A DNA stretch of 64,000 nucleotides from Candidatus Aldehydirespiratoraceae bacterium (GTDB lineage Bacteria > Actinomycetota > Acidimicrobiia > Acidimicrobiales > Aldehydirespiratoraceae). This document shows, one piece after another, positions 1 to 64,000 of the stretch. The stretch covers positions 18,473 to 82,472 of the forward strand of contig CBDEVU010000018.1 of assembly GCA_965243715.1 (NCBI GenBank), written 5' to 3'. Every line of letters starts with the position of its first letter. Position 1 is the first letter of the stretch. Under the pieces are notes generated by a model. That model was given only the letters and a program-made list of their open reading frames with translations. It made no database searches and was not told the DNA's origin. Made by a program: the position numbers and the translations under genes.

Positions 1-2
1 GT

Positions 3-353
3 CTCACCACCGGGCGGGCCTTAGACTCCTACAACACGGGTGTGCAGTCCGGTGGCTACGATAATCCGATCCGCTACGGAGATGCCCTAGAAATCAACCC
101 GACTGACGCCCGCGACCGTGACATCACCGACGGTGAACGGGTACTGGTTTCGTCGCCTCGTGGTTCGGTCGAGATGGAGGTCCGGGTTCAGCCCGATATT
201 CCCGTTGGCCTGGCGTTCACCACCTTTCACTTTCCCGATCTGGTCGATATAAACACGATCACCAACGACGAATGGGACCCCGATTCCGGAACGGCGGAGT
301 TCAAGGCAGCGGCGATCCGTATAGACAAGCTTTCGCTAGCCGCCCATGGCTGA
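3..353 (+). CDS. Molybdopterin oxidoreductase / formate dehydrogenase alpha-type catalytic subunit, C-terminal end (5'-partial, continues upstream of the window)
   Basis: The frame is open from the window edge (LTTGRALDSYNTGVQSGGYD...). EINPTDARDRDITDGERVLVSSPRGSVEMEVRV...FHFPD...EFKAAAIRI looks like the MopB C-terminal dinucleotide-binding barrel of FdhA/FdsA-type enzymes. Confidence 0.7.
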   Translation, partial: LTTGRALDSYNTGVQSGGYDNPIRYGDALEINPTDARDRDITDGERVLVSSPRGSVEMEVRVQPDIPVGLAFTTFHFPDLVDINTITNDEWDPDSGTAEFKAAAIRIDKLSLAAHG

Positions 354-2097
354 CCTCTACATTTCCGACGACACCGCCGACACGGTAGAAAGGGCGGCCG
401 TGGACGCCGCGCTGGGCGGGCGTTTTGTGGTGGTGCGCGAGACCGAGCGACTGGTCCGAGCGGGCACCGCAAAACGCCGCGACCACCGTCACCTGTTGCT
501 CCCCGCCCTGCACGCCTTGCAAAACGCGAAGGGTTGGATCAGCCCCGGTGGCCTCAACTACGTGTGCGAGATGTTGCAGGTCCCGCCCGCCGAGGCTTAC
601 GGCGTAGCAACCTTCTATGACCTCTTTAGTCTCGCTGAACCCGAGCACGCGGGCGATGTCACCCACGTGTGCGTTGATGCGGCCTGCCAAATTGCGGCGA
701 GCGCGGCGAAGATTGCCGAACTAAAGGCCGCCGGTGCCTTCGTCCACGAATCGCCGTGCCTGGGTCAGTGCGAGAAAGCCCCAGCGGTGTTCATCCAGGG
801 AGTCGGTGGTCCCGACCACGTCCCCGCCGATCTTGATCCGCTCGAATTTCATCAACTCGGCGACCCCACGCTCCGGCTACTGAAGCGAATCGGGGTCGTC
901 GACCCTACTTCGCTCGACTCCTACCGCGAACACGGCGGCTACGACGCGATGGCTGCCGCCGTCGCCATGGGCGCCGTTGCTGTTTGCACCGCTGTGGCTG
1001 ATTCGGGCTTATCAGGGCGAGGCGGCGCGGCCTTTCCCACCGGGATCAAGTGGCGGGCGGTGGCCGCCGAGAAGGGTCGCCCGAAGCACGTGGTTGCTAA
1101 CTGCGACGAGTCCGAACCGGGCACCTTCAAGGACCGAGTGGTCATGGAGCACGATCCCTTCGCGGTGATCGAGGCGCTCACCGTGGCGGGCTTCGCAACG
1201 GGAGCAGAGAACGGCTGGATCTACATCCGCGGCGAGTATCCCCTCGCTACCGCTCGGCTCGAAAACGCCATCGCCCAATGCGTTGAGGCGGGGCTTCTCG
1301 GCGACGATGCCGCCAATTCTGGCCATACGTTTAACGTCGAGGTGCGGCGCGGCGCCGGTGCGTACATCTGTGGCGAAGAGACCGCCCTGTTTGCGTCGCT
1401 CGAAGGATTCCGCGGCGAACCGCGCAGCAAGCCGCCGTTCCCGACCACCCACGGCCTCTTCCAGCAGCCGACGGCGATCAATAATCCTGAGACGATCCTC
1501 AACGTTCTCGACATCATGTTGATCGGCGCGGAGGCGTACCGCAGTCGCGGCACGGAGCGTTCACCGGGAACCAAGCTCCTGTGTCTCAGCGGCCGGGTCG
1601 CCCGACCGGGCGTGTACGAAGTCGAGTTCGGCGTCACGCTCGGGGCGGTCATCGAACTAGCCGGGGGCCTCACCGGAAACGGCGAGTTGGCCGCCATCTT
1701 GATGGGTGGCGCGGCCGGTTCGTTTGTCGACGCCTCGGCCCTCGATATGCCCCTCACCCTCGAAGACACCCGCGAACGAGGCACCACGCTGGGCTCCGGC
1801 GTCGTAATGCCCTTTACTACCGAAGTAGACATGGTCGATGTCTTAGTACGTATCTCGAAGTTTTTTCGCGACGAATCGTGTGGCCAATGTGTTCCGTGTC
1901 GGATCGGCACCGTCCGCCAAAACGAGACCATGGTGCAAATCCAACGCACTGGTTTGCTTACCGCCGAGCGGCGCGCCCTAGTCGACGACATCTCGGCGGT
2001 CATGGTCGATGCCTCGATCTGTGGCCTCGGGCACACGGCCGCGTCGGCCATCAACTCCGCCCTTGATTTGGGCTTGATCCCCGGTACTGACTCATGA
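346..2097 (+). CDS. NAD-linked formate dehydrogenase beta-type diaphorase: NuoE-like 2Fe-2S domain fused to NuoF-like FMN/NADH/4Fe-4S domain
   Basis: NuoE-like Cys pairs (VCVDAAC...CLGQC). NuoF motifs GRGGAAFPTGIKW, CDESEPGTFKDR, CGQCVPCR, ICGLG. 8-nt overlap with the upstream CDS. Confidence 0.8.
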   Translation: MADLYISDDTADTVERAAVDAALGGRFVVVRETERLVRAGTAKRRDHRHLLLPALHALQNAKGWISPGGLNYVCEMLQVPPAEAYGVATFYDLFSLAEPEHAGDVTHVCVDAACQIAASAAKIAELKAAGAFVHESPCLGQCEKAPAVFIQGVGGPDHVPADLDPLEFHQLGDPTLRLLKRIGVVDPTSLDSYREHGGYDAMAAAVAMGAVAVCTAVADSGLSGRGGAAFPTGIKWRAVAAEKGRPKHVVANCDESEPGTFKDRVVMEHDPFAVIEALTVAGFATGAENGWIYIRGEYPLATARLENAIAQCVEAGLLGDDAANSGHTFNVEVRRGAGAYICGEETALFASLEGFRGEPRSKPPFPTTHGLFQQPTAINNPETILNVLDIMLIGAEAYRSRGTERSPGTKLLCLSGRVARPGVYEVEFGVTLGAVIELAGGLTGNGELAAILMGGAAGSFVDASALDMPLTLEDTRERGTTLGSGVVMPFTTEVDMVDVLVRISKFFRDESCGQCVPCRIGTVRQNETMVQIQRTGLLTAERRALVDDISAVMVDASICGLGHTAASAINSALDLGLIPGTDS

Positions 2098-2963
2098 CCA
2101 TGATCGAAACCAAAGTCTCGTTGACCATCGACGGTGAAACCCTCGAAGTGCCGGAGGGGACATCGATTCACAAAGCCTGTGAGGCCGCGGGCATCGACAC
2201 GCCCACTCTCTGCTGGGCTGAGAACCTCACCCCAGTCAGTGTCTGTCGGGTGTGTGTGGTCGAAGTCGAGGGCAGTCGCGCTCTAGTACCGTCGTGTGCT
2301 CGTGCCGCCGAAGAAGGCATGGTCGTGGAAACCGATTCCGACCGAGTCCGTCACAGCCGCAAGATGGTGCTCGAGTTCTTGGGTTCAGGCGTCAACCTTG
2401 ACCAAGCCGAGGAACTCCACCAGTGGATGAAGTTCTACGGCTCTGAACCGGATCGTTACGACCAGTACGAACTTCCCGCCGTTGGAATGGGTGAGGCGCC
2501 CAAGATTCAAGACAATCTCTACATCCGCGATTACGACCGCTGCGTGCTCTGTTACAAATGTGTTGAAGCGTGCGGCGACGACGCTCAGCACACTTACGCC
2601 ATTGCGGTGAGCGGCCGCGGGTTCGATGCCCGAATCTCCACCGAGTTCGACGTGACCCTGCCCGATTCGGCGTGTGTGTATTGCGGTAACTGCATTGCCG
2701 TGTGCCCCACCGGCGCGATCCAGTTCAAGACCGAGTTCGACATGCGCCAGGCCAACGATTGGCGGCCCGCTGAACAGGACGTAACCCGCACGGTTTGTTC
2801 GTATTGCGGGGTGGGTTGCAACCTCGAATTGCACACCCAGGACGACAAAATCGTAAAGGTCACATCGCCCGCCGATCACTCGGTTACCAACGGTCACTTG
2901 TGCATCAAGGGGCGCTTTGGTTGGCAGTACGTCCAGCCCGTTGACGCTCCGAGTCGGCGCTGA
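2094..2963 (+). CDS. NuoG/FdhA N-terminal-type iron-sulfur protein (2Fe-2S, two ferredoxin-type 4Fe-4S, MopB-type 4Fe-4S) lacking a molybdopterin catalytic body
   Basis: CRVCVVEV region, CVLCYKCVEAC and CVYCGNCIAVCP motifs, then CSYCGVGC...GHLCIKGRFG. ATGA overlap with 346..2097. Stops after 289 aa. Confidence 0.7.
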   Translation: MTMIETKVSLTIDGETLEVPEGTSIHKACEAAGIDTPTLCWAENLTPVSVCRVCVVEVEGSRALVPSCARAAEEGMVVETDSDRVRHSRKMVLEFLGSGVNLDQAEELHQWMKFYGSEPDRYDQYELPAVGMGEAPKIQDNLYIRDYDRCVLCYKCVEACGDDAQHTYAIAVSGRGFDARISTEFDVTLPDSACVYCGNCIAVCPTGAIQFKTEFDMRQANDWRPAEQDVTRTVCSYCGVGCNLELHTQDDKIVKVTSPADHSVTNGHLCIKGRFGWQYVQPVDAPSRR

Positions 2964-2964
2964 T

Positions 2965-3011
2965 CCGCCGTTAGCTCAACCCCCGTTAGCTCAACCCGCC
3001 GTTAGCTCAAC
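2965..3011. repeat. Intergenic tandem repeat, 3 units of about 16 bp (CCGCCGTTAGCTCAAC / CCCCGTTAGCTCAAC / CCGCCGTTAGCTCAAC)
   Basis: Read directly from the sequence between the convergent stops of 2094..2963 (+) and 3007..3957 (-). The last unit contains the minus-strand stop codon. Confidence 0.9.
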
Positions 3012-3957
3012 GAGGGCCAAGGTTGTCGAGTATGGCTCGGGCATGGGCGGCGGGTGAGGCCGTGGTGGAAAGGGGGTGCGCCGCGACGGCGGCGGTGATC
3101 GTCTCTCGAAGGGCGGTTTCGACACGGGTGGCGATTTCGTAACGTAACCGTTGGTCCCGCCGGGTTTCTCGCTGTTCGGTGGCTTCGAGATGCTGGCGAT
3201 GGGCGCTAATGGCGGCCCACATTGCTGCGACACCGTCGCCGTCGGTGGCGGTCGTCATCAGGATCGGTGGGCGGTAGCCGGTTGGGTCAAGGTGTCCGCT
3301 CAGGTGGCTCAGGTCGAGCATCAACTCGAGGTCGCGACGAGCGTCCGATGCCCCCGGACGATCGGCTTTGTTGATCACGAACACATCGGCTACTTCCAGC
3401 AGTCCGGCTTTGTTGGCCTGCACGGCGTCGCCCCACCCCGGGTTCACTACCACTACGGTGGTATCGGCGGCTCCGGCCACGTCGACTTCGACCTGACCCA
3501 CGCCGACGGTTTCAACGATGACGGGGTCGAACCCCATCGCGTCGAAGACCCGGACGCATCCCGGCACGGACAGTGCCAAGCCCCCTGAGTAGCCGCGGGT
3601 CGCAACAGACCGAATGAACGCATCCTCGCCCGCTAGATCGTCCATGCGGACACGATCGCCCAGGATCGCTCCCCCGGTGAGCGGCGAGGACGGATCGACG
3701 GCGATAACGGCGGGCCGACAACGTAGTTCACTAAGCAAGCGGATCAACTGACCGGTGAGTGTGGATTTCCCCGCCCCCGGCGCGCCGGTGATGCCCACGA
3801 TGTGTGATCCGGTGGTTCGTGGCTGAGTGGCCGCGGCGATCTCGTCGGCGAACGGGCCGCCACGTTCGACCAGCGTGAGGAGGCGACCGATGGCGCGGTG
3901 GTTGTGGGCAAGGCCCGCTTCGACAAGTTCGGCGGGGGACAGTCCCCGAATGCTCAC
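3007..3957 (-). CDS. meaB: MeaB/ArgK-family G-protein chaperone of B12-dependent acyl-CoA mutases
   Basis: P-loop GITGAPGAGKSTL, DPSSP, VETVGVGQ, INKAD motifs. GTGA overlap with the upstream B12-binding subunit gene. Confidence 0.85.
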   Translation of the reverse strand: MSIRGLSPAELVEAGLAHNHRAIGRLLTLVERGGPFADEIAAATQPRTTGSHIVGITGAPGAGKSTLTGQLIRLLSELRCRPAVIAVDPSSPLTGGAILGDRVRMDDLAGEDAFIRSVATRGYSGGLALSVPGCVRVFDAMGFDPVIVETVGVGQVEVDVAGAADTTVVVVNPGWGDAVQANKAGLLEVADVFVINKADRPGASDARRDLELMLDLSHLSGHLDPTGYRPPILMTTATDGDGVAAMWAAISAHRQHLEATEQRETRRDQRLRYEIATRVETALRETITAAVAAHPLSTTASPAAHARAILDNLGPR

Positions 3958-4355
3958 GTATTCACCGCGGCGCGCACCGCGGCAACCACCTCGGCGGCGG
4001 GCGCACCTGGGCCGAGGATGGCGGCCACACCGGCGGCCTCCAACGCGGGCATGTCGACCTCGGGGACGATGCCGCCAACGATCAGCGGGATGTCGAGGTC
4101 GGCTTGATCGAGAGCCGTGAGCATGGCTGGAGCGAGCGTAAGGTGGCCCGCGTTATGCATCGAAAGTCCGATGGCGTCGGCGTCTTCTTGTTTGGCCGCG
4201 GCCACGATGGAGAGCGCGGTTTGGCGGAGGCCGAGATAGATGACCTCCATCCCCGCGTCGCGCAAGATGCGGGCCACAACCTTGATCCCGCGGTCGTGGC
4301 CGTCGAGTCCTAGCTTGGCTAAAACGATGCGAATCTGCTGATCCTTCGCCATCAC
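3954..4355 (-). CDS. icmB: Acyl-CoA mutase small subunit (cobalamin-binding domain)
   Basis: 133 aa. LAKLGLDGHDRGIKVVA contains the DxHxxG B12-binding motif. Overlaps the stop of the large subunit. GTG at 4355 or ATG at 4352 are both possible starts. Confidence 0.8.
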   Translation of the reverse strand: MMAKDQQIRIVLAKLGLDGHDRGIKVVARILRDAGMEVIYLGLRQTALSIVAAAKQEDADAIGLSMHNAGHLTLAPAMLTALDQADLDIPLIVGGIVPEVDMPALEAAGVAAILGPGAPAAEVVAAVRAAVNT

Positions 4356-5953
4356 ACGATTGCCTGTTCTACGTACCTGCCGAAAACGATTTCCATGGCC
4401 CAGGCGATCTCTTCCTCTGTGGCGTAGGCCCGAGTGGCGTCGATGATCGACGGCATTAGGTTCACGGTGGGATCCCGGGCATCGGCGGTGACCTGGCGGA
4501 GCGTGCGATGCACGGCGTCGGTGTCGCGATCTTGTTTGGCTGCCGCTAGGCGCTTGCGTTGGTACTCCTCGGTCGAAGGGTCGACCCGCAACAGGTTGGT
4601 CTCGTCGTCGTTGTTACCTTCGGTGAAGTCGTTCACACCCACCACGATGCGCCGATCGGCGTTGACCTCGCGGGCGAAACGATAAGCGGCGTCGGCGATT
4701 TCACCAACGAAGTAGCCGTTTTCGATCCCCGCGTAGCAGCCTTCGAGAATCGATCCGTCGCCGAGTTCGTCGAGGTGGGCAAAGACCTCTTCGGCTTGGC
4801 GTTCCATCTCATCGGTCATCCATTCGACGTAGGGCGCGCCGCCGAGAGGGTCGACGACGTTCGCCGCGCCGGTTTCGTGAGCCACGATTTGTTGGGTTCG
4901 TAACGCAATCCGGGCCGCTTTCTCGCTGGGCAGGGCGAGGGCTTCGTCGAAGCTGTCGGTGTGCAGACTCTGAGTCCCGCCGAGCGCCGCAGCTAAGGCC
5001 TGAAGCGCCACCCGAGCAATATTGTTCTCTGGCTGCTGGGCGGTGAGCGACACTCCGGCGGTCTGGGTATGGAAGCGACACATCATGGCCCGTTCGTCGG
5101 TGGCACCGTAGCGTTCCTTCATCCAGCGGGCCCAGATACGGCGGGCGGCCCGGAACTTGCCGATCTCTTCAAAGAAGTCGCTGTGGGAGTTGAAAAAGAA
5201 GCTGAGCCGTCGGCCGAATTCGTTAATGTCTTGGCCTTCGGCGAGGGCCGCTTCGACGTAGGCGAAGCCGTTGGCCAGCGTAAAAGCGAGTTCGTGAGCG
5301 GCGGTGGAACCGGCCTCGCGAATGTGATAGCCGGAGATCGAGATGGGGTGCCATCTTGGCAACTCGGCGGTGGTGAACTTCACCATGTCGGTGACTATCC
5401 GCATCGACGGGCGGGGCGGGTAGATGTACTCCTTTTGCGCCTGGTACTCCTTCAGAATGTCGTTTTGGATCGTGCCAGCTAGGTGGCGCCGAGCGACACC
5501 TGTCTTCTCGGCGACGGTCACGTACATGGCGAGAAGGGTTGCGGCAGGACCGTTGATAGTCATCGAGGTGGAGACACGGGCGAGATCAATGTCGGCGAAG
5601 AGGTCTTCCATGTCGGCCAGGGTGTCGACGGCCACGCCTGCCCGCCCGACCTCGCCGAGGGCCCACATACTGTCGGAGTCGCGGCCCATGAGCGTCGGCA
5701 TGTCGAACGCCGTCGAAAGCCCGGTGCTGCCGTGGCGGAGCAGTTCTTTGAACCGGGTGTTGGTGTCCTCCGCGGTTCCGAAGCCAGCAAACATTCGCAT
5801 GGTCCAAAGCCGGGACCGGTAACCGGTGGGGTGAAGGCCGCGGGTGAACGGATACTCACCGGGCCACGGAGCGTCCCCATAGACCGCCTCGACCGGTATG
5901 CCGGACATTGTTTGAGCAGGCACGGTTTGGGCAGGCACGGTTTGGGCAGGCAC
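4352..5953 (-). CDS. icmA: Acyl-CoA mutase large (substrate-binding TIM-barrel) subunit, isobutyryl-CoA-mutase-like specificity residues
   Basis: Collinear by eye with MutB (WTMRMFAGFGTAEDTN, GLSTAFDMPT, TIQNDILKEY, ISISGYHIREAG, HTQTAG). Phe at the MutB Tyr89 position and Gln at the Arg207 position. Start is ambiguous: GTG at 5953 lies inside a repeat, and ATG at 5908 (MSGIPVEAVYG) is equally possible. Confidence 0.75.
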   Translation of the reverse strand: MPAQTVPAQTVPAQTMSGIPVEAVYGDAPWPGEYPFTRGLHPTGYRSRLWTMRMFAGFGTAEDTNTRFKELLRHGSTGLSTAFDMPTLMGRDSDSMWALGEVGRAGVAVDTLADMEDLFADIDLARVSTSMTINGPAATLLAMYVTVAEKTGVARRHLAGTIQNDILKEYQAQKEYIYPPRPSMRIVTDMVKFTTAELPRWHPISISGYHIREAGSTAAHELAFTLANGFAYVEAALAEGQDINEFGRRLSFFFNSHSDFFEEIGKFRAARRIWARWMKERYGATDERAMMCRFHTQTAGVSLTAQQPENNIARVALQALAAALGGTQSLHTDSFDEALALPSEKAARIALRTQQIVAHETGAANVVDPLGGAPYVEWMTDEMERQAEEVFAHLDELGDGSILEGCYAGIENGYFVGEIADAAYRFAREVNADRRIVVGVNDFTEGNNDDETNLLRVDPSTEEYQRKRLAAAKQDRDTDAVHRTLRQVTADARDPTVNLMPSIIDATRAYATEEEIAWAMEIVFGRYVEQAIV

Positions 5954-5993
5954 GGTTTGGGCACGGTTTGGGCAGGCACGGTTTGGGCAGGCG
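5916..5993. repeat. 15-bp tandem repeat (plus strand GCAGGCACGGTTTGG) of about 5.5 units, including one 11-bp truncated unit at 5961..5971
   Basis: Read directly. On the minus strand it encodes (PAQTV)n at or upstream of the mutase start. Confidence 0.9.
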
Positions 5994-6031
5994 GGTTCTG
6001 AGGTTCGGCAGTCACCATGGCTCCATATTAG

Positions 6032-6043
6032 TTTGACATCAAA
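6032..6043. promoter_or_regulatory. Perfect 12-bp palindrome TTTGACATCAAA in the divergent mutase/marR intergenic region; candidate MarR operator
   Basis: Palindrome seen in the sequence 24 bp upstream of the marR ATG. Function is inferred from position only. Confidence 0.35.
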
Positions 6044-6066
6044 GTATCTCTTCTAGAGTACCGTAC

Positions 6067-6516
6067 ATGACACTCGACTTCGATCCGATTGACGAAGCGA
6101 CTTCGAATTGGCGCGCCGCGCACTGGCCCGCCGTCGAGGCCATGGCGGTCGCCACCTCGATCACCCGGGCTCAGCAAATCCTCGTCGCCCACATTGACGA
6201 AGCGCTCGCCCCGTTGGGTCTGAACCTCAGCCGGTTCGAAGTCCTAGCTCTGTTGTCTTTCACCCAAGAGGGTCACCTCCCGATGGGTAAGATCGGTGTT
6301 CGCCTCCAGGTTCATCCGGCCAGTGTGACTAATACGGTCGATCGGTTGCAATCGGACGGACTTGTGGTTCGTGTCCCTCATCCGTTTGACGGCCGAGCGA
6401 CTCTGGCCGAGATTACCGCCACTGGTCGCCACTACGCTAACGAGGGAGCGCACCTGTTAGGGGCGATCGAGTTTGGAGTCGGGGGTATGGAGTGGGCCAG
6501 CGGGCGGGCGTCGTGA
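6067..6516 (+). CDS. MarR-family transcriptional regulator
   Basis: 149 aa. Winged-helix pattern LSRFEVLALL...MGKIGVRLQVHPASVTNTVDRLQSDGLVVR...DGRATLAEIT. Confidence 0.8.
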   Translation: MTLDFDPIDEATSNWRAAHWPAVEAMAVATSITRAQQILVAHIDEALAPLGLNLSRFEVLALLSFTQEGHLPMGKIGVRLQVHPASVTNTVDRLQSDGLVVRVPHPFDGRATLAEITATGRHYANEGAHLLGAIEFGVGGMEWASGRAS

Positions 6517-6595
6517 AGGCGCTGGCCACTATGCGAGCCGCGGCCGGAGACTTCCCCGCAGAACACTGCGTTACGCTGCCGACTACGGAGGATTG

Positions 6596-7717
6596 ATGCT
6601 CGATTTCACCCTATCCCCTGAACTTGAAGAGCTCCGGACCCGCGCCCGTACCGTGGCCGCGCAAGGGGTGGCGCAGTATGGGGCACATGCCGATTCCTGG
6701 ATCAACGGCTTCTCGAAGGAGTTCAGTAAACGACTGGCCCAAGAAGGTTGGATCGGAATGACTTGGCCGGTCGAACACGGTGGCGGCGGCCAATCTAACC
6801 TAGCCCGCGTCATCATGGGGGAGGAGATGATCTCGGTTGGCGCGCCGATTGCCGCGAGTTGGTTTGCCGACCGTCAGATGGGTCCGTCGCTCATCGCTCA
6901 CGGCACCGCCGATCAACAAGCGGAGTTCTTGCCGGGGATGCTTTCGGGCGACGCTACGTGGTGTATCGGCATGTCGGAACCCGACGCGGGTTCGGACCTG
7001 GCGGGCCTCAAGACCGCGGCGAGACGTGACGGCAACGTTTTCGTCATCAACGGACAGAAGATCTGGACCAGCTTTGCCGCCATAGCCGACTACATCTATT
7101 TGATCTGTCGAACCTCAAGCGACGGTCCGCCCCATCAAGGGGTCTCGGAAATCATCGTGCCCATGGATCTTCGGGGAATCGAAGTTCGCCCGATCAAGGA
7201 CATGACAACCAACCAGCACTTCTGCGAGGTGTTTTTCAGCGATGTGCGGGTGCCCGTGGAGAACCTGGTGGGCATCGAAGGCAACGCCTTCAAACAAACG
7301 ATGGCACAGCTAGAACACGAGCGGGGCGGGATCGACCGTCTGGTCTCGAACCGATCCCTGTTCGACCAAGCCGTGCGGGCCGCGGATCGGTCCAACCCGC
7401 TGGTCCGCCAGCAGATCGCCCGACTCGAGACGAACTACCGCATCGGTCGCATCCTAGTGTACCGCGAGGCGTTGAAGCAGGCCCCGGTCGGATTTTCGGC
7501 CGCGACCAAATGCTTCTGCACTGAACACGAAATCGAAGTGGCCAACTTCGCCGCCGCGACGTTGGGCCTAGCTGCCCTCGCCGATGCTTCGCTCGCTCAA
7601 GCCATTGCCTACGCGCCCGCCTACACAATCATGGGCGGCACCTCCGACATCATGCGCAACATCTTGGGCGAGCGAGTGCTCGGGTTACCCCGCGAACCTC
7701 GGGTGCCTAGGGCGTGA
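6596..7717 (+). CDS. Acyl-CoA dehydrogenase
   Basis: ACAD motifs (GWIGMTWPVEHGG, WCIGMSEPDAGSD, INGQKIWTS, GGTSDIMRNILGERVLGLPRE). ATG at 6596 is preceded by GGAGGA. The longer ORF from 6473 overlaps marR. Confidence 0.85.
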   Translation: MLDFTLSPELEELRTRARTVAAQGVAQYGAHADSWINGFSKEFSKRLAQEGWIGMTWPVEHGGGGQSNLARVIMGEEMISVGAPIAASWFADRQMGPSLIAHGTADQQAEFLPGMLSGDATWCIGMSEPDAGSDLAGLKTAARRDGNVFVINGQKIWTSFAAIADYIYLICRTSSDGPPHQGVSEIIVPMDLRGIEVRPIKDMTTNQHFCEVFFSDVRVPVENLVGIEGNAFKQTMAQLEHERGGIDRLVSNRSLFDQAVRAADRSNPLVRQQIARLETNYRIGRILVYREALKQAPVGFSAATKCFCTEHEIEVANFAAATLGLAALADASLAQAIAYAPAYTIMGGTSDIMRNILGERVLGLPREPRVPRA

Positions 7718-7828
7718 GCCGCACCGATCAGTAGCTCCGAGGGCACCGCCTTGCCCGCGCCCGGCGAGTGTGGCATGCTAGGGCGCAGTCTTATTCCCCC
7801 CCCGGCCACGACCAGCGAAGGACCCCTG

Positions 7829-8686
7829 ATGAGATACGCCGCACCGACTTCGGTGGCTGAGGCCCAAACCCTTCTCGCCGACAATCCGGGGTCGCTGGTC
7901 TTTGCTGGCGCCACTGATCTCATCCCCCAGATCCGTAGTGGCCGTCCCGAACCAGCGATGATGGTTGACCTTAAGCGGATCAAGCGACTCGTGTCGGTGG
8001 CCCACGCCGACGGGATCTGGACGGTGGGAGCGGCCACTCCAACCTCAGGGTTGACCCAAAACCAAGACTTCACGGCCATGTTTCCTGGTCTGTCCGAAGC
8101 GAGCGGACTTATTGGATCCGACCAAATTCAGAATCGGTCGAGTTGGGGCGGCAACTTGTGCAACGCCTCCCCTGCGGCCGATTCCGTTCCCGCGCTGGTG
8201 GTCAACAATGCCCAGGTGGTTATCGCTCGGGCGGGCGATAGTCGTACGATTTCGGCACGAGAGGTGATCACCGGACCAGGCCAAACTTCTCTCACCCCCG
8301 GCGAGTTCGTGGTTGAGTTCACCGTCGCCGACCCTCCGGCGCACACCAGCGACGCCTACCTGCGCCTCATCCCCCGAACCGAGATGGATATTGCGGTCGT
8401 GGGGGTTGCGGTTCGCCTCACCATGAACGGCGACACGGTTGTCGCGGCATCGGTCGCGCTGGGCGCGGTGGCCCCGACAGTTGTGGAAGTGCCCGAGGCT
8501 GAGGCGGCCCTCGTGGGTTCGACGCTCGACGACGATGCCCTCGCGGCGGTGGCTGCGGCCTGCTCCGCTGCGTGTAATCCGATTGACGACAAGCGCGGCA
8601 CGATCGCCTACCGCAGGCAGGTCGCGGGCGTTTTGGCCAAACGAGCAGCCTTGATAGCGGCCGAACGAGCAGGAGGAATTGCCTGA
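7829..8686 (+). CDS. Xanthine dehydrogenase-family molybdenum hydroxylase, FAD-binding medium subunit (CoxM/CutM-like)
   Basis: FAGATDLIPQIR, GSDQIQNRSSWGGNLCNASPAADS, and a C-terminal CO_deh_flav_C-like segment (DDKRGTIAYRR). Start trimmed to ATG 7829 (MRYAAPTS). Confidence 0.8.
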   Translation: MRYAAPTSVAEAQTLLADNPGSLVFAGATDLIPQIRSGRPEPAMMVDLKRIKRLVSVAHADGIWTVGAATPTSGLTQNQDFTAMFPGLSEASGLIGSDQIQNRSSWGGNLCNASPAADSVPALVVNNAQVVIARAGDSRTISAREVITGPGQTSLTPGEFVVEFTVADPPAHTSDAYLRLIPRTEMDIAVVGVAVRLTMNGDTVVAASVALGAVAPTVVEVPEAEAALVGSTLDDDALAAVAAACSAACNPIDDKRGTIAYRRQVAGVLAKRAALIAAERAGGIA

Positions 8687-9168
8687 TGGTCCGAACCCAT
8701 GTGACATGCACTGTGAACGGTGATGACGTTGACTTCTTGGCCGCCGACGCGACCTCATTGCTGGACGCGTTGCGCGACGAACTCGGTCTGACCGGAGCGA
8801 AGGAAGGCTGCGGCACCGGCGACTGCGGTACTTGCTCAATTTTGGTTGACGGCAAGCTCAACTGCAGTTGCCTGATGCTGGCTCCGGAGGCGGAAGGCTG
8901 TGACATTCTCACTGTAGAAGGCCTCGCCGAAGGCGATCAACTCCATCCTCTTCAGCAAGCCTTCCTCGAGGGCGCCGCGCTGCAGTGCGGGGTATGTACT
9001 CCCGGCTTTCTCGTGGCGGCCAAGTTGCTGCTCGACGAGAACCCCGACCCGACCGAAACAGAGATCCGCTACGCCTTGGCGGGCAATCTCTGCCGATGTA
9101 CCGGCTATGACAAGATCATTCGTTCCGTGCAGGTCGCAGCAGTTCAATTGAGGGGAGCATCCCAGTGA
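8686..9168 (+). CDS. Molybdenum hydroxylase small subunit, two 2Fe-2S clusters (CoxS/CutS-like)
   Basis: GCGTGDCGTCSILVDG...NCSC and QCGVCTPGF...NLCRCTGY motifs. 1-nt overlap with the medium subunit. Confidence 0.9.
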   Translation: MVRTHVTCTVNGDDVDFLAADATSLLDALRDELGLTGAKEGCGTGDCGTCSILVDGKLNCSCLMLAPEAEGCDILTVEGLAEGDQLHPLQQAFLEGAALQCGVCTPGFLVAAKLLLDENPDPTETEIRYALAGNLCRCTGYDKIIRSVQVAAVQLRGASQ

Positions 9169-11387
9169 CCGTAACCGAGAATCCCACCGGCTATAAGTAT
9201 GTCGGCACCCGTCCCATCCGTCACGACGGCTACGACAAGGTCACCGGCAAGGCCCGCTTTGCCGCCGATTTGGCGGTGCCTGGTCAACTTACGGGTGCCA
9301 TGGTGCGCTCGCCGCACGCCCACGCCAAGATCCTGTCGATCGACACCACGGCGGCGGCCGCGATGCCCGGCGTGAAGGCCATCGTCACCGGAGACGACTT
9401 CCCTGCGCTCCCCGTTGAGCATCCCGAACACGATGTGGCTCTCAACTGCATCGCACGCGGCGAGGTGTTCTACAACGGTCACGTGATTGCGGCGGTTGCG
9501 GCGATCACGAAGGCCCAAGCGCAGGCCGCGGCGGCGGCCATTGTGGTTGAGTACGAACTGCTACCGGCGTTGATGACTATCGACGAGGCACTGGCCGACG
9601 ATGCGCCGTTGGTGAACCCCACCAACTTCACCCTCTTCTTAGAGAACACGGAACCGTCCAACATCGGCGGCGTGAACAAACTCGATCGAGGCGATGTCGA
9701 TGCGGCCATGGCTAGCGCCGACATCGTGGTCGAGCGAGAGTTCCGCACGATTGATGTCCACCAAGGATACATCGAGCCTCATGCCTGCGTCGCAGATACC
9801 AGCGCCGACGGTAAGACCAGTATTTGGTGTTCGTCGCAGGGGCACTTCCGGGTGCGTTCGAGCACCGCGGCGGTGCTTGGTTGGGAAAACGCTCGGGTGA
9901 AGGTCACGCCCGCGGAGATTGGCGGTGGATTCGGGGGCAAGACAACGATCTATCTCGAACCGATTGCTGCTCGCCTCTCGGAGATGGCCGGTCGGGCGGT
10001 GAAGATCACCATGAGCCGCGAAGAGGTACTTCGAGCCACGGGTCCGGCCCCGGCGAGCAAGATCAAGATGAAAATCGGGGCCTCCAAGAGCGGCGAACTT
10101 GTGGCCATCGATGGTTGGCTGGCCTATGCCACCGGCGGCTTCAAGTCGATTGCGGCGCTCCTCGGGGCGCTGTCGATTGCGTCATACAAGTTCCCGAACC
10201 TGAAGTTCGAGGCCTACGCCGTTTTGACCAACACGTCGAAGTCGGCCGCCTACCGCGCCCCCTCTGCCCCCCAGGCCGCGTTTGCGGTCGAGTCGATCAT
10301 CGACGAGATCGCCAACCTTCTCGGTAGGGATCCGATCGATCTGCGACTCCAGAACGCGGTAGTCGAAGGTGATCTCACCGCGATGGGCATGCCCCATCCC
10401 AAGATCGGCTTTGTCGAGACACTCACCGCCATCGAGAACTCCGATCACTACACCTCGCCGGTACCTCCCGGCGTGGGTCGTGGTTTCGGTAGTGGGTTCT
10501 GGTTCAACATCGGCGAGGAGTCGAGCGCTACTGTCAATCTGAACGAAGATGGAACGGCCACCGTTATAACCGGCAGTCCCGATATTGGGGGCAGTCGGGC
10601 CTCTATGGCGCTCATGGCCGCGGAGGAACTCGGCATCGACGTTTACAAGATTACGCCGGTCGTTGCCGACACGGAGTCGGTTGGTTTCACCGACGTCACC
10701 GAAGGCAGTCGGGCCACGTTCGCCACCGGCATGGCGGTTGTCGAAGCCTGTCGCGCCTTGAAAACTGAATTGTGTGCCCGCGCCGCGAAAATCATGAGCG
10801 TCGAACAAGGCGACGTGCGATGGGTTGATGGCCAGGCGGTCAGCGAAGGCCAAGAACCGCTTCCACTGGCGGCAATCACGGCTCAGGCCAAGAGCACCGG
10901 TGGTCCGCTGACCAGCACGGGTTCGCTCAATGCCCCTGGTGCTGGTCCGTCTTTTGCCTGTCATCTGGCTGATGTCAAGGTCGACGAAGAGACGGGCGAG
11001 ACGACTATTCTGCGCTACACGGCAGCCCAGGACGCGGGTACCGCCATTCATCCCAGTTACGTCGAAGGGCAATTGCAGGGTGGGTCCGCCCAGGGCATTG
11101 GGTGGGCGCTCAACGAGGGGTTCACCTTCGACGATGAGGGTGCGCTGGAAAACGCCAGCTTTCTCGATTACCGCATTCCAGTGGCCTCGGACTTGCCGAT
11201 GATCGAGACGATCATCGTCGAGGTGCCCAACCCGTCGCACCCGTATGGCGTGCGGGGGGTGGGCGAGACGAGCATCGTGCCGCCGTTGGCGACGATAGCC
11301 AACGCCATCGCCGCGGCCACCAACGTGCGTATGACTTCGCTCCCGATGTCGCCGCCCAACGTATTGGCCGCGATCAACGAACGCTGA
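9165..11387 (+). CDS. Molybdenum hydroxylase large (molybdopterin-binding) subunit, substrate unknown
   Basis: 740 aa. EIGGGFGGKT, SAAYRAPSAPQ, VRGVGETSIVP motifs. Lacks the CODH-type active-site loop. GTGA overlap with the small subunit. Confidence 0.85.
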   Translation: MTVTENPTGYKYVGTRPIRHDGYDKVTGKARFAADLAVPGQLTGAMVRSPHAHAKILSIDTTAAAAMPGVKAIVTGDDFPALPVEHPEHDVALNCIARGEVFYNGHVIAAVAAITKAQAQAAAAAIVVEYELLPALMTIDEALADDAPLVNPTNFTLFLENTEPSNIGGVNKLDRGDVDAAMASADIVVEREFRTIDVHQGYIEPHACVADTSADGKTSIWCSSQGHFRVRSSTAAVLGWENARVKVTPAEIGGGFGGKTTIYLEPIAARLSEMAGRAVKITMSREEVLRATGPAPASKIKMKIGASKSGELVAIDGWLAYATGGFKSIAALLGALSIASYKFPNLKFEAYAVLTNTSKSAAYRAPSAPQAAFAVESIIDEIANLLGRDPIDLRLQNAVVEGDLTAMGMPHPKIGFVETLTAIENSDHYTSPVPPGVGRGFGSGFWFNIGEESSATVNLNEDGTATVITGSPDIGGSRASMALMAAEELGIDVYKITPVVADTESVGFTDVTEGSRATFATGMAVVEACRALKTELCARAAKIMSVEQGDVRWVDGQAVSEGQEPLPLAAITAQAKSTGGPLTSTGSLNAPGAGPSFACHLADVKVDEETGETTILRYTAAQDAGTAIHPSYVEGQLQGGSAQGIGWALNEGFTFDDEGALENASFLDYRIPVASDLPMIETIIVEVPNPSHPYGVRGVGETSIVPPLATIANAIAAATNVRMTSLPMSPPNVLAAINER

Positions 11388-11391
11388 GGTT

Positions 11392-11637
11392 GTGGCTCGA
11401 GTTCACCTGATGGCCGACCATCGCCGGTTCACGGGCGGCGAGCAGGTCATCGATGTCGAGGGGGCCACGATTGGCGTTATCATCGACGCTCTCGAGGCCC
11501 GTTATCCCGGCCTCGGCCGGGTCCTTACCGAGGCCGCGTCGGTGGGTTTGCACGGCGAAATTCATGCCGAGCCTAAGTATCTAGCGGTGGCCGACACCGA
11601 CGATGTGTATTTTGTCGCCCCGCTCGCCGGCGGGTAA
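11392..11637 (+). CDS. MoaD/ThiS-like ubiquitin-fold sulfur-carrier protein with C-terminal Gly-Gly
   Basis: 81 aa ending ...DDVYFVAPLAGG*. GTG start 4 nt after the large-subunit stop. Confidence 0.6.
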   Translation: MARVHLMADHRRFTGGEQVIDVEGATIGVIIDALEARYPGLGRVLTEAASVGLHGEIHAEPKYLAVADTDDVYFVAPLAGG

Positions 11638-11712
11638 CCCGCACGTCATCGGGCCGCCCTGTGCGTAGCGTCTCAGTGCCCCTAGAGTCGATTCGCTGAC
11701 AGACTCCTTGCG

Positions 11713-12540
11713 GTGACCCTTCTACTCGGTCTTGGCTATTCCGTGGCGATCGGCGTCAGCGACTTCTTTGGGGCTTTCGCGACCCGCCGGTCCCAGGCGC
11801 TCACGGTTGTGTGTTCGGCGATGCTGGTCGGTGCCGTCACCGCCGCGTTGATGCTCTTGGTGGTCGAGAGCGAGTTCATCTGGGTCGACTTCTGGTTAGG
11901 GGCATTATCTGGTCTCTTCGTCGGATTTGCCCTCGTGACTATGTACCGCGGTATGGCGGAATCGTCGGCCGCGGTTGTCTCGCCGATTGTCGCGGTACTC
12001 GCGGTGGTGATTCCGATCAGCTACGACCTTGCGACCGGTGCGTCGTTGCCGTGGCTGGTCGCGGTTGGTGTCGCAGTTGGGGTTGGGGGGCTGGGGCTGG
12101 CCACCATCTCGCCGGAGTTAGGGGATCGAGTGCGGACGGGAGTGTTGTGGGCGGTGATGGGGGGTGTCTTGTTTGGTCTCACCTTGATTGTTTTGAGCTA
12201 TACGAGTCCCGAGTCCGGCTTGTGGGGCGCGTTCAGCCAACGCTTCGTCGCGTTCATCGTGGTCGGGGTGGTGGCCGTTAGCCGCGGCCAACGACCTTTC
12301 GTCATGCCGGTCCACGCGAAATACGTGATCGCGTCGGGGCTCGCCGGAGGGTTGGGGATCTCCGCTTTCGTTAGCGGCGTCCAGCGGGGTTCGCTAAGCG
12401 AGATCGCTGTCGCTGGCGCCATGTTCCCCGCGGTGACGGCCATCTTGTCCGCGGTGTTTGACAATCATCCCCTGCGTTGGTGGCAACTACTGGGAATCGG
12501 CATCTGCGTGGCTGGTCTCGCGCTCATCGGGTTGGGTTGA
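11713..12540 (+). CDS. EamA/DMT-superfamily membrane transporter
   Basis: 275 aa, about 9-10 hydrophobic helices, Gly/Ala/Val-rich. No soluble domain. Confidence 0.6.
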   Translation: MTLLLGLGYSVAIGVSDFFGAFATRRSQALTVVCSAMLVGAVTAALMLLVVESEFIWVDFWLGALSGLFVGFALVTMYRGMAESSAAVVSPIVAVLAVVIPISYDLATGASLPWLVAVGVAVGVGGLGLATISPELGDRVRTGVLWAVMGGVLFGLTLIVLSYTSPESGLWGAFSQRFVAFIVVGVVAVSRGQRPFVMPVHAKYVIASGLAGGLGISAFVSGVQRGSLSEIAVAGAMFPAVTAILSAVFDNHPLRWWQLLGIGICVAGLALIGLG

Positions 12541-13767
12541 CGGGATAAGGGCGGCGGCCACTAGGGCGAGGGCCAGAATCGCGGCGTAGTGGCCGAGAGT
12601 GTAGTAGCTCCAAGTGCCGACCACGACGCCGGAGAGAAGGCCGCCGATTGCCCCGGCCGCGATCATGGTGAAATCGGCCGCTCCCTGAACGCTCGCCCGA
12701 TCGTTGACGGCGAAGACGGCGGTAAGCATGGCGCTGCCAGAAATCATGGCGAACGACCAGCCGAGGCCCACTAGTAAGAGTCCGATGAACACCCCGAGGC
12801 TGTCCTCTGGGTCGGTGTTGGCGGCCAGTTCCGCCCCCGCGAACAAGATCACGCCCGCCGCGGCCACCATCATGGCGGCGGGGAGTCGGTCGACGAGCCA
12901 GCCGACCACCGGTGCAAAGAAAAACATGCCCACGATGTGGAGGGAGATTACGAAACCGATGATTTTCGCGGCGTGGTTACCATCGTTGAGGTGCAGGGGT
13001 GTGACCGTCATGACTGCCACCATGATCCCTTGACCGACGGCCATGGCGAGCACCGCGACTGAAGCCAAGCGGTGACCGGCCAACTTGGCGAACGACTCAC
13101 CGAGTCCGGGACGCCGTGCATCGGTTACCCCACCGAGTTCTCTGGCCAATAGGAGAGGGTCGGGTCGCAGCCCGCGGTCAACGATGAGCGCCGCACCGCC
13201 AAAGACGGCCAGACCGAGCAGGTAGGGGCCCGCCAGGCCGTCGAACCCCAGTTGCTCGGCGAGCCAACCGCTGGGGCCCAGTGCGAGGGTTGGACCCAGA
13301 ACCGCGCCGATGGCTGAGAACCACACGAGAAAGCCAATGGCACGGGCTCGGCGATCGCTTTCGGCTAGATCGGCCGCCGCGTAGCGAGCGGCAAGGTTCG
13401 TTCCGTTGCCGAACCCGATGAGCGCCGAACCCACGATCAGCAAGGGGAAGAGTTGGGTGAGTACCGAAAAAAACGACAGTAGGGCTCCCAGCGCGGCCAA
13501 GATCCAGCCCCAGCGAAGGCCAACTCGGCGTCCGTGACGGTCCATGAACCGAGCTAGAGGAATGGCGACGATTGCGCTGCCCACGCTGTTCATCGTGGCG
13601 GCGAACGTGGCCCAGCCGTCGCTCCCCGTCATCTCTTCGGCCGCTAGGGCGATGGCGGCAAAGCCACCGGCCATGCCCATGCCAGCTAGGCCAACCGCCC
13701 CCATGAGGACGCGGGTGGAATGCCGCTGGATGGCGGCGATTTCCTCAACGGTGGGGTGGGCCGTCAC
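12487..13767 (-). CDS. MFS transporter
   Basis: About 12 predicted TM helices and an MFS-like loop (PLARFMDRHGRR). Start set at the GTG that overlaps the upstream ALDH stop (GTGA). The longer ORF to 13935 runs inside the ALDH gene. Confidence 0.7.
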   Translation of the reverse strand: MTAHPTVEEIAAIQRHSTRVLMGAVGLAGMGMAGGFAAIALAAEEMTGSDGWATFAATMNSVGSAIVAIPLARFMDRHGRRVGLRWGWILAALGALLSFFSVLTQLFPLLIVGSALIGFGNGTNLAARYAAADLAESDRRARAIGFLVWFSAIGAVLGPTLALGPSGWLAEQLGFDGLAGPYLLGLAVFGGAALIVDRGLRPDPLLLARELGGVTDARRPGLGESFAKLAGHRLASVAVLAMAVGQGIMVAVMTVTPLHLNDGNHAAKIIGFVISLHIVGMFFFAPVVGWLVDRLPAAMMVAAAGVILFAGAELAANTDPEDSLGVFIGLLLVGLGWSFAMISGSAMLTAVFAVNDRASVQGAADFTMIAAGAIGGLLSGVVVGTWSYYTLGHYAAILALALVAAALIPSTQPDERETSHADADSQ

Positions 13768-15239
13768 CGGATAATGAATGGGTTGGCCATGGGCGCGGAG
13801 GAGGTGTTGATCCAGACCGTTTTGGTACGGGTGTAGTCGTGCATGACGTCTTTGCCAGACTCCCGACCGAGGCCCGAGTGGCCGTAGCCACCGAAGGGGG
13901 AGATGGGCGAGATCGCCCGATAGGTGTTGACCCAAACAATGCCGGAGCGGATTGCCTTCGAGACCCGAAGAGCACGCGCGAGGTTTTGCGTAAACACGCC
14001 GGAGCCGAGGCCGAAGTCGGTGTCGTTGGCCATCTCGACCGCTTCGTCTTCTGTCTCGAAGCGGATTACAGACATCACCGGTCCGAACAGTTCCTGGCGG
14101 GTGCTGGCAATGCTCTGGTCGGGGCAGGTGATGACGGTGGGGGAAAAGAAGTAGCCGTCGCTAAGCCCTAGGGGACGGGTTCCGCCGGTAATAATGGTGG
14201 CCCCTTGTTTAACTGACTGGGTTAGCACCTTTTCGATGTGGTCGCGCTGGGCAAGAGTGGCGAGGGGCCCTACCTGGGTTTCGATGGCGAGCGGATCACC
14301 GATACAAATTGCTTCGGCCCGGTGTTTGATCTCGGTGATAAAGGCGTCGTACACGCCTGACTGCACGAACACTCGAGAGCCCGCCACGCAACTCTGACCG
14401 GCCGCGCCGAAGTTGCCCGCTACCGCGGCGTTGATCGAACTTTCGAGGTCGCAGTCGTCGAAGATCAGCATCGGGGACTTGCCACCGAGTTCGTAGGAGG
14501 TGACCGCGAGGTTGTGGGCGGTGTTGGCTTGAACGAGGCGAGCCGCGGGCAGGCCTCCCGTGAACGCCACTCGGGCAATGTCTGGGTGGCTGGTGAGGGC
14601 TCGGCCGCACGGTTCGCCAAAGCCGGTGATGATGTTTATCACCCCCGGCGGGAAACCGACTTCGTCGATGACCCGTGCAAATTCGGCGAGTGGCCCGGGG
14701 GCATGTTCGGAGGACTTGACCACGACGGTGCAGCCCGCGGCGATGGCCGGCGCGACCTTGGTTGCGGTGAGGAACATCTCCGCGTTCCACGGCACGATCG
14801 CGGCAACGACCCCGATGGGTTCGCGATAGGTAAAGACCTGCATGTCAGGTTTGTCGATAGGCAGGGTGGCGCCCTGGATCTTGTCGGCTAGTCCGCCGTA
14901 GTAACGGTAGTAGTCGGCAACGTAGGCCGACTGGGCCTTAGTCTCCGCCGCTAGTTTTCCGGAGTCTGTGGTTTCGATTTCGCCTAGGTGCTCCGCCCGC
15001 TCGGCTACCAGATCGGCGAGTTTGAACAGGAGTCGGCCGCGCTGGGTTGGCAACATCTGGGCCCAGTCGTCGCGGTGGAGGGCTCTTTTGGCCGCGGCCA
15101 CCGAACGGTTGACGTCGTCTTCAGTGGCCCTAGCTGCGGTGGCCCACGGCTGACCGGTAGCGGGGTTGATCGATTCGAACGTTCCGCCGTCGGAGGCCTC
15201 GTCGAACCGGCCATCGATGTAGAGCGGGAAATGGTTCAT
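13764..15239 (-). CDS. NAD(P)-dependent aldehyde dehydrogenase
   Basis: ALDH motifs FTGG, YELGGKSP, NFGAAGQSCVAGSR, PFGGYGHSGLGRE. Confidence 0.9.
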   Translation of the reverse strand: MNHFPLYIDGRFDEASDGGTFESINPATGQPWATAARATEDDVNRSVAAAKRALHRDDWAQMLPTQRGRLLFKLADLVAERAEHLGEIETTDSGKLAAETKAQSAYVADYYRYYGGLADKIQGATLPIDKPDMQVFTYREPIGVVAAIVPWNAEMFLTATKVAPAIAAGCTVVVKSSEHAPGPLAEFARVIDEVGFPPGVINIITGFGEPCGRALTSHPDIARVAFTGGLPAARLVQANTAHNLAVTSYELGGKSPMLIFDDCDLESSINAAVAGNFGAAGQSCVAGSRVFVQSGVYDAFITEIKHRAEAICIGDPLAIETQVGPLATLAQRDHIEKVLTQSVKQGATIITGGTRPLGLSDGYFFSPTVITCPDQSIASTRQELFGPVMSVIRFETEDEAVEMANDTDFGLGSGVFTQNLARALRVSKAIRSGIVWVNTYRAISPISPFGGYGHSGLGRESGKDVMHDYTRTKTVWINTSSAPMANPFIIR

Positions 15240-15275
15240 GAGATTCCCTTACCCTAGCGATGGCATACTGCGGCG

Positions 15276-15791
15276 ATGGCCACAGTTCGGGTTTGGCGTT
15301 CACCAAAGGTGGAGATTCGCGAGTGCCATCTCGGTGGCTTGGCCGTGTTCGCCGCCGAACCCATATTCGTTGGGGAGCGGGTGGCGGTCAAGGTCGGGCA
15401 CGTGGTCGATACCGAGGAGGTACGGCGGCTCACGGAGACCGTTGGTGACTTCAGCCTGCAGATTGACGACGACACGTTTTTGTCGCCCCGACACCTAGCT
15501 GAGTACGATGACATGGTCGTACACATCAACCACTCGTGTGAAGCTAATGTCGGCTTCCGGGGCAATGTCGTCTACGTTGCGATGCGCGATATCGCCGCGG
15601 GCGAGGAGTTGCGCCATGACTACGCCACCGCCCGTCTGGCACCGTACCGTCTCGATTGTGCGTGCGGCGCCGCGGCGTGCCGTGGTGTGGTGACCGAATC
15701 CGACTGGGAACGCCTCGATGTGCAAGTCCGCTACGCCGGATATTTCATGCCTCACATCCAACGCCGAATCGACGCCCAGTCGGCGGGGTAG
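15276..15791 (+). CDS. SET-domain protein (putative lysine methyltransferase)
   Basis: INHSCEANV, GEELRHDY and a Cys-rich post-SET-like CACGAAACRG segment. Confidence 0.7.
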   Translation: MATVRVWRSPKVEIRECHLGGLAVFAAEPIFVGERVAVKVGHVVDTEEVRRLTETVGDFSLQIDDDTFLSPRHLAEYDDMVVHINHSCEANVGFRGNVVYVAMRDIAAGEELRHDYATARLAPYRLDCACGAAACRGVVTESDWERLDVQVRYAGYFMPHIQRRIDAQSAG

Positions 15792-15796
15792 AACAA

Positions 15797-16912
15797 CTAG
15801 AACCCGAGACTGCCATCGCTCGTGGCCTTAGGCCGCGTGGCGGGTTTTCGGTGTCGGGCAGGGTCGCCGCGTCGGCCTCGGTGTTTTCGCCCGTGGCAGT
15901 TCCAGCAGGGTAGTTCGAGGTTGTCGATATCGGTCGGCCCGCCATTAGCCCATTCTCTAGTGTGGTGGGCTTCGGTACGGTCCGGTGATGCTCCGCATTC
16001 GCTGCAGCCGCGATGGCGGGCGATGAGGGCGATCCACTGATCGCGGCTAGCCAAACGAGTGGAGCGCCCGAGCCACAACGGTCGGCCAACACCATCAAAG
16101 ACTTGCCCGACGACTTCGGCGGTGGGTCCGAGTTCGATGAGGACATCGTCGGGGACAGGACTGCCGTCGGCGAGTTCAGTGCTGCCCGATTCGAGACAGT
16201 GCAACAGGTGGACCATGTGCTTGGGATGAGGCTTGCCCGAACGGCTCGCCCGAGCACCAGTGAGCAACGCCACCATGGCATCGGCGCGGCGCTGCTTAGC
16301 GGTCCGGGAGTCGTCGGAATCGATCTGGTTAGCAAACTCCCGTAAGGCCGCTAGAGCCCGGGCGCCGTTGATCGGATCGAGACGGCTCAAGATGTTGACC
16401 ATCCCCTCGCCGTCAACCCAGTCAGTTACTTCACGCAAACGACGTTGCCGGGCGTGGCGCTTCTCAACCACTCCGCGAGATTCCCTGATGTTGACCCACT
16501 CGCGTGTCTTCTTAGCAAACCTGTCGGCAGGCAACTCCTCAGCCAACGCGAGCAGTTCCTCGGCTTCGTCGGGTGATACCCGCGCCGCGGCCTCAGCACA
16601 CACTGCGGCATGCTCAGTAGTGATAGCCCCGCTGGCCAAGCCTTCGGCCACAGCGGGCATCTGCGCCAACTGTGTAGCGACCTTGGCGTCTTGTTTGGAC
16701 TGGCGATTCGAGCGCCGCGACAGCGAATGCCCCACAGAGGCCGCATCGGCCCCCGAATCACCCAACGCGTCGATCCCAGCCAAACAAGCCAAGCGACGTT
16801 CTTCGGCGTGAGCGATCACCCGATCAAGCCCACCAATGGTTGTGGTCAACTCCGGTCGAGACATTCCATGGAGAGCAACCTCGGCCAAGTTGTCGTGCGC
16901 TTTCTGGAACAT
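15797..16912 (-). CDS. DUF222 / HNH endonuclease-domain protein (actinobacterial 13E12-type)
   Basis: C-terminal HNH core (CSECGASPDRTEAHHTREWANGGPTDIDNLELPCWNCH) after a long helical DUF222-like N-terminal region. Confidence 0.8.
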   Translation of the reverse strand: MFQKAHDNLAEVALHGMSRPELTTTIGGLDRVIAHAEERRLACLAGIDALGDSGADAASVGHSLSRRSNRQSKQDAKVATQLAQMPAVAEGLASGAITTEHAAVCAEAAARVSPDEAEELLALAEELPADRFAKKTREWVNIRESRGVVEKRHARQRRLREVTDWVDGEGMVNILSRLDPINGARALAALREFANQIDSDDSRTAKQRRADAMVALLTGARASRSGKPHPKHMVHLLHCLESGSTELADGSPVPDDVLIELGPTAEVVGQVFDGVGRPLWLGRSTRLASRDQWIALIARHRGCSECGASPDRTEAHHTREWANGGPTDIDNLELPCWNCHGRKHRGRRGDPARHRKPATRPKATSDGSLGF

Positions 16913-17023
16913 GTGTATATCGTATCAAAACGAAACTAGAACGTCAACAGTTTTGTCACAAATATTTCCAATCAGTTTGTCATAGCTATTGCTAATTAGA
17001 TGACGTGATGTCATATTCTGATC

Positions 17024-17923
17024 ATGGGAGTTGCGACCACCGACCCAGCGGTACGGCTTGATGTTCAATCGCTGCGCGTCTTTTGCGAACTCGTTGCATC
17101 TGATGGGTTCACCGCCGCCGCCACCCGTCTCGGCGTCACCCAATCGGCGGTCAGTCACAAGATCAAGCGGCTAGAAGAACGCATAGGGGTGGACCTGATT
17201 CGGCGCGACGGCCAATCGTTCGCGGTAACCGCCGACGGTCTCGATCTCCTTGTCCATGCTAAACAGATCGTGAGGGCGCATGACTTGGCCGTGGATTCGC
17301 TTCATCGGTCGCCGCTCGTCGGCACGCTGTGCCTCGGGTGCAACGAGGAAGTCGCGGCGACCCAACTCGCTGAGGTCGCCAGTCGGTTCCGTCGTACTCA
17401 CCCCAACGTCACCTTGGAGATCAAGGTCCACGACTCGGCGTGCGTTGCGGACTGGCTGGAATCCGGCGAGGTCGACCTCGCCCTCCTTCAGGTTCTCGAT
17501 GTCGATGGTGCGGTGCGGTCGAACGATGAAGTGTGGCGGCGTGACGAACTCGTGGTCAGGCAAGGCATGGTGGCTGATTTCGATGAAGCGGAACCCGTCC
17601 CGTTGATTTCGTTTGGTCCGCGGTGTTTGTATGAGCCGTGGCTCGTGAGTGCGCTAGCCGCCGTTGGTCGTTCGTTTCGGACCGTTCTGGAGTGCCCAAG
17701 CATTCAAGGGGTTCAGGCGGCGGTTGAGGCCGGACTGGGGGTGGCGGTCCTAAACACGCCCAACCTCACCAGAGCGATGAGGCCTTGGACCGGTCTGGAG
17801 GCGGTCGAACTCCCGCCGGTGGCGTTCGTACTCCGAGTCGCCCCAAGCAGTGGCCCGCGTCCGCTCGCCGAAGCGCTACGACACCATCTTTCGGTCGCGC
17901 TCGAGAAAAGGAATCCGCCGTGA
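17024..17923 (+). CDS. LysR-family transcriptional regulator
   Basis: N-terminal HTH (LRVFCELVASDGFTAAATRLGVTQSAVSHKIKRLEERIG) plus an LTTR substrate-binding domain. Confidence 0.9.
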   Translation: MGVATTDPAVRLDVQSLRVFCELVASDGFTAAATRLGVTQSAVSHKIKRLEERIGVDLIRRDGQSFAVTADGLDLLVHAKQIVRAHDLAVDSLHRSPLVGTLCLGCNEEVAATQLAEVASRFRRTHPNVTLEIKVHDSACVADWLESGEVDLALLQVLDVDGAVRSNDEVWRRDELVVRQGMVADFDEAEPVPLISFGPRCLYEPWLVSALAAVGRSFRTVLECPSIQGVQAAVEAGLGVAVLNTPNLTRAMRPWTGLEAVELPPVAFVLRVAPSSGPRPLAEALRHHLSVALEKRNPP

Positions 17924-19478
17924 GTACTCCCGCGTCCACCGCCGCGCCTAGGGCCCGCCGAGGGCGGGGTGCTCGCCGGCAAGCCCGTACTGCGTACACC
18001 CAACGCTTTTTGCCCGAACTCGAGAGAGGTTTGCCGTACCTCGACGCCCTACTGCCGGAGCAGGTACAACTCGTCCACGACCACACGATGAGGTTGCTGG
18101 AGACAACGGGAATCGACTTCCGCGACGACGAAGCCATTGAAATGTGGAGCCAAGCTGGTTCTGGCGGGGGAGTGGCTATAGACGGCTACCGCGTCCGCAT
18201 CGACCGCGAACTTCTCATGGGACTCATAGCCACCGTGCCGAGCGAATACACGATGGTTGCCCGAGATTCGGCCCGTACAGTCTCTGTCGGTGGCCGCAAG
18301 AGCATTTTCACTCCTGCCTACGGCGCGCCGTTCGTGCTCGACTTGGAGGGCAGGCGTCGGAACGCGACGCTCGAGGACTTCGACAATTTCGCCAAGATTG
18401 CCCACATGACTCCTGCCATGCAGATGAGCGGAGGTGTGCTGTGCGAGCCGATGGACATTGCGGTCGCCCACCGCCACCTTCGCATGACGTACAGCCTCAT
18501 CAAGCACTCTTCCAAGCCCTTCATGGGCTCTGTCACCTCTCGGGAACGAGCTCAAGACAGCCTCGATATGACCAAGATCGTGTTCGGCGAGGACTTTCTC
18601 GAGGAGAACACGGTCATGACCTGCTTGGCCAACGGTAACTCGCCGCTCGTGTGGGATTCCACGATGCTCGATGCGGTGAAGGTCTACGGGGCAGCTAACC
18701 AGGCCATGCTGTTTTCGCCCTTCGTGCTGGGTGGAGCCTCGACCCCCGCGTCGACGATTGGCTCGGTGGTGCAGATTAACGCCGAAGCGCTGGCCGGCGT
18801 GGCTTTTAGCCAACTAGTGCGGCCCGGAGTTCCCGCCGTGTACGGCCAGTGGCTGGCGACTGTTTCGATGAAAACCGGCGCGCCTATGGCGGGCACCCCA
18901 GAGATCGACCATATGAACCTTCTCGTTGGACAACTGGCCCGTCACTACGAACTCCCCTGGCGTTGTTCGGGATGTGCTCATCGTCGAAGCAGGTGGACGC
19001 ACAGGCGGGCTATGAGGCCGCCCGCAATATGTACGGTGCGGTCCTCGCGGGGGCAAACTTTGTTCTCTCCACCACCGGCTACCTCGAATCGGCGCTGTGT
19101 CAGAGCTATGCCAAAGCAGCCCTCGACGGCGAGCAAGCGGAAATGTTTCGCACGTTTGCCGAGGGCATTAGGTTTGATGAACTCGATGCCGCGCTCGACG
19201 CGATGAACGATGTCGAACCCGGGGGCCACTTCCTTGGCACCGCGCACACGCTGGCCAATTTCGAACGAGCTTTTTCGATGCCTGAGTTGATGGACTGCAA
19301 CGGGTTCGATCAGTGGACGGCGACCGGTGCGCAGGACGCCAACGCCCGTGGGGCTAAGAAGTGCCAGCAACTCCTCGCTGATTACGAAGAACCAACCTTG
19401 CCCGACGACATCGACGAGGCGCTACGTGATTTCGTCGCCCGGCGAATCACCGAGATCCCTGAGACTGGCAATGACTAG
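17920..19478 (+). pseudogene. MttB-superfamily (non-Pyl) quaternary-amine:corrinoid methyltransferase, copy 1, with its reading frame broken by an apparent 1-nt deletion near 18969..18971
   Basis: Two ORFs (17785..19206 and 18849..19478) are collinear with intact paralogs 33198..34760 and 58429..59976. Joining them gives LPWRCSG|MCSSSKQVDAQAGYE versus paralog LPFRSGGQFTASKYPDAQAAYE. GTG start overlaps the lysR stop (GTGA). Confidence 0.75.
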
Positions 19479-19502
19479 CACCCCGCCTCTGCTAAGCGGA
19501 AC

Positions 19503-20471
19503 GTGTGTGTGGCGCTGTCCTCGCCCTTTGACGATAGCGGCGAAACGCTTGACGAGGGTCGCTTGGGAGACCACATCGAGAGCATGATCGACGCTGGGGT
19601 CCACGCTTTGGTGCTGTGTGCGGGTACCGGTGAGTTTGCTTTTCTCTCGGAGCCAGAGAAGCGACGCATCATTGGACTGGGTTGTGAGATTGTCGCTGGC
19701 CGCATCCCCGTTGTCGCCCAAACCTCGGCCATCACCACGCGAGACGCCATCGAACGCACCCGCGAAGCCGCTGACCTCGGCGCCGCGGCCGCCATGGTGT
19801 TGCCCCCCTACTTCGAAGGTCCACTTGAGAGGGGTGTGCTCTACCACTACGAGAAACTGGCCAAAGCGACCGACATCCCAATCGTGCTCTACAATATACC
19901 GGCCAGTAGCGGATTTGACATTCACCCCGACCTTTACCGGCGGCTCATAGCGCTGGAAAACATCGAGTACATCAAAGATTCGACCGGCGACCTCGTCCGC
20001 CTACAGAAGTTGATCGCCATTGGCGGACACGTGCTCGCGGGCACTGATCCGTTGGCTCCTTACGCGGCGATGGCGGGCGCCGCGGGGTGGATCTGGGGGG
20101 CGGCGAACGTGATGCCCCACGAATGTGTGCAGCTGTGGAATCTCATACAGGCGGGCGAACATGGGGCGGCGCTGGAGCTGTGGGCCAAAATGCGGCCCGC
20201 CAATATGTTCTTTTGGGAGAACAACGTGGAGGCGGAATACAACTCGGCGGTCAAGACGGCAACCAACATGGTTGGCCGTCGCGTTGGCCCGTGCCGTCGT
20301 CCGGTGATGCCAATGACCCGTCAGGGCCGAGTGGCGCTCCAGACAGCCCTTTCCCCGCTGCCGATCAACGGAGTCGCTCGCGACACATTGGTGTTTCGTG
20401 AGTGGGATGACGAACGCGATTGGCTGGTTCAGATGACTCATCAAGCGGGCGTGAGCCGAGCGAAAGGCTGA
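19503..20471 (+). CDS. DHDPS/N-acetylneuraminate-lyase-family Schiff-base enzyme (possible pyrroline-4-hydroxy-2-carboxylate deaminase-like)
   Basis: GTGEFAFLSEPEKRRII, YNIP, and the active-site Lys context IEYIKDSTGD. Confidence 0.75.
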   Translation: MCVALSSPFDDSGETLDEGRLGDHIESMIDAGVHALVLCAGTGEFAFLSEPEKRRIIGLGCEIVAGRIPVVAQTSAITTRDAIERTREAADLGAAAAMVLPPYFEGPLERGVLYHYEKLAKATDIPIVLYNIPASSGFDIHPDLYRRLIALENIEYIKDSTGDLVRLQKLIAIGGHVLAGTDPLAPYAAMAGAAGWIWGAANVMPHECVQLWNLIQAGEHGAALELWAKMRPANMFFWENNVEAEYNSAVKTATNMVGRRVGPCRRPVMPMTRQGRVALQTALSPLPINGVARDTLVFREWDDERDWLVQMTHQAGVSRAKG

Positions 20472-20473
20472 CC

Positions 20474-21967
20474 ATGAACCTCACCTTTGACCCCGTAGCA
20501 CTGGCCGCATCGGTTACTCCGCCGACCCGGATGATGATCGGCGGCCGCTCCGTCGAAGCACTCTCGGGGTCTACTTTCGCCACCTTCAATCCGGCCACCG
20601 GTGTCGAACTGGCCCAAGTGTCGCAAGGTTCGGCGGCTGACATGGACCGAGCCGTCGCGGCGGCCCGTGATGCGTTCGACAACGGGCCGTGGGGACGCCT
20701 CTCACCCGCCGACCGGCGGGGCTTGCTGAAACGCTTCGCGCTCATGGTGGAGGCCCACGCTGACGAACTCGCCGTCATCGAGTCGCTCGAAGCGGGTAAG
20801 CCCATCTACGACACGTCGACCATCGACCTGCCCGAGACAGTCAACTGTTTGATGTGGCACGCCGAGTTGGCCGACAAGATCTACGACCAAGTGACGCCGT
20901 CGGGTCTCGGTGTTGTAGGGCTAGTGGTGCGAGAGTCGATCGGTGTCGTCGGTGCGGTGCTGCCGTGGAACTATCCGCTAATGATGGCGGCCTGGAAGAT
21001 CGGTCCCGCTCTCGCCGCTGGCAACACCATGGTGCTAAAACCGGCCGAGCAGACTTCGCTGTCGACAATCCGCATGGTCGAACTAGCCACCGATGCCGGT
21101 ATTCCCGACGGTGTGCTCAACGTGGTCCCAGGGTACGGCGAAACGGTTGGCCAGGCGCTGGGCCGCCACCACAGCGTTGATTGTGTGGGATTCACCGGAT
21201 CGACCGAGGTAGGCCGTAAGTTTCTGCGCTACTCCGCGGACTCTAACCTCAAGCGGGTGTTGCTGGAGTGCGGCGGCAAATCCCCGATGGTTGTCATGTC
21301 CGATGCGGAGGATCTGGACAAGGTCGCGGCGCACGCTTGTGAGTCGATTTTTTGGAACGCGGGCCAGAACTGTAGCTCCAATTCGCGGCTGATCCTGCAC
21401 GAATCGGTCGCCGCAGATGTCATGGCTCGCATCGACGAAGCGATACACGGTTGGGTGCTGGGTGATCCCCTTGATCCCGCAACTCGTATGGGGGCCATTA
21501 TCGAACCCGCCCATCTTGACAAGATCATGGGCGCCATCGAGAGGGCTAAGGCCGAGGGGGCTACTGTGCGTTGCGGTGGAAATCGCACTCGTCGGGAGTC
21601 GGGGGGTTGGTTTGTTGAGCCCACCATCTTTGAAGCCGTCACCGCCGACATGGCGATCGCCCAAGAAGAGGTCTTTGGGCCGGTGTTGTCCGTCTCGACC
21701 TTCACCCACGCCGATGAGGCAATAGCGATGGCTAACGACACGCCTTACGGCCTGCATGCCTCGGTGTTCACGAGCAATGTGCGCTCGGCTCATCTCGCTA
21801 GTCAACGGATCAAGGCGGGCACGGTATCGGTGAACTGTTACAGCGAGGGCGACATGACTACCCCGTTTGGAGGTTACGGACTCAGCGGGTTCAGCGGCCG
21901 AGATAACGGGGTACACGCCCACGAGCAATACACCGAGACCAAGACCATCTGGATCGACTTGGCATGA
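20474..21967 (+). CDS. NAD(P)-dependent aldehyde dehydrogenase
   Basis: FTGSTEVGRK, LECGGKSP, NAGQNCSSNSR, PFGGYGLSGFSGRD. ATG lies 3 nt after the upstream stop. Confidence 0.9.
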   Translation: MNLTFDPVALAASVTPPTRMMIGGRSVEALSGSTFATFNPATGVELAQVSQGSAADMDRAVAAARDAFDNGPWGRLSPADRRGLLKRFALMVEAHADELAVIESLEAGKPIYDTSTIDLPETVNCLMWHAELADKIYDQVTPSGLGVVGLVVRESIGVVGAVLPWNYPLMMAAWKIGPALAAGNTMVLKPAEQTSLSTIRMVELATDAGIPDGVLNVVPGYGETVGQALGRHHSVDCVGFTGSTEVGRKFLRYSADSNLKRVLLECGGKSPMVVMSDAEDLDKVAAHACESIFWNAGQNCSSNSRLILHESVAADVMARIDEAIHGWVLGDPLDPATRMGAIIEPAHLDKIMGAIERAKAEGATVRCGGNRTRRESGGWFVEPTIFEAVTADMAIAQEEVFGPVLSVSTFTHADEAIAMANDTPYGLHASVFTSNVRSAHLASQRIKAGTVSVNCYSEGDMTTPFGGYGLSGFSGRDNGVHAHEQYTETKTIWIDLA

Positions 21968-21977
21968 AGGGCCGACC

Positions 21978-23294
21978 GTGACCCGAGTAACGATTCGTCC
22001 CGACAACGATCGCCAGAACGGCTGGTACGAGACCATTGGACCGCACCCCGAACCCAAGGTGCTGGAGGGCGATACTGACGCCGACTATGTCGTCATCGGA
22101 GCTGGTTTTGGTGGACTGGCAGCCGCTCGTCGCCTAGCTGAACTCAACACTGGGGCATCGATTGTGTTACTGGAAGGCGACCGAATTGGCAACAACGCGG
22201 CGGGTCGTTGTTCGGGCTTCATCATCGATCATGCCCACAACATTAGAGCCAAGAACTTCGCCGACGACCGAAGTAACGCCAAGCGCCGGATTGCGTTGAA
22301 CCGAGCGGGTCTCGACTGGCTCGACGAGATAGTTCATCGCGAGGGGATCGACTGCGACTGGCGTCGGACGGGCAAGATTCATGCAGCCGCGTCGGACAAG
22401 GGAGTGGCCCTGCTCGACCGCTTTGCCGCCTCCCTCGAAGCAGTCGACGAGGACTACTCGATGCACGACGCCGACGAACTAGAGGCCATGTTTGGTACTG
22501 GGTTCTATAAGCGGGGTCTTCACGCCCCGCATTCGGTAGTAGTGCAACCGGCTCAACTCACGATCGGTTTGGCCCAAACCATGCCCGAGAACGTTGCCGT
22601 CTACGAAACATCGATGGTTACCGACTTCGACTTTGGTCCGCCGTCCACGGTCCGTACTGCTCGAGGGTCGGTCCGTTCGCCGTCTCTCGTGATCGCCGCG
22701 AACGGCTTCGGCGAAGGGTTCGGATTATACAAGAATCGACTCCTGCCTTTGATCACCTGGGGCTCGATGACTCGGCCTATGGGGAACGATGAGGTGGCGG
22801 CGCTGGGCGGTGACGACAATTACGCCATTATTCCCGCCCATCCGGCGGGCACAACCGTGCGCCGTCGCGCCGACCGGCGGATCCTCATCCGCAATCAGTA
22901 CACGTATAGTCGCCGCTCCGATGTCAAAAAGGGTTTGGCCGCCGTTCGTCGGATTCACGAGAGGTCGCTGCGCCGTCGGTATCCGATGCTCCCGAATCTG
23001 GAGTTTGAGTATTCGTGGGGCGGGGCCCTTAGCTTGAGCCGCAACGGCGCGGGCGTGTGCGGCCAAGTCGCCCCTGGCGTCTACTCGACTATGGTCTACC
23101 AAGGGGTTGGTATGGCTCAGGGTACGATTTCGGGCAAGTACCTTGCCGAACACATGATGGGTGAAACTAATCCGGCCATGAGTTTGCTCGCCGGATCGGT
23201 GGCCCCCAGCCGAAACTTTCCCGATCCGTTCAACGCTTGGGGGGTACGCCTGAGTGTTTGCGGGCGGCGGTGGCAAGCGGGAATAGAGGAGTGA
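21978..23294 (+). CDS. FAD-dependent oxidoreductase (DAO family)
   Basis: Dinucleotide fold DYVVIGAGFGGLAAARRLAE near the N-terminus. GTG at 21978 follows the ALDH stop. Confidence 0.75.
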   Translation: MTRVTIRPDNDRQNGWYETIGPHPEPKVLEGDTDADYVVIGAGFGGLAAARRLAELNTGASIVLLEGDRIGNNAAGRCSGFIIDHAHNIRAKNFADDRSNAKRRIALNRAGLDWLDEIVHREGIDCDWRRTGKIHAAASDKGVALLDRFAASLEAVDEDYSMHDADELEAMFGTGFYKRGLHAPHSVVVQPAQLTIGLAQTMPENVAVYETSMVTDFDFGPPSTVRTARGSVRSPSLVIAANGFGEGFGLYKNRLLPLITWGSMTRPMGNDEVAALGGDDNYAIIPAHPAGTTVRRRADRRILIRNQYTYSRRSDVKKGLAAVRRIHERSLRRRYPMLPNLEFEYSWGGALSLSRNGAGVCGQVAPGVYSTMVYQGVGMAQGTISGKYLAEHMMGETNPAMSLLAGSVAPSRNFPDPFNAWGVRLSVCGRRWQAGIEE

Positions 23295-23296
23295 CC

Positions 23297-24073
23297 ATGG
23301 CTGATTGGCGGGTGGATCTGCGGGGCAAGGTGGCGGTGGTGTCGGGCGGATCGTCGGGCATGGGGGCCGCGATCTGCGAACGACTCGCCGCTTGTGGCGC
23401 GTCCGTGGTGGTCGGGGGACGAGACGTTGATCGCGCTGCGGCCGTGGTGGCTACCATCACCGCCGCGGGCGGCCAGGCAGTGGCCGAAATCGGCAACATC
23501 GCCAACTCTGCTGTCGCGGATGCGCTAATTGCCGCGGGTGTGGACGGCTTTGGCGGGGTCGACATCGTGGTGAACGCCGCGGGGGTGATCTTTCGCGCTG
23601 ATGCACTTGGTACCGCCGACGATGTCTGGCGCCGGGTGATGGCCACCAATGTTGACGGCACTTTCTTTCTTTCGCGTGCCGCGGTGGGCGCGCTACGGCA
23701 GCGAGGTGGGGGATCGATTATCAATATCAGTTCCACCTGTGGCCTAGTCGGCGCGGCGGGTATCACCGCGTACTGTGCATCGAAGGGCGCGGTCACCAAC
23801 CTCACCAGAGCCATGGCCCTCGACCACGCCGCCGAAGGCATTCGTATTAACGCGATCTGTCCAGGTTCGGTTGACACTCCCATGCTTATCTCCGAACAAC
23901 CCGACGGCACTACACGAGAGGAGGTGATGGCTAGCCATCTGCTTTCGATCCCCGAGCGCCGGATACCAGCCCCCGGGGAGGTAGCCGAGTTGGTCCTCTT
24001 CTTGTGTTCTTCGGCCAGTCGGCACATCAACGGGGCCAACCTTTCCCTCGACGGGGGCTATACCGCCCAATGA
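23297..24073 (+). CDS. SDR-family oxidoreductase
   Basis: VSGGSSGMG, NAAG, and a YCASKGAV catalytic motif. Confidence 0.85.
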   Translation: MADWRVDLRGKVAVVSGGSSGMGAAICERLAACGASVVVGGRDVDRAAAVVATITAAGGQAVAEIGNIANSAVADALIAAGVDGFGGVDIVVNAAGVIFRADALGTADDVWRRVMATNVDGTFFLSRAAVGALRQRGGGSIINISSTCGLVGAAGITAYCASKGAVTNLTRAMALDHAAEGIRINAICPGSVDTPMLISEQPDGTTREEVMASHLLSIPERRIPAPGEVAELVLFLCSSASRHINGANLSLDGGYTAQ

Positions 24074-24831
24074 CGGATTTCTCTGGTATCACCGCTGTTG
24101 TCACCGGTGGCGCCCAAGGGATTGGTCGAGCGATCGCTGATCGCTTGGCGGCCGATGGGGCCGAAGTAGTTGTTGGCGATCTTCGTGATCCAGGAGATCT
24201 TGGCCCGCGACAACGCTGGGTTGAACTTGACGTCCGTGTCGAGGCATCGGTTGCGGCGCTGGCCGCGGCGTGTGACGGCGCTGTCGGCGTGCTGGTGAAC
24301 AACGCAGGCATAATGTTCGAAGCGTCGATCACGGAACAAACCGTTGAACAATGGGACCTCGCGATGGCCGTCAACCTCCGCGGACCTTGGCTGGTGACCA
24401 AAGCTCTCTTGGCCCGCCTCACGGCTGCGCCGGGCTCGGCGGTGGTCAACGTTGGCTCCATCGAAGGCATCGGCTCCAACCCCCACCACACTGCCTATTC
24501 GGCCTCGAAGGGGGGTGTACACGGACTTACCGTGGCGATGGCCGTAGATCTGGGCCCGCTGGGCGTTCGCTGCAACGCGGTGGCACCCGGCTGGATCGAC
24601 ACGGCTCTAAACCGAGACTATATCGACCGACTCCCCCACCGCGATCAGGCCCTAGCCGAATTGGCCGTGCTCCATCCGGTTGGCCATATCGGCGACCCTG
24701 CCGATGTGGCCTCGACGGTGGCATTTCTCGCGTCGCTGGACGCTCGCTTCGTGTCCGGGCAGGTCGTGGTGGTGGATGGCGGGCGGACGAGCAAACTTAG
24801 CCTCCCAGCGTCGCTCACTCCTGATAGCTAA
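24070..24831 (+). CDS. SDR-family oxidoreductase
   Basis: VTGGAQGIG, NNAG, YSASKGGV. ATGA overlap with the preceding SDR. Confidence 0.85.
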   Translation: MTDFSGITAVVTGGAQGIGRAIADRLAADGAEVVVGDLRDPGDLGPRQRWVELDVRVEASVAALAAACDGAVGVLVNNAGIMFEASITEQTVEQWDLAMAVNLRGPWLVTKALLARLTAAPGSAVVNVGSIEGIGSNPHHTAYSASKGGVHGLTVAMAVDLGPLGVRCNAVAPGWIDTALNRDYIDRLPHRDQALAELAVLHPVGHIGDPADVASTVAFLASLDARFVSGQVVVVDGGRTSKLSLPASLTPDS

Positions 24832-24874
24832 TGTCAGAAGGGAACAATCTGGCGCAGCCTAGCGTTGCGTACCC

Positions 24875-25561
24875 ATGAGACAATTCCTTTCCTCTAACCT
24901 CAAGTGGTTGCTCCCCGCGGGAGCGGTGGCGGTTGTTGTGGTGGCCTATCTCGCCTTCTCCGTCTTTGCCGTTCATACCTTCTTCATCGACAAGGAGGTC
25001 GCCGAAGCAATGCCCGTGTTCGCGTCTGGCGCCTCGGAAACCGACGTCGAAGTCGAGGCAATGAGTGAAGCCGAGGCAATGAGTGAAGTCGAGGTGATGA
25101 GTGAAGTCGAGGAGACTGAAGAAGCCAGTGCTGATGAAGCCAGTGCTGAAGAAGCCAGTGGTATAGGAACGGTTCCCGAGGAGCCTGTGGCCGATAATGC
25201 CCCAGCGGAAGCCACCACGGTAACCGTGGAGTATGCCGGCGATTTTGTCGACCGTAGCCACCCATCGGCGGGTGTGGCGTCGGTTCTCGGCGACGGTTCC
25301 GGTCAGCGCTTCGTTCGCTTCGAGAACTTCGAAACCGACAATGGCCCTGATCTCAACGTCTATCTTTCGACCGCTCCGCCGGACGCGCCAGCGGGAGATT
25401 TCGATGATGACTTCATCGACCTTGGCGACCTCAAAGGAAACGTGGGCCCACAAAACTACGAGATCCCCGAAGGTACCGATCTCGAGCGCTACTCAACGGT
25501 CGTGATCTGGTGCGTACGGTTCGGGGTGGCGTTCGGTACCGCCGGTTTGGTGGCCAGCTAG
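24875..25561 (+). CDS. Membrane-anchored DM13-domain protein with an acidic repeat linker
   Basis: N-terminal TM helix and (EAMSEx)n/(EASAx)n repeats. The C-terminal part (GDFVD...RFVRFENFETDNGPDLNVYLS...DLGDLKGNVGPQNYEIP...VVIWCVRFGVAFG) resembles DM13. Confidence 0.65.
   Translation: MRQFLSSNLKWLLPAGAVAVVVVAYLAFSVFAVHTFFIDKEVAEAMPVFASGASETDVEVEAMSEAEAMSEVEVMSEVEETEEASADEASAEEASGIGTVPEEPVADNAPAEATTVTVEYAGDFVDRSHPSAGVASVLGDGSGQRFVRFENFETDNGPDLNVYLSTAPPDAPAGDFDDDFIDLGDLKGNVGPQNYEIPEGTDLERYSTVVIWCVRFGVAFGTAGLVAS
25055..25165. repeat. In-frame tandem repeats: 3 x 18 bp (GAGGCAATGAGTGAAGCC-like), then 3 x 15 bp (GAAGCCAGTGCTGAT-like)
   Basis: Read directly. Lies in the linker of the DM13 protein. 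Confidence 0.9.
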
Positions 25562-26484
25562 CCGTGTTGAGCGAACTGCTCGGTCGGCAATAGGGCATCG
25601 AACCAGGCCCGAAGGGCACGAAGGCGGTAGTCGCGGTGCAGCGATGTCGGCCACGAGAGATAATGACCCGTATTTGGGTTGTGGACCTCAGGGCCCACCT
25701 CGACAAGGAACCCTCGTTCGACCAAGTCGGCGCGGAGGTACCGCCAACTCAAAATCACCCCATTGCCACTGATGGCCTGCTGCATCAAGGTGGAATAATT
25801 GTCGAACCGCATCCGGTTGTTGGGTTCGTGGTATTCGATTCCGTGCCCGGCGAACCACTCGGGCCACGACATCCATGCGCGTCCCACTCGATCGACATGA
25901 AGCAAAGGAGCGTCGAGCAGTTCGTGGGGCGACGAATCGGGTCCGAGTCCTAGACGCTCGGCGACGTACGGGGCGGCGACCGGTACGACGATCTCGGGGA
26001 CGAGTCGCTGGGATCGGTAACCGGGCCATTCACGGTAGCCAGCGCGGATCGTAACGTCGTAGCTGGCGGTGTCGAGTTCGGCGTCGCGATCGAAAATTAT
26101 GATGAACACCTCGCAAGGGTCGAGGGCGGCGTGGAGGCTGTCGATATTCGGAGCTAGCCAGGTCTGTGCGACACTCGGCTGGGAGGCGATAGTGAGCCGG
26201 TCCGTGGCCTTTTTAAGATCACCGAGGGTTGCTTCGAGCGTGTCGAAGGCGCCGGTCAACTCGTGATGCAAAGTGCTGCCCTCGCGGGTGAGTTCGATGC
26301 GGTTGGACCGGCGCTGGAACAGTAAAAAACCGAGTTGCGTTTCCAGCGTGCTGACGTGCTTAGACACCGCGGGCTGGGAGATACCGAGGTCTTCGGCGGC
26401 CGCGGTGAAGGATCCGTGGCGGCCTACGGCCTCAAAGACCGCGAGGCGCTGAAGTTGAGGTATCCGTTCGAGTAGTAACCGCAT
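25558..26484 (-). CDS. LysR-family transcriptional regulator, divergent from mcl-mtkAB-ppc (QscR-like position)
   Basis: HTH (LQRLAVFEAVGRHGSFTAAAEDLGISQPAVSKHVSTLETQLG) plus an LTTR effector domain. Confidence 0.85.
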   Translation of the reverse strand: MRLLLERIPQLQRLAVFEAVGRHGSFTAAAEDLGISQPAVSKHVSTLETQLGFLLFQRRSNRIELTREGSTLHHELTGAFDTLEATLGDLKKATDRLTIASQPSVAQTWLAPNIDSLHAALDPCEVFIIIFDRDAELDTASYDVTIRAGYREWPGYRSQRLVPEIVVPVAAPYVAERLGLGPDSSPHELLDAPLLHVDRVGRAWMSWPEWFAGHGIEYHEPNNRMRFDNYSTLMQQAISGNGVILSWRYLRADLVERGFLVEVGPEVHNPNTGHYLSWPTSLHRDYRLRALRAWFDALLPTEQFAQHG

Positions 26485-26516
26485 AACCGACTCCAGAACT
26501 CTGCCGAAGAAGGCAT

Positions 26517-26533
26517 TATAACCTGGGGTTATA
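26517..26533. promoter_or_regulatory. Inverted repeat TATAACC-TGG-GGTTATA (contains T-N11-A); candidate LTTR box between lysR and mcl
   Basis: Perfect 7-bp arms seen in the sequence, about 35 bp from the lysR start and about 60 bp from the mcl ATG. Function is inferred. Confidence 0.4.
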
Positions 26534-26590
26534 GGGAGTAGTTAGAAATCGCCTATGTGGCTCGAGACAGCGTATCTCTACGCTTAGAGC

Positions 26591-27544
26591 ATGAGTCACA
26601 CGCAGTATGCAACCGTCCGGCCTCGGCTCCATCGCAGCGAGTTGGCCGTACCTGGTTCGAACCCCAGCCTGTTCGCCAAGGCGCTCGAGTCCGACGTGGA
26701 TTACGTGTTCTTGGACCTAGAGGACGCGGTGGCTCCTGGCGACAAAGTCCAGGCTCGCGCCAACGTGATCGAAGCCTTGAACACGCTCGATTGGCGCGGC
26801 GCGGGCAAGACAATCTCGGTGCGTATCAACGGCCTCGATACCCACTATATGTATCGCGATGTCGTTGAGGTCGTTGAACAAGCGGGTCACCACCTCGACA
26901 CCATCTTAATCCCGAAGGTCGGCGTCCCCGGCGATGTGTACATGGTCGATGCCATGTGCAGTCAGATCGAAACGGTGATCGGTCGCAAAGGCCAGATCGG
27001 ACTCGAAGCCCTCATCGAAACCACGCTGGGCATGGCCAACGTCGAAGCCGTCGCCCAGTCGAGTCCGCGCCTTGAAGCCATGCACTTCGGTGTCGCGGAC
27101 TATGCCGCGTCGTGTCGAGCGCGCACGGTGGTGATCGGCGGCTTGAACCCCAACTATCCCGGCGATCAGTGGCATGATGGTCTCTCTCGGATGCTGGTGG
27201 CCTGTCGGGCCTACGGGTTGCGCGCCATCGATGGACCCTTTGGCGACTTCAACGATCCCGACGGTTTCATCGCTGGGGCCCGCCGAGCCGCCGCCCTCGG
27301 CTACGAAGGCAAGTGGGCTATCCATCCGGCGCAGATTGACCTCGCCAACGAGGTCTTTTCGCCGCCCGCGGAGGAAGTTGACCGAGCTCGTCGGATACTC
27401 GCCGCCCTCGACGAAGCGGCGGCCGCGGGCAAGGGTGCGGCGCAGCTCGAGGGTCGCATGATCGACGCGGCCTCGGCGCGGATGGCCCAAAACGTTGTCG
27501 ACACCGCAACGGCCATCGAAAACCGTCCCGTCCCGTCCCGTTAA
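26591..27544 (+). CDS. mcl: L-malyl-CoA/beta-methylmalyl-CoA lyase (HpcH/CitE family)
   Basis: Very close by eye to my recollection of Methylobacterium MclA: RLHRSELAVPGSNP, FLDLEDAVAP, RINGLDTHYMYRDVV, ILIPKVGVPGDVY, LIETTLGMANVEA, FGVADYAAS, MLVACRAYGLRAIDGPFGDFNDPDG, GKWAIHPAQIDLANEVF. Confidence 0.85.
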   Translation: MSHTQYATVRPRLHRSELAVPGSNPSLFAKALESDVDYVFLDLEDAVAPGDKVQARANVIEALNTLDWRGAGKTISVRINGLDTHYMYRDVVEVVEQAGHHLDTILIPKVGVPGDVYMVDAMCSQIETVIGRKGQIGLEALIETTLGMANVEAVAQSSPRLEAMHFGVADYAASCRARTVVIGGLNPNYPGDQWHDGLSRMLVACRAYGLRAIDGPFGDFNDPDGFIAGARRAAALGYEGKWAIHPAQIDLANEVFSPPAEEVDRARRILAALDEAAAAGKGAAQLEGRMIDAASARMAQNVVDTATAIENRPVPSR

Positions 27545-27574
27545 ACCTCGTCGTAGGCAAAGGAGCATCCTCTC

Positions 27575-28750
27575 ATGGATATTCACGAATATCAGGCGAA
27601 GAGCATTCTTCGTGACTACGGAATTGCCACACCCAACGGCGGCCTTGCGTACAGCCCCGACCAAGCGGTGTACCAGTCGCAGGAACTAGGCGGCGACCGC
27701 TGGGTCGTGAAGGCCCAAGTCCATACCGGTGGACGAGGTCAGGCGGGCGGGATCAAGATATGCGGAGATGACGAAGAGGTCTACGAAGCGGCCGAGGGCC
27801 TGCTGGGGAAGCGACTCATCACCCCGCAGACTGGCCCTCGGGGCAAGGGTGTCTACCGTCTCTACATCGAAGAAGCGTCGTCGATTGCGAGCGAGTTGTA
27901 TCTCGCCTTGGTGCTCGATCGGTCGGCTGAACGGATTGTTTGCGTGGCCTCCTCTGCCGGGGGCATGGAGATTGAGCAGATCGCCGAGCACTCGCCGGAG
28001 GCCATCCATCGCACCGCTATCGAGCCTGCGGTTGGATTGCAGAACTTTCAGGCTCGCAACCTAGCGTTCGCCATCGGTCTCGATAAGCAACTCGTGCAGC
28101 CGTGGTCGACCATCTTGACCCAGGCATACCGAGCTTTCCGTGACCTCGACGCAACCCTGCTTGAGATCAATCCCCTCGTTGTGACCGACGACAATCGCCT
28201 CCTAGCGGTGGACGCCAAGATGTCGTTCGACGACAACGCCACGTTCCGCCACCCAAGGATTTCGGAGTTTCGCGACAAGTCGCAGGAAGATCCTCGGGAG
28301 CGCGAGGCGAACGATCGAGGGTTGAGTTACGTCGGACTCGACGGAAACATTGGCTGCATCATCAACGGGGCAGGGTTGGCGATGGCGACGATGGACATGA
28401 TCAAACACTCGGGAGGGGAGCCCGCCAACTTCTTAGACATTGGGGGCGGGGCGTCCCCCGAACGGGTCACGAAAGCGTTCAAGTTGGTGCTGTCCGACGG
28501 CAATGTTGAAGCAGTCCTAGTGAACATTTTCGCGGGGATTAACCGTTGCGACTGGGTTGCCCAAGGGGTAGTGCAAGCCATGGAAACTCTCGACGTTCAG
28601 GTCCCCGTCGTTGTGCGCCTTTCGGGGACCAACGCGGCGGAGGGTAAGCGCATTCTTGATGAAAGCGGGATTGGCCTAATGACCGCGCAAACCCTCGCAG
28701 AAGCAGGTCAAAAGGCCGTGGACGTCACCAAAGAAGGAGTCCGACCATGA
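27575..28750 (+). CDS. mtkA: Malate-CoA ligase (malate thiokinase) beta subunit; succinyl-CoA synthetase beta paralog
   Basis: ATP-grasp SucC-like ([35 protein letters not shown]). Called mtkA because of the mcl-X-X-ppc context, which matches the serine-cycle operon composition. Confidence 0.7.
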
Positions 28751-29646
28751 GCATCGTCGTCGACCAAAACACCAGAGTCCTAGTGCAGGGTATAACCGGT
28801 CGCCTCTGTAGTTTTCACACCGAGGACATGCTGGCGTACGGTACCAATGTCGTGGGGGGTGTTACGCCGGGGCGATCGGGCGAGCAAGTCCACGGTGTTC
28901 CCGTCTTCGACACCGTTCGAGAGGCGGTGGGCGTGACGGGCGCAACAGCCAGCATCGTCTTCGTGCCGCCGCCGTTCGCGGCCGATGCCATCATGGAAGC
29001 CGCCGATGCGGGGATCAAGACGTGCGTGTGTATTACCGACGGTATCCCCGTGCAGGACATGATGAACGTCAAGCGCTACATGATGCGCTACCGTCGCGAT
29101 GATCGAATGCAGTTGATCGGGCCGAACTGTGCTGGCGTCATTAGCCCCGGTCGAGCTCTCTTGGGGATCATGCCCAGCCACATTTTCATGGAAGGAAACG
29201 TGGGCGTTATTGGGCGTTCGGGCACACTCGGCTACGAAGCGGCGAGCCAGATGTTGGAACTCGGGATCGGCATTAGTACCAGCGTGGGTATTGGCGGCGA
29301 TCCCATCAACGGAAGCTCGTTTCGAGATCACCTCGAAGCATTCGAGAACGACGGAGCAACTGACCTCGTCGTGGTGATCGGGGAGATCGGCGGTCCCCAG
29401 GAAGCGGAGGCCGCTGAGTACGCTAGGGACCACATGACCAAACCGTTGGTTGCCTATATTGCGGGTCTCACCGCGCCCGCCGGTCGAACCATGGGCCATG
29501 CGGGTGCCATTGTCACCACGCGCGGTGAGTCGGCGGCGGAGAAGGTGGAGATCCTTCGGGCTTGCGGTGTCACCGTGGTGGAGCGGCCATCGGAGTTCGG
29601 GCCGACGGTTCAGGCCGCGCTCGCCCGACTGAACGCACCCGTTTGA
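28747..29646 (+). CDS. mtkB: Malate-CoA ligase alpha subunit; SucD paralog
   Basis: SucD-like ([32 protein letters not shown] phosphohistidine loop). ATGA overlap with mtkA. Confidence 0.7.
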
Positions 29647-29647
29647 C

Positions 29648-32347
29648 ATGATGGCGTCGGCCGTGACCGATCCAAAGGTGACCGACATCGAACTGCGGTC
29701 TGATATTCGACGCCTGACCGAACAACTCGGTCAGGCCATCGCCAACCATCACGGTGCGGGGGCCCTTGATACTGTTGAGCGGTTACGTCGGTTGGTCCGA
29801 GAGGAGCGCAGCGGCGACCACTCGGCGGTGGGACGCATCGCGGTCATGCTGGGCGAACTCTCGGTGCGAGACGCCACCTTGGTGGTGCGGGCGTTCACGC
29901 TGTACTTCCATCTCGCTAACGTGGCTGAGCAATCACATCGAGTTGATGACTTTGCCGCCACCGATCCGCGTGCGGCCGACCGAATTGGCGCCATGATTGA
30001 GCGCCTAATTGACCACGACATCGACCCTGAAGAGATTGGTGATCTGTTCTCTCGCCTCGTCCTTCGTCCGGTGTTTACCGCTCATCCCACCGAGGCCACG
30101 CGGCGATCCATTCTGACCAAACAGGCGACCCTGTCGAGTTTGTTGCATGACCGGCGCACCGGCGCACCGACCCGCCGTATCGACCAGCGCATCGCCGAAC
30201 TAATCGACGCGATGTGGCACACCGACGAACTCCGCGCCGTCCGCCCCGACCCGATCGAAGAAGCTCGCTTCGTTCTCAACTATCTCGTGCGGACGATCAG
30301 CGACATCGTGCCGGAGGTGGTTGACGAACTTGGCTCCGTTCTCGCCCTTCACCAGATCGATTGGCGCGACAACCTCGCCCCAGTGCGGTTTGGGTCGTGG
30401 GTCGGTGGTGATCGCGACGGTAACCCTAACGTCACCCCGGAGGTCACGCTCCGGGTGCTGGACCTGCATCGTGATCAGGCCCTTGAACTCGTAACCGACG
30501 AACTCGAACGCCTGGCATCCTTTTTGAGTTTGTCCGATCGGGTGGCGTCCATGAGCGCCGAACTTTTGGCAAAAGCGGTGGCGGACCGCGAGGACTACCC
30601 CGAGTTTCTCGCCGAGGTAAACTACGCCGAGCCGTATCGGGTCTGCTGTGCGGTGGCGGTGGGCCGACTCCAGGCGATGCGCGCCGACGAAGCTTCGGCG
30701 CGTCGCTACGAGTCGACCGACGAGCTAACTGAACTACTTGAACTGTTCGATCGGTCGCTGCGTGAACACGGGGGAAGCGAGTTGGCCGATGGGCGCCTGG
30801 CCAGGACCCGCCGTCTCGTCGCGGCGGCGGGCTTTTCCATCGCCGCGCTCGACATACGTCATCATGGCGACGTTCAGCGAGCCTCCTTGGACCGCTTGTT
30901 GGGCGATGTCGGGTTGGACCTAACCGGGTTATCCGAGGAGTCACGGGCCGCGATTATTGGCCGAGAACTGGCGCAACCCCGCCCACTGACTTTCCCGATG
31001 ACTGCTACCGATGACGATTCGTTGGCCCTTTTCCGCAGCCTTCGCATCGCCTACGAACGTGATCCGGCCTGTCTTGGGAGTTTCATTGTTTCGATGACTC
31101 GGTCGGCGACGGACATCCTCACTACGGTGATTCTCGCTCGAGAAACCGGGTTGGTCGATCTCGCCGCGGGTCGAAGTGCGTTTGACTTCGTGCCGCTACT
31201 GGAGACCATCGCCGATCTTCAAGCCACACCAACGATCCTCCGCCAACTTCTCACGAACCCGCAATACCGCCAAATCGTCGAAATTCGTGGCGGAGTGCAA
31301 GAAGTAATGGTCGGCTATTCCGATTCGAACAAGGACGGCGGCATCACCACCAGCCAGTGGGAGATTCACAAAACGCTAAGCGATCTGCGGGACTTGGCGG
31401 TGGAGTTAGAGGTCGACATTCGGGTCTTTCACGGGCGGGGAGGCAGCATCGGCCGCGGTGGCGGGCCCACACACTCGTCGATTCTGAGTCAACCAAGCGG
31501 CCTGCTCGACGGTGGGGTGAAGTTCACCGAGCAAGGAGAAGTGATCGCCGAAAAGTACGGCCTACCGGAACTCGCCTTCCGCAACCTCGAACTCGGACTG
31601 TCCGCCCTCATCGAAGGTTCACTCGCCCACCAGACATCGCGTATCGAAGGCGAACAGAAGCGCCGGTGGTACGAGATCATGGACCTTGCTTCGGCGCGGG
31701 CGGAGGCGGCCTATCGGCGGTTCGTTCACCGCCCGGGTTTCGTGGAGTACTTCACCAGTTCCACTCCCGTGGAGGAGTTGGCTGGCATGAATATTGGTTC
31801 GCGACCCGCTCGGCGTCGATCGGATTCGGCCGGACTGGACGACCTGCGGGCCATCCCGTGGGTATTTGGTTGGACTCAGTCCCGCCAAATCATCCCCGGC
31901 TGGTTCGGCGTGGGCACGGCCCTGGAGGCGGCCCGAGAGGCGGGCTACGGCGTGGAACTGCGGCGGATGTACAACGACTGGCATTTCTTCTATGGCTTTA
32001 TCTCAGGCGTGGAGTTGATGGTGGCCAAGACCGACCTGAAGATCGCTCGGAAGTACGTGGAGACGCTGGTTGAACCAGAGCATCGCCATCACTTCGACAC
32101 TGTGGTTGATGAGTATGAACTCACCAAGCGTGAACTCAGGCGCATCGTTGGGGCGGAGGCTTTGCAGCACGCGCCCCTCCTGCGCCGCTCGCTCGACGTC
32201 CGTGACATCTACCTCGATCCCATCAATTTGATCCAGATCGAACTGCTCCAACGGTTCCGCTCCGGTGAGGCTCCGTCGGAGTCACTCAACCGGGCCCTGC
32301 TTTCGACGATCAACGGCATCGCCGCGGGGATGCGCAATACCGGATAG
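29648..32347 (+). CDS. ppc: Phosphoenolpyruvate carboxylase
   Basis: 899 aa. VFTAHPTE, GYSDSNKDGG, FHGRGGSIGRGGGP and C-terminal INGIAAGMRNTG motifs. Confidence 0.95.
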   Translation: MMASAVTDPKVTDIELRSDIRRLTEQLGQAIANHHGAGALDTVERLRRLVREERSGDHSAVGRIAVMLGELSVRDATLVVRAFTLYFHLANVAEQSHRVDDFAATDPRAADRIGAMIERLIDHDIDPEEIGDLFSRLVLRPVFTAHPTEATRRSILTKQATLSSLLHDRRTGAPTRRIDQRIAELIDAMWHTDELRAVRPDPIEEARFVLNYLVRTISDIVPEVVDELGSVLALHQIDWRDNLAPVRFGSWVGGDRDGNPNVTPEVTLRVLDLHRDQALELVTDELERLASFLSLSDRVASMSAELLAKAVADREDYPEFLAEVNYAEPYRVCCAVAVGRLQAMRADEASARRYESTDELTELLELFDRSLREHGGSELADGRLARTRRLVAAAGFSIAALDIRHHGDVQRASLDRLLGDVGLDLTGLSEESRAAIIGRELAQPRPLTFPMTATDDDSLALFRSLRIAYERDPACLGSFIVSMTRSATDILTTVILARETGLVDLAAGRSAFDFVPLLETIADLQATPTILRQLLTNPQYRQIVEIRGGVQEVMVGYSDSNKDGGITTSQWEIHKTLSDLRDLAVELEVDIRVFHGRGGSIGRGGGPTHSSILSQPSGLLDGGVKFTEQGEVIAEKYGLPELAFRNLELGLSALIEGSLAHQTSRIEGEQKRRWYEIMDLASARAEAAYRRFVHRPGFVEYFTSSTPVEELAGMNIGSRPARRRSDSAGLDDLRAIPWVFGWTQSRQIIPGWFGVGTALEAAREAGYGVELRRMYNDWHFFYGFISGVELMVAKTDLKIARKYVETLVEPEHRHHFDTVVDEYELTKRELRRIVGAEALQHAPLLRRSLDVRDIYLDPINLIQIELLQRFRSGEAPSESLNRALLSTINGIAAGMRNTG

Positions 32348-32421
32348 TGGCACGTATGCCCGATTCCCGCTTGATGGGAAGTCTTTGACTACGTTCCCAT
32401 AAAGCGGTAACCTCGGGGATC

Positions 32422-33201
32422 ATGTCCCACGTGCAAGCCGTCGATCGAGCGCTGCTCCTACTTAGCGAAATAGGCCGAGAGTCTGGCGGATTGGTCGACC
32501 TCGCGAGCCGTGTCGATTTGGCCACGAGCACAGCGGCTCGGCTGTTGAATACCCTGGAGTCGGCAGGTGCCGTTCGCCGCAGCGACGACGCGAGCTACGA
32601 GATCGGTCCGCTGATCCAGTCCCTGACCGCCGCGCCCGAAGGTAGCCAGCGCCTAGAGCAACTAGTTCATCCCCACCTCGTCGAACTATCTACTCAACTT
32701 GATGAAGCGGCGTGCCTTGCTTTGATCTCTGGTGACGAAACCGTCACCGTCGATCAGGTTGACGCCCCCAAGCCGGTCCAGGCCGAGAACTGGACGGGAA
32801 CCCGCGTCCCCCTTCACGCTGGGGGAGCGGGTCTGGTCGCCATGGCAACCTGGGACGACGTGGAGGTCGAGCGCTACCTAAGCGGCGAACTCGTGGCGTG
32901 CTCTGCCCTCACTGTCACCGACCCGGCAAAGCACCGGTGCCGCCTCGAGGAGATCCGTCGCACCGGCGTGTGTTGGACGCACGGCGAATACGTCGAAGGT
33001 CTATCCTCGCTGTCGGCGGCCATCCAAGATGTGTCGGGTCGAGCGGTGGCCGTGCTCTACACCTACGGGCCGAGCTATCGCTATCCCGCGCCCGGGTCGG
33101 CCGAAAAGGTGGCTCGCACCGTCTGGGCCCGTGCTGAACGCATCTCCATCCAACTGGGCTGGACGGGTTCGCTTACACCAGTGCGAAACGAGGCTTCGTG
33201 A
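32422..33201 (+). CDS. IclR-family transcriptional regulator
   Basis: N-terminal wHTH (VQAVDRALLLLSEIG...LVDLASRVDLATSTAARLLNTLESAGAVRR) plus an IclR effector domain. Confidence 0.85.
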   Translation: MSHVQAVDRALLLLSEIGRESGGLVDLASRVDLATSTAARLLNTLESAGAVRRSDDASYEIGPLIQSLTAAPEGSQRLEQLVHPHLVELSTQLDEAACLALISGDETVTVDQVDAPKPVQAENWTGTRVPLHAGGAGLVAMATWDDVEVERYLSGELVACSALTVTDPAKHRCRLEEIRRTGVCWTHGEYVEGLSSLSAAIQDVSGRAVAVLYTYGPSYRYPAPGSAEKVARTVWARAERISIQLGWTGSLTPVRNEAS

Positions 33202-34760
33202 CCGAGGTTCGCTCTTCTACCGGCACGGGAACCAAGCGGAAACGTGGTGGGGGTCGTCGCCAACGTCCTGCGGCGCCGGTTGGCCCGCCGCAACGGCCCT
33301 GGCAACTCTACCGCCGCCCGATTGAGGCCACCAAGGTTGTGTCAGAGGATGAACTCGAGAACATTCATCAGACTTCGCTCATCGTGCTGCGCGACATTGG
33401 CCTGGATTTTTTGCATCCCACGGCGCGCAAGATGTGGGCTGAGGCGGGGGCTAAGGTTGACGACGAGCGGGTTCGATTCGATCCCGCCCTCATCGAAGAC
33501 CTCGTTGCTTCGGCGCCGAGCGAGTTCGTGATGTACGGGCCGGATCCTGCCTACGACATTCACGTCGGCGGCGACAGCGTGGTGTTCACCGCCGTGGCCA
33601 GCGCCCCGAACTATGCCGATCGGGCGGGGGGTCGTCGTACTGGTAGTCAGGAGAGCTTTCGCACACTGGTGAAGTTGTGTCATCAACTTCACATCATCCA
33701 GAGCTTGCCTGGTTACCCGGTTGAGCCGATTGATCTCCACCCGTCGATCCGTCACCTTGAAGCTACCCGCGACATGCTGACCCTCACCGGCAAGGCCGTA
33801 CACGCCTACTCCCTGGGGAAGCAGCGCAACCTGGACTGTCTCGAAATGGTGCGGATTCGGCGCGGCCTTAGCGAGGACGAAATCGATACCCATCCCATTG
33901 TGCATTCGGTCGTTAACGTCAGTTCACCGTTGCGACTCGACGGTCCAATGATCGAGGGAATACTGCAGTTTTCGGCTCGTAACCAGCCCATTATTGTCAC
34001 GCCGTTCACCCTGGCGGGAGCAATGGCCCCAGTCACGATTGTAGGAGCCGTCGTACAGCAAAACGCCGAAGCCCTCGCCGGACTTGCCTTTTGCCAACTG
34101 GTTCGCCGCGGCTCGCCGGTGGTGTATGGCGGATTCACTTCCAACGTCGACATGCGCAGCGGGGCGCCCGCGTTTGGGACTCCTGAGTTCATGCAGTCGG
34201 CGATGCTCGGCGGCCAGCTAGCGCGGCGCTATAACTTGCCGTATCGCAGTTCTAACGTGTGTACTGCCAACACCATCGATGCCCAAGCGGGCTACGAGAG
34301 TGTGTTTTCGCTCTGGGGCGCGATCATGGGCGGGGCCAACATAGTTCTCCATGGTGCGGGCTGGATGGAAGGCGGACTGCAGGCCAGTCCGGAAAAGATG
34401 GTGATTGACGCCGACCTGCTCCAGATGGTGGCGACCTTCTTGCAACCGCTCATCGTCGACGACGCAACTATGGCGGTCGAAGCAATCGTCGACGTCGGCC
34501 CCGGCGGGCACTTCTTTGGCACCCAGCACACCCAGGATCGTTACCGAGACGCCTTCTACCGTCCCATGATCTCTGACTGGCGAAATTATGAAAGCTGGGA
34601 AGAAGCGGGTAGTCCAACGGCTTACGACCACGCCGAACGGGTCGCCCGAGACCTGCTCTCCACCTACGAACCACCACCCATAGACACCGCGGTGCGGGCC
34701 GAACTTGACGATTTCGTCGAGCGGCGAATCGCCGAGGGCGGTGTCGACACCGACTTTTAG
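33198..34760 (+). CDS. MttB-superfamily (non-Pyl) methyltransferase, copy 2 (intact)
   Basis: 520 aa, collinear with copies 1 and 3. No in-frame TAG. GTG start overlaps the iclR stop (GTGA). Confidence 0.85.
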   Translation: MTEVRSSTGTGTKRKRGGGRRQRPAAPVGPPQRPWQLYRRPIEATKVVSEDELENIHQTSLIVLRDIGLDFLHPTARKMWAEAGAKVDDERVRFDPALIEDLVASAPSEFVMYGPDPAYDIHVGGDSVVFTAVASAPNYADRAGGRRTGSQESFRTLVKLCHQLHIIQSLPGYPVEPIDLHPSIRHLEATRDMLTLTGKAVHAYSLGKQRNLDCLEMVRIRRGLSEDEIDTHPIVHSVVNVSSPLRLDGPMIEGILQFSARNQPIIVTPFTLAGAMAPVTIVGAVVQQNAEALAGLAFCQLVRRGSPVVYGGFTSNVDMRSGAPAFGTPEFMQSAMLGGQLARRYNLPYRSSNVCTANTIDAQAGYESVFSLWGAIMGGANIVLHGAGWMEGGLQASPEKMVIDADLLQMVATFLQPLIVDDATMAVEAIVDVGPGGHFFGTQHTQDRYRDAFYRPMISDWRNYESWEEAGSPTAYDHAERVARDLLSTYEPPPIDTAVRAELDDFVERRIAEGGVDTDF

Positions 34761-34782
34761 GCTGAATCATTTGAGATCAATT

Positions 34783-36051
34783 ATGACGGCAACCGACCGG
34801 CCGGCAACCGACCGGCCGAGAACCGACTGGACGAACAACGATGCTTGGCGCGGTACACGCGCCGACCTGCATAAAGCCACCGGCCTCAATCCCGACTGCT
34901 ACGCGGGGGAGGAGTTCTTTGCCCTCGAACAAGTTCGAGTCTTCGAGCGGGCGTGGGTCATAGTTGGTACCTCCCCAGAGGTCGCAGAACCGGGCCGCCT
35001 GCTCGTGCGTCGGGTGGGGCGCCGTTCGATCCTGATTAGCCGAGACAACGAGGGCGTACTGCGGGGCTTCTACAACACCTGTCGCCACCGAGGGACAGAG
35101 TTAGCCGAAGCCGACTGCGATGTCGCTGGCACAATCCGGTGCCCCTACCACCGCTGGAGCTACGGACTGGACGGCGTGCTGAAAGCTACGCCGCGGTTCG
35201 ATGACGTGCCGCGCCAGGACTTCAACCGGTCGGACTTCTCGCTGCTTGGCGTGCGGGTCGACACTTGGGGACCACTCCTGTTCGCCTGTCTCGATGCCGA
35301 GACCCCGCCGCTGGCGGAATGGCTGGGCGATTTGCCCGAACGAATGGCTGGCTATGGTTTCGAGAGTTGGCGAATCCAAGAAGAAGCCACGGTCGAGATA
35401 GCGGCGAACTGGAAGCTGATCTCGGAGAACTTCCAAGAGTACTATCACCTCACCTGGGTACATCCCGAGTTGGCCAAGATCAGCCGGGTGAAGGATCACT
35501 ATCGTTACCAAGGGCCTGGCATGTACTGCGGCCAGACCACGACCCCGGTGACCGGCGCCGCTGGTGACGCTTGGCTGGTACTACCGGTAGCCGAGGGACT
35601 CGACGAGTCCGATGCCACAAGCGGTCGACACCTCGCCATCTACCCCAACGTCATCTTCTCGGTGTTACCAAACCACGTGTTCGTCATGCGCCTTGAGCCG
35701 ATCGCGCCCGGCCTTACCCGAGAGACCTGTACCTTTTTGCTACCGGCGTCAACCCCACCGGTTACCGCTGACGACATGGCCGCCACCCGTGACTTCTGGA
35801 TAGATATCAACAACGAAGACATCGATATCTGTCAACGAGGCCAACGGGGCCTTACTTACGGCCACATCGAACCCGGCCCGCTGGCCCCCCGCTTCGAACA
35901 ACCCCTCCACCGGTTCCACAACATGCTCGCCGATTGCTTGACCGCCGATTCGCTCCAAACCGGCCTCACTATTCCTGCGGGCGACGACGGTTCTTTAGCA
36001 TCGCGCCTAGGAACGAAAGCAAATCCCTGCCCGCCCCAGATCGAAAAGTAG
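34783..36051 (+). CDS. Rieske 2Fe-2S non-heme-iron oxygenase alpha subunit (GbcA/Stc2/CntA-like N-demethylase candidate)
   Basis: Rieske motif CRHRGTEL...CPYHRWSY. The catalytic domain carries NFQEYYHLTWVHP. Start taken at ATG 34783. Confidence 0.8.
   Translation: MTATDRPATDRPRTDWTNNDAWRGTRADLHKATGLNPDCYAGEEFFALEQVRVFERAWVIVGTSPEVAEPGRLLVRRVGRRSILISRDNEGVLRGFYNTCRHRGTELAEADCDVAGTIRCPYHRWSYGLDGVLKATPRFDDVPRQDFNRSDFSLLGVRVDTWGPLLFACLDAETPPLAEWLGDLPERMAGYGFESWRIQEEATVEIAANWKLISENFQEYYHLTWVHPELAKISRVKDHYRYQGPGMYCGQTTTPVTGAAGDAWLVLPVAEGLDESDATSGRHLAIYPNVIFSVLPNHVFVMRLEPIAPGLTRETCTFLLPASTPPVTADDMAATRDFWIDINNEDIDICQRGQRGLTYGHIEPGPLAPRFEQPLHRFHNMLADCLTADSLQTGLTIPAGDDGSLASRLGTKANPCPPQIEK
34788..34830. 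repeat. 15-bp tandem repeat (GGCAACCGACCGGCC x2 plus a degenerate third unit) encoding ATDRP-ATDRP-RTD at codons 3-16 of the Rieske gene
   Basis: Read directly. Confidence 0.85.
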
Positions 36052-36063
36052 AAGGTAGTCCTA

Positions 36064-38619
36064 ATGAGTCCCGCGATGAAAACCAGTGTTCCGGTCGTGG
36101 TCATCGGCGGGGGTGTGGTCGGCGCTTCGGTTCTGTACCACTTAACTAAAAAGGGTTGGACCGATGTCGTCCTTCTTGAACGAACCGAGTACACCGCCGG
36201 TTCCACTTGGCATTCCGCGGGCGGAATGCATACCCTTAACGGTGATCCGAATGTAGCAAAACTTCAGCAGTACACGATCGACCTGTACAAGGAGATCTTG
36301 GAAGAGTCTGGCCTTGACGCCTCGATGCATCTCACCGGCGGTGTGATGCTGGCCGACACCGCCGAGCGTATGGATTGGCTGAAAATGAGCCACGCTCGGG
36401 GGCGTTATCTCGGGATGGAAACAGAATTGCTCTCCGCCGCCGAGGCCAAGGAGTTGGTACCGATCATCGACGAGCAGTACTTCGTGGGAGCCATGTGGGA
36501 CGCCAACGAAGGTCACCTCGATCCCAGCCAGATCACCCACGCTTACCTCGAGTGCGCTCGCCTGCGAGGGGCTCAAACCCATCGCCACTCGTGGGTCCGT
36601 GACATCACCCGCGCGGCGGACGGCGGATGGAACCTCACCGTTTACGACACCAACTCCAATGAGGACCAAGCCCTTGTCCACTGCGAGCACGTGGTCAACG
36701 CAGGGGGCCTATGGGCTCGTGAAGTCGGCCGCATGGTTGGCCTCGAACTCCCGCTACTCGCCATGGAGCACATGTACCTGCTAACCGAGGAGATCCCCGA
36801 GGTGGCGGAACTCACCCGGCGAGAAGGCAAGGAACTCATGCACGTCATCGACTTCGGTGGTGAGATCTATATGCGCCAAGAAGGCAACGGCTTGCTTCTC
36901 GGGACCTATGAGCGGGGCGGTAAGCCGTGGTCACCCAAAGTGACCTCGTGGGAGTTCGGCGCCCGTCTGCTGACCCCCGACATCGAACGCATCGCCGAGT
37001 CCCTCGACATCGGCTTCAAGCACTTCCCCGTCTTTGCTGAAGCCGGTATCAAAAAGGTCATCAACGGTCCCTTCACGTTCGCTCCCGACGGCAATCCGCT
37101 GTTGGGTCCGGTGCGGGGCCTGCCCGGCTACTGGTCGGCTTGCGCGGTTATGGCGGGGATCTCGCAGGGAGGTGGCGTCGGCCTAAGCCTCGCCAACTGG
37201 ATCACCGAAGGCGATCCCGGTTTCGATATTTGGGGGATGGATATTGCCCGTTACGGCGATTACTCCACCATGGCCTACACGAACGAAAAGGTGCGCGAGA
37301 ACTACTCACGGCGTTTCCAGATCACCTTCCCGAATGAGTTCTTGCCCCAGGCTCGCAACGTTCAGACATCACCAATATTTGATCTCTTAACGGCCAAGAA
37401 TGCGGTTTTTGGAGCAAGTTTTGGCCTAGAAGCGGCGCTGTGGTTCCAAGCCGAAGGCGAAGAACCGGTAGAGGAGGTCACCTTCGGCCGATCGAATGGC
37501 TGGGACCAGGTCCGCGCCGAGACCCTAGCCGTTCGTTCGAGCGTCGGCCTGTGGGAGACTACGGGCTTTTCTAAGTTCCGGTTCTCCGGGCCTGGAGCCC
37601 GGGCCTATCTTGATCGACTGCTGGCCGGTCGAATCCCGAACCCCGGTCGCCTGGCGCTCACCCCCATGACCAACGAGCGGGGCAACCTTATTGGTGACCT
37701 CACCGTCGCCACTCTGCCGGGCGCGGAAGGCGAAGCCGAAGGACCAGAACGCACCATCACTGGCGGGGCGACCGGCAACACTAGGGCCACGGAGGAGTTC
37801 GTGCTTTTCGGTTCGGGGATCGCCGAGCGGTACTACGAGCGTTGGTTTGATCAGCACCTTCTCGATGACAACTCGGTGCGTTACGACACGCTTGGTTTCG
37901 AGATGTGCGGGTTGTCCATCGCCGGACCCAACAGTCGGGCGCTGCTCGAAAAGGTCACCGATGCTGATGTCAGCCAAAACGGTATGCGGTTCATGTCCTT
38001 CCAGGAGATCACGATCGGCCTAGCGCCGGTGTGGTGCGGGCGGGTGACGTTCACCGGCGATCTGGGTTATGAGTTCTGGATGCCGGCCCGCTATCAGCGC
38101 TACGTCTATCAGACCTTGCTCGATGCGGGAGAGGAGTTCGACCTCGCCGTGTTCGGGCTTCATGCCCTTAACTCGTTACGCTTGGAGAAGAGTTTTGGCT
38201 CGTGGGCTCGAGAGTACCGACCGATCTATGACCCGTTCGAGGCCAACCTCGGTCGCTTTGTTCAGCTAGGCAAGGACTTCATCGGCCGCGACGCCCTCGC
38301 GGCGAAGTACGCCGAGGACGGCCCAGGCGCCACCCACCAACTCATCACGCTCATCGTCGACAGCGAACCCGGGCGGGCCGGGGTCGACGTGATCGGCGAC
38401 GAACCAATCTGGCGCAACGACGAAGTCGTTGGCTGGGTAACGTCGGGCGGTTTCGCCCACCACAGCAACGTCTCGGTAGCCCTCGGCTACATAGCGACAA
38501 TCCTAGCCCCAGCGGCCCGGGAGGCAGCTTTTGCGGTGGAGGTCTTGGGGGAGCGTCGGGCGGCGACGCTGGTGGAGGACTGTATTTGGGATAACCACGG
38601 CGAACGCATGCGGAGCTAG
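36064..38619 (+). CDS. Dimethylglycine/sarcosine dehydrogenase-like enzyme: FAD oxidoreductase fused to a GcvT-type tetrahydrofolate-binding domain
   Basis: 851 aa. VVVIGGGVVGASVLYHL, AGSTWHSAGGMH (covalent-FAD His context), and a C-terminal aminomethyltransferase fold (GDLGYEFWMP...). Confidence 0.8.
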   Translation: MSPAMKTSVPVVVIGGGVVGASVLYHLTKKGWTDVVLLERTEYTAGSTWHSAGGMHTLNGDPNVAKLQQYTIDLYKEILEESGLDASMHLTGGVMLADTAERMDWLKMSHARGRYLGMETELLSAAEAKELVPIIDEQYFVGAMWDANEGHLDPSQITHAYLECARLRGAQTHRHSWVRDITRAADGGWNLTVYDTNSNEDQALVHCEHVVNAGGLWAREVGRMVGLELPLLAMEHMYLLTEEIPEVAELTRREGKELMHVIDFGGEIYMRQEGNGLLLGTYERGGKPWSPKVTSWEFGARLLTPDIERIAESLDIGFKHFPVFAEAGIKKVINGPFTFAPDGNPLLGPVRGLPGYWSACAVMAGISQGGGVGLSLANWITEGDPGFDIWGMDIARYGDYSTMAYTNEKVRENYSRRFQITFPNEFLPQARNVQTSPIFDLLTAKNAVFGASFGLEAALWFQAEGEEPVEEVTFGRSNGWDQVRAETLAVRSSVGLWETTGFSKFRFSGPGARAYLDRLLAGRIPNPGRLALTPMTNERGNLIGDLTVATLPGAEGEAEGPERTITGGATGNTRATEEFVLFGSGIAERYYERWFDQHLLDDNSVRYDTLGFEMCGLSIAGPNSRALLEKVTDADVSQNGMRFMSFQEITIGLAPVWCGRVTFTGDLGYEFWMPARYQRYVYQTLLDAGEEFDLAVFGLHALNSLRLEKSFGSWAREYRPIYDPFEANLGRFVQLGKDFIGRDALAAKYAEDGPGATHQLITLIVDSEPGRAGVDVIGDEPIWRNDEVVGWVTSGGFAHHSNVSVALGYIATILAPAAREAAFAVEVLGERRAATLVEDCIWDNHGERMRS

Positions 38620-38625
38620 ACGAAG

Positions 38626-39933
38626 ATGCCGAACCGAATCCGACGATCCGTTCAAGAGGCCCTCGACGGCACTCCCGAAGTAGCCCACGCAGCCGGGGCC
38701 GGACACCATCTAGCCATAGGACCGGGCGAAGCCCTCACCGCGGAGTGGATTGCGTCGGGGTTGGAGTTGCCCAACCTCCCCGCCATGCGTCAGTACCGCG
38801 TCGACCGCACCGTTGAGCAACTCGAGCGGTTGGATTACGGTGGCATCATCCTCTTTGACCCGCTCAATGTGCGCTACGTAACCGACTCCACCAACATGCA
38901 ACTCTGGGCCATGCACAACGGTGCTCGCTATGCGTTCGTGAGTGCGGATGGCCACGTTATTTTGTGGGAGTACGAGCACTGCGAGTTCCTGTCGGGCCAT
39001 AGCCATGTCATCAACGAGGTGCGAACCGCTATCGGGTCAACATTTTTTCTCGGCGGCAACCGGTACGCGGAGCAGGCCAAGCGGTGGGCTGACGAAATGA
39101 TCGCCGTCGTTACCGAGCATTGCGGGGCCGGTGCTCGAATCGCGGTGGACCAGTGCCACCTTATTGGGTATCACGCGCTCGAGGGTGCCGGTTTCACCCT
39201 TGGCGAAGGCGGCGAGGTTATGGAGTTGGCACGTCGACTCAAGTCCGTGGATGAGATCAAGGCTATGAAGTGCGTCGCTCATAGCTGTCAGGCGTCGATA
39301 TCTGAGATGCATGAAGAGCTTCGTCCGGGGATGACCGAGCGCGATGTTTGGGCCATCTTGCACGCTGGCAACATCAAGCGGGCGGGGGAATGGATTGAGA
39401 CCCAGATCCTGTCGAGCGGTCCTCGAACCAACCCTTGGATGCAGGAGGCCAGTGCGCGGGTTATCGAAAAAGGCGACATTGTGGCCTACGACACCGACCT
39501 AGTCGGGGCTTACGGAATGATGATCGACATGAGCCGCACTTGGGTAGTCGACGCCCAACCCACTCGCCATCAGCAGACCCTGTTTGACATGGCCAAGGAG
39601 ATGGTCGCCGGAAACGCCGAACTCCTCACCCCTGGGCGCACATTTCGCGAGCTCAGTTTTAACGCCTTTTTGCCCGACGTGGAGCAATACCGTCACTATT
39701 CGGTGCTGTACCACGGAGTCGGTCAGTGCGATGAGTACCCGACTATCTATATGCCCGAAGCCTGGGATGCTTGGGGTCACGACGGTGTGCTAGAAGCTGG
39801 GATGGTCCTTACCTCCGAGAGCTACATTGGTTCACGCAACGGTGGTGAAGGAGTGAAGCTAGAGGATCAGTATCTCATCACCGACGACGGACCAGAGTTG
39901 CTAAGCGATTACCCGGTGACGCTCAAGATCTGA
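38626..39933 (+). CDS. M24-family metallopeptidase-fold protein, DddP-like (DMSP lyase candidate) or creatinase-like
   Basis: Pita-bread metal ligands (DTDLVGAYGMMID, YHGVGQCDE, TSESYIG, KLEDQ). GEWIETQILSSGPRTNPWMQE resembles my recollection of DddP. Confidence 0.55.
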   Translation: MPNRIRRSVQEALDGTPEVAHAAGAGHHLAIGPGEALTAEWIASGLELPNLPAMRQYRVDRTVEQLERLDYGGIILFDPLNVRYVTDSTNMQLWAMHNGARYAFVSADGHVILWEYEHCEFLSGHSHVINEVRTAIGSTFFLGGNRYAEQAKRWADEMIAVVTEHCGAGARIAVDQCHLIGYHALEGAGFTLGEGGEVMELARRLKSVDEIKAMKCVAHSCQASISEMHEELRPGMTERDVWAILHAGNIKRAGEWIETQILSSGPRTNPWMQEASARVIEKGDIVAYDTDLVGAYGMMIDMSRTWVVDAQPTRHQQTLFDMAKEMVAGNAELLTPGRTFRELSFNAFLPDVEQYRHYSVLYHGVGQCDEYPTIYMPEAWDAWGHDGVLEAGMVLTSESYIGSRNGGEGVKLEDQYLITDDGPELLSDYPVTLKI

Positions 39934-40854
39934 TCAATCGATAAGGGTGTCGCTGCGCACCCGCACTCGTTCAGCTGCTTCGTGGGCGGGGAGAACGCGG
40001 CCAAAGAGTTGTCGGGTTCGCACCACGCGCCCGATAACTTCAGGCTCTTCGGTGTAGGCGAAGATCGCTGCGTGCCGGGGTTTGGATCCTTCCGGTACGC
40101 GGGTCACGGAGTGGAGCGAATGTCGACCCCGAAAGATCTGTAGGTCACCGGGGCGAAGGTTGAGCGTGTGAACTCCGTCGCGGTCGCCTTCCAGGATGGC
40201 CTGGATGCGGTCGAAACCTTCGTCTTCAACCGACCGGATGGCGGGGACGTACTCGAAGCGACCCCCCTCGTCAGCCTCGTCGATGAGGACAGTGACGGCG
40301 AACTCGTTGGTATCGAAGTGCCACGTGAACTGTTGGCCTGGATCTAAGATGTTGGCCGTTAGCCCGGCCAGCGGATCGGCGTAGCAATACAGGTTCGAGA
40401 TTTCGAGGCAGTCGGCCACGAAACGGGCCAGTTCGGGGGCTCGAAACAGGCGGTCGGTGGCGCAACCCGATTCCCATGAATCGCCGGGGATGAAGCCGCT
40501 TGATCGTTCGAGGAAGGTGTTGACGGGGTGCCGGGACGAGAAGTCCGGGTTGTGATCAGGGTGGAAGTAAGGGTTGATAACTTGGGTCGAGTAGTGGGTG
40601 GTGGGCTTGCGTTCGATGATCTCGTGGCTAAGCACGGCAATGGCGTCCGGTCGCAGTAGGTCCTGCACCACAGCACAGCCGAGGGATCGCAGGCCTTGAC
40701 GCGCTTCGTTGACGGTCCGCTGATAGCCCGCCGAATCCGGCTCGTGAATGGGGTACCGGGCTAGGTCGATTAGGTCGGCGATAGTTGGTTTGAGTACGTG
40801 GCGGCTCACGTCGAAGGGTTCCTCGCCTTCTTGAAAGGTGACAAATCTGACCAA
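39934..40854 (-). CDS. Fe(II)/2-oxoglutarate-dependent oxygenase-family protein
   Basis: HxD facial triad context WHFDTNE, distal His in GRHSLHSVTRV, about 300 aa. Confidence 0.5.
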   Translation of the reverse strand: MVRFVTFQEGEEPFDVSRHVLKPTIADLIDLARYPIHEPDSAGYQRTVNEARQGLRSLGCAVVQDLLRPDAIAVLSHEIIERKPTTHYSTQVINPYFHPDHNPDFSSRHPVNTFLERSSGFIPGDSWESGCATDRLFRAPELARFVADCLEISNLYCYADPLAGLTANILDPGQQFTWHFDTNEFAVTVLIDEADEGGRFEYVPAIRSVEDEGFDRIQAILEGDRDGVHTLNLRPGDLQIFRGRHSLHSVTRVPEGSKPRHAAIFAYTEEPEVIGRVVRTRQLFGRVLPAHEAAERVRVRSDTLID

Positions 40855-40896
40855 GATAGTTGCATTTAGCAGAATGGTTGATCTTATAATACTCCA

Positions 40897-41565
40897 ATGA
40901 GCACAACCGTTACCCCGAACACCGCTACTCCAACGGCGAGCTATCCCGTGATGCTCGACCTCAGGGGCCGTCGGTGTTTGGTTGTGGGCGGCGGGAAGGT
41001 GGCCATGCGTAAGATTGCGGGCCTGCTGACCGCCGGTGCCAGGGTGATCGTGGTGGCCCCGGAACTGGATCCCGCGCTCGTCGCCATTGCGGGTGCGCCG
41101 GTGGTACTAGCTCGCCGCCAATTTCGTTCCGGTGACCTCAACTCGGTCGACCTTGTCATCACCTGCACTAACGATCCGGCGGTGAACGCCCGCGTCGCCG
41201 CGGAGGCAACAGCCCAAGGAATCTGGGTCAATTCGGCCGACGATCCGGCCAACTGCACATTCACCTTGCCTTCCGTCGCTCGGCAAGGCGACCTGACGGT
41301 AGCAGTCTCGACTAACGGCAAGAGTCCGGCCCTTTCGGCCTGGTTGCGAAAGCGTTTTGAAGAGCAATTCGACGATAGTTGGAGCGACCTTCTTGAGGTG
41401 CTCGCCGCGGTACGCATCGAGGCGCGCCAAGTCTGGGGAACCAGCGAAGTCGCGGGCTGGGATGCGGCCTTTGACTCGGCGCTAGTCGACCTCGTGCGCA
41501 GTGGCCGCCGGGCCGATGCCGCCGATGTTGTTCGTTCGCATCTTGGCCTAGTAGGTGCCGCATGA
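40897..41565 (+). CDS. Precorrin-2 dehydrogenase / sirohydrochlorin ferrochelatase (CysG N-terminal / SirC-like)
   Basis: Rossmann motif RCLVVGGGKVAMRK. Size and position immediately upstream of cobA. Confidence 0.75.
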   Translation: MSTTVTPNTATPTASYPVMLDLRGRRCLVVGGGKVAMRKIAGLLTAGARVIVVAPELDPALVAIAGAPVVLARRQFRSGDLNSVDLVITCTNDPAVNARVAAEATAQGIWVNSADDPANCTFTLPSVARQGDLTVAVSTNGKSPALSAWLRKRFEEQFDDSWSDLLEVLAAVRIEARQVWGTSEVAGWDAAFDSALVDLVRSGRRADAADVVRSHLGLVGAA

Positions 41566-42320
41566 CCGTTTATCTAGTAGGTGCGGGCCCAGGGGCCGCT
41601 GACCTTTTAACCCTTCGTGCCGCTCGTCTCCTAGGCAAAGCCGATGTGGTCATCCACGACCGCCTAGTGGGCGAGGAGATTTTCGATTTCATTGCTCCGT
41701 GGGCCGAACGGATTGACGTGGGCAAGGATCCGCACGGTCGGGTCACGTCCCAAGACGAGATCAACCGTCTACTGGTGCGCGCCGGGAAGCGGGGCGGAAC
41801 CGTGGTACGGCTGAAGGGGGGCGATCCGTTTATCTTTGGCCGTGGGGGAGAGGAGGCTCTCGCCCTGCAAGCGGCCGGCCTCGATGTCGCTGTCGTTCCC
41901 GGTATCAGTAGTTCGGTGGCCGCACCGGCCATGGCGGGCGTTTCGGTAACTCAGCGGGGCCTATCGAGTGGCTTCACCGTACTCACCGGTCATCAGGATC
42001 CGAAAACGGCTCGACCCATCGACTGGGACGCCGCGGCCCGGTTGGGCACCACGCTGGTGGTCTTGATGGGAGCCCGACGGGCCGCCGAAATTTCTCTCCG
42101 ACTGCAGGAAGGGGGGATGGCACCGGAAACACCGGTGGCGGTCATAACCAACGCCACGACCCCCGATCAAACCGTCGCCTACCTTCCCTTGATCGCGCTC
42201 GGGGAGCGCCCCGTCGTGAACCCAGCTGTGATCGTAATCGGTGAGGTTGCGGGTAGCCCCGTGCTCGACCCTCAGGACCCGACACTTCGTCAAATCATCA
42301 GCGAACCACAGAGGACGTGA
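41562..42320 (+). CDS. cobA: Uroporphyrinogen-III C-methyltransferase
   Basis: VYLVGAGPGAADLLTLRA, VIHDRLV, LKGGDPFIFGRGGEE, VVPGISS. Confidence 0.9.
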   Translation: MTVYLVGAGPGAADLLTLRAARLLGKADVVIHDRLVGEEIFDFIAPWAERIDVGKDPHGRVTSQDEINRLLVRAGKRGGTVVRLKGGDPFIFGRGGEEALALQAAGLDVAVVPGISSSVAAPAMAGVSVTQRGLSSGFTVLTGHQDPKTARPIDWDAAARLGTTLVVLMGARRAAEISLRLQEGGMAPETPVAVITNATTPDQTVAYLPLIALGERPVVNPAVIVIGEVAGSPVLDPQDPTLRQIISEPQRT

Positions 42321-44122
42321 TCGTGACCATCACCGAAAACCCGATGCCATACTTGCTACCCGCGGTGACCGACCCGGAAATGCGGGCCGATATCGAGAAG
42401 TTCAAGGTCATGCTCGACCGCTACCTCGGCGGCGACCTGAGCGAGGACGAGTTTCGTGTCTTTAGGCTGACCAACGGGGTCTACGGGCAACGCCAAGGCG
42501 GGACGAACCAGATGATTCGGGTTCGTATGCCCTACGGTTCGATTACCCCAGACCAACTCGACATGCTGGCCCATATCGCGGAGCGATACTCACGGGGTTG
42601 GGGCCACATTACTACTCGTCAGAATCTGCAATTCCACTTTATTGAACTCACTAAACTCCCCGAAGTCATGACGCTAATGGGATCGGTGGGGTTGACTACC
42701 CGTGAGGCCTGCGGCGACACCATCCGCAACGTTCAGGGTTGTCACCTTGCGGGGGCCTGTCCGTTTGAGATCCTCGATATCTCGGCTTGGGCTCAGGCCG
42801 CCAACGATCATTTTCTGCGGAATCCATTAGGCCAGCGACTGCCTCGGAAGTTCAAGATCAACTTCTCGGGCTGCGAAACCGACTGCGGCCAGGCCATGTT
42901 CAATGACGCCGGGGTGATTCCGGCCACTCGGCTACGCAACGATGGCACTACCGAGGTTGGCTTCCGCGTGTACATCGCGGGAGGGTTGGGTACTACCCCG
43001 TTTGCGGCCCGGGCGATCGAAGAGTTCACGCCCAAGGAAAACCTCATTCCCACCATCGAGGCGATTGTTCGCACCTTCGAACAAACCGGGAAGCGCGATA
43101 ACAAACTTCGGGCTCGTATGAAGTGGGTTGTAGAGACGCTGGGGTTCGAAGAAACCCAACGACGGGTGCTCAAGAACCGCCAGTTCCTTTCGGCCTCCGC
43201 CACCTGGCCGGGGGGAATCCCGGCCGTTGTAAAGCGCCACGGTGATACTCCGGCCGGACTTGGCTTGGGGGCCGTCGCTACGCCGATAGGTCAAGGAGTG
43301 CGCGTGCAACTCGGCGGGCTTACGTTGTACCAGCGATGGGACCAGGCCAACGTGGTACGCGGGGTGGCCAACGGATCGGTGTCGGCCTACGCTTGGTGTG
43401 AGTTGGGTGATCTCACGGCCATGCAACTTCGCGGTGTGGCCGCAATCCAGCGGGACTTCGAGGTCGACGTGCGTGCCACGAACCGGCAGAACTTCATTCT
43501 ACGCGGCCTGGCAGAGGAACAACTACCAGACCTCTACGACCGCCTGGTGGAACTCTCGATGGCGACCCCTGGCGCTGAACTCATCCGCGACGTCGTGGCA
43601 TGCCCTGGTGCCGACACCTGCAACTTGGCCGTGACCCAGTCCCGCGGCTTGGCCAAAGCCATCGCCGACGCGCTAGAGCGCGAAGGCCTAGCCGAGGTGG
43701 GCGGGCTGAGGATCAACATTTCGGGGTGCCCGAACTCATGCGGTCATCATCACACCGCTGACATTGGCTTTCACGGAGTGGAGCGCAGAGTTCACGGCCG
43801 AGCCGCGCCCGGCTACCAGATGCTGCTCGGCGGTTACGTCGGCGAAGCCCAAGCACATTTCGGTGAGCGGGCGCTGCGGTTGCCAGCCAAGAACGCTCCC
43901 GAGGCGGTCGTGCGGGTGGTTCGGCGGTTTGTCGATGAGCGGCTGGCCGCGGAATCGTTTCGCGGCTGGATTGAGCGGGTTGGTGGGACGAAGGTGTTAG
44001 CGGCCGAACTCAAAGAACTCGACCACTTCCCCGAGCCGGCACAGAACCCTGACTTCTATATAGACTACGATGAGTTCGTTCCGTTCAGCGCGGAGATCGG
44101 CGAGTCGGAGTGTGCCACATGA
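42317..44122 (+). CDS. Ferredoxin-dependent sulfite (or nitrite) reductase, siroheme/4Fe-4S
   Basis: NIR_SIR repeats and Cys cluster motifs (ACPGADTCNLA ... SGCPNSCGHH). GTGA overlap with cobA. Confidence 0.85.
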   Translation: MIVTITENPMPYLLPAVTDPEMRADIEKFKVMLDRYLGGDLSEDEFRVFRLTNGVYGQRQGGTNQMIRVRMPYGSITPDQLDMLAHIAERYSRGWGHITTRQNLQFHFIELTKLPEVMTLMGSVGLTTREACGDTIRNVQGCHLAGACPFEILDISAWAQAANDHFLRNPLGQRLPRKFKINFSGCETDCGQAMFNDAGVIPATRLRNDGTTEVGFRVYIAGGLGTTPFAARAIEEFTPKENLIPTIEAIVRTFEQTGKRDNKLRARMKWVVETLGFEETQRRVLKNRQFLSASATWPGGIPAVVKRHGDTPAGLGLGAVATPIGQGVRVQLGGLTLYQRWDQANVVRGVANGSVSAYAWCELGDLTAMQLRGVAAIQRDFEVDVRATNRQNFILRGLAEEQLPDLYDRLVELSMATPGAELIRDVVACPGADTCNLAVTQSRGLAKAIADALEREGLAEVGGLRINISGCPNSCGHHHTADIGFHGVERRVHGRAAPGYQMLLGGYVGEAQAHFGERALRLPAKNAPEAVVRVVRRFVDERLAAESFRGWIERVGGTKVLAAELKELDHFPEPAQNPDFYIDYDEFVPFSAEIGESECAT

Positions 44123-44535
44123 GTACAGCGGGGCAAATACCCGAACTCGAACTGACCGAAGCTTGGGCGATTTTGCGTGACGATCCCCAGGCCGTTCTCA
44201 TTGACGTTCGTACGCCGGAGGAATGGAAGCTAGTTGGTGTGCCAGTTCTGGACAGCATCAACAAGTCGCCTCGTTTGGCGTACTGGACCGCCTACGGCAC
44301 TGGGGCGCCCAACCAAGCGTTCCTCAGTGAGGCCACCGGCGATCTGGACCCCGATACGCCCTTACTCTTCTTGTGCCGCTCCGGCGTGCGCTCGAAGGCC
44401 GCGGCGGGCTTGGTGGCTCTTCACGGGTTCACAACGACGTATAACATCACCGCTGGTTTCGAGGGTAATCTGGGGCCGAATGGGCAGCGCAAGACGGGCT
44501 GGCGTGACTGCGGCCTTCCGTGGCGGCATACCTGA
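44119..44535 (+). CDS. Rhodanese-domain sulfurtransferase
   Basis: Active-site loop CRSGVRS. ATG 44119 overlaps the reductase stop (ATGA). Confidence 0.8.
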   Translation: MSTAGQIPELELTEAWAILRDDPQAVLIDVRTPEEWKLVGVPVLDSINKSPRLAYWTAYGTGAPNQAFLSEATGDLDPDTPLLFLCRSGVRSKAAAGLVALHGFTTTYNITAGFEGNLGPNGQRKTGWRDCGLPWRHT

Positions 44536-44548
44536 TGAAGTTGGGCTG

Positions 44549-45727
44549 ATGAAGTCGGAGGAGTTCGGCGAGGCCACCCGCCTCGTGCGGGGAGGCCTCA
44601 ACCGTTCGGCGTTCGATGAGACCGCCGAGGCCATGTATCTCACGTCGGGTTTCGTCTACGCCAGCGCGGCGGAAGCTCAGGCGGCCTTTGCGGGCGATAT
44701 CGATCGTTACATCTATGGCCGCTACGGCAACCCAACCGTCACCGTCTTCGAGGAGCGGTTGCGGTTGATCGAAGGAGCCGAGGTTTGCCGAGCCACGGCG
44801 AGTGGTATGGCGGCCGTCTTTGCGTCGCTCGCCTGTTTTCTCAAGGCAGGCGACAAGCTAGTCGCGTCGCGGGCGCTCTTTGGTTCGTGCAGCGTGATCG
44901 TCACCGAGATACTGCCCCGCTATGGCATCGAGACGGTGCTGGTCGATGGCCGCGACCTAGATCAATGGCAGGCCGCGCTGGCCGGCGGAGCGCAGGCGGT
45001 GTTCTTGGAAACCCCATCGAACCCCGGATTAGAGATTATAGATCTGGACGCGGTATGCGATTTTGCTCACGCCGCCGGTGCGCTAGTCGTCGTCGACAAT
45101 GTTTTTGCTTCCCCCGTCCTCCAGCACCCGATGCGGTTCGGGGCCGACATCGTTGTCTACTCGGCCACCAAACACATCGATGGCCAAGGCCGCACCCTCG
45201 GCGGGGCGGTACTCTGCACGGAGGACTTCGACGGCGAGCACCTGCAGGATTTTATGCGTCACACCGGGCCCTCCCTCAGTCCGTTCAACGCGTGGGTGCT
45301 CACCAAAGGACTCGAAACGTTGCGACTGCGCGTCGATGCGCAGTCGCGCGCCGCGGCGACAATTGCGGCGGTGTTGTCGGCTCACCCGCGGGTACGAGAG
45401 TTGCGCTATCCCACGCTCGAGAGCCATCCCGACGTCGAACTTGCTCGTCGGCAGATGGAATCGGGTGGCACAGTGGTGTGTTTCACGTTGGAAGGCGAAG
45501 AAGCCGATGCCTTCCGGGTGGTCGATACCTTGTCCATCTTTGATATTTCGAACAATCTGGGCGACACCAAGAGCCTAGTCACCCATCCGGCGACCACGAC
45601 TCATCGTCGGATTAGTCCGGAGCTACGAGCCGAGATGGGCATCACCGACACCATGATCCGGCTCTCCATTGGACTCGAGGACCCCGAGGACCTCCTCGCC
45701 GACCTCGCGAAGGCCCTGAGCGCCTGA
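44549..45727 (+). CDS. metZ: O-succinylhomoserine sulfhydrylase-type PLP enzyme (Cys/Met metabolism family)
   Basis: VYSATKHIDGQG PLP-lysine motif, N-terminal TRLVRGG, about 392 aa. The longer ORF from 44234 overlaps the rhodanese gene. Confidence 0.75.
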   Translation: MKSEEFGEATRLVRGGLNRSAFDETAEAMYLTSGFVYASAAEAQAAFAGDIDRYIYGRYGNPTVTVFEERLRLIEGAEVCRATASGMAAVFASLACFLKAGDKLVASRALFGSCSVIVTEILPRYGIETVLVDGRDLDQWQAALAGGAQAVFLETPSNPGLEIIDLDAVCDFAHAAGALVVVDNVFASPVLQHPMRFGADIVVYSATKHIDGQGRTLGGAVLCTEDFDGEHLQDFMRHTGPSLSPFNAWVLTKGLETLRLRVDAQSRAAATIAAVLSAHPRVRELRYPTLESHPDVELARRQMESGGTVVCFTLEGEEADAFRVVDTLSIFDISNNLGDTKSLVTHPATTTHRRISPELRAEMGITDTMIRLSIGLEDPEDLLADLAKALSA

Positions 45728-45752
45728 ACGGCTGAACGGCATGTAACGGAGA

Positions 45753-45778
45753 AGGGATGGAGCCGAAGCCCCATCCCT
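45753..45778. terminator. GC-rich hairpin (AGGGATGG-N10-CCATCCCT) between convergent metZ and proX; candidate bidirectional terminator
   Basis: 8-bp perfect stem seen in the sequence, followed by CTCGTTGTTTGG. The U-tract is weak. Confidence 0.45.
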
Positions 45779-45836
45779 CACTCGTTGTTTGGATTGTTCG
45801 GTGAGCTACAAGGCTCTTCGAATCAGTTCCTTAGGA

Positions 45837-47093
45837 TCAGCTAATCTCGGTGATTGCTTCGGCGATCCAGCCGTCGACGAGAGCCTGGTTCGTGGCCAGC
45901 CATTCGCTCGCAATGCGAACGATTTCCTCTTGGGTGCCGTCACCGTTACTCTGCTCGACCATCAGGACCAAAATGTCGATCAGCGAAGGCTTGATCTTCG
46001 GGAAGAGCGCGCCCAAGACCGGGTTCGCTTCTAGAACCTCGGTACGGGCGGTGACCTGGATGTCAGCGGCCTTCCATCCCAACTGGCAGGGGTCGGTGCA
46101 GAACTCAGGACCAAAGCCGGAGAAGCCCTCTTCTTGGGTGTGGGCTTCGCCGCCCTCGGTTCCCACCGGGTTTGAGTCGTCTAGGATCTTGGTTGGGTGC
46201 ATGGTGAGCCAGTACACGTTGTCGCCGGGGATGAGTTTGGTGACGTAGGCGGACGGCGACCAAGTGTAGATAGCCATAGGCTCGCCTGCGTTGGCCTTAT
46301 TGAGAGCCTCTGCGATCATCGCGTCGTAACCGGCCTTGGTCTGCTCGATGTTGTTCCACTCGTAGAAGGCGATTTGGGAGGTAAAGATGTCGTCGCAGGT
46401 CCAACTCTCAGGACAGCCGAAGATCTCAGCCTTGCCGTTTCCGTCGCTGTCGAACAAGGCGACGAGTTCGGGGTCATCGTTGATCTGCTGCATGGAGGTG
46501 ATGTTGTATTCGTCGACGACCGACTTGGTAGTCAAGAAGCCTTGCACACCCGAGTTCGGGAAAAGGCCCTCGACTACGGTCAAGTAATCTCCTACGATAC
46601 TGCCGTCGGGTAGCTCAGCGGCGTGCCAACTAAAGTGGCCGGGGTACCAACTGTTGGTCCAGAAGTCCATGGAACCTTCAGCCATGGCCAAGTAAGCGGC
46701 GGACGGATCGAGCTCTTTGTTCTCCGGTAGACCGATGGTGTAGCCCATCGAGGTGAGGATCTGGTTGTAGATCTCGGCCTGGATATAGCCCGACGCCCAA
46801 GTGGCCCGGCCCATTACGAGTTCAACGCCCTCGCCAATCGTTGCGGGGTCAAGGCCCCCATTAGCGTCTTCTTCATGTTCATGAGCGTCTTCTTCGGCCA
46901 TGTCTTCTTCTTCGGCCATGTCGTCTTCTTCGGCCATGTCTTCTTCAGCCATGTCTTCTTCTTCAGCCGCGGCCGCAGAGTCGTCTTCACCTGCGTCGGA
47001 ACTGGTGTCGGTGGTTTCGTCGTCGCCACACGCCGCTGCGAACAGTGCAAACACTGCAAACAAGGCGAGCAGCATTTTGGTGCTCTTTTTCAT
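45837..47093 (-). CDS. proX: Glycine betaine/proline betaine ABC transporter substrate-binding lipoprotein
   Basis: Lipobox LFAAAC after MKKSTKMLLALFAVFA, an acidic repeat linker, then an OpuAC-type domain (WASGY, WYPGHFSW aromatic box-like). ATG 47093 is preceded by GGAGGGG. Confidence 0.8.
   Translation of the reverse strand: MKKSTKMLLALFAVFALFAAACGDDETTDTSSDAGEDDSAAAAEEEDMAEEDMAEEDDMAEEEDMAEEDAHEHEEDANGGLDPATIGEGVELVMGRATWASGYIQAEIYNQILTSMGYTIGLPENKELDPSAAYLAMAEGSMDFWTNSWYPGHFSWHAAELPDGSIVGDYLTVVEGLFPNSGVQGFLTTKSVVDEYNITSMQQINDDPELVALFDSDGNGKAEIFGCPESWTCDDIFTSQIAFYEWNNIEQTKAGYDAMIAEALNKANAGEPMAIYTWSPSAYVTKLIPGDNVYWLTMHPTKILDDSNPVGTEGGEAHTQEEGFSGFGPEFCTDPCQLGWKAADIQVTARTEVLEANPVLGALFPKIKPSLIDILVLMVEQSNGDGTQEEIVRIASEWLATNQALVDGWIAEAITEIS
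46887..46968. repeat. Imperfect 15/18-bp tandem repeats (GTCTTCTTCGGCCAT-like, 5 units) encoding (MAEED)n in the ProX linker
   Basis: Read directly. Confidence 0.85.
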
Positions 47094-47225
47094 TCGTTTC
47101 CCCTCCTGGGAATAGTGATGCCGAGTGGCATGCGCCACGCGACGATTAGAGATCATAGTGGATTATTGGTAATGGCGCGTCGTTGGCACAGATTTACCGG
47201 ACGGCAGCCGCCGTGACATACCTTC

Positions 47226-49352
47226 CTAAACTGTCTCGTGGACTCTCTTCTCGATGGCTGTGGAGTCGCGGTGGAGGACCAAATCGGCCTCGTCGTCGAA
47301 GACCTCGATCCGGAAGAACTCATTTATCAAGGACCTGCCACTCGACACGAAGAACAGGCCCGCCATCAAGACGAGGAAGGCGCCGATGCCGCTGACGTAG
47401 CCATCGTCGGAGGAGCGGGCGAGCGAGGCGATCCACGCTCCGCCAATCGCCGCGATGGAGAGACCAAGGCCGACCGACACCACACTCCAGCGCCACTTTT
47501 TGTGGGGGGCCGCGCCGAAGGCACCGGAAGCCATCACGACCGCTCCCACCCCGATCAAGCCAAGACGGATGAGAAGCGGACCTAAGCCGGTGCCAGCATC
47601 GTTCCAGCTATCGTGGATTTCCTTGCTCAGTCGCCGAGCCGAGCTGTGGATCGCCGAGATCTCCACCGCGTTCTGTGAGGTCAAGGCCGGGTTCTCGTCG
47701 GCCTCTACGGTCAGACGCTCAACCTCGGCGACGTCCTCGGGACTCAGAACTGAATTGTCGCGTTGGTCGAACGACCAACCCGACAATGAGCCGATGACCA
47801 ACACACCGATCGCCAAGGCGGCACCAACCAACTTGTGGTACTCGGTGCCTTTCGGGACTGGCCGGTGCGGTGCGTACGGCGCATCGGACAATGCCGTCAG
47901 CCCTCCGATAATGGCGATCACCGTACCGATCAAGGCCACGGTGACGCCGATGCCGTCGCTGTAGTTGAGCGCCATATTCGATGGGTTCATGGCGAAGTAC
48001 CCGATGGCACCACCGAATCCGAGGAACGCCGCCATGGTGACACCATCAGCGCTGAAGTAGCGGGGGCTGCCAACCCGGGTCAGACGGCTGAGGGCCGCCA
48101 AGATGATAAAGAGGGAGCTGCCCAAGACTATGAAGCCGAAGAAGGTTCCCCCTTCGGCCGCCAGACCGCTGAAGCTCGCACCGAAGAGATCGGCATCACT
48201 GAAACGACTGTGGCTGGTGACCATGCCCGCGTCGGTGCCCCATGTGAGAAACACCGAGACAACGCCGATGACCGCACCCACGATGGCGATCTTGAGGCCT
48301 CGGCCCTCCTTTGGCGAGATGCCAGCCGGATGGCCGCCGTAGTTCTCCTCTTCAAGTTCCGCATCCATGGCGCTATCGACATCGAGTAGTTGGGCCTGCG
48401 GGTTCGCTCGGTTAGCCCATGCCCCCCGAATCTTCTGCATGAGGCTCGCGCCGTGGCCTTCAACGGGCTGGGAGATGCGGTCGAGGGTGACCGCCACTAA
48501 GAAGAAGGCCAAACCGGCTGACGCGCCCCGTGCGACATTCTGGCTCGATAGCGCTCGGAACATGAGAGCACCAAGACCGCCCGCCCCCATGATGGCCGCT
48601 ATGCCCAACATCGAGATCGACAACAGCAAGGTCTGGTTGACGCCGGTCATGATGGCTGGGCGAGCCAGCGGGATCTGGACATCGGTGAGTACCCGATACT
48701 CCGACGCGCCGTAAGCTCGACTGGCTTCGACCACGTCTTCGGGAACTTGTCGGATACCGAGATTGGTGAGTCGAATGAGCGGAGGCAAGGCGAACACCAT
48801 CGTCACCATGGTGGCCGAAACCTCACGCAGTCCGAAGAAGAAGATGAACGGCAACATGTACACGAACGAATGCACTACCTGCATGGCATCGAGCACGGGT
48901 CTCACCACCGACCACACGGGATCTATTCGACCACAGGCAATGCCAACGGGTATACCGATGGCAACGCAGAGAATCACCGCCACAAAGATGAAGCCGATGG
49001 TCTTGGCCGTCTCGATCCAGTAACCCGGGCCAAGAATGCCGCAGAAGCTCAAAGCGACGAGGGCGAAGAGTCCGACGCGTAAAGAGCGGAACATCCAGCC
49101 GATCATGAACATCAAGAGGACAATCCAGATCCAAGGGAGTCGCACGAGGAAGTCCGTGACCAAGAGGTTCAAAAGGGTGTCGAACGGCCACTTGATCACA
49201 TCGAGGAGTCCGCCGAGTTGGTTATCAATCCAGAACACGCCCTGCTCAACCCATTCACCAAATTCGATCTCCCATTCGTCGAGGACCGCCGTTTCGTAGA
49301 TCTTAGGATTGTTGGAACCGGTTGATTCTGCTTCTTGGATGAAACTCATCAC
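47226..49352 (-). CDS. proW: Betaine ABC transporter permease (ProW/OpuAB-like, N-terminal ~300 aa) fused to a ~400-aa polytopic membrane extension of unknown function
   Basis: The BPD_transp_1 region contains the EAA-like loop (EASRAYGASEYRVLTDVQIPLARP). The C-terminal 400 aa has about 8 extra hydrophobic helices with no motif I recognise. Confidence 0.75.
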   Translation of the reverse strand: MMSFIQEAESTGSNNPKIYETAVLDEWEIEFGEWVEQGVFWIDNQLGGLLDVIKWPFDTLLNLLVTDFLVRLPWIWIVLLMFMIGWMFRSLRVGLFALVALSFCGILGPGYWIETAKTIGFIFVAVILCVAIGIPVGIACGRIDPVWSVVRPVLDAMQVVHSFVYMLPFIFFFGLREVSATMVTMVFALPPLIRLTNLGIRQVPEDVVEASRAYGASEYRVLTDVQIPLARPAIMTGVNQTLLLSISMLGIAAIMGAGGLGALMFRALSSQNVARGASAGLAFFLVAVTLDRISQPVEGHGASLMQKIRGAWANRANPQAQLLDVDSAMDAELEEENYGGHPAGISPKEGRGLKIAIVGAVIGVVSVFLTWGTDAGMVTSHSRFSDADLFGASFSGLAAEGGTFFGFIVLGSSLFIILAALSRLTRVGSPRYFSADGVTMAAFLGFGGAIGYFAMNPSNMALNYSDGIGVTVALIGTVIAIIGGLTALSDAPYAPHRPVPKGTEYHKLVGAALAIGVLVIGSLSGWSFDQRDNSVLSPEDVAEVERLTVEADENPALTSQNAVEISAIHSSARRLSKEIHDSWNDAGTGLGPLLIRLGLIGVGAVVMASGAFGAAPHKKWRWSVVSVGLGLSIAAIGGAWIASLARSSDDGYVSGIGAFLVLMAGLFFVSSGRSLINEFFRIEVFDDEADLVLHRDSTAIEKRVHETV

Positions 49353-50569
49353 ATGAACACCTCTCGCTCGAAGTTGTCTATGAGGCTCTCGACTCGGCCC
49401 ATTTCTTCCATGATGTGGCGGGGGTCGAGATTGCCGACGAGACAGCCCTTGTCATCAACGACGGCGATGGGCAGGCCCTGACCGGCCGCGGCGTAGACCG
49501 TGTTGAGGGTAGAGTGAGCCGTAGTTGATTTGAAGTCCGTACGGACTCCGTCGACAATACTGGTTTGGTCCTGGTTGGCGGCATTGATGCCGTCAGCGGC
49601 GGTGAAGACACCGGTTGGCGCGCCGTTGTCGTCGAGCACGAATGCGCCTGCTCGGTCACCGAGTTGAGTCAAGGCATCCCGTAGTGACATTGAGGCCGAC
49701 ATTGGGGCCGGTTGCAACATGATTTCGTGGACCTCTATTACGCGGCCCTGGTCGACGTCCTGCACGAACTCCGCCACGTACCCGGTGGCGGGCTCTGTGA
49801 GGATCTCCTCGGGGGTCCCGATCTGGACGACCTCGCCGTCTTTCATGATGCAGACACGGTCGCCGATACGAAGGGCTTCGTTGAGGTCGTGGGTGATAAA
49901 CAGGATTGTCTTTTTCAGTTCCTGCATGATTTCCATCATCTCGTCTTGCATCTGGCGCCGGATGAGCGGGTCGAGGGCGCTGAACGCCTCGTCCATTAGC
50001 AAGATTGGAGGATCGGCGGCGAGGGCTCGGGCTAATCCCACCCGTTGCTGCATACCGCCCGACAGTTGGCTAGGTGAGTAACCGGCATAAGCCTGCAGGC
50101 CGACGAGCGAGAGCGCCTTTAGCGATGCGGCGTCGCGCTCGGACTTATGGAGGCCCTGAATCTTGAGGCCGTAACCTACATTGTCGATTATCGAGCGGTG
50201 AGGGAACAGGGCGAAGTGCTGGAACACCATTCCGGTTTCCTCGCGGCGAAACGCCTGAAGTTCACGCCCCCCGAGGGTTTGCACGTCGACACCGTCGACC
50301 CACACATGACCGTTGGTGATGTCAAGAAGTTTGTTGACGGTGCGGATGGCGGTCGATTTTCCTGAACCAGATAAGCCCATGATGACAAAAATCTCGCCGC
50401 GAAGAACCTCAAAGTTCACGTCGCGAAGACCAACTACATGTCCGGTGCGGGCGTGTACCTCATCCTTTCCCATACCAACTTGGGAAAGCTCGAATGCTCG
50501 GCCCCCTGGCTGGGGTCCGAATATTTTATATACGTTCTCCACCTTGACGATCACGTCCGGTTTGATCAT
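49349..50569 (-). CDS. proV: Betaine/proline ABC transporter ATPase with tandem CBS domains
   Basis: Walker A GLSGSGKST, signature LSGGMQQRVGLARAL, Walker B ILLMDEAFSALD, and a CBS-like C-terminal half. ATGA overlap with proW. Confidence 0.9.
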   Translation of the reverse strand: MIKPDVIVKVENVYKIFGPQPGGRAFELSQVGMGKDEVHARTGHVVGLRDVNFEVLRGEIFVIMGLSGSGKSTAIRTVNKLLDITNGHVWVDGVDVQTLGGRELQAFRREETGMVFQHFALFPHRSIIDNVGYGLKIQGLHKSERDAASLKALSLVGLQAYAGYSPSQLSGGMQQRVGLARALAADPPILLMDEAFSALDPLIRRQMQDEMMEIMQELKKTILFITHDLNEALRIGDRVCIMKDGEVVQIGTPEEILTEPATGYVAEFVQDVDQGRVIEVHEIMLQPAPMSASMSLRDALTQLGDRAGAFVLDDNGAPTGVFTAADGINAANQDQTSIVDGVRTDFKSTTAHSTLNTVYAAAGQGLPIAVVDDKGCLVGNLDPRHIMEEMGRVESLIDNFEREVFM

Positions 50570-51041
50570 ATGGTTCCTTCCTTGATGCCGTGTAACTCTT
50601 ACGTATTTTCGTTGTCAGGCGCAAGCGCGTCGGGGAATCCGTTTGAGTATCGAGGGTTGGGTGTGACAGAAAGCACGCCCTAGTGCTGCCTGAAAGTAGT
50701 CCTGAGGGGAGATACTAGTACCAAGATCGCGCGGGCGACGCCGGTTGAAATACAGAACCAGCATTCCCGTTACCTAAGAAAGACCTAGGAGTGACCATGG
50801 TGAACCATCACCTTGCCCCGGTGTCTCGCGCATGGCGTGACGCCTTCGGACCCGGCTTTGTTTCCGGGCCTTCGGAGAAAACACTTTGGGCCGTCTCCGC
50901 GGCCGAACGAACCTATCGGTCAAACCGGTAAGTCAAAGCAGCAAAATCCCTCCCCCATGAGCGGTCCTTTGTCGGCGTCGTTGGCGTCGACAAAGGATTC
51001 GCCTACAATCAGCGTTTAGTACTGACGTTGGAGAGGGGCAG

Positions 51042-52334
51042 ATGATCGAACCAGAGTTCTTTCGCTTTGACACGCTGAGCCTCCACGCGGGACAGCAACC
51101 GGACCCCACGACGGGTGCTCGTGCCGTGCCGATCTATATGACCACATCGTATGTTTTTGACGATTGTGATCAAGCGGCGGGTTTGTTCAATCTGGAGAGG
51201 CCCGGTCACCTCTACTCTCGCCTCACCAACCCCACTGTCGCGGTGCTCGAAGAGCGCTTAGCCGCCCTTGAAGGCGGCGTTGGCGCGGTGTGTACGGCCA
51301 GCGGACAAGCGGCTTTTCACCTCGCGGTCGTCACCTTAATGGGCCAAGGGGGCCACATTGTTGCCAGCCGTAACGTGTACGGCGGTACTTATCAACTGCT
51401 GAACGTCACCTTGCCTCGGTTCGGTATTACCTGTTCGTTCGTCGATCCCCGCCTGCCCGAAGAGTTCGCGGCGGCGATTCGGCCGGAGACCCGCCTCGTT
51501 TTCGCCGAAACGCTCGGCAACCCGGGCATCGAGGTGCTTGACATAGCGGCGATTGCGGCGGTTGCCCATGCCGCGGGCCTGCCCTTGATGGTTGACTCCA
51601 CCTTTTCCACTCCTTACTGCATTCGCCCTATCGAACACGGGGCCGACATCGTGATGCATTCGGTTACCAAGTTCTTGGGCGGCCATGGTGTTGCCCTGGG
51701 CGGGGTTTTGATCGACGGCGGGCGCTTCGACTGGGAAGGCAGTGGGCGCTTCGACACGATGACCGAACCCTACGTTGGCTACCACGGCATCTCCTTTGCC
51801 GATGAGTTCGGCCCCGCCGCCTACATCACCAGAGCCCGAGCCGAAGGCCTGCGCGATTTCGGTGCCGCTATGAGTCCGGCCAATGCTTTTCATCTCATCC
51901 AGGGGGTCGAGACCCTGCCCCTTCGTATGCAAAAACACGTGGCTAATGCCCAGGCCGTCACCGAGATGTTGGTCGCCCACGATGCAGTGGCGTGGGTCAA
52001 GTATCCCACCGCCCCTGATCACCCCGATCGCGAATTGGCCGCCGAGTTGTACCCCAACGGGGCTGGCGCGATCTTGAGCTTCGGTATCGAGGGGGGCCGA
52101 GAGGCGGGACGAAAGTTCATTGAGGGGGTGAAGTTGGCCTCGCACTTAGCTAACGTCGGTGATGCCAAGACCTTGGTGCTCCACCCGGCCAGTACCACCC
52201 ATCAACAACTCAGTGCCGCGGATCTGGCTAAGGCCGGGATCGGCGAAGAACTCATCCGCTTGTCGGTCGGTTTAGAAGATGTTCGCGACATCATCGACGA
52301 TCTTCGCGCCGCCCTTAAGGTCTCGCAGCGGTAG
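51042..52334 (+). CDS. metY: O-acetylhomoserine aminocarboxypropyltransferase (sulfhydrylase)
   Basis: 430 aa. [25 protein letters not shown]-lysine motif, [10 protein letters not shown]. Confidence 0.9.
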
Positions 52335-52341
52335 CAGTCTG

Positions 52342-53205
52342 ATGGAGTTTGATTTTAACGGCCAAACCGTTCGCTACGCCAACGGCGGTAAAGCCCATGA
52401 CGGTACAGCCCATGACGGTACAGCTCATGACAGTACAGCTCATGACGGTACAGCCCATGACAGTGCAGCTCCGGCGGTCGTGATGATCCACGGCGCGGGG
52501 ATGAACCGCACCTTTTGGCAGATGCAAACCCGTTACCTTGCCCATCACGGATACCGCGTGGTCGCCGTCGACCTTCCCGGCCACGGCGGCTCGCACGGAC
52601 CGCTGCTCGAGACCATCCCCGAAATGGGGGAGTGGATGGCGGAACTCGTCAGGGCTATGGGGCTCGCACCGGCTCACCTCGTTGGTCATTCGATGGGGAC
52701 CTACATCGGGCTTGAGACCGCTGCTCAGGCCCCTGACGTTGTTGGCTCCCTAGTGCTCATCGGCACCGCGGCGGCGATGCCGGTACATCCTGAGTTGCTC
52801 GACGCGGCCATGAACAATGTTCCCCACGCGAGCAACCTCATGTCGTCGTGGGGCTTCGGTGCGCCAGCGCGTATCGGCGGCCAGACGACCCCCGGCCGGT
52901 GGCTCGTTGGAAGTTCGCGGGCCTTGCTCGATGTTTCGCGCCCGCGGTCGCTGGGCGTCGACATGGCAGCGTGCAACCGTTACACTTCGACCCTAGAAGC
53001 GGCTGGCGCGGTCCGTTGCCCGACGACTTTCATCTTGGGTTCGCTCGACAAAATGACGCCAACTAGCCGAGCGGTCGATCTCATAAAGGCGGTCGGCTCA
53101 GCCCGCACCGTCACGCTCGACAATATTGGTCACATGCTGCCGATCGAAGCTCCCGACGAAACCCGCGAGGCGATCGTCGCTGCTCTCGCCGCGGCTGTGG
53201 ATTAA
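52342..53205 (+). CDS. Alpha/beta-fold hydrolase with an N-terminal (AHDGT)5 repeat
   Basis: HGAGMN oxyanion region and nucleophile elbow GHSMG. ATG 52342 lies just after the metY stop. Confidence 0.75.
   Translation: MEFDFNGQTVRYANGGKAHDGTAHDGTAHDSTAHDGTAHDSAAPAVVMIHGAGMNRTFWQMQTRYLAHHGYRVVAVDLPGHGGSHGPLLETIPEMGEWMAELVRAMGLAPAHLVGHSMGTYIGLETAAQAPDVVGSLVLIGTAAAMPVHPELLDAAMNNVPHASNLMSSWGFGAPARIGGQTTPGRWLVGSSRALLDVSRPRSLGVDMAACNRYTSTLEAAGAVRCPTTFILGSLDKMTPTSRAVDLIKAVGSARTVTLDNIGHMLPIEAPDETREAIVAALAAAVD
52393..52467. repeat. 15-bp tandem repeat x5 (GCCCATGACGGTACA-like) encoding AHDGT/AHDST/AHDSA
   Basis: Read directly. Codons 18-42 of the hydrolase. Confidence 0.9.
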
Positions 53206-55007
53206 CGAACGACTGACGCTAGGTGGCGCAACTCAGGGGGCGACGACGTAGGGTCGATCGCGATCTCCATCCAACCCCGGACGCTATTTACTAGCCAGGC
53301 TCGGCGGGCTCGCTCGAGGTCGGGCAGTCGCAGAACGGTTTCGCTAAGGCGACGATTGGCGAGCAGTTCGGCCCGAAAGGTGCCCGCGAGGAGACCACTG
53401 GTGGCATCTGGAGTCAGGCGCTGGCCGTCGATCTCGAGCACTAGGTTAGCAACGGTGGATTCGGTGAGTTCGCCCCGCTCGTTCCAGAGCAATACGTCAT
53501 CGAACTGCGGGTGACGCGCACGCGCCATGTCGTAGGTTTCGCGCCGGGTTGTCTTGTGTCGGAGGAACTCGTCGCTGCTGTCGATTGGTTGATCGTTTAG
53601 GGTGACCTTGGTGACGCCACGGCGGGTCGGGATTGGCTTGGTCTCGATTTCGATGACCCCGTCGAGCCCTACGAGAACCCGCACGGCTAAGCCGTGATTG
53701 GCCCGGATGGCGTCGAGGTTGCGGCGAACCTCGTCGGTGTCGAGATCGAAGCCGAAGTGGACCGCGGCGAGAGCCAGCCGCGCTAGGTGACGGTCGAGCA
53801 GAACAGCCCCCGCGCCGGGCTCCCACGCGAGGGTTTCGAGCAGCCGGAACGGGCGGGCCGCTCGATGCAAGACCCGGGCCTTGTCGTGGGCTTCTTGCCA
53901 TTCGGCGGTGGGATTAGAGTCCCACACGATGCCGCCCCCGACGCCGTAGGTGGCACAGCCCGCCTCGGTATCCACCCACGCCGTGCGGATAGCGATATTG
54001 AACTCGAAGTCCCCGCCGGGTTCGATCGCGCCGACCGCACCGGTATAGATGCCCCGAGGGGTCTGCTCGAGATCGGCGATGAAACCCGCGGTCGCGACTT
54101 TGGGGGCGCCGGTTATCGACGCGCCGGGGAAGGTAGCCCGAAAGACAGCGGCGAGATCAGCATCGCTATCGGCCACAACGGTGGAGGTCAACTGATGCAC
54201 GGTGGGGTAGCTTTCGACTGTGTGCAACTCGGTGGTGCGAAGGGTGCCGACCTCGGCCAGCCGGCCCAGATCGTTGCGAGCCAAGTCGACGATCATCGTG
54301 TTCTCGGCGCGGTCCTTTTCGCTGCGCACCAACTCGTCGGCGAGGGTGCGGTCGACTTCAGGATCGGGGTGCCGAGGTCGGGTTCCCTTCATCGGTCGGG
54401 TGTGAAGGGTGCGACCGGTGCGACGCAAAAAGAGTTCGGGCGAGGCCGAACAGACAGCTCGGGTGCCGAAGTCAAGGAATGCAAGGTGGTCAGCTCGTTG
54501 AGCACGGCTCATGGCCGCGAATAAGGCCAGCGGATCGCCGGAGAAAGTAGCGCTAAGGCGCATTGTGTAGTTGACCTGATAGGTCTCGCCCGCGGCGATG
54601 AGTTCCTTCACCCGTTCGATGTCTTGTTCAAAGTCGGCTTGCTCACGGGTGCAGTTCCACCGACCGGTGGCGAAGTCGCCCCCCGCCGGGCCGCGGGAGG
54701 GCTTGGCCGTGTCGAAGGCGGCGAAAGAAGCGAGTGGAACGTCGCTGGCTCGCAACGAGCGCAGGGCAGGGTCGAACGCCGGGGCGGCGTCGTAGCTCAC
54801 CATTCCAATCACCCAGGAACCGGCGTGAGCTGCGGCCTCGGCGGCGGCCAAAACATCGCTGACTTCTTCGAGGGTGTTGGCGTGGAAGCTAGCGGTTGGA
54901 TGGTCGAACGCGACCCACCGTCGACCGCCCTTAGTGGGGTAACGAAGCAGAGCTCGACGCAGCGACACCGTTAGAAGTATGCCCGCTACGCTGCTCGCGT
55001 ATGCCAC
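53202..55007 (-). CDS. Aminodeoxychorismate synthase component I fused to an aminodeoxychorismate-lyase-like (class IV aminotransferase fold) domain
   Basis: Chorismate-binding motifs (FPGASITGAPK, RGIYTGAVG, IAIRTA, GGGIVWDS) followed by a C-terminal ~200-aa PabC-like region. The start is uncertain: GTG 55007 overlaps the divergent gene, and GTG 54968 is an alternative. Confidence 0.75.
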   Translation of the reverse strand: MAYASSVAGILLTVSLRRALLRYPTKGGRRWVAFDHPTASFHANTLEEVSDVLAAAEAAAHAGSWVIGMVSYDAAPAFDPALRSLRASDVPLASFAAFDTAKPSRGPAGGDFATGRWNCTREQADFEQDIERVKELIAAGETYQVNYTMRLSATFSGDPLALFAAMSRAQRADHLAFLDFGTRAVCSASPELFLRRTGRTLHTRPMKGTRPRHPDPEVDRTLADELVRSEKDRAENTMIVDLARNDLGRLAEVGTLRTTELHTVESYPTVHQLTSTVVADSDADLAAVFRATFPGASITGAPKVATAGFIADLEQTPRGIYTGAVGAIEPGGDFEFNIAIRTAWVDTEAGCATYGVGGGIVWDSNPTAEWQEAHDKARVLHRAARPFRLLETLAWEPGAGAVLLDRHLARLALAAVHFGFDLDTDEVRRNLDAIRANHGLAVRVLVGLDGVIEIETKPIPTRRGVTKVTLNDQPIDSSDEFLRHKTTRRETYDMARARHPQFDDVLLWNERGELTESTVANLVLEIDGQRLTPDATSGLLAGTFRAELLANRRLSETVLRLPDLERARRAWLVNSVRGWMEIAIDPTSSPPELRHLASVVR

Positions 55008-56152
55008 TGACGCGTTATGCGCGTATTGAGGAGTCGCCGTACCTGCAACGAGCGCTCGCTCACTGCGACGACGACGCGGCTCTCGCTGTCTATAACCGTA
55101 TGTATCACTTGCTGCACTACGGAGATCCTGTCGCCGAGTATTGGGCTCTCGTCGATGGCGTCACGCTGTGGGACGTGGCCTATGAACGTCAGGTGGAGAT
55201 CGTTGGGCCCGATGCCTGGGCGTTTGCCCAAACGCTAGTCACACGCGATCTCAGTCGGTGCGAAGTCGGGCAGTGCCGGTATGTGTTCATAACCAATCCG
55301 GCGGGCGGAATCATTGCCGATCCTGTGTTGTTGCGGCTCGCTGAGGATCGGGTTTGGTTGAGCGCGGCTGATGCCGACGTTCACCTGTGGTGCCAAGGTC
55401 TCGCCCACGCATCGGGACTCGACTTGATGGTGTCGGTGCCTGACGTGGCCCCAGTGCAGATTCAGGGTCCCCGAGCTGTTGATGTGATGGTCGACCTGTT
55501 CGGCGACGACATTGCCGAAATGGGCTTTTTCCGCTTGGGTCGATTCCGGCACGGCGAACTTGATTTGGTGATATCGCGCAGTGGCTGGGGGGAGGACCTC
55601 GGATTTGAGGTTTACGTACAGAACGCCCGAGCCGAGAGTAACAGGGCCGCCGAACACTGGTGGGATGAAGTCCTGCGGGCGGGAGAGCGCCACGAGATTA
55701 TGGTCGCGGGCCCGAATCACGTGCGTCGGATCGAGGCCGGAATGCTAGCTCACGGCTGCGATATTGACGATACCACGAATCCCTTCGAAGTCGACATGGG
55801 CTACACGTGGATGGTAAACCTCGATCACCCCGACGATTTTGTGGGTCGCGCCGCCTTGGAGAGTATTCGGCGCCAAGGTCCAACTCGCCGCCTCGTTGGG
55901 GTCGACATCGATGGACCATCTCTTGGCTCGTTCGTCGACGGCTTGATGCCGCGACCCCTCGATGTTTTGATCGAGGGTAACGTGGTTGGCTCGCTCACGT
56001 CGGCGTGTTACTCGCCACGACTGCGTAAAAATATTGGTTACGCAATGGTACCGACGGCTTCGGCGGACCTCGGCAGTCGATTTGTCATAAACCATCCCCG
56101 CTTCGGTGCTCTGCGCGCCGTGGCCGTAGAGAAACCGCACTGGCGCCGATGA
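55001..56152 (+). CDS. GcvT-family tetrahydrofolate-dependent aminomethyl/methyl-transferase, DmdA-like
   Basis: 383 aa. LWDVAYERQVEIVGPDA...RDLSRCEVGQCRYVFITNPAGGIIADPVLLRLAEDRVWLSAADADVHLW resembles my recollection of DMSP demethylase DmdA more than canonical GcvT. Confidence 0.6.
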   Translation: MPLTRYARIEESPYLQRALAHCDDDAALAVYNRMYHLLHYGDPVAEYWALVDGVTLWDVAYERQVEIVGPDAWAFAQTLVTRDLSRCEVGQCRYVFITNPAGGIIADPVLLRLAEDRVWLSAADADVHLWCQGLAHASGLDLMVSVPDVAPVQIQGPRAVDVMVDLFGDDIAEMGFFRLGRFRHGELDLVISRSGWGEDLGFEVYVQNARAESNRAAEHWWDEVLRAGERHEIMVAGPNHVRRIEAGMLAHGCDIDDTTNPFEVDMGYTWMVNLDHPDDFVGRAALESIRRQGPTRRLVGVDIDGPSLGSFVDGLMPRPLDVLIEGNVVGSLTSACYSPRLRKNIGYAMVPTASADLGSRFVINHPRFGALRAVAVEKPHWRR

Positions 56153-57483
56153 CCGACTACGAACCAATCGATTACGAACCAATCGATTACGAACCAATTG
56201 ACTACGAACCAATAGAGGGCGGTCCCTGGCTCGACGATCAATCACCGACCACCGCGGCGTGGGCGCTGTTTTTCGCCATCTTCTTGCTGATGGCGGGTAA
56301 CGGCCTCCAAGGCTCGCTCATCGGCGTTCGTACCGAAGCGGAAGGATTCTCGGTTGCGGTCGCGGGAGTCATCATGGCCGCCTATTTCGCTGGATTCCTT
56401 GCGGGCACCCGCTACGCCGAGTACCTCTTAGCCCGCGTTGGTCACATTCGCGTCTTTGCCGGATTGGCCTCAATGGCCTCCACCGCTGTCTTAGTACATG
56501 CACTGTTCGTTAACGCCTACACGTGGGGCGCGATGCGTTTCGTTACCGGCGTATGCATGGCTGGCTTGTACGTGGTGGCCGAATCGTGGCTCAACGATCT
56601 AGCAACTAACGCCACCCGAGGCCGCCTGCTTTCGGTCTATATGGTCGCCACGATGGGCGGCATGGCGTCGGGTCAGTTCCTGCTTGACCTAGCCGAACCG
56701 GGAGGGTTCGAGTTGTTCATGCTCTCCTCGGTGCTGGTCTCGGCGTCGTTGGTGCCGGTGGCGCTGTCGGCGTCGTCGAACCCTCCCCTCGGCGTGCCCG
56801 ATTCGTTGTCGTTGCGCGAACTGGCCCGTCGTGTTCCCGGCGGTGTCTATAGCGCGTTCTGGGGCGGCGCCTCGATGGGCGTCCTTATCGCGTTGGGTGC
56901 CGTGTATGCCGTAGCGGTCGACGTGCCGGACTCGCGCCTCCCCGCTTTTTTGGCTGCTCCCCTAATAGGGTCAGTGGTTCTGCAATGGCCGATTGGTCGA
57001 CTTTCCGACAGCGTCCCGCGCGGCAACGTGATGGTATCGGTGGCCGCCGCGGCCAGCGGTATCTGTGTCGCTCTCACCCTGGTCGACCCAAGGAGTTGGA
57101 CCACCGTCGGGCTGATGTTTGCCTTGGGCGGCACCTCGTTCCCGCTCTACTCGCTTACCATTGCCTACACAGCGGATCAGCTACCCTCATCACAACTCAC
57201 CGCGGGTTCGGCCGCTCTCGTTCGGATCAACGGGATCGGCGCGCTGGCGGGGCCGTTGGGCGCGTCGGCCGTCATGGCCGTCACCAATGAGGTGGCGTTC
57301 TTTTGGGCCATGGCGGCGACCCACGGGGTTATCGTCCCGTACCTGCTGTATCGCATGGTGGTCGCCGAAACGGTCTCGGTCGACGATCAAAGCAAGTTCA
57401 TTGCGTTTCCCGCCCGGGCTTCCGCCGCCGCGACGAGCCTGCTCGGGCGCCACCGCAAGCCGCCGAGCGTCCACCGCGAATGA
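56149..57483 (+). CDS. MFS transporter with an N-terminal (DYEPI)4 repeat
   Basis: About 12 TM helices. ATGA overlap with the GcvT-like gene. Confidence 0.75.
   Translation: MTDYEPIDYEPIDYEPIDYEPIEGGPWLDDQSPTTAAWALFFAIFLLMAGNGLQGSLIGVRTEAEGFSVAVAGVIMAAYFAGFLAGTRYAEYLLARVGHIRVFAGLASMASTAVLVHALFVNAYTWGAMRFVTGVCMAGLYVVAESWLNDLATNATRGRLLSVYMVATMGGMASGQFLLDLAEPGGFELFMLSSVLVSASLVPVALSASSNPPLGVPDSLSLRELARRVPGGVYSAFWGGASMGVLIALGAVYAVAVDVPDSRLPAFLAAPLIGSVVLQWPIGRLSDSVPRGNVMVSVAAAASGICVALTLVDPRSWTTVGLMFALGGTSFPLYSLTIAYTADQLPSSQLTAGSAALVRINGIGALAGPLGASAVMAVTNEVAFFWAMAATHGVIVPYLLYRMVVAETVSVDDQSKFIAFPARASAAATSLLGRHRKPPSVHRE
56155..56214. repeat. 15-bp tandem repeat x4 (GACTACGAACCAATC-like) encoding DYEPI, starting at codon 3 of the MFS gene
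   Basis: Read directly. Confidence 0.9.
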
Positions 57484-57494
57484 CGAGTCGAAGC

Positions 57495-58412
57495 TCAGTC
57501 GGTGACTTCCCATGGCGCGACCCACTCGCCCGCCATGCGAAAGGAGAGCCCGGCATCGTCCTCCAGACGTTTAGCCACATGAAGTTCGCCCGCGTCGCGG
57601 CCGTAGCGCTCGGCGGCTTCGGCAAAAACCCCTTGGGCGGCATCGGTCATCACTAGGTCGCGGCCCACATGGCGCGCCAAGTCGCCGATGAGCCTGAGGT
57701 CTTTGAGACACAGGTCGAGCGTGAACGAGGGGTCGTAGTGGCCAGCAAAGATCGATGGGCCATCGTGGCGGGCTACGAATGAGTCGCCGACCGAGTCGCA
57801 GATCGCGTCGTAGAGGACCGACAATTCGACCCCGTTGGCCATACCCAGCGCGAAACCTTCGCCGATCGCCGCGGCGTGGATGAACCACAATTGGTTGGTG
57901 ACGAGTTTCACGACGTTTCCCGTGCCGAGTCCGCCACAGCGGATGACGCGTCCCATGGTTTCGAGTACGGGAGTGACTCGGTCGAGATCGGCGTCGCGGC
58001 CGCCCGCGAAGAGGGTAAGTCGACGATTGCGGGCCCCGTCAACGGCGCCGGTAACGGGTGAGTCGACGACGGTGACACCTTCGGGGGCTTCGTCGGCCAG
58101 TGCCTGCACGACCTCGCGTCGATTCGTGGTGAGATCCGCCCATAGCGATCCGGGCCGTAGCGCGGCGAGGGCGCCGCTGGCGCGCATTACCGCTTCGACA
58201 TGATCCGGGCGCGGTAGCGAGGTCAACAAGATGTCGGCTTGGGAGGCCACCACGGCAACATCGTTGGCCGTGCTCGCGCCAGCCGCGGTGGCTTCGGCGA
58301 CGGCTTCTGGTCGAAGGTCGAAGGCCACTACAGTAAAGCCCGCCTCGATCAGGTTGAGGCACATGGGGAGTCCCATGTTGCCGAGGCCAATGAACCCGAT
58401 GGTGTCAGTCAC
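57495..58412 (-). CDS. NAD(P)-dependent beta-hydroxyacid dehydrogenase (3-hydroxyisobutyrate/6-phosphogluconate dehydrogenase family)
   Basis: IGFIGLGNMGLPMCLNL Rossmann motif directly after GTG 58412. The longer ORF to 58682 runs into the mttB copy-3 gene. Confidence 0.8.
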   Translation of the reverse strand: MTDTIGFIGLGNMGLPMCLNLIEAGFTVVAFDLRPEAVAEATAAGASTANDVAVVASQADILLTSLPRPDHVEAVMRASGALAALRPGSLWADLTTNRREVVQALADEAPEGVTVVDSPVTGAVDGARNRRLTLFAGGRDADLDRVTPVLETMGRVIRCGGLGTGNVVKLVTNQLWFIHAAAIGEGFALGMANGVELSVLYDAICDSVGDSFVARHDGPSIFAGHYDPSFTLDLCLKDLRLIGDLARHVGRDLVMTDAAQGVFAEAAERYGRDAGELHVAKRLEDDAGLSFRMAGEWVAPWEVTD

Positions 58413-58428
58413 GACGATGCTCGTTTGG

Positions 58429-59976
58429 TTAGTAGGCTGCGTCAGGCATTTCCGACTTGCGCCGTGCGATGTAGTCTTGAAGTTCGGCGTCGATTGCCTC
58501 GTCCAAGCCCGGACCTTGGTATTCGGCGAGCATCCGCTTCCATGTCCGGTTGGCTCGCTGGGCCGCGGTGAGTCCGCCATCTTCGGTCCACTGTTCGAAG
58601 CTGTTGTTGTCGGCTTCGGTCGACCGGTAGAAGGCGGTTTCGAAGTTGGCCAGGGTGTGATTGTTGCCGAGGAAGTGCTCACCGTGGGGATTGCTGCGGA
58701 AGGCGTCCATGGCCTGGCCGTTCTCGGACATGTCGATACCGCGGGCGTAGACGCCCATCATGCCGAGTTGGTCGGCGTCGAGGATGAGTTTTTCGTAACC
58801 TAGGGCCAAGCCGCCCTCTTGCCAGCCAGCGGCGTGCAACACAAAGTTCACCCCCGCGTTTATGGCGGGCAGAATCGTGGAGGCTGATTCGTAGGCCGCT
58901 TGGGCATCGGGGTACTTCGACGCAGTGAACTGGCCGCCGGAACGAAAGGGCAGGCCCACCCGGCGTGCCAGCGAAGCCATGACGTTGATGGCCTGGCCCG
59001 CCTCGGGTGTGCCGAAGGTCGGTGCGCCGGTGGCCATCGACATAGACGAGGCAAAGGTGCCGAAGATAACCGGTGCGCCGGGTCTAACCAGTTGCACGTA
59101 GGCCATTCCCGACAACGCCTCGGCGAGGGCTTGAGCGGCGAGCCCAGCAACGGTGACCGGCGACATGGCCCCCGCGAGGATGAACGGCGACATGATGCAC
59201 GCTTGGTTGGCCCGGGCGTATTGCGTAGCGGCGCCGAGCATCGTGGCGTCCCAGCGCAACGGCGAGGAGGCATTGATGAGCGAGGTCATCACGGTGCGAT
59301 CCTCAAGGTCGCCGCCAAAGCCGATGCGGGCCAACTCGATAGAGTCCGCGGCTCGGTCCGCCGCAGTCACCGAACCCATGAACGGCTTGTCGCTGTACTT
59401 GAGGTGGGAGTACACCATGTCGAGATGGCGCTTGTTGACCGGCACATCGACGGGTTCACATACTGTGCCGCCGCTGTGGTGAAGGTGAGGCAGGTCGTAT
59501 ACGAGTTTCACAATGTTTTGGAAGTCCTCGATGGTGCCGTAGCGGCGACCGTTGTCGAGATCCATCACGAACGGGGAACCGTAGTTCGGGGCAAATACCG
59601 TGCAGTTCTCGCCGATTTTCACGCTTCGTTCGGGGTTGCGGGCGTGCTGAAGGTAGAACCTCGGCGCGTTCTGCTGAATGATTTCGCGGCACATTCCTTT
59701 GGGGAACTTGACGAGGTCACCGGTTACGGCCGCCCCCGCGGTGCGCCACAGGTCAAGGGCCTCGGGGAACTCCTGAAAGGCGATCCCGATCTCGGCCAGG
59801 ATGGTTTCGGCGTTCTCCTCGATCTGGCTGAGGGCGTCGTCGTCGAGCATGTTGACTGGGGGAATCTTGCGCTCTAGGTAGGCAACGGTGGCCGCGGTTG
59901 ATGAGGCCCGAGCGGCTTGTCGCCCCGCTCGCCCTCCCCCTCGACGGCCGCCGGAACGGGCTGCGGTTTCGCTCAT
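58429..59976 (-). CDS. MttB-superfamily (non-Pyl) methyltransferase, copy 3 (intact)
   Basis: 515 aa, collinear with copy 2. No in-frame TAG. ATGA overlap with the upstream activase gene. Confidence 0.85.
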   Translation of the reverse strand: MSETAARSGGRRGGGRAGRQAARASSTAATVAYLERKIPPVNMLDDDALSQIEENAETILAEIGIAFQEFPEALDLWRTAGAAVTGDLVKFPKGMCREIIQQNAPRFYLQHARNPERSVKIGENCTVFAPNYGSPFVMDLDNGRRYGTIEDFQNIVKLVYDLPHLHHSGGTVCEPVDVPVNKRHLDMVYSHLKYSDKPFMGSVTAADRAADSIELARIGFGGDLEDRTVMTSLINASSPLRWDATMLGAATQYARANQACIMSPFILAGAMSPVTVAGLAAQALAEALSGMAYVQLVRPGAPVIFGTFASSMSMATGAPTFGTPEAGQAINVMASLARRVGLPFRSGGQFTASKYPDAQAAYESASTILPAINAGVNFVLHAAGWQEGGLALGYEKLILDADQLGMMGVYARGIDMSENGQAMDAFRSNPHGEHFLGNNHTLANFETAFYRSTEADNNSFEQWTEDGGLTAAQRANRTWKRMLAEYQGPGLDEAIDAELQDYIARRKSEMPDAAY

Positions 59977-62048
59977 GATGGTTCCTCGGTTTCTTTCGGT
60001 CGTCGGCGGCGCCGGCCTCGACCGGCACCGTCTTGAGCTTCAGTGCGTTCGGGTAAGTCAACTATGGCCCGCAGGTGCGGACTAGGGGCGGTGGCGTGCG
60101 GGAAGGCCATCGCGGCGACAAATAAGTCCTGGAAGCGAGGCTCTGTGGCGGTCTCGATCTTTTCGATCTGCCGCACGGCCGCGGCGATCTCGTGGCGTTG
60201 CTGGGCCGAGACCAAGAGGCGCACTGCCCCCGCACCCGAGGAGTTGCCAACTGCCCGAACGCTCTCGACTGGGCAGTCGGGTACGAGTCCGAGAACGAGG
60301 GCGTAGATCGGATCGATGTGAGTACCGAAAGCGCCAGCGAGACGAACGTCGTGGACTTCGGCAATGCCAGCGTGTTCCATCAACAAGTCGATGCCCGCCC
60401 GCAGCGCCGAACCGGCTAACTGGATCTGTCGTATATCGTTTTGGGTGATGGCCAGTTGCGGCTCTTCGGTGCCGTCGTTGTTTTGGCCCGCGGCGCGGAT
60501 CACATAAGTAAACGTTCGTCCATCGGCCACGACGCGCGGCGAGCGCTCGGCTAGCGAACCCTGAATTACGCCTTTGTGGTCACATATACCGGCGAGGTAG
60601 ATCTCGCCCACGATCTCGATGATGGCTGAGCCACAGAGGCCCGCGATGTCGAGTTTGGCGGTCTGGCGGGCGAATTCTGGTTCATCGGACCAAGCGTCGG
60701 CCCCGATCACCCTGAAGCGCGGCTCGAGCGTGGTGCGGTCGATACGGATGCGCTCAATGGCCCCGGCTGTGGCGCGCATGCCACAAGATATTTGCGCCCC
60801 TTCGAACGCCGGGCCGGTGGGAGAAGACGCGGCGTAGGTGCGTTGGGCGGTACCGAGGACGATTTCGGCGTTGGTTCCAACATCGACTAGAAGTTGAGGT
60901 TCGGTCGTGCGGTGAGTGCCTTCGTTGAGGGTGGCCGCCGCGGCATCGGCTCCGACATGCCCCGCGATGCACGGGGCAATGTGGGCTCGGGCGTTAGGTA
61001 ACGCCAGGCCGAGTTCGTCGGCTCGCATGTCGACGGGTTCGCCGATCGTTAGCGTGAACGGCGCGGCGCCCAGCGGGGTCGGATTAATGCCCAAAAAGAG
61101 GTGATGCATCACCGGATTACCGACCAACACGACATCGTGAATGCGGGACCGAAGGTCAGAGGGGGCAAGATCAGAGGCGAGTCCGGTGGCGAGGTCTTCG
61201 ATCAAGTCGTCAAGTGCTTGGCGGATTACCGCGGTGAGTTCGTCCTCCCCCCCGGGATTCATCATGACGTAGCTGACCCGGCTCATAAGATCCTCGCCGA
61301 AGCGGATTTGTGGATTCATGGCGCCGCTGGTGGATACGACCTCGCCGGTGGCTAGATCGACGAGGTATCCGGCGAGAGTGGTGGAGCCAACGTCGATGGC
61401 CGCGCCGTAGATTGCTTCGTCGAACCCGGCCCGTACCGCCATCACCGTGCCATCCGCGTGGACAATCGCGGTGATGGCTCGTGAGCCGTGGACGATGGCC
61501 GGATGCAGGTCGGGGAGCACGCGGGCATCGACGGTGGCTCCTTCGATGCCCCAGTCTTGGCGAAGGGCTTCTCGGAGCAGTTCAGCGTCGGATCGCTCGT
61601 CGCCCAATTCGACTTCGGGCAACTCGATGTAGCGGGCTGCGATAAGGGGGTCGAGGGTGAGCCCGGCTAGGTCGATCTTCTTGCGTACAACGGGACGATG
61701 GACTTGCGAGGCGGCGGGAATATCGACGACAACATCGGCATAGACCGTTGCCTGACAGCCGAGACGGTTCCCTTCTTCGATCGTGCGGCGACCCTTGTAG
61801 TTCGTCTCGACCGATGTCCACGCGGACACCGCGTCGCGGGTCGAGGTGATGTTCCATTTGGCGAATTCGCCCTGCGTGGGGCTGACCTGGCAGCGGCCGC
61901 AAAGACCGCGACCGCCACAGGTCGAGTCGATGTCGACCCCAATCCTGCGTGCCACGTCAAGCACGGTGGTTCCGGGCGCGACGGTGGTCTGGACCCCGGA
62001 CGGGGTGAAGACGATCGTAACGTCGTCGGCTCGGATGGGTGGGAGCAT
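59973..62048 (-). CDS. Corrinoid reductive activase (RamA/RACE-like): N-terminal plant-type 2Fe-2S ferredoxin plus an ASKHA (DUF4445) ATPase body
   Basis: CGGRGLCGRCQV...LGCQ ferredoxin motif. The long ASKHA-like region has DVGSTT / DVGTNAE phosphate-binding-type motifs. 691 aa. Confidence 0.75.
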   Translation of the reverse strand: MLPPIRADDVTIVFTPSGVQTTVAPGTTVLDVARRIGVDIDSTCGGRGLCGRCQVSPTQGEFAKWNITSTRDAVSAWTSVETNYKGRRTIEEGNRLGCQATVYADVVVDIPAASQVHRPVVRKKIDLAGLTLDPLIAARYIELPEVELGDERSDAELLREALRQDWGIEGATVDARVLPDLHPAIVHGSRAITAIVHADGTVMAVRAGFDEAIYGAAIDVGSTTLAGYLVDLATGEVVSTSGAMNPQIRFGEDLMSRVSYVMMNPGGEDELTAVIRQALDDLIEDLATGLASDLAPSDLRSRIHDVVLVGNPVMHHLFLGINPTPLGAAPFTLTIGEPVDMRADELGLALPNARAHIAPCIAGHVGADAAAATLNEGTHRTTEPQLLVDVGTNAEIVLGTAQRTYAASSPTGPAFEGAQISCGMRATAGAIERIRIDRTTLEPRFRVIGADAWSDEPEFARQTAKLDIAGLCGSAIIEIVGEIYLAGICDHKGVIQGSLAERSPRVVADGRTFTYVIRAAGQNNDGTEEPQLAITQNDIRQIQLAGSALRAGIDLLMEHAGIAEVHDVRLAGAFGTHIDPIYALVLGLVPDCPVESVRAVGNSSGAGAVRLLVSAQQRHEIAAAVRQIEKIETATEPRFQDLFVAAMAFPHATAPSPHLRAIVDLPERTEAQDGAGRGRRRRRPKETEEPS

Positions 62049-62072
62049 TAGCTGACGTTAGGCTGTGTGGCG

Positions 62073-62976
62073 CTAGGTTGGCCGGCGACGGCCGCCGCGA
62101 CGACGGGCTCCACCCGCGCCGCCTCCGGCGTTGGGATCGCGGTTCTCGCGAATCCAAGAAGCGCAGTTGTTGTCGCTTCCGGTGAGAACGTCGGCCGCCA
62201 TGATCGCAGTCTTTACCTCGGGGTGCATCGGGTTCATGATCGCTGAGGTCATGCCCGCACCCATCGCCATGGCGAGGAACGTTCCCGTGACGTGCGTGGC
62301 GGTTAGGAAGGCCAAAGCTGACGTTCGACGCCCCGCAGGTAGTGTTGACGCCGAGTTCCTCGCGCAGGCGGCGAACGAGAGAGAACACTTGTTGGCCCGC
62401 AGTGCCAATCGCGCCGATGGGCATCACGAGCGGATCGACGACAATGTCGTGGGCTGGGATCCCGAAGTCGGCCGCGGTGTGGACGATCTTTTTGGCCACC
62501 GCGAAGCGAACGTCTGGGTCTTCTGAAATACCGGTTTCGTCGTTGGATATGGCCACGACAGCCGCACCGGCTCGAGCAACCAGCGGGAGGACCCGTTCGA
62601 GGACCTCTAGTTCGCCGGTCACCGAGTTAATAAGCGGCTTGCCGTCGTAGGCCTCGATACCGGCTTCGAGCGCCTCGATGATTGAGGAGTCGATGGCCAG
62701 CGGCACATCGGTAATCGACTGCACGAGTTTGATGGCCTGGGCGAGTAGCGCCGGTTCGTCGGCTAGCGGGATGCCGGCGTTCACGTCGAGCATCTGCGCG
62801 CCCGCCGCAACCTGGGCTAGGGCATCGGCCTCCACGCGGCTGAAGTCGCCGTTCTTCATCTCTTCGGCCAAGAGTTTGCGGCCGGTTGGGTTGATGCGCT
62901 CGCCAATCATGACGAACGGACGGCCAAAGCCGATCACGACCTCTTTGGTCGCCGAACTAATAACGGTCTCGGTCAC
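62073..62976 (-). pseudogene. Pterin-binding methyl-corrinoid:tetrahydrofolate methyltransferase (MeTr/MtgA/MetH-domain-like), with its frame broken by an apparent 1-nt insertion near 62288..62296
   Basis: Frame A (61957..62976) reads IGERINPTGRK...LDVNAG...AIDSS...INSV...CGASNVSFGLPNRH and then becomes nonsense. Frame B (62073..62408) resumes VTGTFLAMAMGAGMTSAIMNP. Deleting one base restores GLPNRHAVTGTFL with the family-typical spacing. Confidence 0.7.
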
Positions 62977-63323
62977 TGGGCTTCTCCTGGCTGTTCAGGG
63001 TCGAGACCACCGGCGGCGACAAGCGCCTCCAAGCGGTCTCGGGGATAAGTTGATTCGAGGATTTCGGCTGTCTGGCGAGCGACGGCGATGGGATCACCGT
63101 CAACGGAGGTCGCCACACGACGCCACTCGTTGACGTAGGCGTCGGCATCGGTCAGGCCCGCCACGGCGGCGGCTCGGTCGATGGCAACCTGGAACCGTTG
63201 ATGCAAAAGCACCGGTTCTTTGGCGCCTTGTCCGCCGGTGGCGGTGACCTGGGCCGGAATGTCACGCCAAAAGATCGTGATCAAGCCCGGTCCGCCCCGA
63301 CCGCGGCGTCGGTTGGTGGTCAT
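62973..63323 (-). CDS. Small 'virulence factor'-family protein (Pfam Virulence_fact, PF13769 as I recall), function unknown
   Basis: 116 aa. IFWRDIPAQV motif after an RG-rich N-terminus. 4-nt overlaps with both neighbours. Confidence 0.55.
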   Translation of the reverse strand: MTTNRRRGRGGPGLITIFWRDIPAQVTATGGQGAKEPVLLHQRFQVAIDRAAAVAGLTDADAYVNEWRRVATSVDGDPIAVARQTAEILESTYPRDRLEALVAAGGLDPEQPGEAQ

Positions 63324-63943
63324 TTGCTTGCCCGTTCGTTTAGGGCGCCACGGCTGATCTCGACTAGGGCTGGTTCGAGGTCGCCGTAGCTAGTGGATAC
63401 CCGCTCGAAGCGAAGGCCTAGACGATCGGCCGCGGCTTGGCCCCGGGTGTCGAGATCAGGATCAGAGGTTTGGGCAAGATAGATCATCTTGGTGTAGTTA
63501 CCGAAATACATGTCCCGCAGTTCTGGGTGGGCTTCGATACCAAGACCGTCCATGATGATTCGGTCGAAATGTTTGACGAGAAAGTCGGTGAGGTAAAACG
63601 CCGTCGGATCGTCATTGTGCATGTCGAGAAATTCTTGCTGGCCCGCGAAGAACTGGTAGCAGTGGTCGCCGGGGAGCATCTCAATTCCCGCTTGGGCGCA
63701 GATATCGGCCAGTTCGCCCGCCGTCCCGCAGTCGGCGTAGCCGAGCAAGATGCGGTCGAAGTTCCCTTGAGCTCGGTCGAGTCGGGCTCGGACCGCATCA
63801 GGAATCTCTGTTGGTCGGTTGTGTAAAACGGCTGGGAGACACTCCAATGTGACATTGTCGAGTTGGTGTAGTCGCGCAATGTCACGGATCTCTCGAGCCA
63901 GGGCACCACAGGCCAAGATTAGAACCCGCGGCGCGGCGTTCAC
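63320..63943 (-). CDS. DUF1638-domain protein, function unknown
   Basis: 207 aa. VLILACGALAREI, LLGYADCGT and GDHCYQFF are motifs as I recall them for DUF1638. GTGA overlap with the upstream CDS. Confidence 0.6.
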   Translation of the reverse strand: MNAAPRVLILACGALAREIRDIARLHQLDNVTLECLPAVLHNRPTEIPDAVRARLDRAQGNFDRILLGYADCGTAGELADICAQAGIEMLPGDHCYQFFAGQQEFLDMHNDDPTAFYLTDFLVKHFDRIIMDGLGIEAHPELRDMYFGNYTKMIYLAQTSDPDLDTRGQAAADRLGLRFERVSTSYGDLEPALVEISRGALNERASK

Positions 63944-64000
63944 GCGGCCCGCTTGGCTGACATCAACGCCGAAGCCGTCTCGGCCGCCACCGCGGCATCG
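63940..64000 (-). CDS. 3' end of an upstream co-oriented CDS (possibly the corrinoid-binding carrier protein); only 19 codons visible
   Basis: Open frame ...DAAVAAETASALMSAKRAA* ends in a TGA that overlaps the DUF1638 GTG. The identity is pure context inference. Confidence 0.3.
   Translation of the reverse strand, partial: DAAVAAETASALMSAKRAA

What the first reader, a model, noticed from the sequence alone, without database searches (positions are those of the whole stretch)
25558..32347. Serine-cycle gene block mcl-mtkA-mtkB-ppc with a divergent LysR regulator in an actinobacterial-type genome
Four genes lie in one + strand run with 1-30 nt gaps: malyl-CoA lyase (near-diagnostic motifs), a SucCD-like ligase pair, and PEP carboxylase. 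This is the same gene set as the Methylobacterium mtkA-mtkB-ppc-mclA serine-cycle operon. That operon is controlled by the LysR-type regulator QscR. Here a LysR gene is divergent, with a perfect inverted repeat (26517..26533) in between.

The window also contains betaine demethylation genes, which produce methyl-THF and glycine, and a formate dehydrogenase. Together these suggest serine-cycle-like assimilation or glyoxylate handling tied to methylated-amine catabolism in a non-proteobacterial host.
Basis: partly seen in the sequence, partly recalled or inferred. Interest (0 to 1): 0.65.

Follow-up and report, generated by a model that had tools for sequence, protein, structure and literature searches.

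The report
Serine-cycle gene block in marine-type Acidimicrobiia
An uncultured actinobacterium (Acidimicrobiia) carries genuine malyl-CoA lyase, malate thiokinase and PEP carboxylase genes under its own regulator, right beside betaine-demethylation genes, so it may build biomass from osmolyte methyl groups by a variant serine cycle so far studied in proteobacteria.

Summary
A LysR gene lies divergent to mcl-mtkA-mtkB-ppc at the stated coordinates, with a perfect inverted repeat between them.

The lyase is a true malyl-CoA lyase. Its best solved relative is Methylobacterium extorquens Mcl (409 bits), against 122 bits or less for CitE. The ligase is malate-CoA ligase, not SucCD. It passes the NCBIfam MtkA cut-off, is 62-68% identical to annotated Mtk and 41% to actinobacterial SucC.

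The host is an Acidimicrobiia metagenome genome. Its ppc is actinobacterial-type, and the regulator is GcvA-like, not QscR/CbbR-like.

The dyad ATAAC-N5-GTTAT is invariant in three lineages. In sister lineages it also precedes an operon with an AGXT-type glyoxylate aminotransferase. That gene is missing here but present 330 kb away beside tdm, tmm and malate synthase G.

The block runs co-directionally into iclR-mttB-Rieske-DMGDH, and this order is conserved in a sister lineage.

No canonical sga, hpr or gck lies in the window or in any Acidimicrobiia locus. The whole genome could not be scanned.

Best reading, confidence 0.6: this is the glyoxylate-regenerating branch of a variant serine cycle serving betaine-derived C1 units. 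It is a new variant of a known kind.

The parts
25558..26484 (-). LysR-family regulator, GcvA-like subfamily, divergent from mcl
   Evidence: Pfam HTH_1 plus LysR_substrate. NCBIfam scores: GcvA 188 bits, choline-sulfate regulator 210, CbbR only 43. The only PDB hit is GcvA 8Y6U, 121 bits. It keeps the same divergent position at 82% and 70% identity in L095 and L096.
26517..26533 (.). Perfect inverted repeat TATAACC-N3-GGTTATA with core ATAAC-N5-GTTAT (a T-N11-A type LysR box), centred about 66 nt upstream of the mcl ATG
   Evidence: Found. One hit in the window against 0.01 expected. The core is invariant in three lineages while the flanks diverge. A second copy lies 58-72 nt upstream of the unknown-ORF/AGXT-aminotransferase operon in L096 and L097 (exact) and in L095 (one mismatch).
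26591..27544 (+). mcl, L-malyl-CoA/beta-methylmalyl-CoA lyase (short-loop type)
   Evidence: The best solved relative is M. extorquens Mcl 5UGR (409 bits), then R. sphaeroides Mcl1 (311 bits); CitE proteins score 122 bits or less. It is 60-82% identical to the Mcl encoded beside mtkAB in 80 genomes. It has the same short loop as the Aminobacter and Mesorhizobium Mcl.
27575..28750 (+). mtkA, malate-CoA ligase (malate thiokinase) beta subunit
   Evidence: NCBIfam NF010647 scores 665 bits against a cut-off of 604; the SucC model scores 549. It is 62-68% identical to genes annotated malate--CoA ligase, 54% or less to SucC, and 40-41% to actinobacterial SucC. An NJ tree places it in the Mtk clade.
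28747..29646 (+). mtkB, malate-CoA ligase alpha subunit
   Evidence: It matches CoA_binding and Ligase_CoA. The phosphohistidine motif MGHAGA lies at residues 249-254. The gene overlaps mtkA by 4 nt. It is 62-76% identical to the alpha subunit encoded beside MtkA in other genomes.
29648..32347 (+). ppc, PEP carboxylase of actinobacterial type
   Evidence: NCBIfam PRK00009 scores 853 bits against a cut-off of 815. Its best match in the plasmid collection is Arthrobacter at 45%; the serine-cycle Ppc of Aminobacter and Paracoccus are about 33%. It is 52-57% identical to the ppc lying divergent to mcl in other Acidimicrobiia, and 80% and 62% to the tandem ppc in the sister lineages L095 and L096.
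32422..33201 (+). IclR-family regulator, 74 nt after ppc and overlapping the next gene by 4 nt
   Evidence: Pfam HTH_IclR plus IclR_C. The BhcR model scores 113 bits, below its cut-off. It holds the same position in sister lineage L183.
33198..34760 (+). MttB-family (non-pyrrolysine) quaternary-amine methyltransferase
   Evidence: Pfam MTTB, 633 bits. The order ppc-iclR-mttB-Rieske is conserved in L183.
34783..36051 (+). Rieske-type oxygenase alpha subunit (weakly GbcA-like)
   Evidence: Pfam Rieske plus Ring_hydroxyl_A. The GbcA model scores 161 bits, below its cut-off. The start coordinate follows the deposited gene call.
36064..38619 (+). Dimethylglycine/sarcosine dehydrogenase-like protein (FAD domain plus GcvT domain)
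   Evidence: DAO, FAO_M, GCV_T and GCV_T_C domains.
38626..39933 (+). M24-family protein, DddP-like, last gene of the co-directional run
   Evidence: The NCBIfam DddP model scores 448 bits, below its cut-off of 600.
24875..25561 (+). DM13-domain gene. It occupies the place where sister lineages carry the AGXT-type aminotransferase and a small unknown ORF
   Evidence: Pfam DM13. L093-L095, L183 and L096 have aminotransferase - unknown ORF (105-118 aa) - LysR at this position. The window has no tblastn remnant of either gene.
57495..63942 (-). Corrinoid-dependent betaine-type demethylase operon. Transcription order: corrinoid protein (runs off the window), DUF1638, a 116-aa ORF, pterin methyltransferase, RACo, MttB, beta-hydroxyacid dehydrogenase
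   Evidence: It is comparable to the MtgBCD system described for Ruegeria pomeroyi (PMC12478193).

Best explanation
**What the block encodes.** It encodes PEP carboxylase, malate thiokinase (MtkAB) and L-malyl-CoA lyase. With malate dehydrogenase these convert PEP + CO2 to oxaloacetate, malate, malyl-CoA, and finally glyoxylate + acetyl-CoA. This is the glyoxylate-regenerating branch of the serine cycle.

**Regulation.** The block is probably transcribed from a promoter controlled by the divergent GcvA-like LysR protein, acting through the conserved dyad ATAAC-N5-GTTAT.

**The aminotransferase.** In sister lineages the same dyad also precedes an AGXT-type aminotransferase. That enzyme would turn glyoxylate into glycine, the acceptor for methylene-THF. 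This genome has lost the local copy but keeps a 75% identical one beside tdm, tmm and malate synthase G.

**Link to betaine catabolism.** The block runs directly into betaine-type demethylation genes. One betaine yields three C1 units but only one glycine. The module would supply the extra glycine needed to assimilate those methyl groups into serine rather than burn them, with acetyl-CoA as net product.

**Shown:** enzyme family identities, operon-like spacing, conserved synteny, and the conserved dyad.

**Inferred:** the direction of flux, the regulator's role and effector, C1 assimilation itself, and the route from serine back to PEP.
For: - **Enzyme identities.** Mcl; MtkA above the curated equivalog cut-off and inside the Mtk clade; MtkB with its phosphohistidine motif; Ppc.
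- **Known company.** mcl-mtkA-mtkB is the commonest order among 160 related loci. In Proteobacteria and Gemmatimonadota these genes sit with sga, hpr, gck, glyA, folD and mtdA. The relatives include Aminobacter sp. NyZ550, where the serine cycle has genetic support (PMC13199381).
- **ppc linkage.** In Acidimicrobiia a native-type ppc is linked to mcl-mtkAB in two different arrangements, tandem and divergent. This argues for selection on the combination.
- **Aminotransferase linkage.** The AGXT-type aminotransferase lies next to or within 6 kb of the block in L002, L003, L006, L083-86, L093-97, L105 and L183. It is preceded by the same dyad in L095, L096 and L097.
- **Betaine linkage.** The order ppc-iclR-mttB-Rieske is conserved in L183. 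MttB or DMGDH-like genes flank the block in L001, L002, L006 and L103.
- **Precedent.** Growth of Ruegeria pomeroyi on glycine betaine raises MtgBCD, serine-cycle proteins and SdaA (PMC12478193).
Against: - No hydroxypyruvate reductase (2-hydroxyacid dehydrogenase type), glycerate kinase, Sga-type aminotransferase, glyA, folD or mtdA was found in the window or within 10 kb of the block in any Acidimicrobiia locus.
- The rest of the 2.8 Mb genome could not be scanned, so the completeness of the cycle is unknown.
- The genome also encodes malate synthase G. Together with Mtk and Mcl it would form an ATP-wasting loop unless the two are separately regulated.
- In this genome the aminotransferase is not under the dyad.
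- There are no expression, enzyme or labelling data.
Confidence: 0.6

Rival explanations
1. **Reverse operation, as an ATP-conserving malate synthase.** Glycine released from betaine is transaminated to glyoxylate. Mcl condenses glyoxylate with acetyl-CoA to malyl-CoA. Mtk, running backwards, releases malate and makes ATP. Ppc is simply anaplerotic.
For: Mcl is reversible, and in Rhodobacter it acts in the condensing direction (general knowledge of Mcl1). The neighbourhood produces glycine. AGXT-type transaminases are reversible.
Against: The genome already has malate synthase G next to the aminotransferase. In characterised systems Mtk works towards malyl-CoA (PMC6162302, PMC2948502). The tight, repeatedly evolved linkage of ppc to mtkAB fits PEP-to-glyoxylate flux better.
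Confidence: 0.15
2. **Glycine and serine supply only.** The block makes glyoxylate, and hence glycine, from central C3/C4 metabolites. It serves as a biosynthetic or acceptor-balancing route without net C1 assimilation; the C1 units are mostly oxidised for energy.
For: The regulator is GcvA-like. Formate dehydrogenase subunits are in the window. SAR11 oxidises such C1 units rather than assimilating them (PMC3160333).
Against: This reading overlaps mechanistically with the best explanation. Once glycine accepts methylene-THF, carbon is assimilated. The co-directional link to demethylation genes points to C1 handling.
Confidence: 0.15
3. **Ordinary TCA-cycle genes.** The ligase is the housekeeping succinyl-CoA synthetase, sitting with a CitE-like lyase of other function and an anaplerotic ppc.
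For: The alpha subunit matches only SucD models in NCBIfam, and the beta subunit also scores 549 bits on the SucC model.
Against: The beta subunit exceeds the curated MtkA cut-off and falls in the Mtk clade. It is 41% identical to actinobacterial SucC against 62-68% to Mtk. The lyase is 409 bits to M. extorquens Mcl against 122 or less to CitE.
Confidence: 0.03
4. **Part of an ethylmalonyl-CoA or 3-hydroxypropionate-type pathway.** Mcl acts as a beta-methylmalyl-CoA lyase, working with the methylmalonyl-CoA mutase genes at 3007-5953.
For: Mcl enzymes are bifunctional (name of 5UGR). MCM, MeaB and an acyl-CoA dehydrogenase are in the window.
Against: Mtk is not part of those pathways. The deposited Pfam gene tables list no crotonyl-CoA carboxylase/reductase or mesaconyl-CoA hydratase families in the source-genome or relatives' loci; this was read off the tables, not searched for directly. 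The MCM genes are 20 kb away on the other strand.
Confidence: 0.05

Closest known systems
Methylobacterium extorquens AM1 serine-cycle operon sga-hpr-mtdA-fch-mtkA-mtkB-ppc-mclA with QscR (type V cluster in PMC13199381)
   Same: It contains the same four genes, mtkA, mtkB, ppc and mcl. The window's Mcl scores 409 bits against the M. extorquens Mcl structure 5UGR. Both are controlled, or presumably controlled, by a LysR-type regulator.
   Different: The gene order here is mcl-mtkA-mtkB-ppc, with no sga, hpr, mtdA or fch alongside. The regulator is adjacent, divergent and GcvA-like; QscR is distal and CbbR-like (PMC13199381). The Mcl is the short-loop type. The Ppc is actinobacterial-type, about 33% identical to the serine-cycle Ppc of Aminobacter and Paracoccus. 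The host is an actinobacterium.
SecR-regulated clusters of Aminobacter, Mesorhizobium and Hyphomicrobium (types I-II: secR-sga-mcl-mtkAB-hpr-ppc), PMC13199381
   Same: They share the mcl-mtkA-mtkB core order and the short-loop Mcl. MtkA is about 64% identical. They serve methylamine-derived C1 units.
   Different: There is no SecR-type response regulator here: no window protein joins that cluster. There is no Sga-type aminotransferase, Hpr or Gck. The regulator is a LysR protein with its own dyad.
Glycine betaine catabolism of Ruegeria pomeroyi (MtgBCD with THF C1 pathway, serine cycle and SdaA), PMC12478193
   Same: Both combine a corrinoid-dependent MttB-family demethylase system with serine-cycle enzymes. 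The window holds the RACo, pterin methyltransferase and MttB genes, and the corrinoid protein gene lies at its edge.
   Different: In Ruegeria the connection comes from proteomics. Here it is physical clustering and conserved synteny in Acidimicrobiia, with no expression data.
[quoted passage not shown]
   Same: The recognisable enzyme set matches: Ppc, Mtk and Mcl plus an alanine-glyoxylate-type aminotransferase. The best PDB hit of the aminotransferase is AGT 1VJO at 314 bits, against 157 for plant SGAT.
   Different: That pathway is synthetic. Whether this organism has serine dehydratase plus PEP synthase or PPDK, and whether it lacks Hpr and Gck, was not testable here.

Membership tests
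Malate-CoA ligase (Mtk), as distinct from succinyl-CoA synthetase | The beta subunit scores above the curated equivalog cut-off of the MtkA model | tested here: met
   NF010647 scores 665 bits against a cut-off of 604; the SucC model scores 549.
Malate-CoA ligase (Mtk), as distinct from succinyl-CoA synthetase | It groups phylogenetically with Mtk rather than with the host lineage's SucC | tested here: met
   It is 62-68% identical to genes annotated malate--CoA ligase, 54% or less to SucC, and 40-41% to actinobacterial SucC. An NJ tree agrees.
Malate-CoA ligase (Mtk), as distinct from succinyl-CoA synthetase | The alpha subunit has the catalytic phosphohistidine | tested here: met
   The motif MGHAGA lies at residues 249-254.
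Malate-CoA ligase (Mtk), as distinct from succinyl-CoA synthetase | The enzyme prefers malate over succinate | not testable with these tools
   This needs an enzyme assay.
L-malyl-CoA/beta-methylmalyl-CoA lyase (Mcl/Mcl1) | It is closer to characterised Mcl than to CitE, CitE-like or Mcl2-type proteins | tested here: met
   5UGR scores 409 bits, 4L9Y 311, the Chloroflexus type 162, and CitE 122 or less.
Serine cycle (complete C1 assimilation pathway) | Mcl, Mtk and Ppc are present and linked | tested here: met
Serine cycle (complete C1 assimilation pathway) | Serine-glyoxylate aminotransferase | tested here: inconclusive
   There is no Sga-type gene in the window. An AGXT-type class V aminotransferase, 32-35% identical to Sga, is present in the genome (P0153). 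It is adjacent to the block in sister lineages. Its substrate is unknown.
Serine cycle (complete C1 assimilation pathway) | Hydroxypyruvate reductase and glycerate kinase | tested here: inconclusive
   No homologue was found in the window or in any Acidimicrobiia locus. A beta-hydroxyacid dehydrogenase at 57495-58412 is a weak candidate.
Serine cycle (complete C1 assimilation pathway) | SHMT, THF-linked C1 interconversion and a glyoxylate-regeneration or acetyl-CoA assimilation route | not testable with these tools
   The genome beyond about 95 kb of this region and 21 kb at L098 was not readable. Malate synthase G is present.
QscR-type regulation | The regulator is a CbbR-homologous LysR protein | tested here: not met
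   The CbbR model scores 43 bits, the GcvA model 188, and the only PDB hit is GcvA. QscR is described as a CbbR homologue (PMC13199381).
SecR-type regulation | An atypical NarL/LuxR-type response regulator lies beside the cluster | tested here: not met
   The response-regulator cluster found in 29 proteobacterial loci has no member in the window.

The most novel reading that the evidence does not exclude
Abundant marine-type Acidimicrobiia run a natural serine cycle that avoids hydroxypyruvate. An AGXT-type aminotransferase makes glycine from glyoxylate. Serine returns to PEP through serine dehydratase and PEP synthase or PPDK. Ppc, Mtk and Mcl regenerate glyoxylate. The cycle is topped up by betaine-derived glycine, so it needs no ethylmalonyl-CoA or isocitrate-lyase module. 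A GcvA-like regulator governs it. This would be a natural counterpart of the pathway engineered in E. coli (PMC6162302), and the first serine-cycle methyl assimilation in Actinomycetota.
Probability: 0.2. Interest if true: 0.75.

Novelty: new variant of a known kind. Interest (0 to 1): 0.52.

Why it matters
Glycine betaine, other betaines, TMAO and DMSP are major carbon, nitrogen and energy currencies in the sea. Whether their methyl groups are respired or built into biomass changes carbon budgets.

The serine-cycle clusters and regulators described so far (QscR, SecR) are proteobacterial (PMC13199381). In my limited searches I found no paper linking Acidimicrobiia to malyl-CoA or serine-cycle genes.

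Close homologues of this Mcl are very numerous in marine metagenomes. Single clusters are seen on up to 131 contigs.

If the module works as proposed, a widespread actinobacterial group assimilates osmolyte methyl carbon. It would do so with a differently assembled and differently regulated serine cycle, built from a native ppc, an AGXT-type aminotransferase and a GcvA-like regulator. That gives a concrete, testable regulon and a possible natural template for synthetic C1 pathways.

Tried and rejected
- **Megablast of the block against plasmids.** It returned only a 53-nt ppc fragment, so there are no near-identical DNA relatives.
- **Rfam scan of the window.** No glycine, THF or cobalamin riboswitch was found. 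The only hit was a marginal PYLIS_3 match inside an uninterrupted MttB ORF.
- **Promoter and terminator scan.** No sigma-70-like site lay in the intergenic region. The terminator-like sites were all inside ppc and fewer than expected by chance, so the scan was uninformative.
- **tblastn for other serine-cycle genes.** I searched the window and all Acidimicrobiia loci with proteobacterial Sga, Hpr, Gck, GlyA, FolD and MtdA. The only hit was the distant AGXT-type aminotransferase.
- **Genome and metagenome scans with MtkA.** The source genome and its closest relatives were not among the 80 loci kept; they were reached through exact-protein look-ups instead.
- **Look-up of the pterin methyltransferase ORF.** It failed because my start codon differed from the deposited gene call. 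The RACo gene worked.
- **Search for the dyad upstream of the aminotransferase in the source genome.** It gave only a 2-mismatch site inside coding sequence, below chance expectation.
- **Pfam on the 114-118 aa ORF of the sister-lineage regulon.** No family matched.
- **A separate sucCD, and hpr or gck, in the source genome.** I could not test these. No tool reads the whole 2.8 Mb contig.

Full report
**Observation**

The ORF map shows a LysR gene at 25558-26484 (-). Four genes follow on the + strand: 26591-27544, 27575-28750, 28747-29646 and 29648-32347.

- The mcl-mtkA gap is 30 nt, mtkA and mtkB overlap by 4 nt, and the mtkB-ppc gap is 1 nt.
- The 106-nt LysR-mcl spacer holds the perfect repeat TATAACC-TGG-GGTTATA at 26517-26533.
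- G+C is an even 0.59-0.64 across the window.

**Host**

- The exact proteins lie on a 2,805,714-bp ENA metagenome contig (ERZ26693861) and on close strain contigs.
- Mcl homologues at 82-84% identity are named Acidimicrobiales bacterium. They are extremely common in marine metagenomes, with single clusters seen on up to 131 contigs.
- The "actinobacterial-type genome" remark is therefore right.

**Enzyme identities**

*Lyase.* Its best solved relative is the M. extorquens malyl-CoA/beta-methylmalyl-CoA lyase 5UGR (409 bits). R. sphaeroides Mcl1 follows at 311 bits, the Chloroflexus type at 162, and CitE proteins at 122 or less. It carries the short loop shared by the Mcl of Aminobacter, Mesorhizobium, Methylomonas and Gemmatimonadales.

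*Ligase beta subunit.*
- It scores 665 bits on the NCBIfam malate-CoA ligase equivalog (cut-off 604), against 549 on SucC.
- A tblastn against plasmids is bimodal. Thirty-four records lie at 60-68% identity, and every listed one that carries an annotation is named malate--CoA ligase. All SucC records are at 54% or less, and actinobacterial SucC at 40%.
- An NJ tree puts it in the Mtk clade, within an Acidimicrobiia subclade.

*Ligase alpha subunit.* It has the MGHAGA phosphohistidine motif.

*Ppc.* It passes its equivalog cut-off. Its best plasmid-collection match is Arthrobacter at 45%, against about 33% for the serine-cycle Ppc of Aminobacter and Paracoccus. A native-type ppc has therefore been joined to mcl-mtkAB.

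**Comparative context of the core genes**

- Scans with MtkA returned 80 genome loci and 80 metagenome loci at 60-73% identity.
- mcl-mtkA-mtkB is the commonest order.
- In Proteobacteria and Gemmatimonadota the core is flanked by an Sga-type aminotransferase, Hpr, glycerate kinase, GlyA, FolD and probably MtdA (named by size and position, no family hit). It is also flanked by a LuxR-type response regulator. That regulator corresponds to the recently described SecR (PMC13199381).
- The Aminobacter sp. NyZ550 plasmid, studied genetically in that paper, has sga-mcl-mtkA-mtkB-hpr-gck.

**The Acidimicrobiia loci are different**

- They never show Sga, Hpr or Gck within 10 kb.
- They carry an actinobacterial-type ppc, either divergent upstream (L001, L003, L083-86, L103-105) or in tandem (the window, L095, L096, L183).
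- They usually carry a 364-365-aa class V aminotransferase next to or within 6 kb of the block.
- That aminotransferase is only 32-35% identical to Sga.
- Its best solved relatives are alanine-glyoxylate and serine-pyruvate aminotransferases (1VJO 314 bits, human AGXT about 238). Plant SGAT scores 157.

**Regulon**

- The two closest lineages have Mcl at 91% and 86% identity to the window's. Their layout is aminotransferase - small unknown ORF (105-118 aa) - LysR, divergent to mcl-mtkA-mtkB-ppc.
- Their LysR proteins are 82% and 70% identical to the window's.
- In an alignment of the spacers, the core ATAAC-N5-GTTAT is invariant while mean column identity is 53%.
- The core occurs once in the window against 0.01 expected.
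- Among the 182 loci held at that point, exact copies in Acidimicrobiia loci lie only in these spacers and 58-72 nt upstream of the unknown-ORF/aminotransferase operon. The second copy is exact in L096 and L097 and has one mismatch in L095. Single exact copies in two unrelated loci, L055 and L155, were not examined.
- The dyad is thus a good candidate LysR box controlling both operons.
- The regulator is GcvA-like. It scores 188 bits on the GcvA model, 43 on CbbR, and its only PDB hit is GcvA. It is not an orthologue of QscR, which is a CbbR homologue (PMC13199381).

**What this genome lost and kept**

- In the window a DM13 gene sits where the aminotransferase and the small ORF lie in sister lineages. 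No remnant of either is left.
- A 75% identical aminotransferase (P0153) lies about 330 kb away on the same contig. Its neighbours are an XRE/cupin regulator, a Tdm-like gene, a Tmm-like flavin monooxygenase, malate synthase G and an ammonium transporter.
- The dyad is not found upstream of that copy.

**Link to methylated amines**

- The block is followed co-directionally, with gaps of 74 nt or less, by iclR, an MttB-family gene, a Rieske oxygenase, a DMGDH-like gene and an M24 protein.
- The order ppc-iclR-mttB-Rieske, and the upstream operon, are conserved in sister lineage L183.
- The window and its flanks also hold the following:
  - a corrinoid/RACo/pterin-methyltransferase/MttB operon;
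  - a third MttB gene;
  - a DmdA-like GcvT protein;
  - ProXWV transporter genes;
  - a second DMGDH-like gene with ETF subunits;
  - formate dehydrogenase subunits.
- In Ruegeria pomeroyi, growth on glycine betaine raises MtgBCD, serine-cycle proteins and serine dehydratase (PMC12478193).

**Interpretation**

The enzyme identities are secure. The pathway-level reading is an inference from clustering, conserved synteny and the shared dyad.

In that reading the block is the glyoxylate-regenerating branch of a serine cycle. It supplies glycine acceptor for betaine-derived C1 units. A betaine gives three C1 units per glycine. Substrate-derived glycine could also replace a dedicated glyoxylate-regeneration module.

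Three things remain open:
- the route from serine to PEP, which could run through hydroxypyruvate or, as in the engineered modified cycle (PMC6162302), through pyruvate;
- the role of malate synthase G;
- whether a separate sucCD exists.

**Novelty**

- The cluster types and regulators described in PMC13199381 are alphaproteobacterial. Binatota have been predicted to use the serine cycle (PMC8262859).
- My searches found no paper connecting Acidimicrobiia with malyl-CoA or serine-cycle genes. The library is limited to open-access text.
- I rate this a new variant of a known kind and of moderate interest.

Noticed in passing
window 346-2963, with L101 8077-12618: The formate dehydrogenase looks split and permuted. 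The molybdopterin catalytic pieces (89 and 543 aa) are encoded upstream of the FdsB-like subunit. The N-terminal Fe-S/Fe4S4 piece (289 aa) comes after it and is followed directly by MeaB on the other strand.
   Followed up: partly
window 58830-58929 (-): An Rfam PYLIS_3 (pyrrolysine insertion sequence of mttB) match just clears the gathering score (39.9 against 38). It lies inside an uninterrupted 515-aa MttB ORF with no in-frame stop. It probably reflects coding-sequence similarity rather than a functional element.
   Followed up: no
L098 7644-14680 (source contig, about 330 kb from the window): This cluster reads XRE/cupin regulator, Tdm-like gene (DUF1989 plus GCV_T), AGXT-type aminotransferase, Tmm-like flavin monooxygenase, malate synthase G. 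It ties glyoxylate and glycine enzymes to trimethylamine/TMAO genes.
   Followed up: partly
L093 7464-7820, L096 5833-6177, L183 9687-10004: A 105-118 aa ORF with no Pfam or NCBIfam match sits between LysR and the aminotransferase, downstream of the second dyad copy. It is 57% identical between lineages and absent from the window.
   Followed up: partly
window 17024-24831: The upstream operon reads LysR, MttB-like, DHDPS-family, aldehyde dehydrogenase, FAD oxidase and two SDR genes. It resembles a hydroxyproline or proline-betaine type catabolic set (my reading from the family names only). It is conserved in L093 and L183.
   Followed up: no
window 15797-16912 (-); L098 1-2462: DUF222/HNH genes (actinobacterial 13E12-repeat type) sit at the edge of the betaine island. 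Three tandem copies lie at the edge of the tdm-tmm cluster. They may mark recombination or mobile hotspots.
   Followed up: no
L083-L086 (marine Acidimicrobiales): In the abundant marine clade, ppc (divergent) and mcl-mtkA-mtkB are embedded within CO-dehydrogenase-type (cox) genes: large, medium and small subunits, plus CoxD, CoxE, CoxF, CoxG and XdhC-like genes.
   Followed up: no
window 57495-58412 (-): A beta-hydroxyacid dehydrogenase of the 3-hydroxyisobutyrate/tartronate-semialdehyde reductase family is the last gene of the corrinoid demethylase operon. It might make glycerate, but its substrate is unknown.
   Followed up: no
window 38626-39933 and 55001-56152: A DddP-like M24 protein scores 448 bits (cut-off 600) and a DmdA-like GcvT protein 290 bits (cut-off 410). 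Both are below threshold, so DMSP use is possible but not established.
   Followed up: no
L062 5483-9144 (Verrucomicrobiia MAG): A LysR gene 32% identical to the window's lies divergent to sga-mtkA. LysR-type control of Mtk clusters may therefore occur in other phyla.
   Followed up: no

Follow-up and report, generated by a model that had tools for sequence, protein, structure and literature searches.

The minus-strand gene string at positions 57495–64000 of the window (the whole 64,000-nucleotide stretch of DNA analysed here) probably specifies an MtgB/MtgC/MtgD-type methyl-transfer system that depends on cobalamin and tolerates oxygen. Its carrier and repair module would be common to several MttB-family methyltransferases, with the DUF1638 protein and the PF13769 “Virulence_fact” protein (VF) as conserved accessories. 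Judged by its gene families, the operon matches the aerobic MtgB/MtgC/MtgD system with RamA-like and DUF1638 proteins previously described in Ruegeria and Phaeobacter (PMC5764234, PMC12478193), and the system itself is not new. VF appears to be a conserved part of this aerobic corrinoid system alongside DUF1638, and this association seems to be unreported.

Architecture and conservation of the corrinoid operon

The relevant features of the window are as follows.

63943–64000, minus strand: 3′ end (last 19 codons) of a gene for an MtgC-like corrinoid protein (CoP), identical to positions 9944–10004 of contig L001
63320–63943, minus strand: DUF1638 protein (Pfam PF07796), 207 aa, putative accessory of the corrinoid module
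62973–63323, minus strand: VF (Pfam PF13769 Virulence_fact), 116 aa
62073–62976, minus strand: pterin-binding methyl-THF:corrinoid methyltransferase (Pfam Pterin_bind), MtgD/AcsE-like, frameshifted at 62295
59973–62048, minus strand: RACo-type ATP-dependent reductive activase with an N-terminal [2Fe-2S] domain (Pfam), “RamA-like”
58429–59976, minus strand: MttB-1, non-pyrrolysine MttB-family substrate:corrinoid methyltransferase (Pfam MTTB)
57495–58412, minus strand: beta-hydroxyacid dehydrogenase-family protein, 305 aa (NAD_binding_2 and NAD_binding_11), last in the string
55001–57483, plus strand: convergent pair of a DmdA-like GcvT-family THF aminomethyltransferase (55001–56152; Pfam GCV_T/GCV_T_C) and an MFS transporter (56149–57483; Pfam MFS_1)
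45837–50569, minus strand: glycine-betaine-type ABC transporter with binding protein, permease and ATPase (Pfam OpuAC, BPD_transp_1, ABC_tran)
33198–34760, plus strand: MttB-2, second paralog (Pfam MTTB, E = 3.5e-190)
17920–19478, plus strand: MttB-3, third paralog, frameshifted at 18969 (ORFs 17785–19206 and 18849–19478)

The initial annotation had described a minus-strand string held together by four 4-nt overlaps. The ORF list confirms these GTGA/ATGA start/stop overlaps at 63940–63943, 63320–63323, 62973–62976 and 59973–59976, and the gene order is CoP-DUF1638-VF-Pterin-RACo-MttB followed by the dehydrogenase. The family assignments proposed for the string all hold in a Pfam profile search, with scores above the curated cut-offs. 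DUF1638 reached 110.8 bits (gathering cut-off 27, E = 8e-32), VF 68 bits (gathering cut-off 25, E = 9e-19) and MttB-1 727 bits (E = 6e-219); the activase contains the Fer2, RACo_linker, Raco_middle and RACo_C_ter domains with E values down to 1e-81, and the dehydrogenase matches NAD_binding_2/11 (E = 9e-39). The start of the dehydrogenase gene is most likely 58412, according to the gene call in L001, rather than the ORF start at 58682. L001, an ENA contig 99.8% identical to the window, served as the reference for intact genes and gene starts. There, the complete CoP spans 229 aa and contains B12-binding_2 and B12-binding domains and the sequence SALLTTT; the DxHxxG motif, proposed earlier as the test of the truncated upstream gene, is present as DIHDIG. 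Taken together with the NCBIfam matches, these assignments fit the suggested scheme of MtgB, corrinoid protein, methyl-THF methyltransferase and ATP-dependent activase.

The CoP-DUF1638-VF-Pterin-RACo-MttB order was found again in essentially all sufficiently long loci among 80 Acidimicrobiales species loci, and because of this recurrence it is not a product of chance. Relative to VF, the partners were present in 74/74 (CoP), 70/75 (DUF1638), 70/70 (pterin-binding gene), 62/62 (RACo) and 58/58 (MttB) of these loci. The dehydrogenase gene was confined to closer relatives, and the DmdA-like/MFS pair adjoins the operon in many Acidimicrobiales loci. Gene-neighbourhood comparison also upheld the expectation that DUF1638 and VF are conserved beside corrinoid genes across phyla, as Azoarcus, Sinorhizobium, Shinella, Terrarubrum and Roseobacter-type loci also carry the module together with VF. 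Five Acidimicrobiales loci carry no DUF1638 in the operon and the complete Paracoccus aminovorans operon that was examined contains no VF; therefore, neither protein is indispensable in cis.

MttB paralogs, betaine context and frameshifted genes

The solved structures nearest to MttB-1 are 4YYC (646 bits), then Desulfitobacterium hafniense MtgB (DhMtgB; 2QNE/9YCE). Of the four DhMtgB residues that bind betaine, three are matched in MttB-1 by Y132, R345 and H381; the fourth, F356, is not conserved and aligns with G389. Based on sequence comparison, MttB-1 is a probable glycine betaine enzyme. A pyrrolysine-dependent trimethylamine MttB (TIGR02369) was rejected for this protein: it scored 244 bits vs a cut-off of 525, its ORF is uninterrupted by an in-frame UAG and the pyrrolysine position is occupied by phenylalanine. 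A match to Rfam PYLIS_3 within the gene was likewise attributed to homology of the coding sequence, which reads UUC where the UAG would stand.

MttB-2 is 36% identical to MttB-1, lacks the tyrosine that aligns with DhMtgB Y97 and is encoded in an IclR-MttB-Rieske-DMGDH-like-M24 cluster (32422–39933) that has no corrinoid protein of its own. For MttB-3, ORF 17785–19206 matches only positions 2–338 of the MTTB profile and the C-terminal third lies in ORF 18849–19478; this reflects a 1-nt deletion in the window relative to contig L169, in which the gene is intact and encodes 519 aa. The DmdA-like protein has DMSP demethylase as its best NCBIfam match, at 290 bits vs a cut-off of 410. The scan of window ORFs revealed no homocysteine methyltransferase (PF02574, MtgE). 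The betaine context of the window, comprising the OpuAC ABC transporter, the DMGDH-like enzyme and three MttB paralogs, was counted in favour of the proposed mechanism. The surroundings had been called aerobic in style, and the Rieske oxygenase, FAD oxidoreductases, Mo hydroxylase and 2OG-type HalD-like protein in the window agree with this. An MttB system working on cob(I)alamin under exposure to O2, as suggested in the initial annotation, is already on record from marine bacteria with an aerobic lifestyle (Mausz 2025, PMC12478193).

The pterin-binding gene carries one extra base at 62295 relative to L001. Its first frame covers only positions 1–211 of the 244 in the Pterin_bind profile (E = 5e-23), and the true C-terminus continues in another frame, ending at 62073; the conserved C-terminus TFLAMAMGAGMTSAIMNP of the enzyme is encoded in ORF 62073–62408. 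The L001 gene is intact and encodes 300 aa that match NCBIfam PRK07535 at 360 bits vs a cut-off of 259. The window copy of the THF methyltransferase may thus be non-functional. This frameshift and the two further MttB paralogs had been overlooked in the initial annotation.

It is possible, although we consider it doubtful, that both frameshifts are real mutations marking strain-level decay, such that the operon no longer passes methyl groups to THF. Two single-base indels break pathway genes that are intact in the 99.8%-identical contig, and the two assemblies otherwise differ in a way that looks biological, with 38 synonymous vs 11 non-synonymous substitutions, which indicates that the window represents a distinct strain and not a noisy copy. 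However, all remaining genes of the string are intact and there are no substitutions in DUF1638, VF or the part of CoP within the window. Moreover, only four indel events occur across 31.6 kb, assembly error is possible and we found no record anywhere of the frameshifted pterin-binding product.

Candidate roles of DUF1638 and VF

Corrinoid loading, protection or redox repair had been suggested as candidate roles of the two proteins in the initial annotation. In the mechanism that we favour, MttB-1 would demethylate a quaternary amine, most likely glycine betaine, and methylate CoP-bound cob(I)alamin, from which the pterin-binding enzyme would pass the methyl group on to tetrahydrofolate. The RACo-type activase would return oxidised cob(II)alamin to cob(I) using its [2Fe-2S] domain and ATP. 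MttB-2 and MttB-3, without carriers of their own, most likely draw on the carrier and repair module of the operon. DUF1638 and VF would work on the side of the corrinoid protein and activase as reactivation or assembly accessories, the former as a metal- or cluster-binding alpha/beta protein that keeps the corrinoid protein active and the latter as a small adaptor without a cofactor, which would dock onto the methyltransferase as well as onto the activase and DUF1638.

For DUF1638, residues C12, C72, C95, H41 and H94 are kept from Actinomycetota to Proteobacteria. C35 is also conserved except in the metagenomic protein P0273, in which it is replaced by tyrosine; a four-cysteine site is consequently not universal. 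The AF2 model (pLDDT 89.7) adopts an alpha/beta fold and places the conserved cysteine and histidine residues immediately after successive beta-strands. A PDB search gave no significant match, and the model resembles no solved fold. The claim that nothing established accounts for this family does not stand: a Phaeobacter mutant in DUF1638 is auxotrophic for methionine, and the family co-occurs with the RamA-like activase, which already links it to B12-protein function (Price 2018, PMC5764234). In aerobic Ruegeria grown on betaine, RamA, DUF1638, MtgC and MtgD are induced, and the DUF1638 protein is labelled “B12-reactivation” (Mausz 2025, PMC12478193). That DUF1638 is genetically required and that the system runs aerobically is thus taken from the literature and not from the window analysis.

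VF features the invariant motifs WRDIPAQ, RFxxAID and YxxxWR. Its AF2 model has a pLDDT of 88, and no similar solved structure was found in the PDB. The domain is fused to Fer2-RACo through a seamless junction in a 760-aa protein of a Terrarubrum isolate and to DUF1638 in P0273; a tandem VF-VF protein is also on record. PF13769 spans at least 1,036 50%-identity clusters and is very common in Roseobacter-group genomes. In Ruegeria, the uncharacterised SPO1861, encoded directly upstream of metF2-mtgD, is induced on betaine with zero control peptides (PMC12478193); it corresponds by position to VF in Ruegeria sediminis.

We considered whether VF instead belongs to the tetrahydrofolate branch, as an accessory subunit of a MetF2-type methylene-THF reductase, of the pterin-binding methyltransferase or of both (for example, in methyl-THF handover or complex assembly), with the activase fusion being incidental. 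Among the downstream neighbours of VF, only the pterin-binding gene is universal (70/70 loci in Acidimicrobiales and 37/37 in the Rhodobacterales-like group). In Roseobacter-type genomes, VF accompanies metF2-mtgD, and the corrinoid protein, DUF1638 and, in many cases, the activase are encoded elsewhere; in these, Rhizobiaceae and Azoarcus loci, VF lies immediately upstream of metF or metV-metF, which the pterin gene follows. Furthermore, VF is not among the five genes required for methionine synthesis in Phaeobacter, unlike DUF1638 and the RamA-like activase (PMC5764234). Nevertheless, the Acidimicrobiales operons retain VF without metF (0/70), the CoP-DUF1638-VF::RACo locus of Terrarubrum has no pterin gene nearby and the fusion partner of VF in P0273 is DUF1638, and we regard this placement as unlikely. 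Far less probable still, and already disfavoured, is that DUF1638 and VF are unrelated passengers (regulators or true virulence-related proteins) with no corrinoid role. Pfam does name PF13769 “Virulence factor”, and neither protein has a demonstrated function or a known-fold match, but their genes are translationally coupled and keep their position in Actinomycetota, Alpha- and Betaproteobacteria. The fusions of VF to RACo and DUF1638, the DUF1638 mutant phenotype (PMC5764234) and the free-living marine and soil lifestyles of the hosts also argue against this explanation.

Within the favoured corrinoid-side reading, we tentatively put forward a more specific model, in which DUF1638, VF and the RACo-type activase could form a three-part cobalamin repair machine for split corrinoid methyltransferases in oxygen-exposed cells. 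DUF1638 would have a flavodoxin-like fold, on which a conserved Cys/His site binds a metal or cluster, and would supply the electron or control its passage; VF, a small, dimer-prone adaptor with a fold absent from the PDB, would dock DUF1638 to the activase [2Fe-2S] domain and to the complex of carrier and methyltransferase.

Betaine-type osmolytes are major marine currencies of carbon, nitrogen and methyl groups. Recognition of their cobalamin-dependent demethylation, namely that of betaine, in oxic water dates only from 2025, and because the MetH reactivation domain is missing in such cells, the question arises of how cob(I)alamin stays reduced there. The locus gathers all parts into a single operon in another phylum; it extends the system to marine Acidimicrobiia and singles out DUF1638 and VF as proteins that may supply the missing functions in repair or assembly. 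PF13769 has apparently never been discussed in the context of corrinoid methyl transfer; if the repair-machine model is true, VF would be wrongly named and would belong to the core of a marine osmolyte pathway that is abundant worldwide.

Comparison with known systems

The closest counterpart is the system of Ruegeria pomeroyi and Phaeobacter inhibens, with which the operon has five families in common: a non-Pyl MttB, the B12-binding_2 plus B12-binding carrier, the pterin-binding methyltransferase, the [2Fe-2S]-ASKHA activase and DUF1638. Both have an aerobic host metabolism, several MttB paralogs and adjoining genes for betaine uptake and dimethylglycine breakdown. However, the host here belongs to Acidimicrobiales rather than Proteobacteria, the genes form one operon with translational coupling and are not dispersed over several loci, VF lies inside this operon, the window contains no MtgE or MetF2 and its pterin gene is frameshifted.

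With the anaerobic MtgB/MtgC/MtgA/RamA system of D. hafniense and the quaternary-amine systems of Eubacterium limosum, the operon shares the reaction logic and the MttB-family enzyme, including the betaine-binding residues of DhMtgB other than F356. In contrast to these systems, the genomic context is aerobic and the activase, which carries a [2Fe-2S] domain at its N-terminus, belongs to the RACo/AcsV type. The best NCBIfam matches of CoP are MtgC/pyl_corrinoid models, every one below its equivalog cut-off, and carrier and activase score below the cut-offs for the anaerobic MtgC and RamA equivalogs (NF047996, 198 vs 370; NF047995, 162 vs 310; TIGR04270, the RamA model, 116 bits vs 500 for the activase).

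The activase has the domain order of the acetogen RACo/AcsV activator of the corrinoid iron-sulfur protein (Fer2, linker, middle, ASKHA), and AcsV is its best NCBIfam match, but at 353 bits vs a cut-off of 800. Its partner is a small MtgC-type carrier and not CoFeSP, and, unlike RACo/AcsV, it is accompanied by DUF1638 and by VF, to which it is fused in Terrarubrum.

Organisation of the corrinoid operon

Profile searches against Pfam placed every named product of the minus-strand gene string in the family proposed by the initial annotation, with all scores far above the gathering scores. The string itself is likewise borne out by the open reading frames and by the four 4-base start/stop overlaps at 63940-63943, 63320-63323, 62973-62976 and 59973-59976.

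Genes of the minus-strand string and their Pfam assignments
63320-63943, minus strand: DUF1638 gene, ORF; E = 8e-32
62973-63323, minus strand: gene of the 116-aa protein (VF), ORF; Virulence_fact, E = 9e-19
start at 62976, minus strand: pterin-binding methyltransferase gene, ORF; Pterin_bind
59973-62048, minus strand: activase gene, ORF; Fer2 plus RACo linker, middle and ASKHA domains
58429-59976, minus strand: MttB-1 gene, ORF; MTTB, E = 6e-219
end of the string, minus strand: dehydrogenase gene, start most likely at 58412, 16 nt past the MttB stop; NAD_binding_2/11

Searching for exact copies of the DUF1638 product retrieved a 2.8-Mb ENA metagenome contig (L001) that matches the window at 99.8% identity over 10.7 kb and extends beyond the window end. 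In this contig the upstream gene cut by the window end encodes a 229-aa protein with B12-binding_2 and B12-binding domains and the motifs DIHDIG and SALLTTT. The truncated gene is thus indeed that of a DxHxxG corrinoid protein, and in L001 a leucyl-tRNA synthetase gene, transcribed divergently, precedes it. Neither a cobalamin riboswitch nor any other RNA element was found in the window or in L001. The sole Rfam match, PYLIS_3 (58830-58929, minus strand), lies within MttB-1 and barely exceeds the gathering score; it was rejected as a pyrrolysine signal, the UAG position being UUC (Phe), and represents coding homology. In 56800-64000, scans for promoters and terminators showed no signal exceeding shuffled expectation.

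The assignment of the pterin methyltransferase holds at the level of the family; the window copy is frameshifted. Its first frame turns to nonsense after ...GLPNRH and overlaps the activase start, and the conserved C-terminus (TFLAMAMGAGMTSAIMNP...) lies in another frame, in ORF 62073-62408. Comparison of window positions 62291-62295 with L001 located an additional base at 62295 next to an A-to-G change, with loss of frame after residue ~226 and a frameshifted product of 339 aa. Because the near-identical strain carries a plainly intact gene (300 aa; NCBIfam PRK07535, 360 bits against a cut-off of 259), a programmed frameshift was ruled out.

From the gene families present, and from what is established for MtgB, for methyltransferases of the AcsE type and for RACo, the operon would be expected to support a methyl-transfer cycle with ATP-dependent reductive repair.

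MttB paralogs and the surrounding window

The host belongs to the Acidimicrobiales, and close homologues are nearly all from marine or aquatic Acidimicrobiia MAGs. The window is a methylated-osmolyte catabolism island, which contains two further MttB genes.

Features of the wider window
~17920-19478, plus strand: MttB-3, frame break at 18969
32422-39933, plus strand: IclR-MttB-2-Rieske oxygenase-DMGDH-like (DAO+GCV_T)-M24 peptidase cluster
33198-34760, plus strand: MttB-2, 36% identity to MttB-1
45837-50569: OpuAC-type ABC transporter
55001-57483, plus strand: DmdA-like GcvT-family enzyme and MFS transporter, convergent to the operon

In the cluster at 32422-39933, a cobalamin-dependent demethylase adjoins a candidate oxygen-dependent demethylase. 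Neighbours of MttB-3 are a LysR regulator gene and genes for DHDPS, aldehyde dehydrogenase and DAO. The DmdA-like enzyme has DMSP demethylase as its best NCBIfam match, below the cut-off of that model, and the DmdA-like/MFS pair recurs beside the operon in many Acidimicrobiales loci. Because the window revealed just a single corrinoid protein, pterin methyltransferase and activase, the three MttB enzymes probably share this one set. The window encodes a Rieske oxygenase as well as several FAD oxidoreductases, and also a molybdenum hydroxylase plus its FAD subunit and a HalD-like protein, which bear out the aerobic style of the surroundings described in the initial annotation. A fused chorismate-binding (PabB-like) and class IV aminotransferase (PabC-like) gene, functions that belong to para-aminobenzoate/folate synthesis, adjoins the THF-dependent enzymes (53202-55007, minus strand). 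A second B12-dependent enzyme, methylmalonyl-CoA mutase, is encoded with a MeaB GTPase at 3007-5953 (minus strand). A gene for DUF222 plus HNH endonuclease, a kind frequently linked to mobile DNA in Actinomycetota, lies among metabolic genes at 15797-16912 (minus strand).

In MttB-3, a 1-nt deletion at 18969 divides the coding sequence between two frames; the copy in the sister contig (L169) is intact at 519 aa. Comparison of the two near-identical assemblies over 31.6 kb gave 49 substitutions, 38 synonymous and 11 non-synonymous; the assemblies represent distinct strains. The frameshifts in the pterin gene and MttB-3 are either mutations or assembly errors. Two further differences from the sister contig are insertions in the window: one of 2 nt where DHDPS starts (19500-19501) and one of 18 nt, in frame, within a DM13-domain gene (25054-25071). 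A more divergent second strain contig (L170) comes from the same sample.

DUF1638 and VF as probable pathway components

The DUF1638 family is large, with at least 7,972 matches, and PF13769, the family of VF, comprises at least 1,036 clusters at 50% identity. A homologue search with a Rhodobacterales-like (Roseobacter-type) VF gave at least 8,000 scored candidates, the named matches listed being Roseobacter-group genera. Neither sequence matched any PDB chain below E = 0.6, and NCBIfam holds no model for either protein. Foldseek searches of the PDB with the predicted structures gave nothing at E <= 0.001, returning generic Rossmann/flavodoxin-like matches for DUF1638 and a weak ATP-grasp subdomain match for VF.

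Residues C12, C35, H41, C72, H94 and C95 of DUF1638 are invariant when the Acidimicrobiia protein is compared with proteobacterial members of 44% identity. In the AF2 model (pLDDT 89.7), which adopts an alpha/beta fold, the conserved cysteines and histidines follow successive beta-strands, the usual location of ligand or metal sites in such folds, and we infer that they mark a candidate site of this kind. A universal four-cysteine site is made less likely by the tyrosine that replaces C35 in one more divergent metagenomic member (P0273). VF proteins have three almost invariant motifs, WRDIPAQ, RFxxAID and YxxxWR, and no conserved cysteine or histidine, and the AF2 model (pLDDT 88) shows a beta3-alpha-beta-alpha2 arrangement.

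Both genes were found beside or near corrinoid genes in Acidimicrobiales, Azoarcus, Sinorhizobium and Shinella, and VF also occurs in Roseobacter-type loci. Across 80 Acidimicrobiales species loci, VF sits between DUF1638 and the pterin gene, co-located with the corrinoid protein (74/74), DUF1638 (70/75), Pterin (70/70), RACo (62/62) and MttB (58/58). In the five loci where DUF1638 is not in the operon (L044, L051, L055, L060 and L070), VF directly follows the corrinoid protein. The Azoarcus order is corrinoid protein-DUF1638-VF-MetV-like-MetF-Pterin-ASKHA; Sinorhizobium and Shinella have VF-MetV-like-MetF-Pterin-...-ASKHA, with MttB, corrinoid protein and DUF1638 nearby. All 37 Roseobacter-type loci with enough flank contain VF-MetF2-like-Pterin, the middle gene matching the MTHFR of PDB 7XG9 (3.6e-49). 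In Ruegeria pomeroyi, the “uncharacterized protein” SPO1861 directly precedes SPO1862 (MetF-like) and SPO1863 (MtgD), a position that would identify it as VF. Its level rose significantly in two of four N-osmolyte treatment comparisons, with no peptides in the control (PMC12478193). Small Pfam-less ORFs separate the pterin methyltransferase and activase genes in Sinorhizobium meliloti (L083, 15046-15384) and in a further locus (L100, 12328-14230), and such ORFs of proteobacterial loci may be extra lineage-specific accessories.

The initial annotation held that nothing established accounts for DUF1638. This no longer stands: in Phaeobacter inhibens, which has a split B12-dependent methionine synthase, mutants in DUF1638, like those in the ferredoxin-DUF4445 protein, are methionine auxotrophs (Price et al. 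2018, PMC5764234). DUF1638 is also found together with the RamA-like protein across Alphaproteobacteria, and the authors offered no specific DUF1638 function (PMC5764234).

Based on this phenotype and co-occurrence, together with operon position and gene fusions, the best-supported reading is that DUF1638 and VF have accessory roles in the corrinoid carrier/activase module. A seamless fusion in Terrarubrum flagellatum places VF at the N-terminus of a complete Fer2-RACo protein (locus corrinoid protein-DUF1638-VF::RACo), and P0273 has a DUF1638-linker-VF architecture. The chief alternative assigns VF to the THF branch (MtgD/MetF2) and is favoured by the universal adjacency of VF to the pterin gene; under either reading VF belongs to this pathway. 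VF is absent from a complete MttB/corrinoid protein-DUF1638-MetV-MetF-Pterin-ASKHA operon on plasmid IV of Paracoccus aminovorans (L168, 6330-14531), and the genes required for Phaeobacter methionine synthesis do not include it (PMC5764234). The tandem VF-VF architecture of a 214-aa metagenomic protein (P0242) is a hint that VF may function as a dimer. In the corrinoid-operon context, nothing supports the database name “virulence factor”. A search of the accessible literature for PF13769/Virulence_fact with corrinoid systems found no relevant link, and the connection appears unreported.

Comparison with known aerobic systems

MttB-1 is closest to PDB 4YYC (646 bits), followed by Desulfitobacterium hafniense MtgB, in which four residues, Y97, R312, H348 and F356, bind betaine (PMC13080624). 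MttB-1 retains three of these as Y132, R345 and H381, whereas the F356 position is occupied by glycine, with a tryptophan four residues before. MttB-2 lacks the tyrosine aligning with Y97, which suggests a different substrate.

In aerobic Ruegeria pomeroyi, both betaine demethylation and methionine synthesis need MtgC and MtgD (Mausz et al. 2025, PMC12478193), and RamA and DUF1638 are induced on N-osmolytes; Actinomycetota account for ~5% of marine mtgC reads (PMC12478193). The O2-exposed cob(I)alamin system proposed initially is therefore of an already established type (PMC5764234, PMC12478193). Overall, the initial observation was confirmed, and its interpretation stood in part, being otherwise overtaken by the literature. 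What our analysis adds is the recognition of PF13769 as a conserved, fusion-linked component, and the finding that the window copy carries frameshifts in two pathway genes.

The carrier and activase fall below the NCBIfam cut-offs of the anaerobic MtgC and RamA models, and the activase is closest to AcsV/RACo. The operon matches the aerobic MtgB/MtgC/MtgD system that includes DUF1638 and a RamA-like activase, and is a new, unusually compact example of it from Acidimicrobiia.
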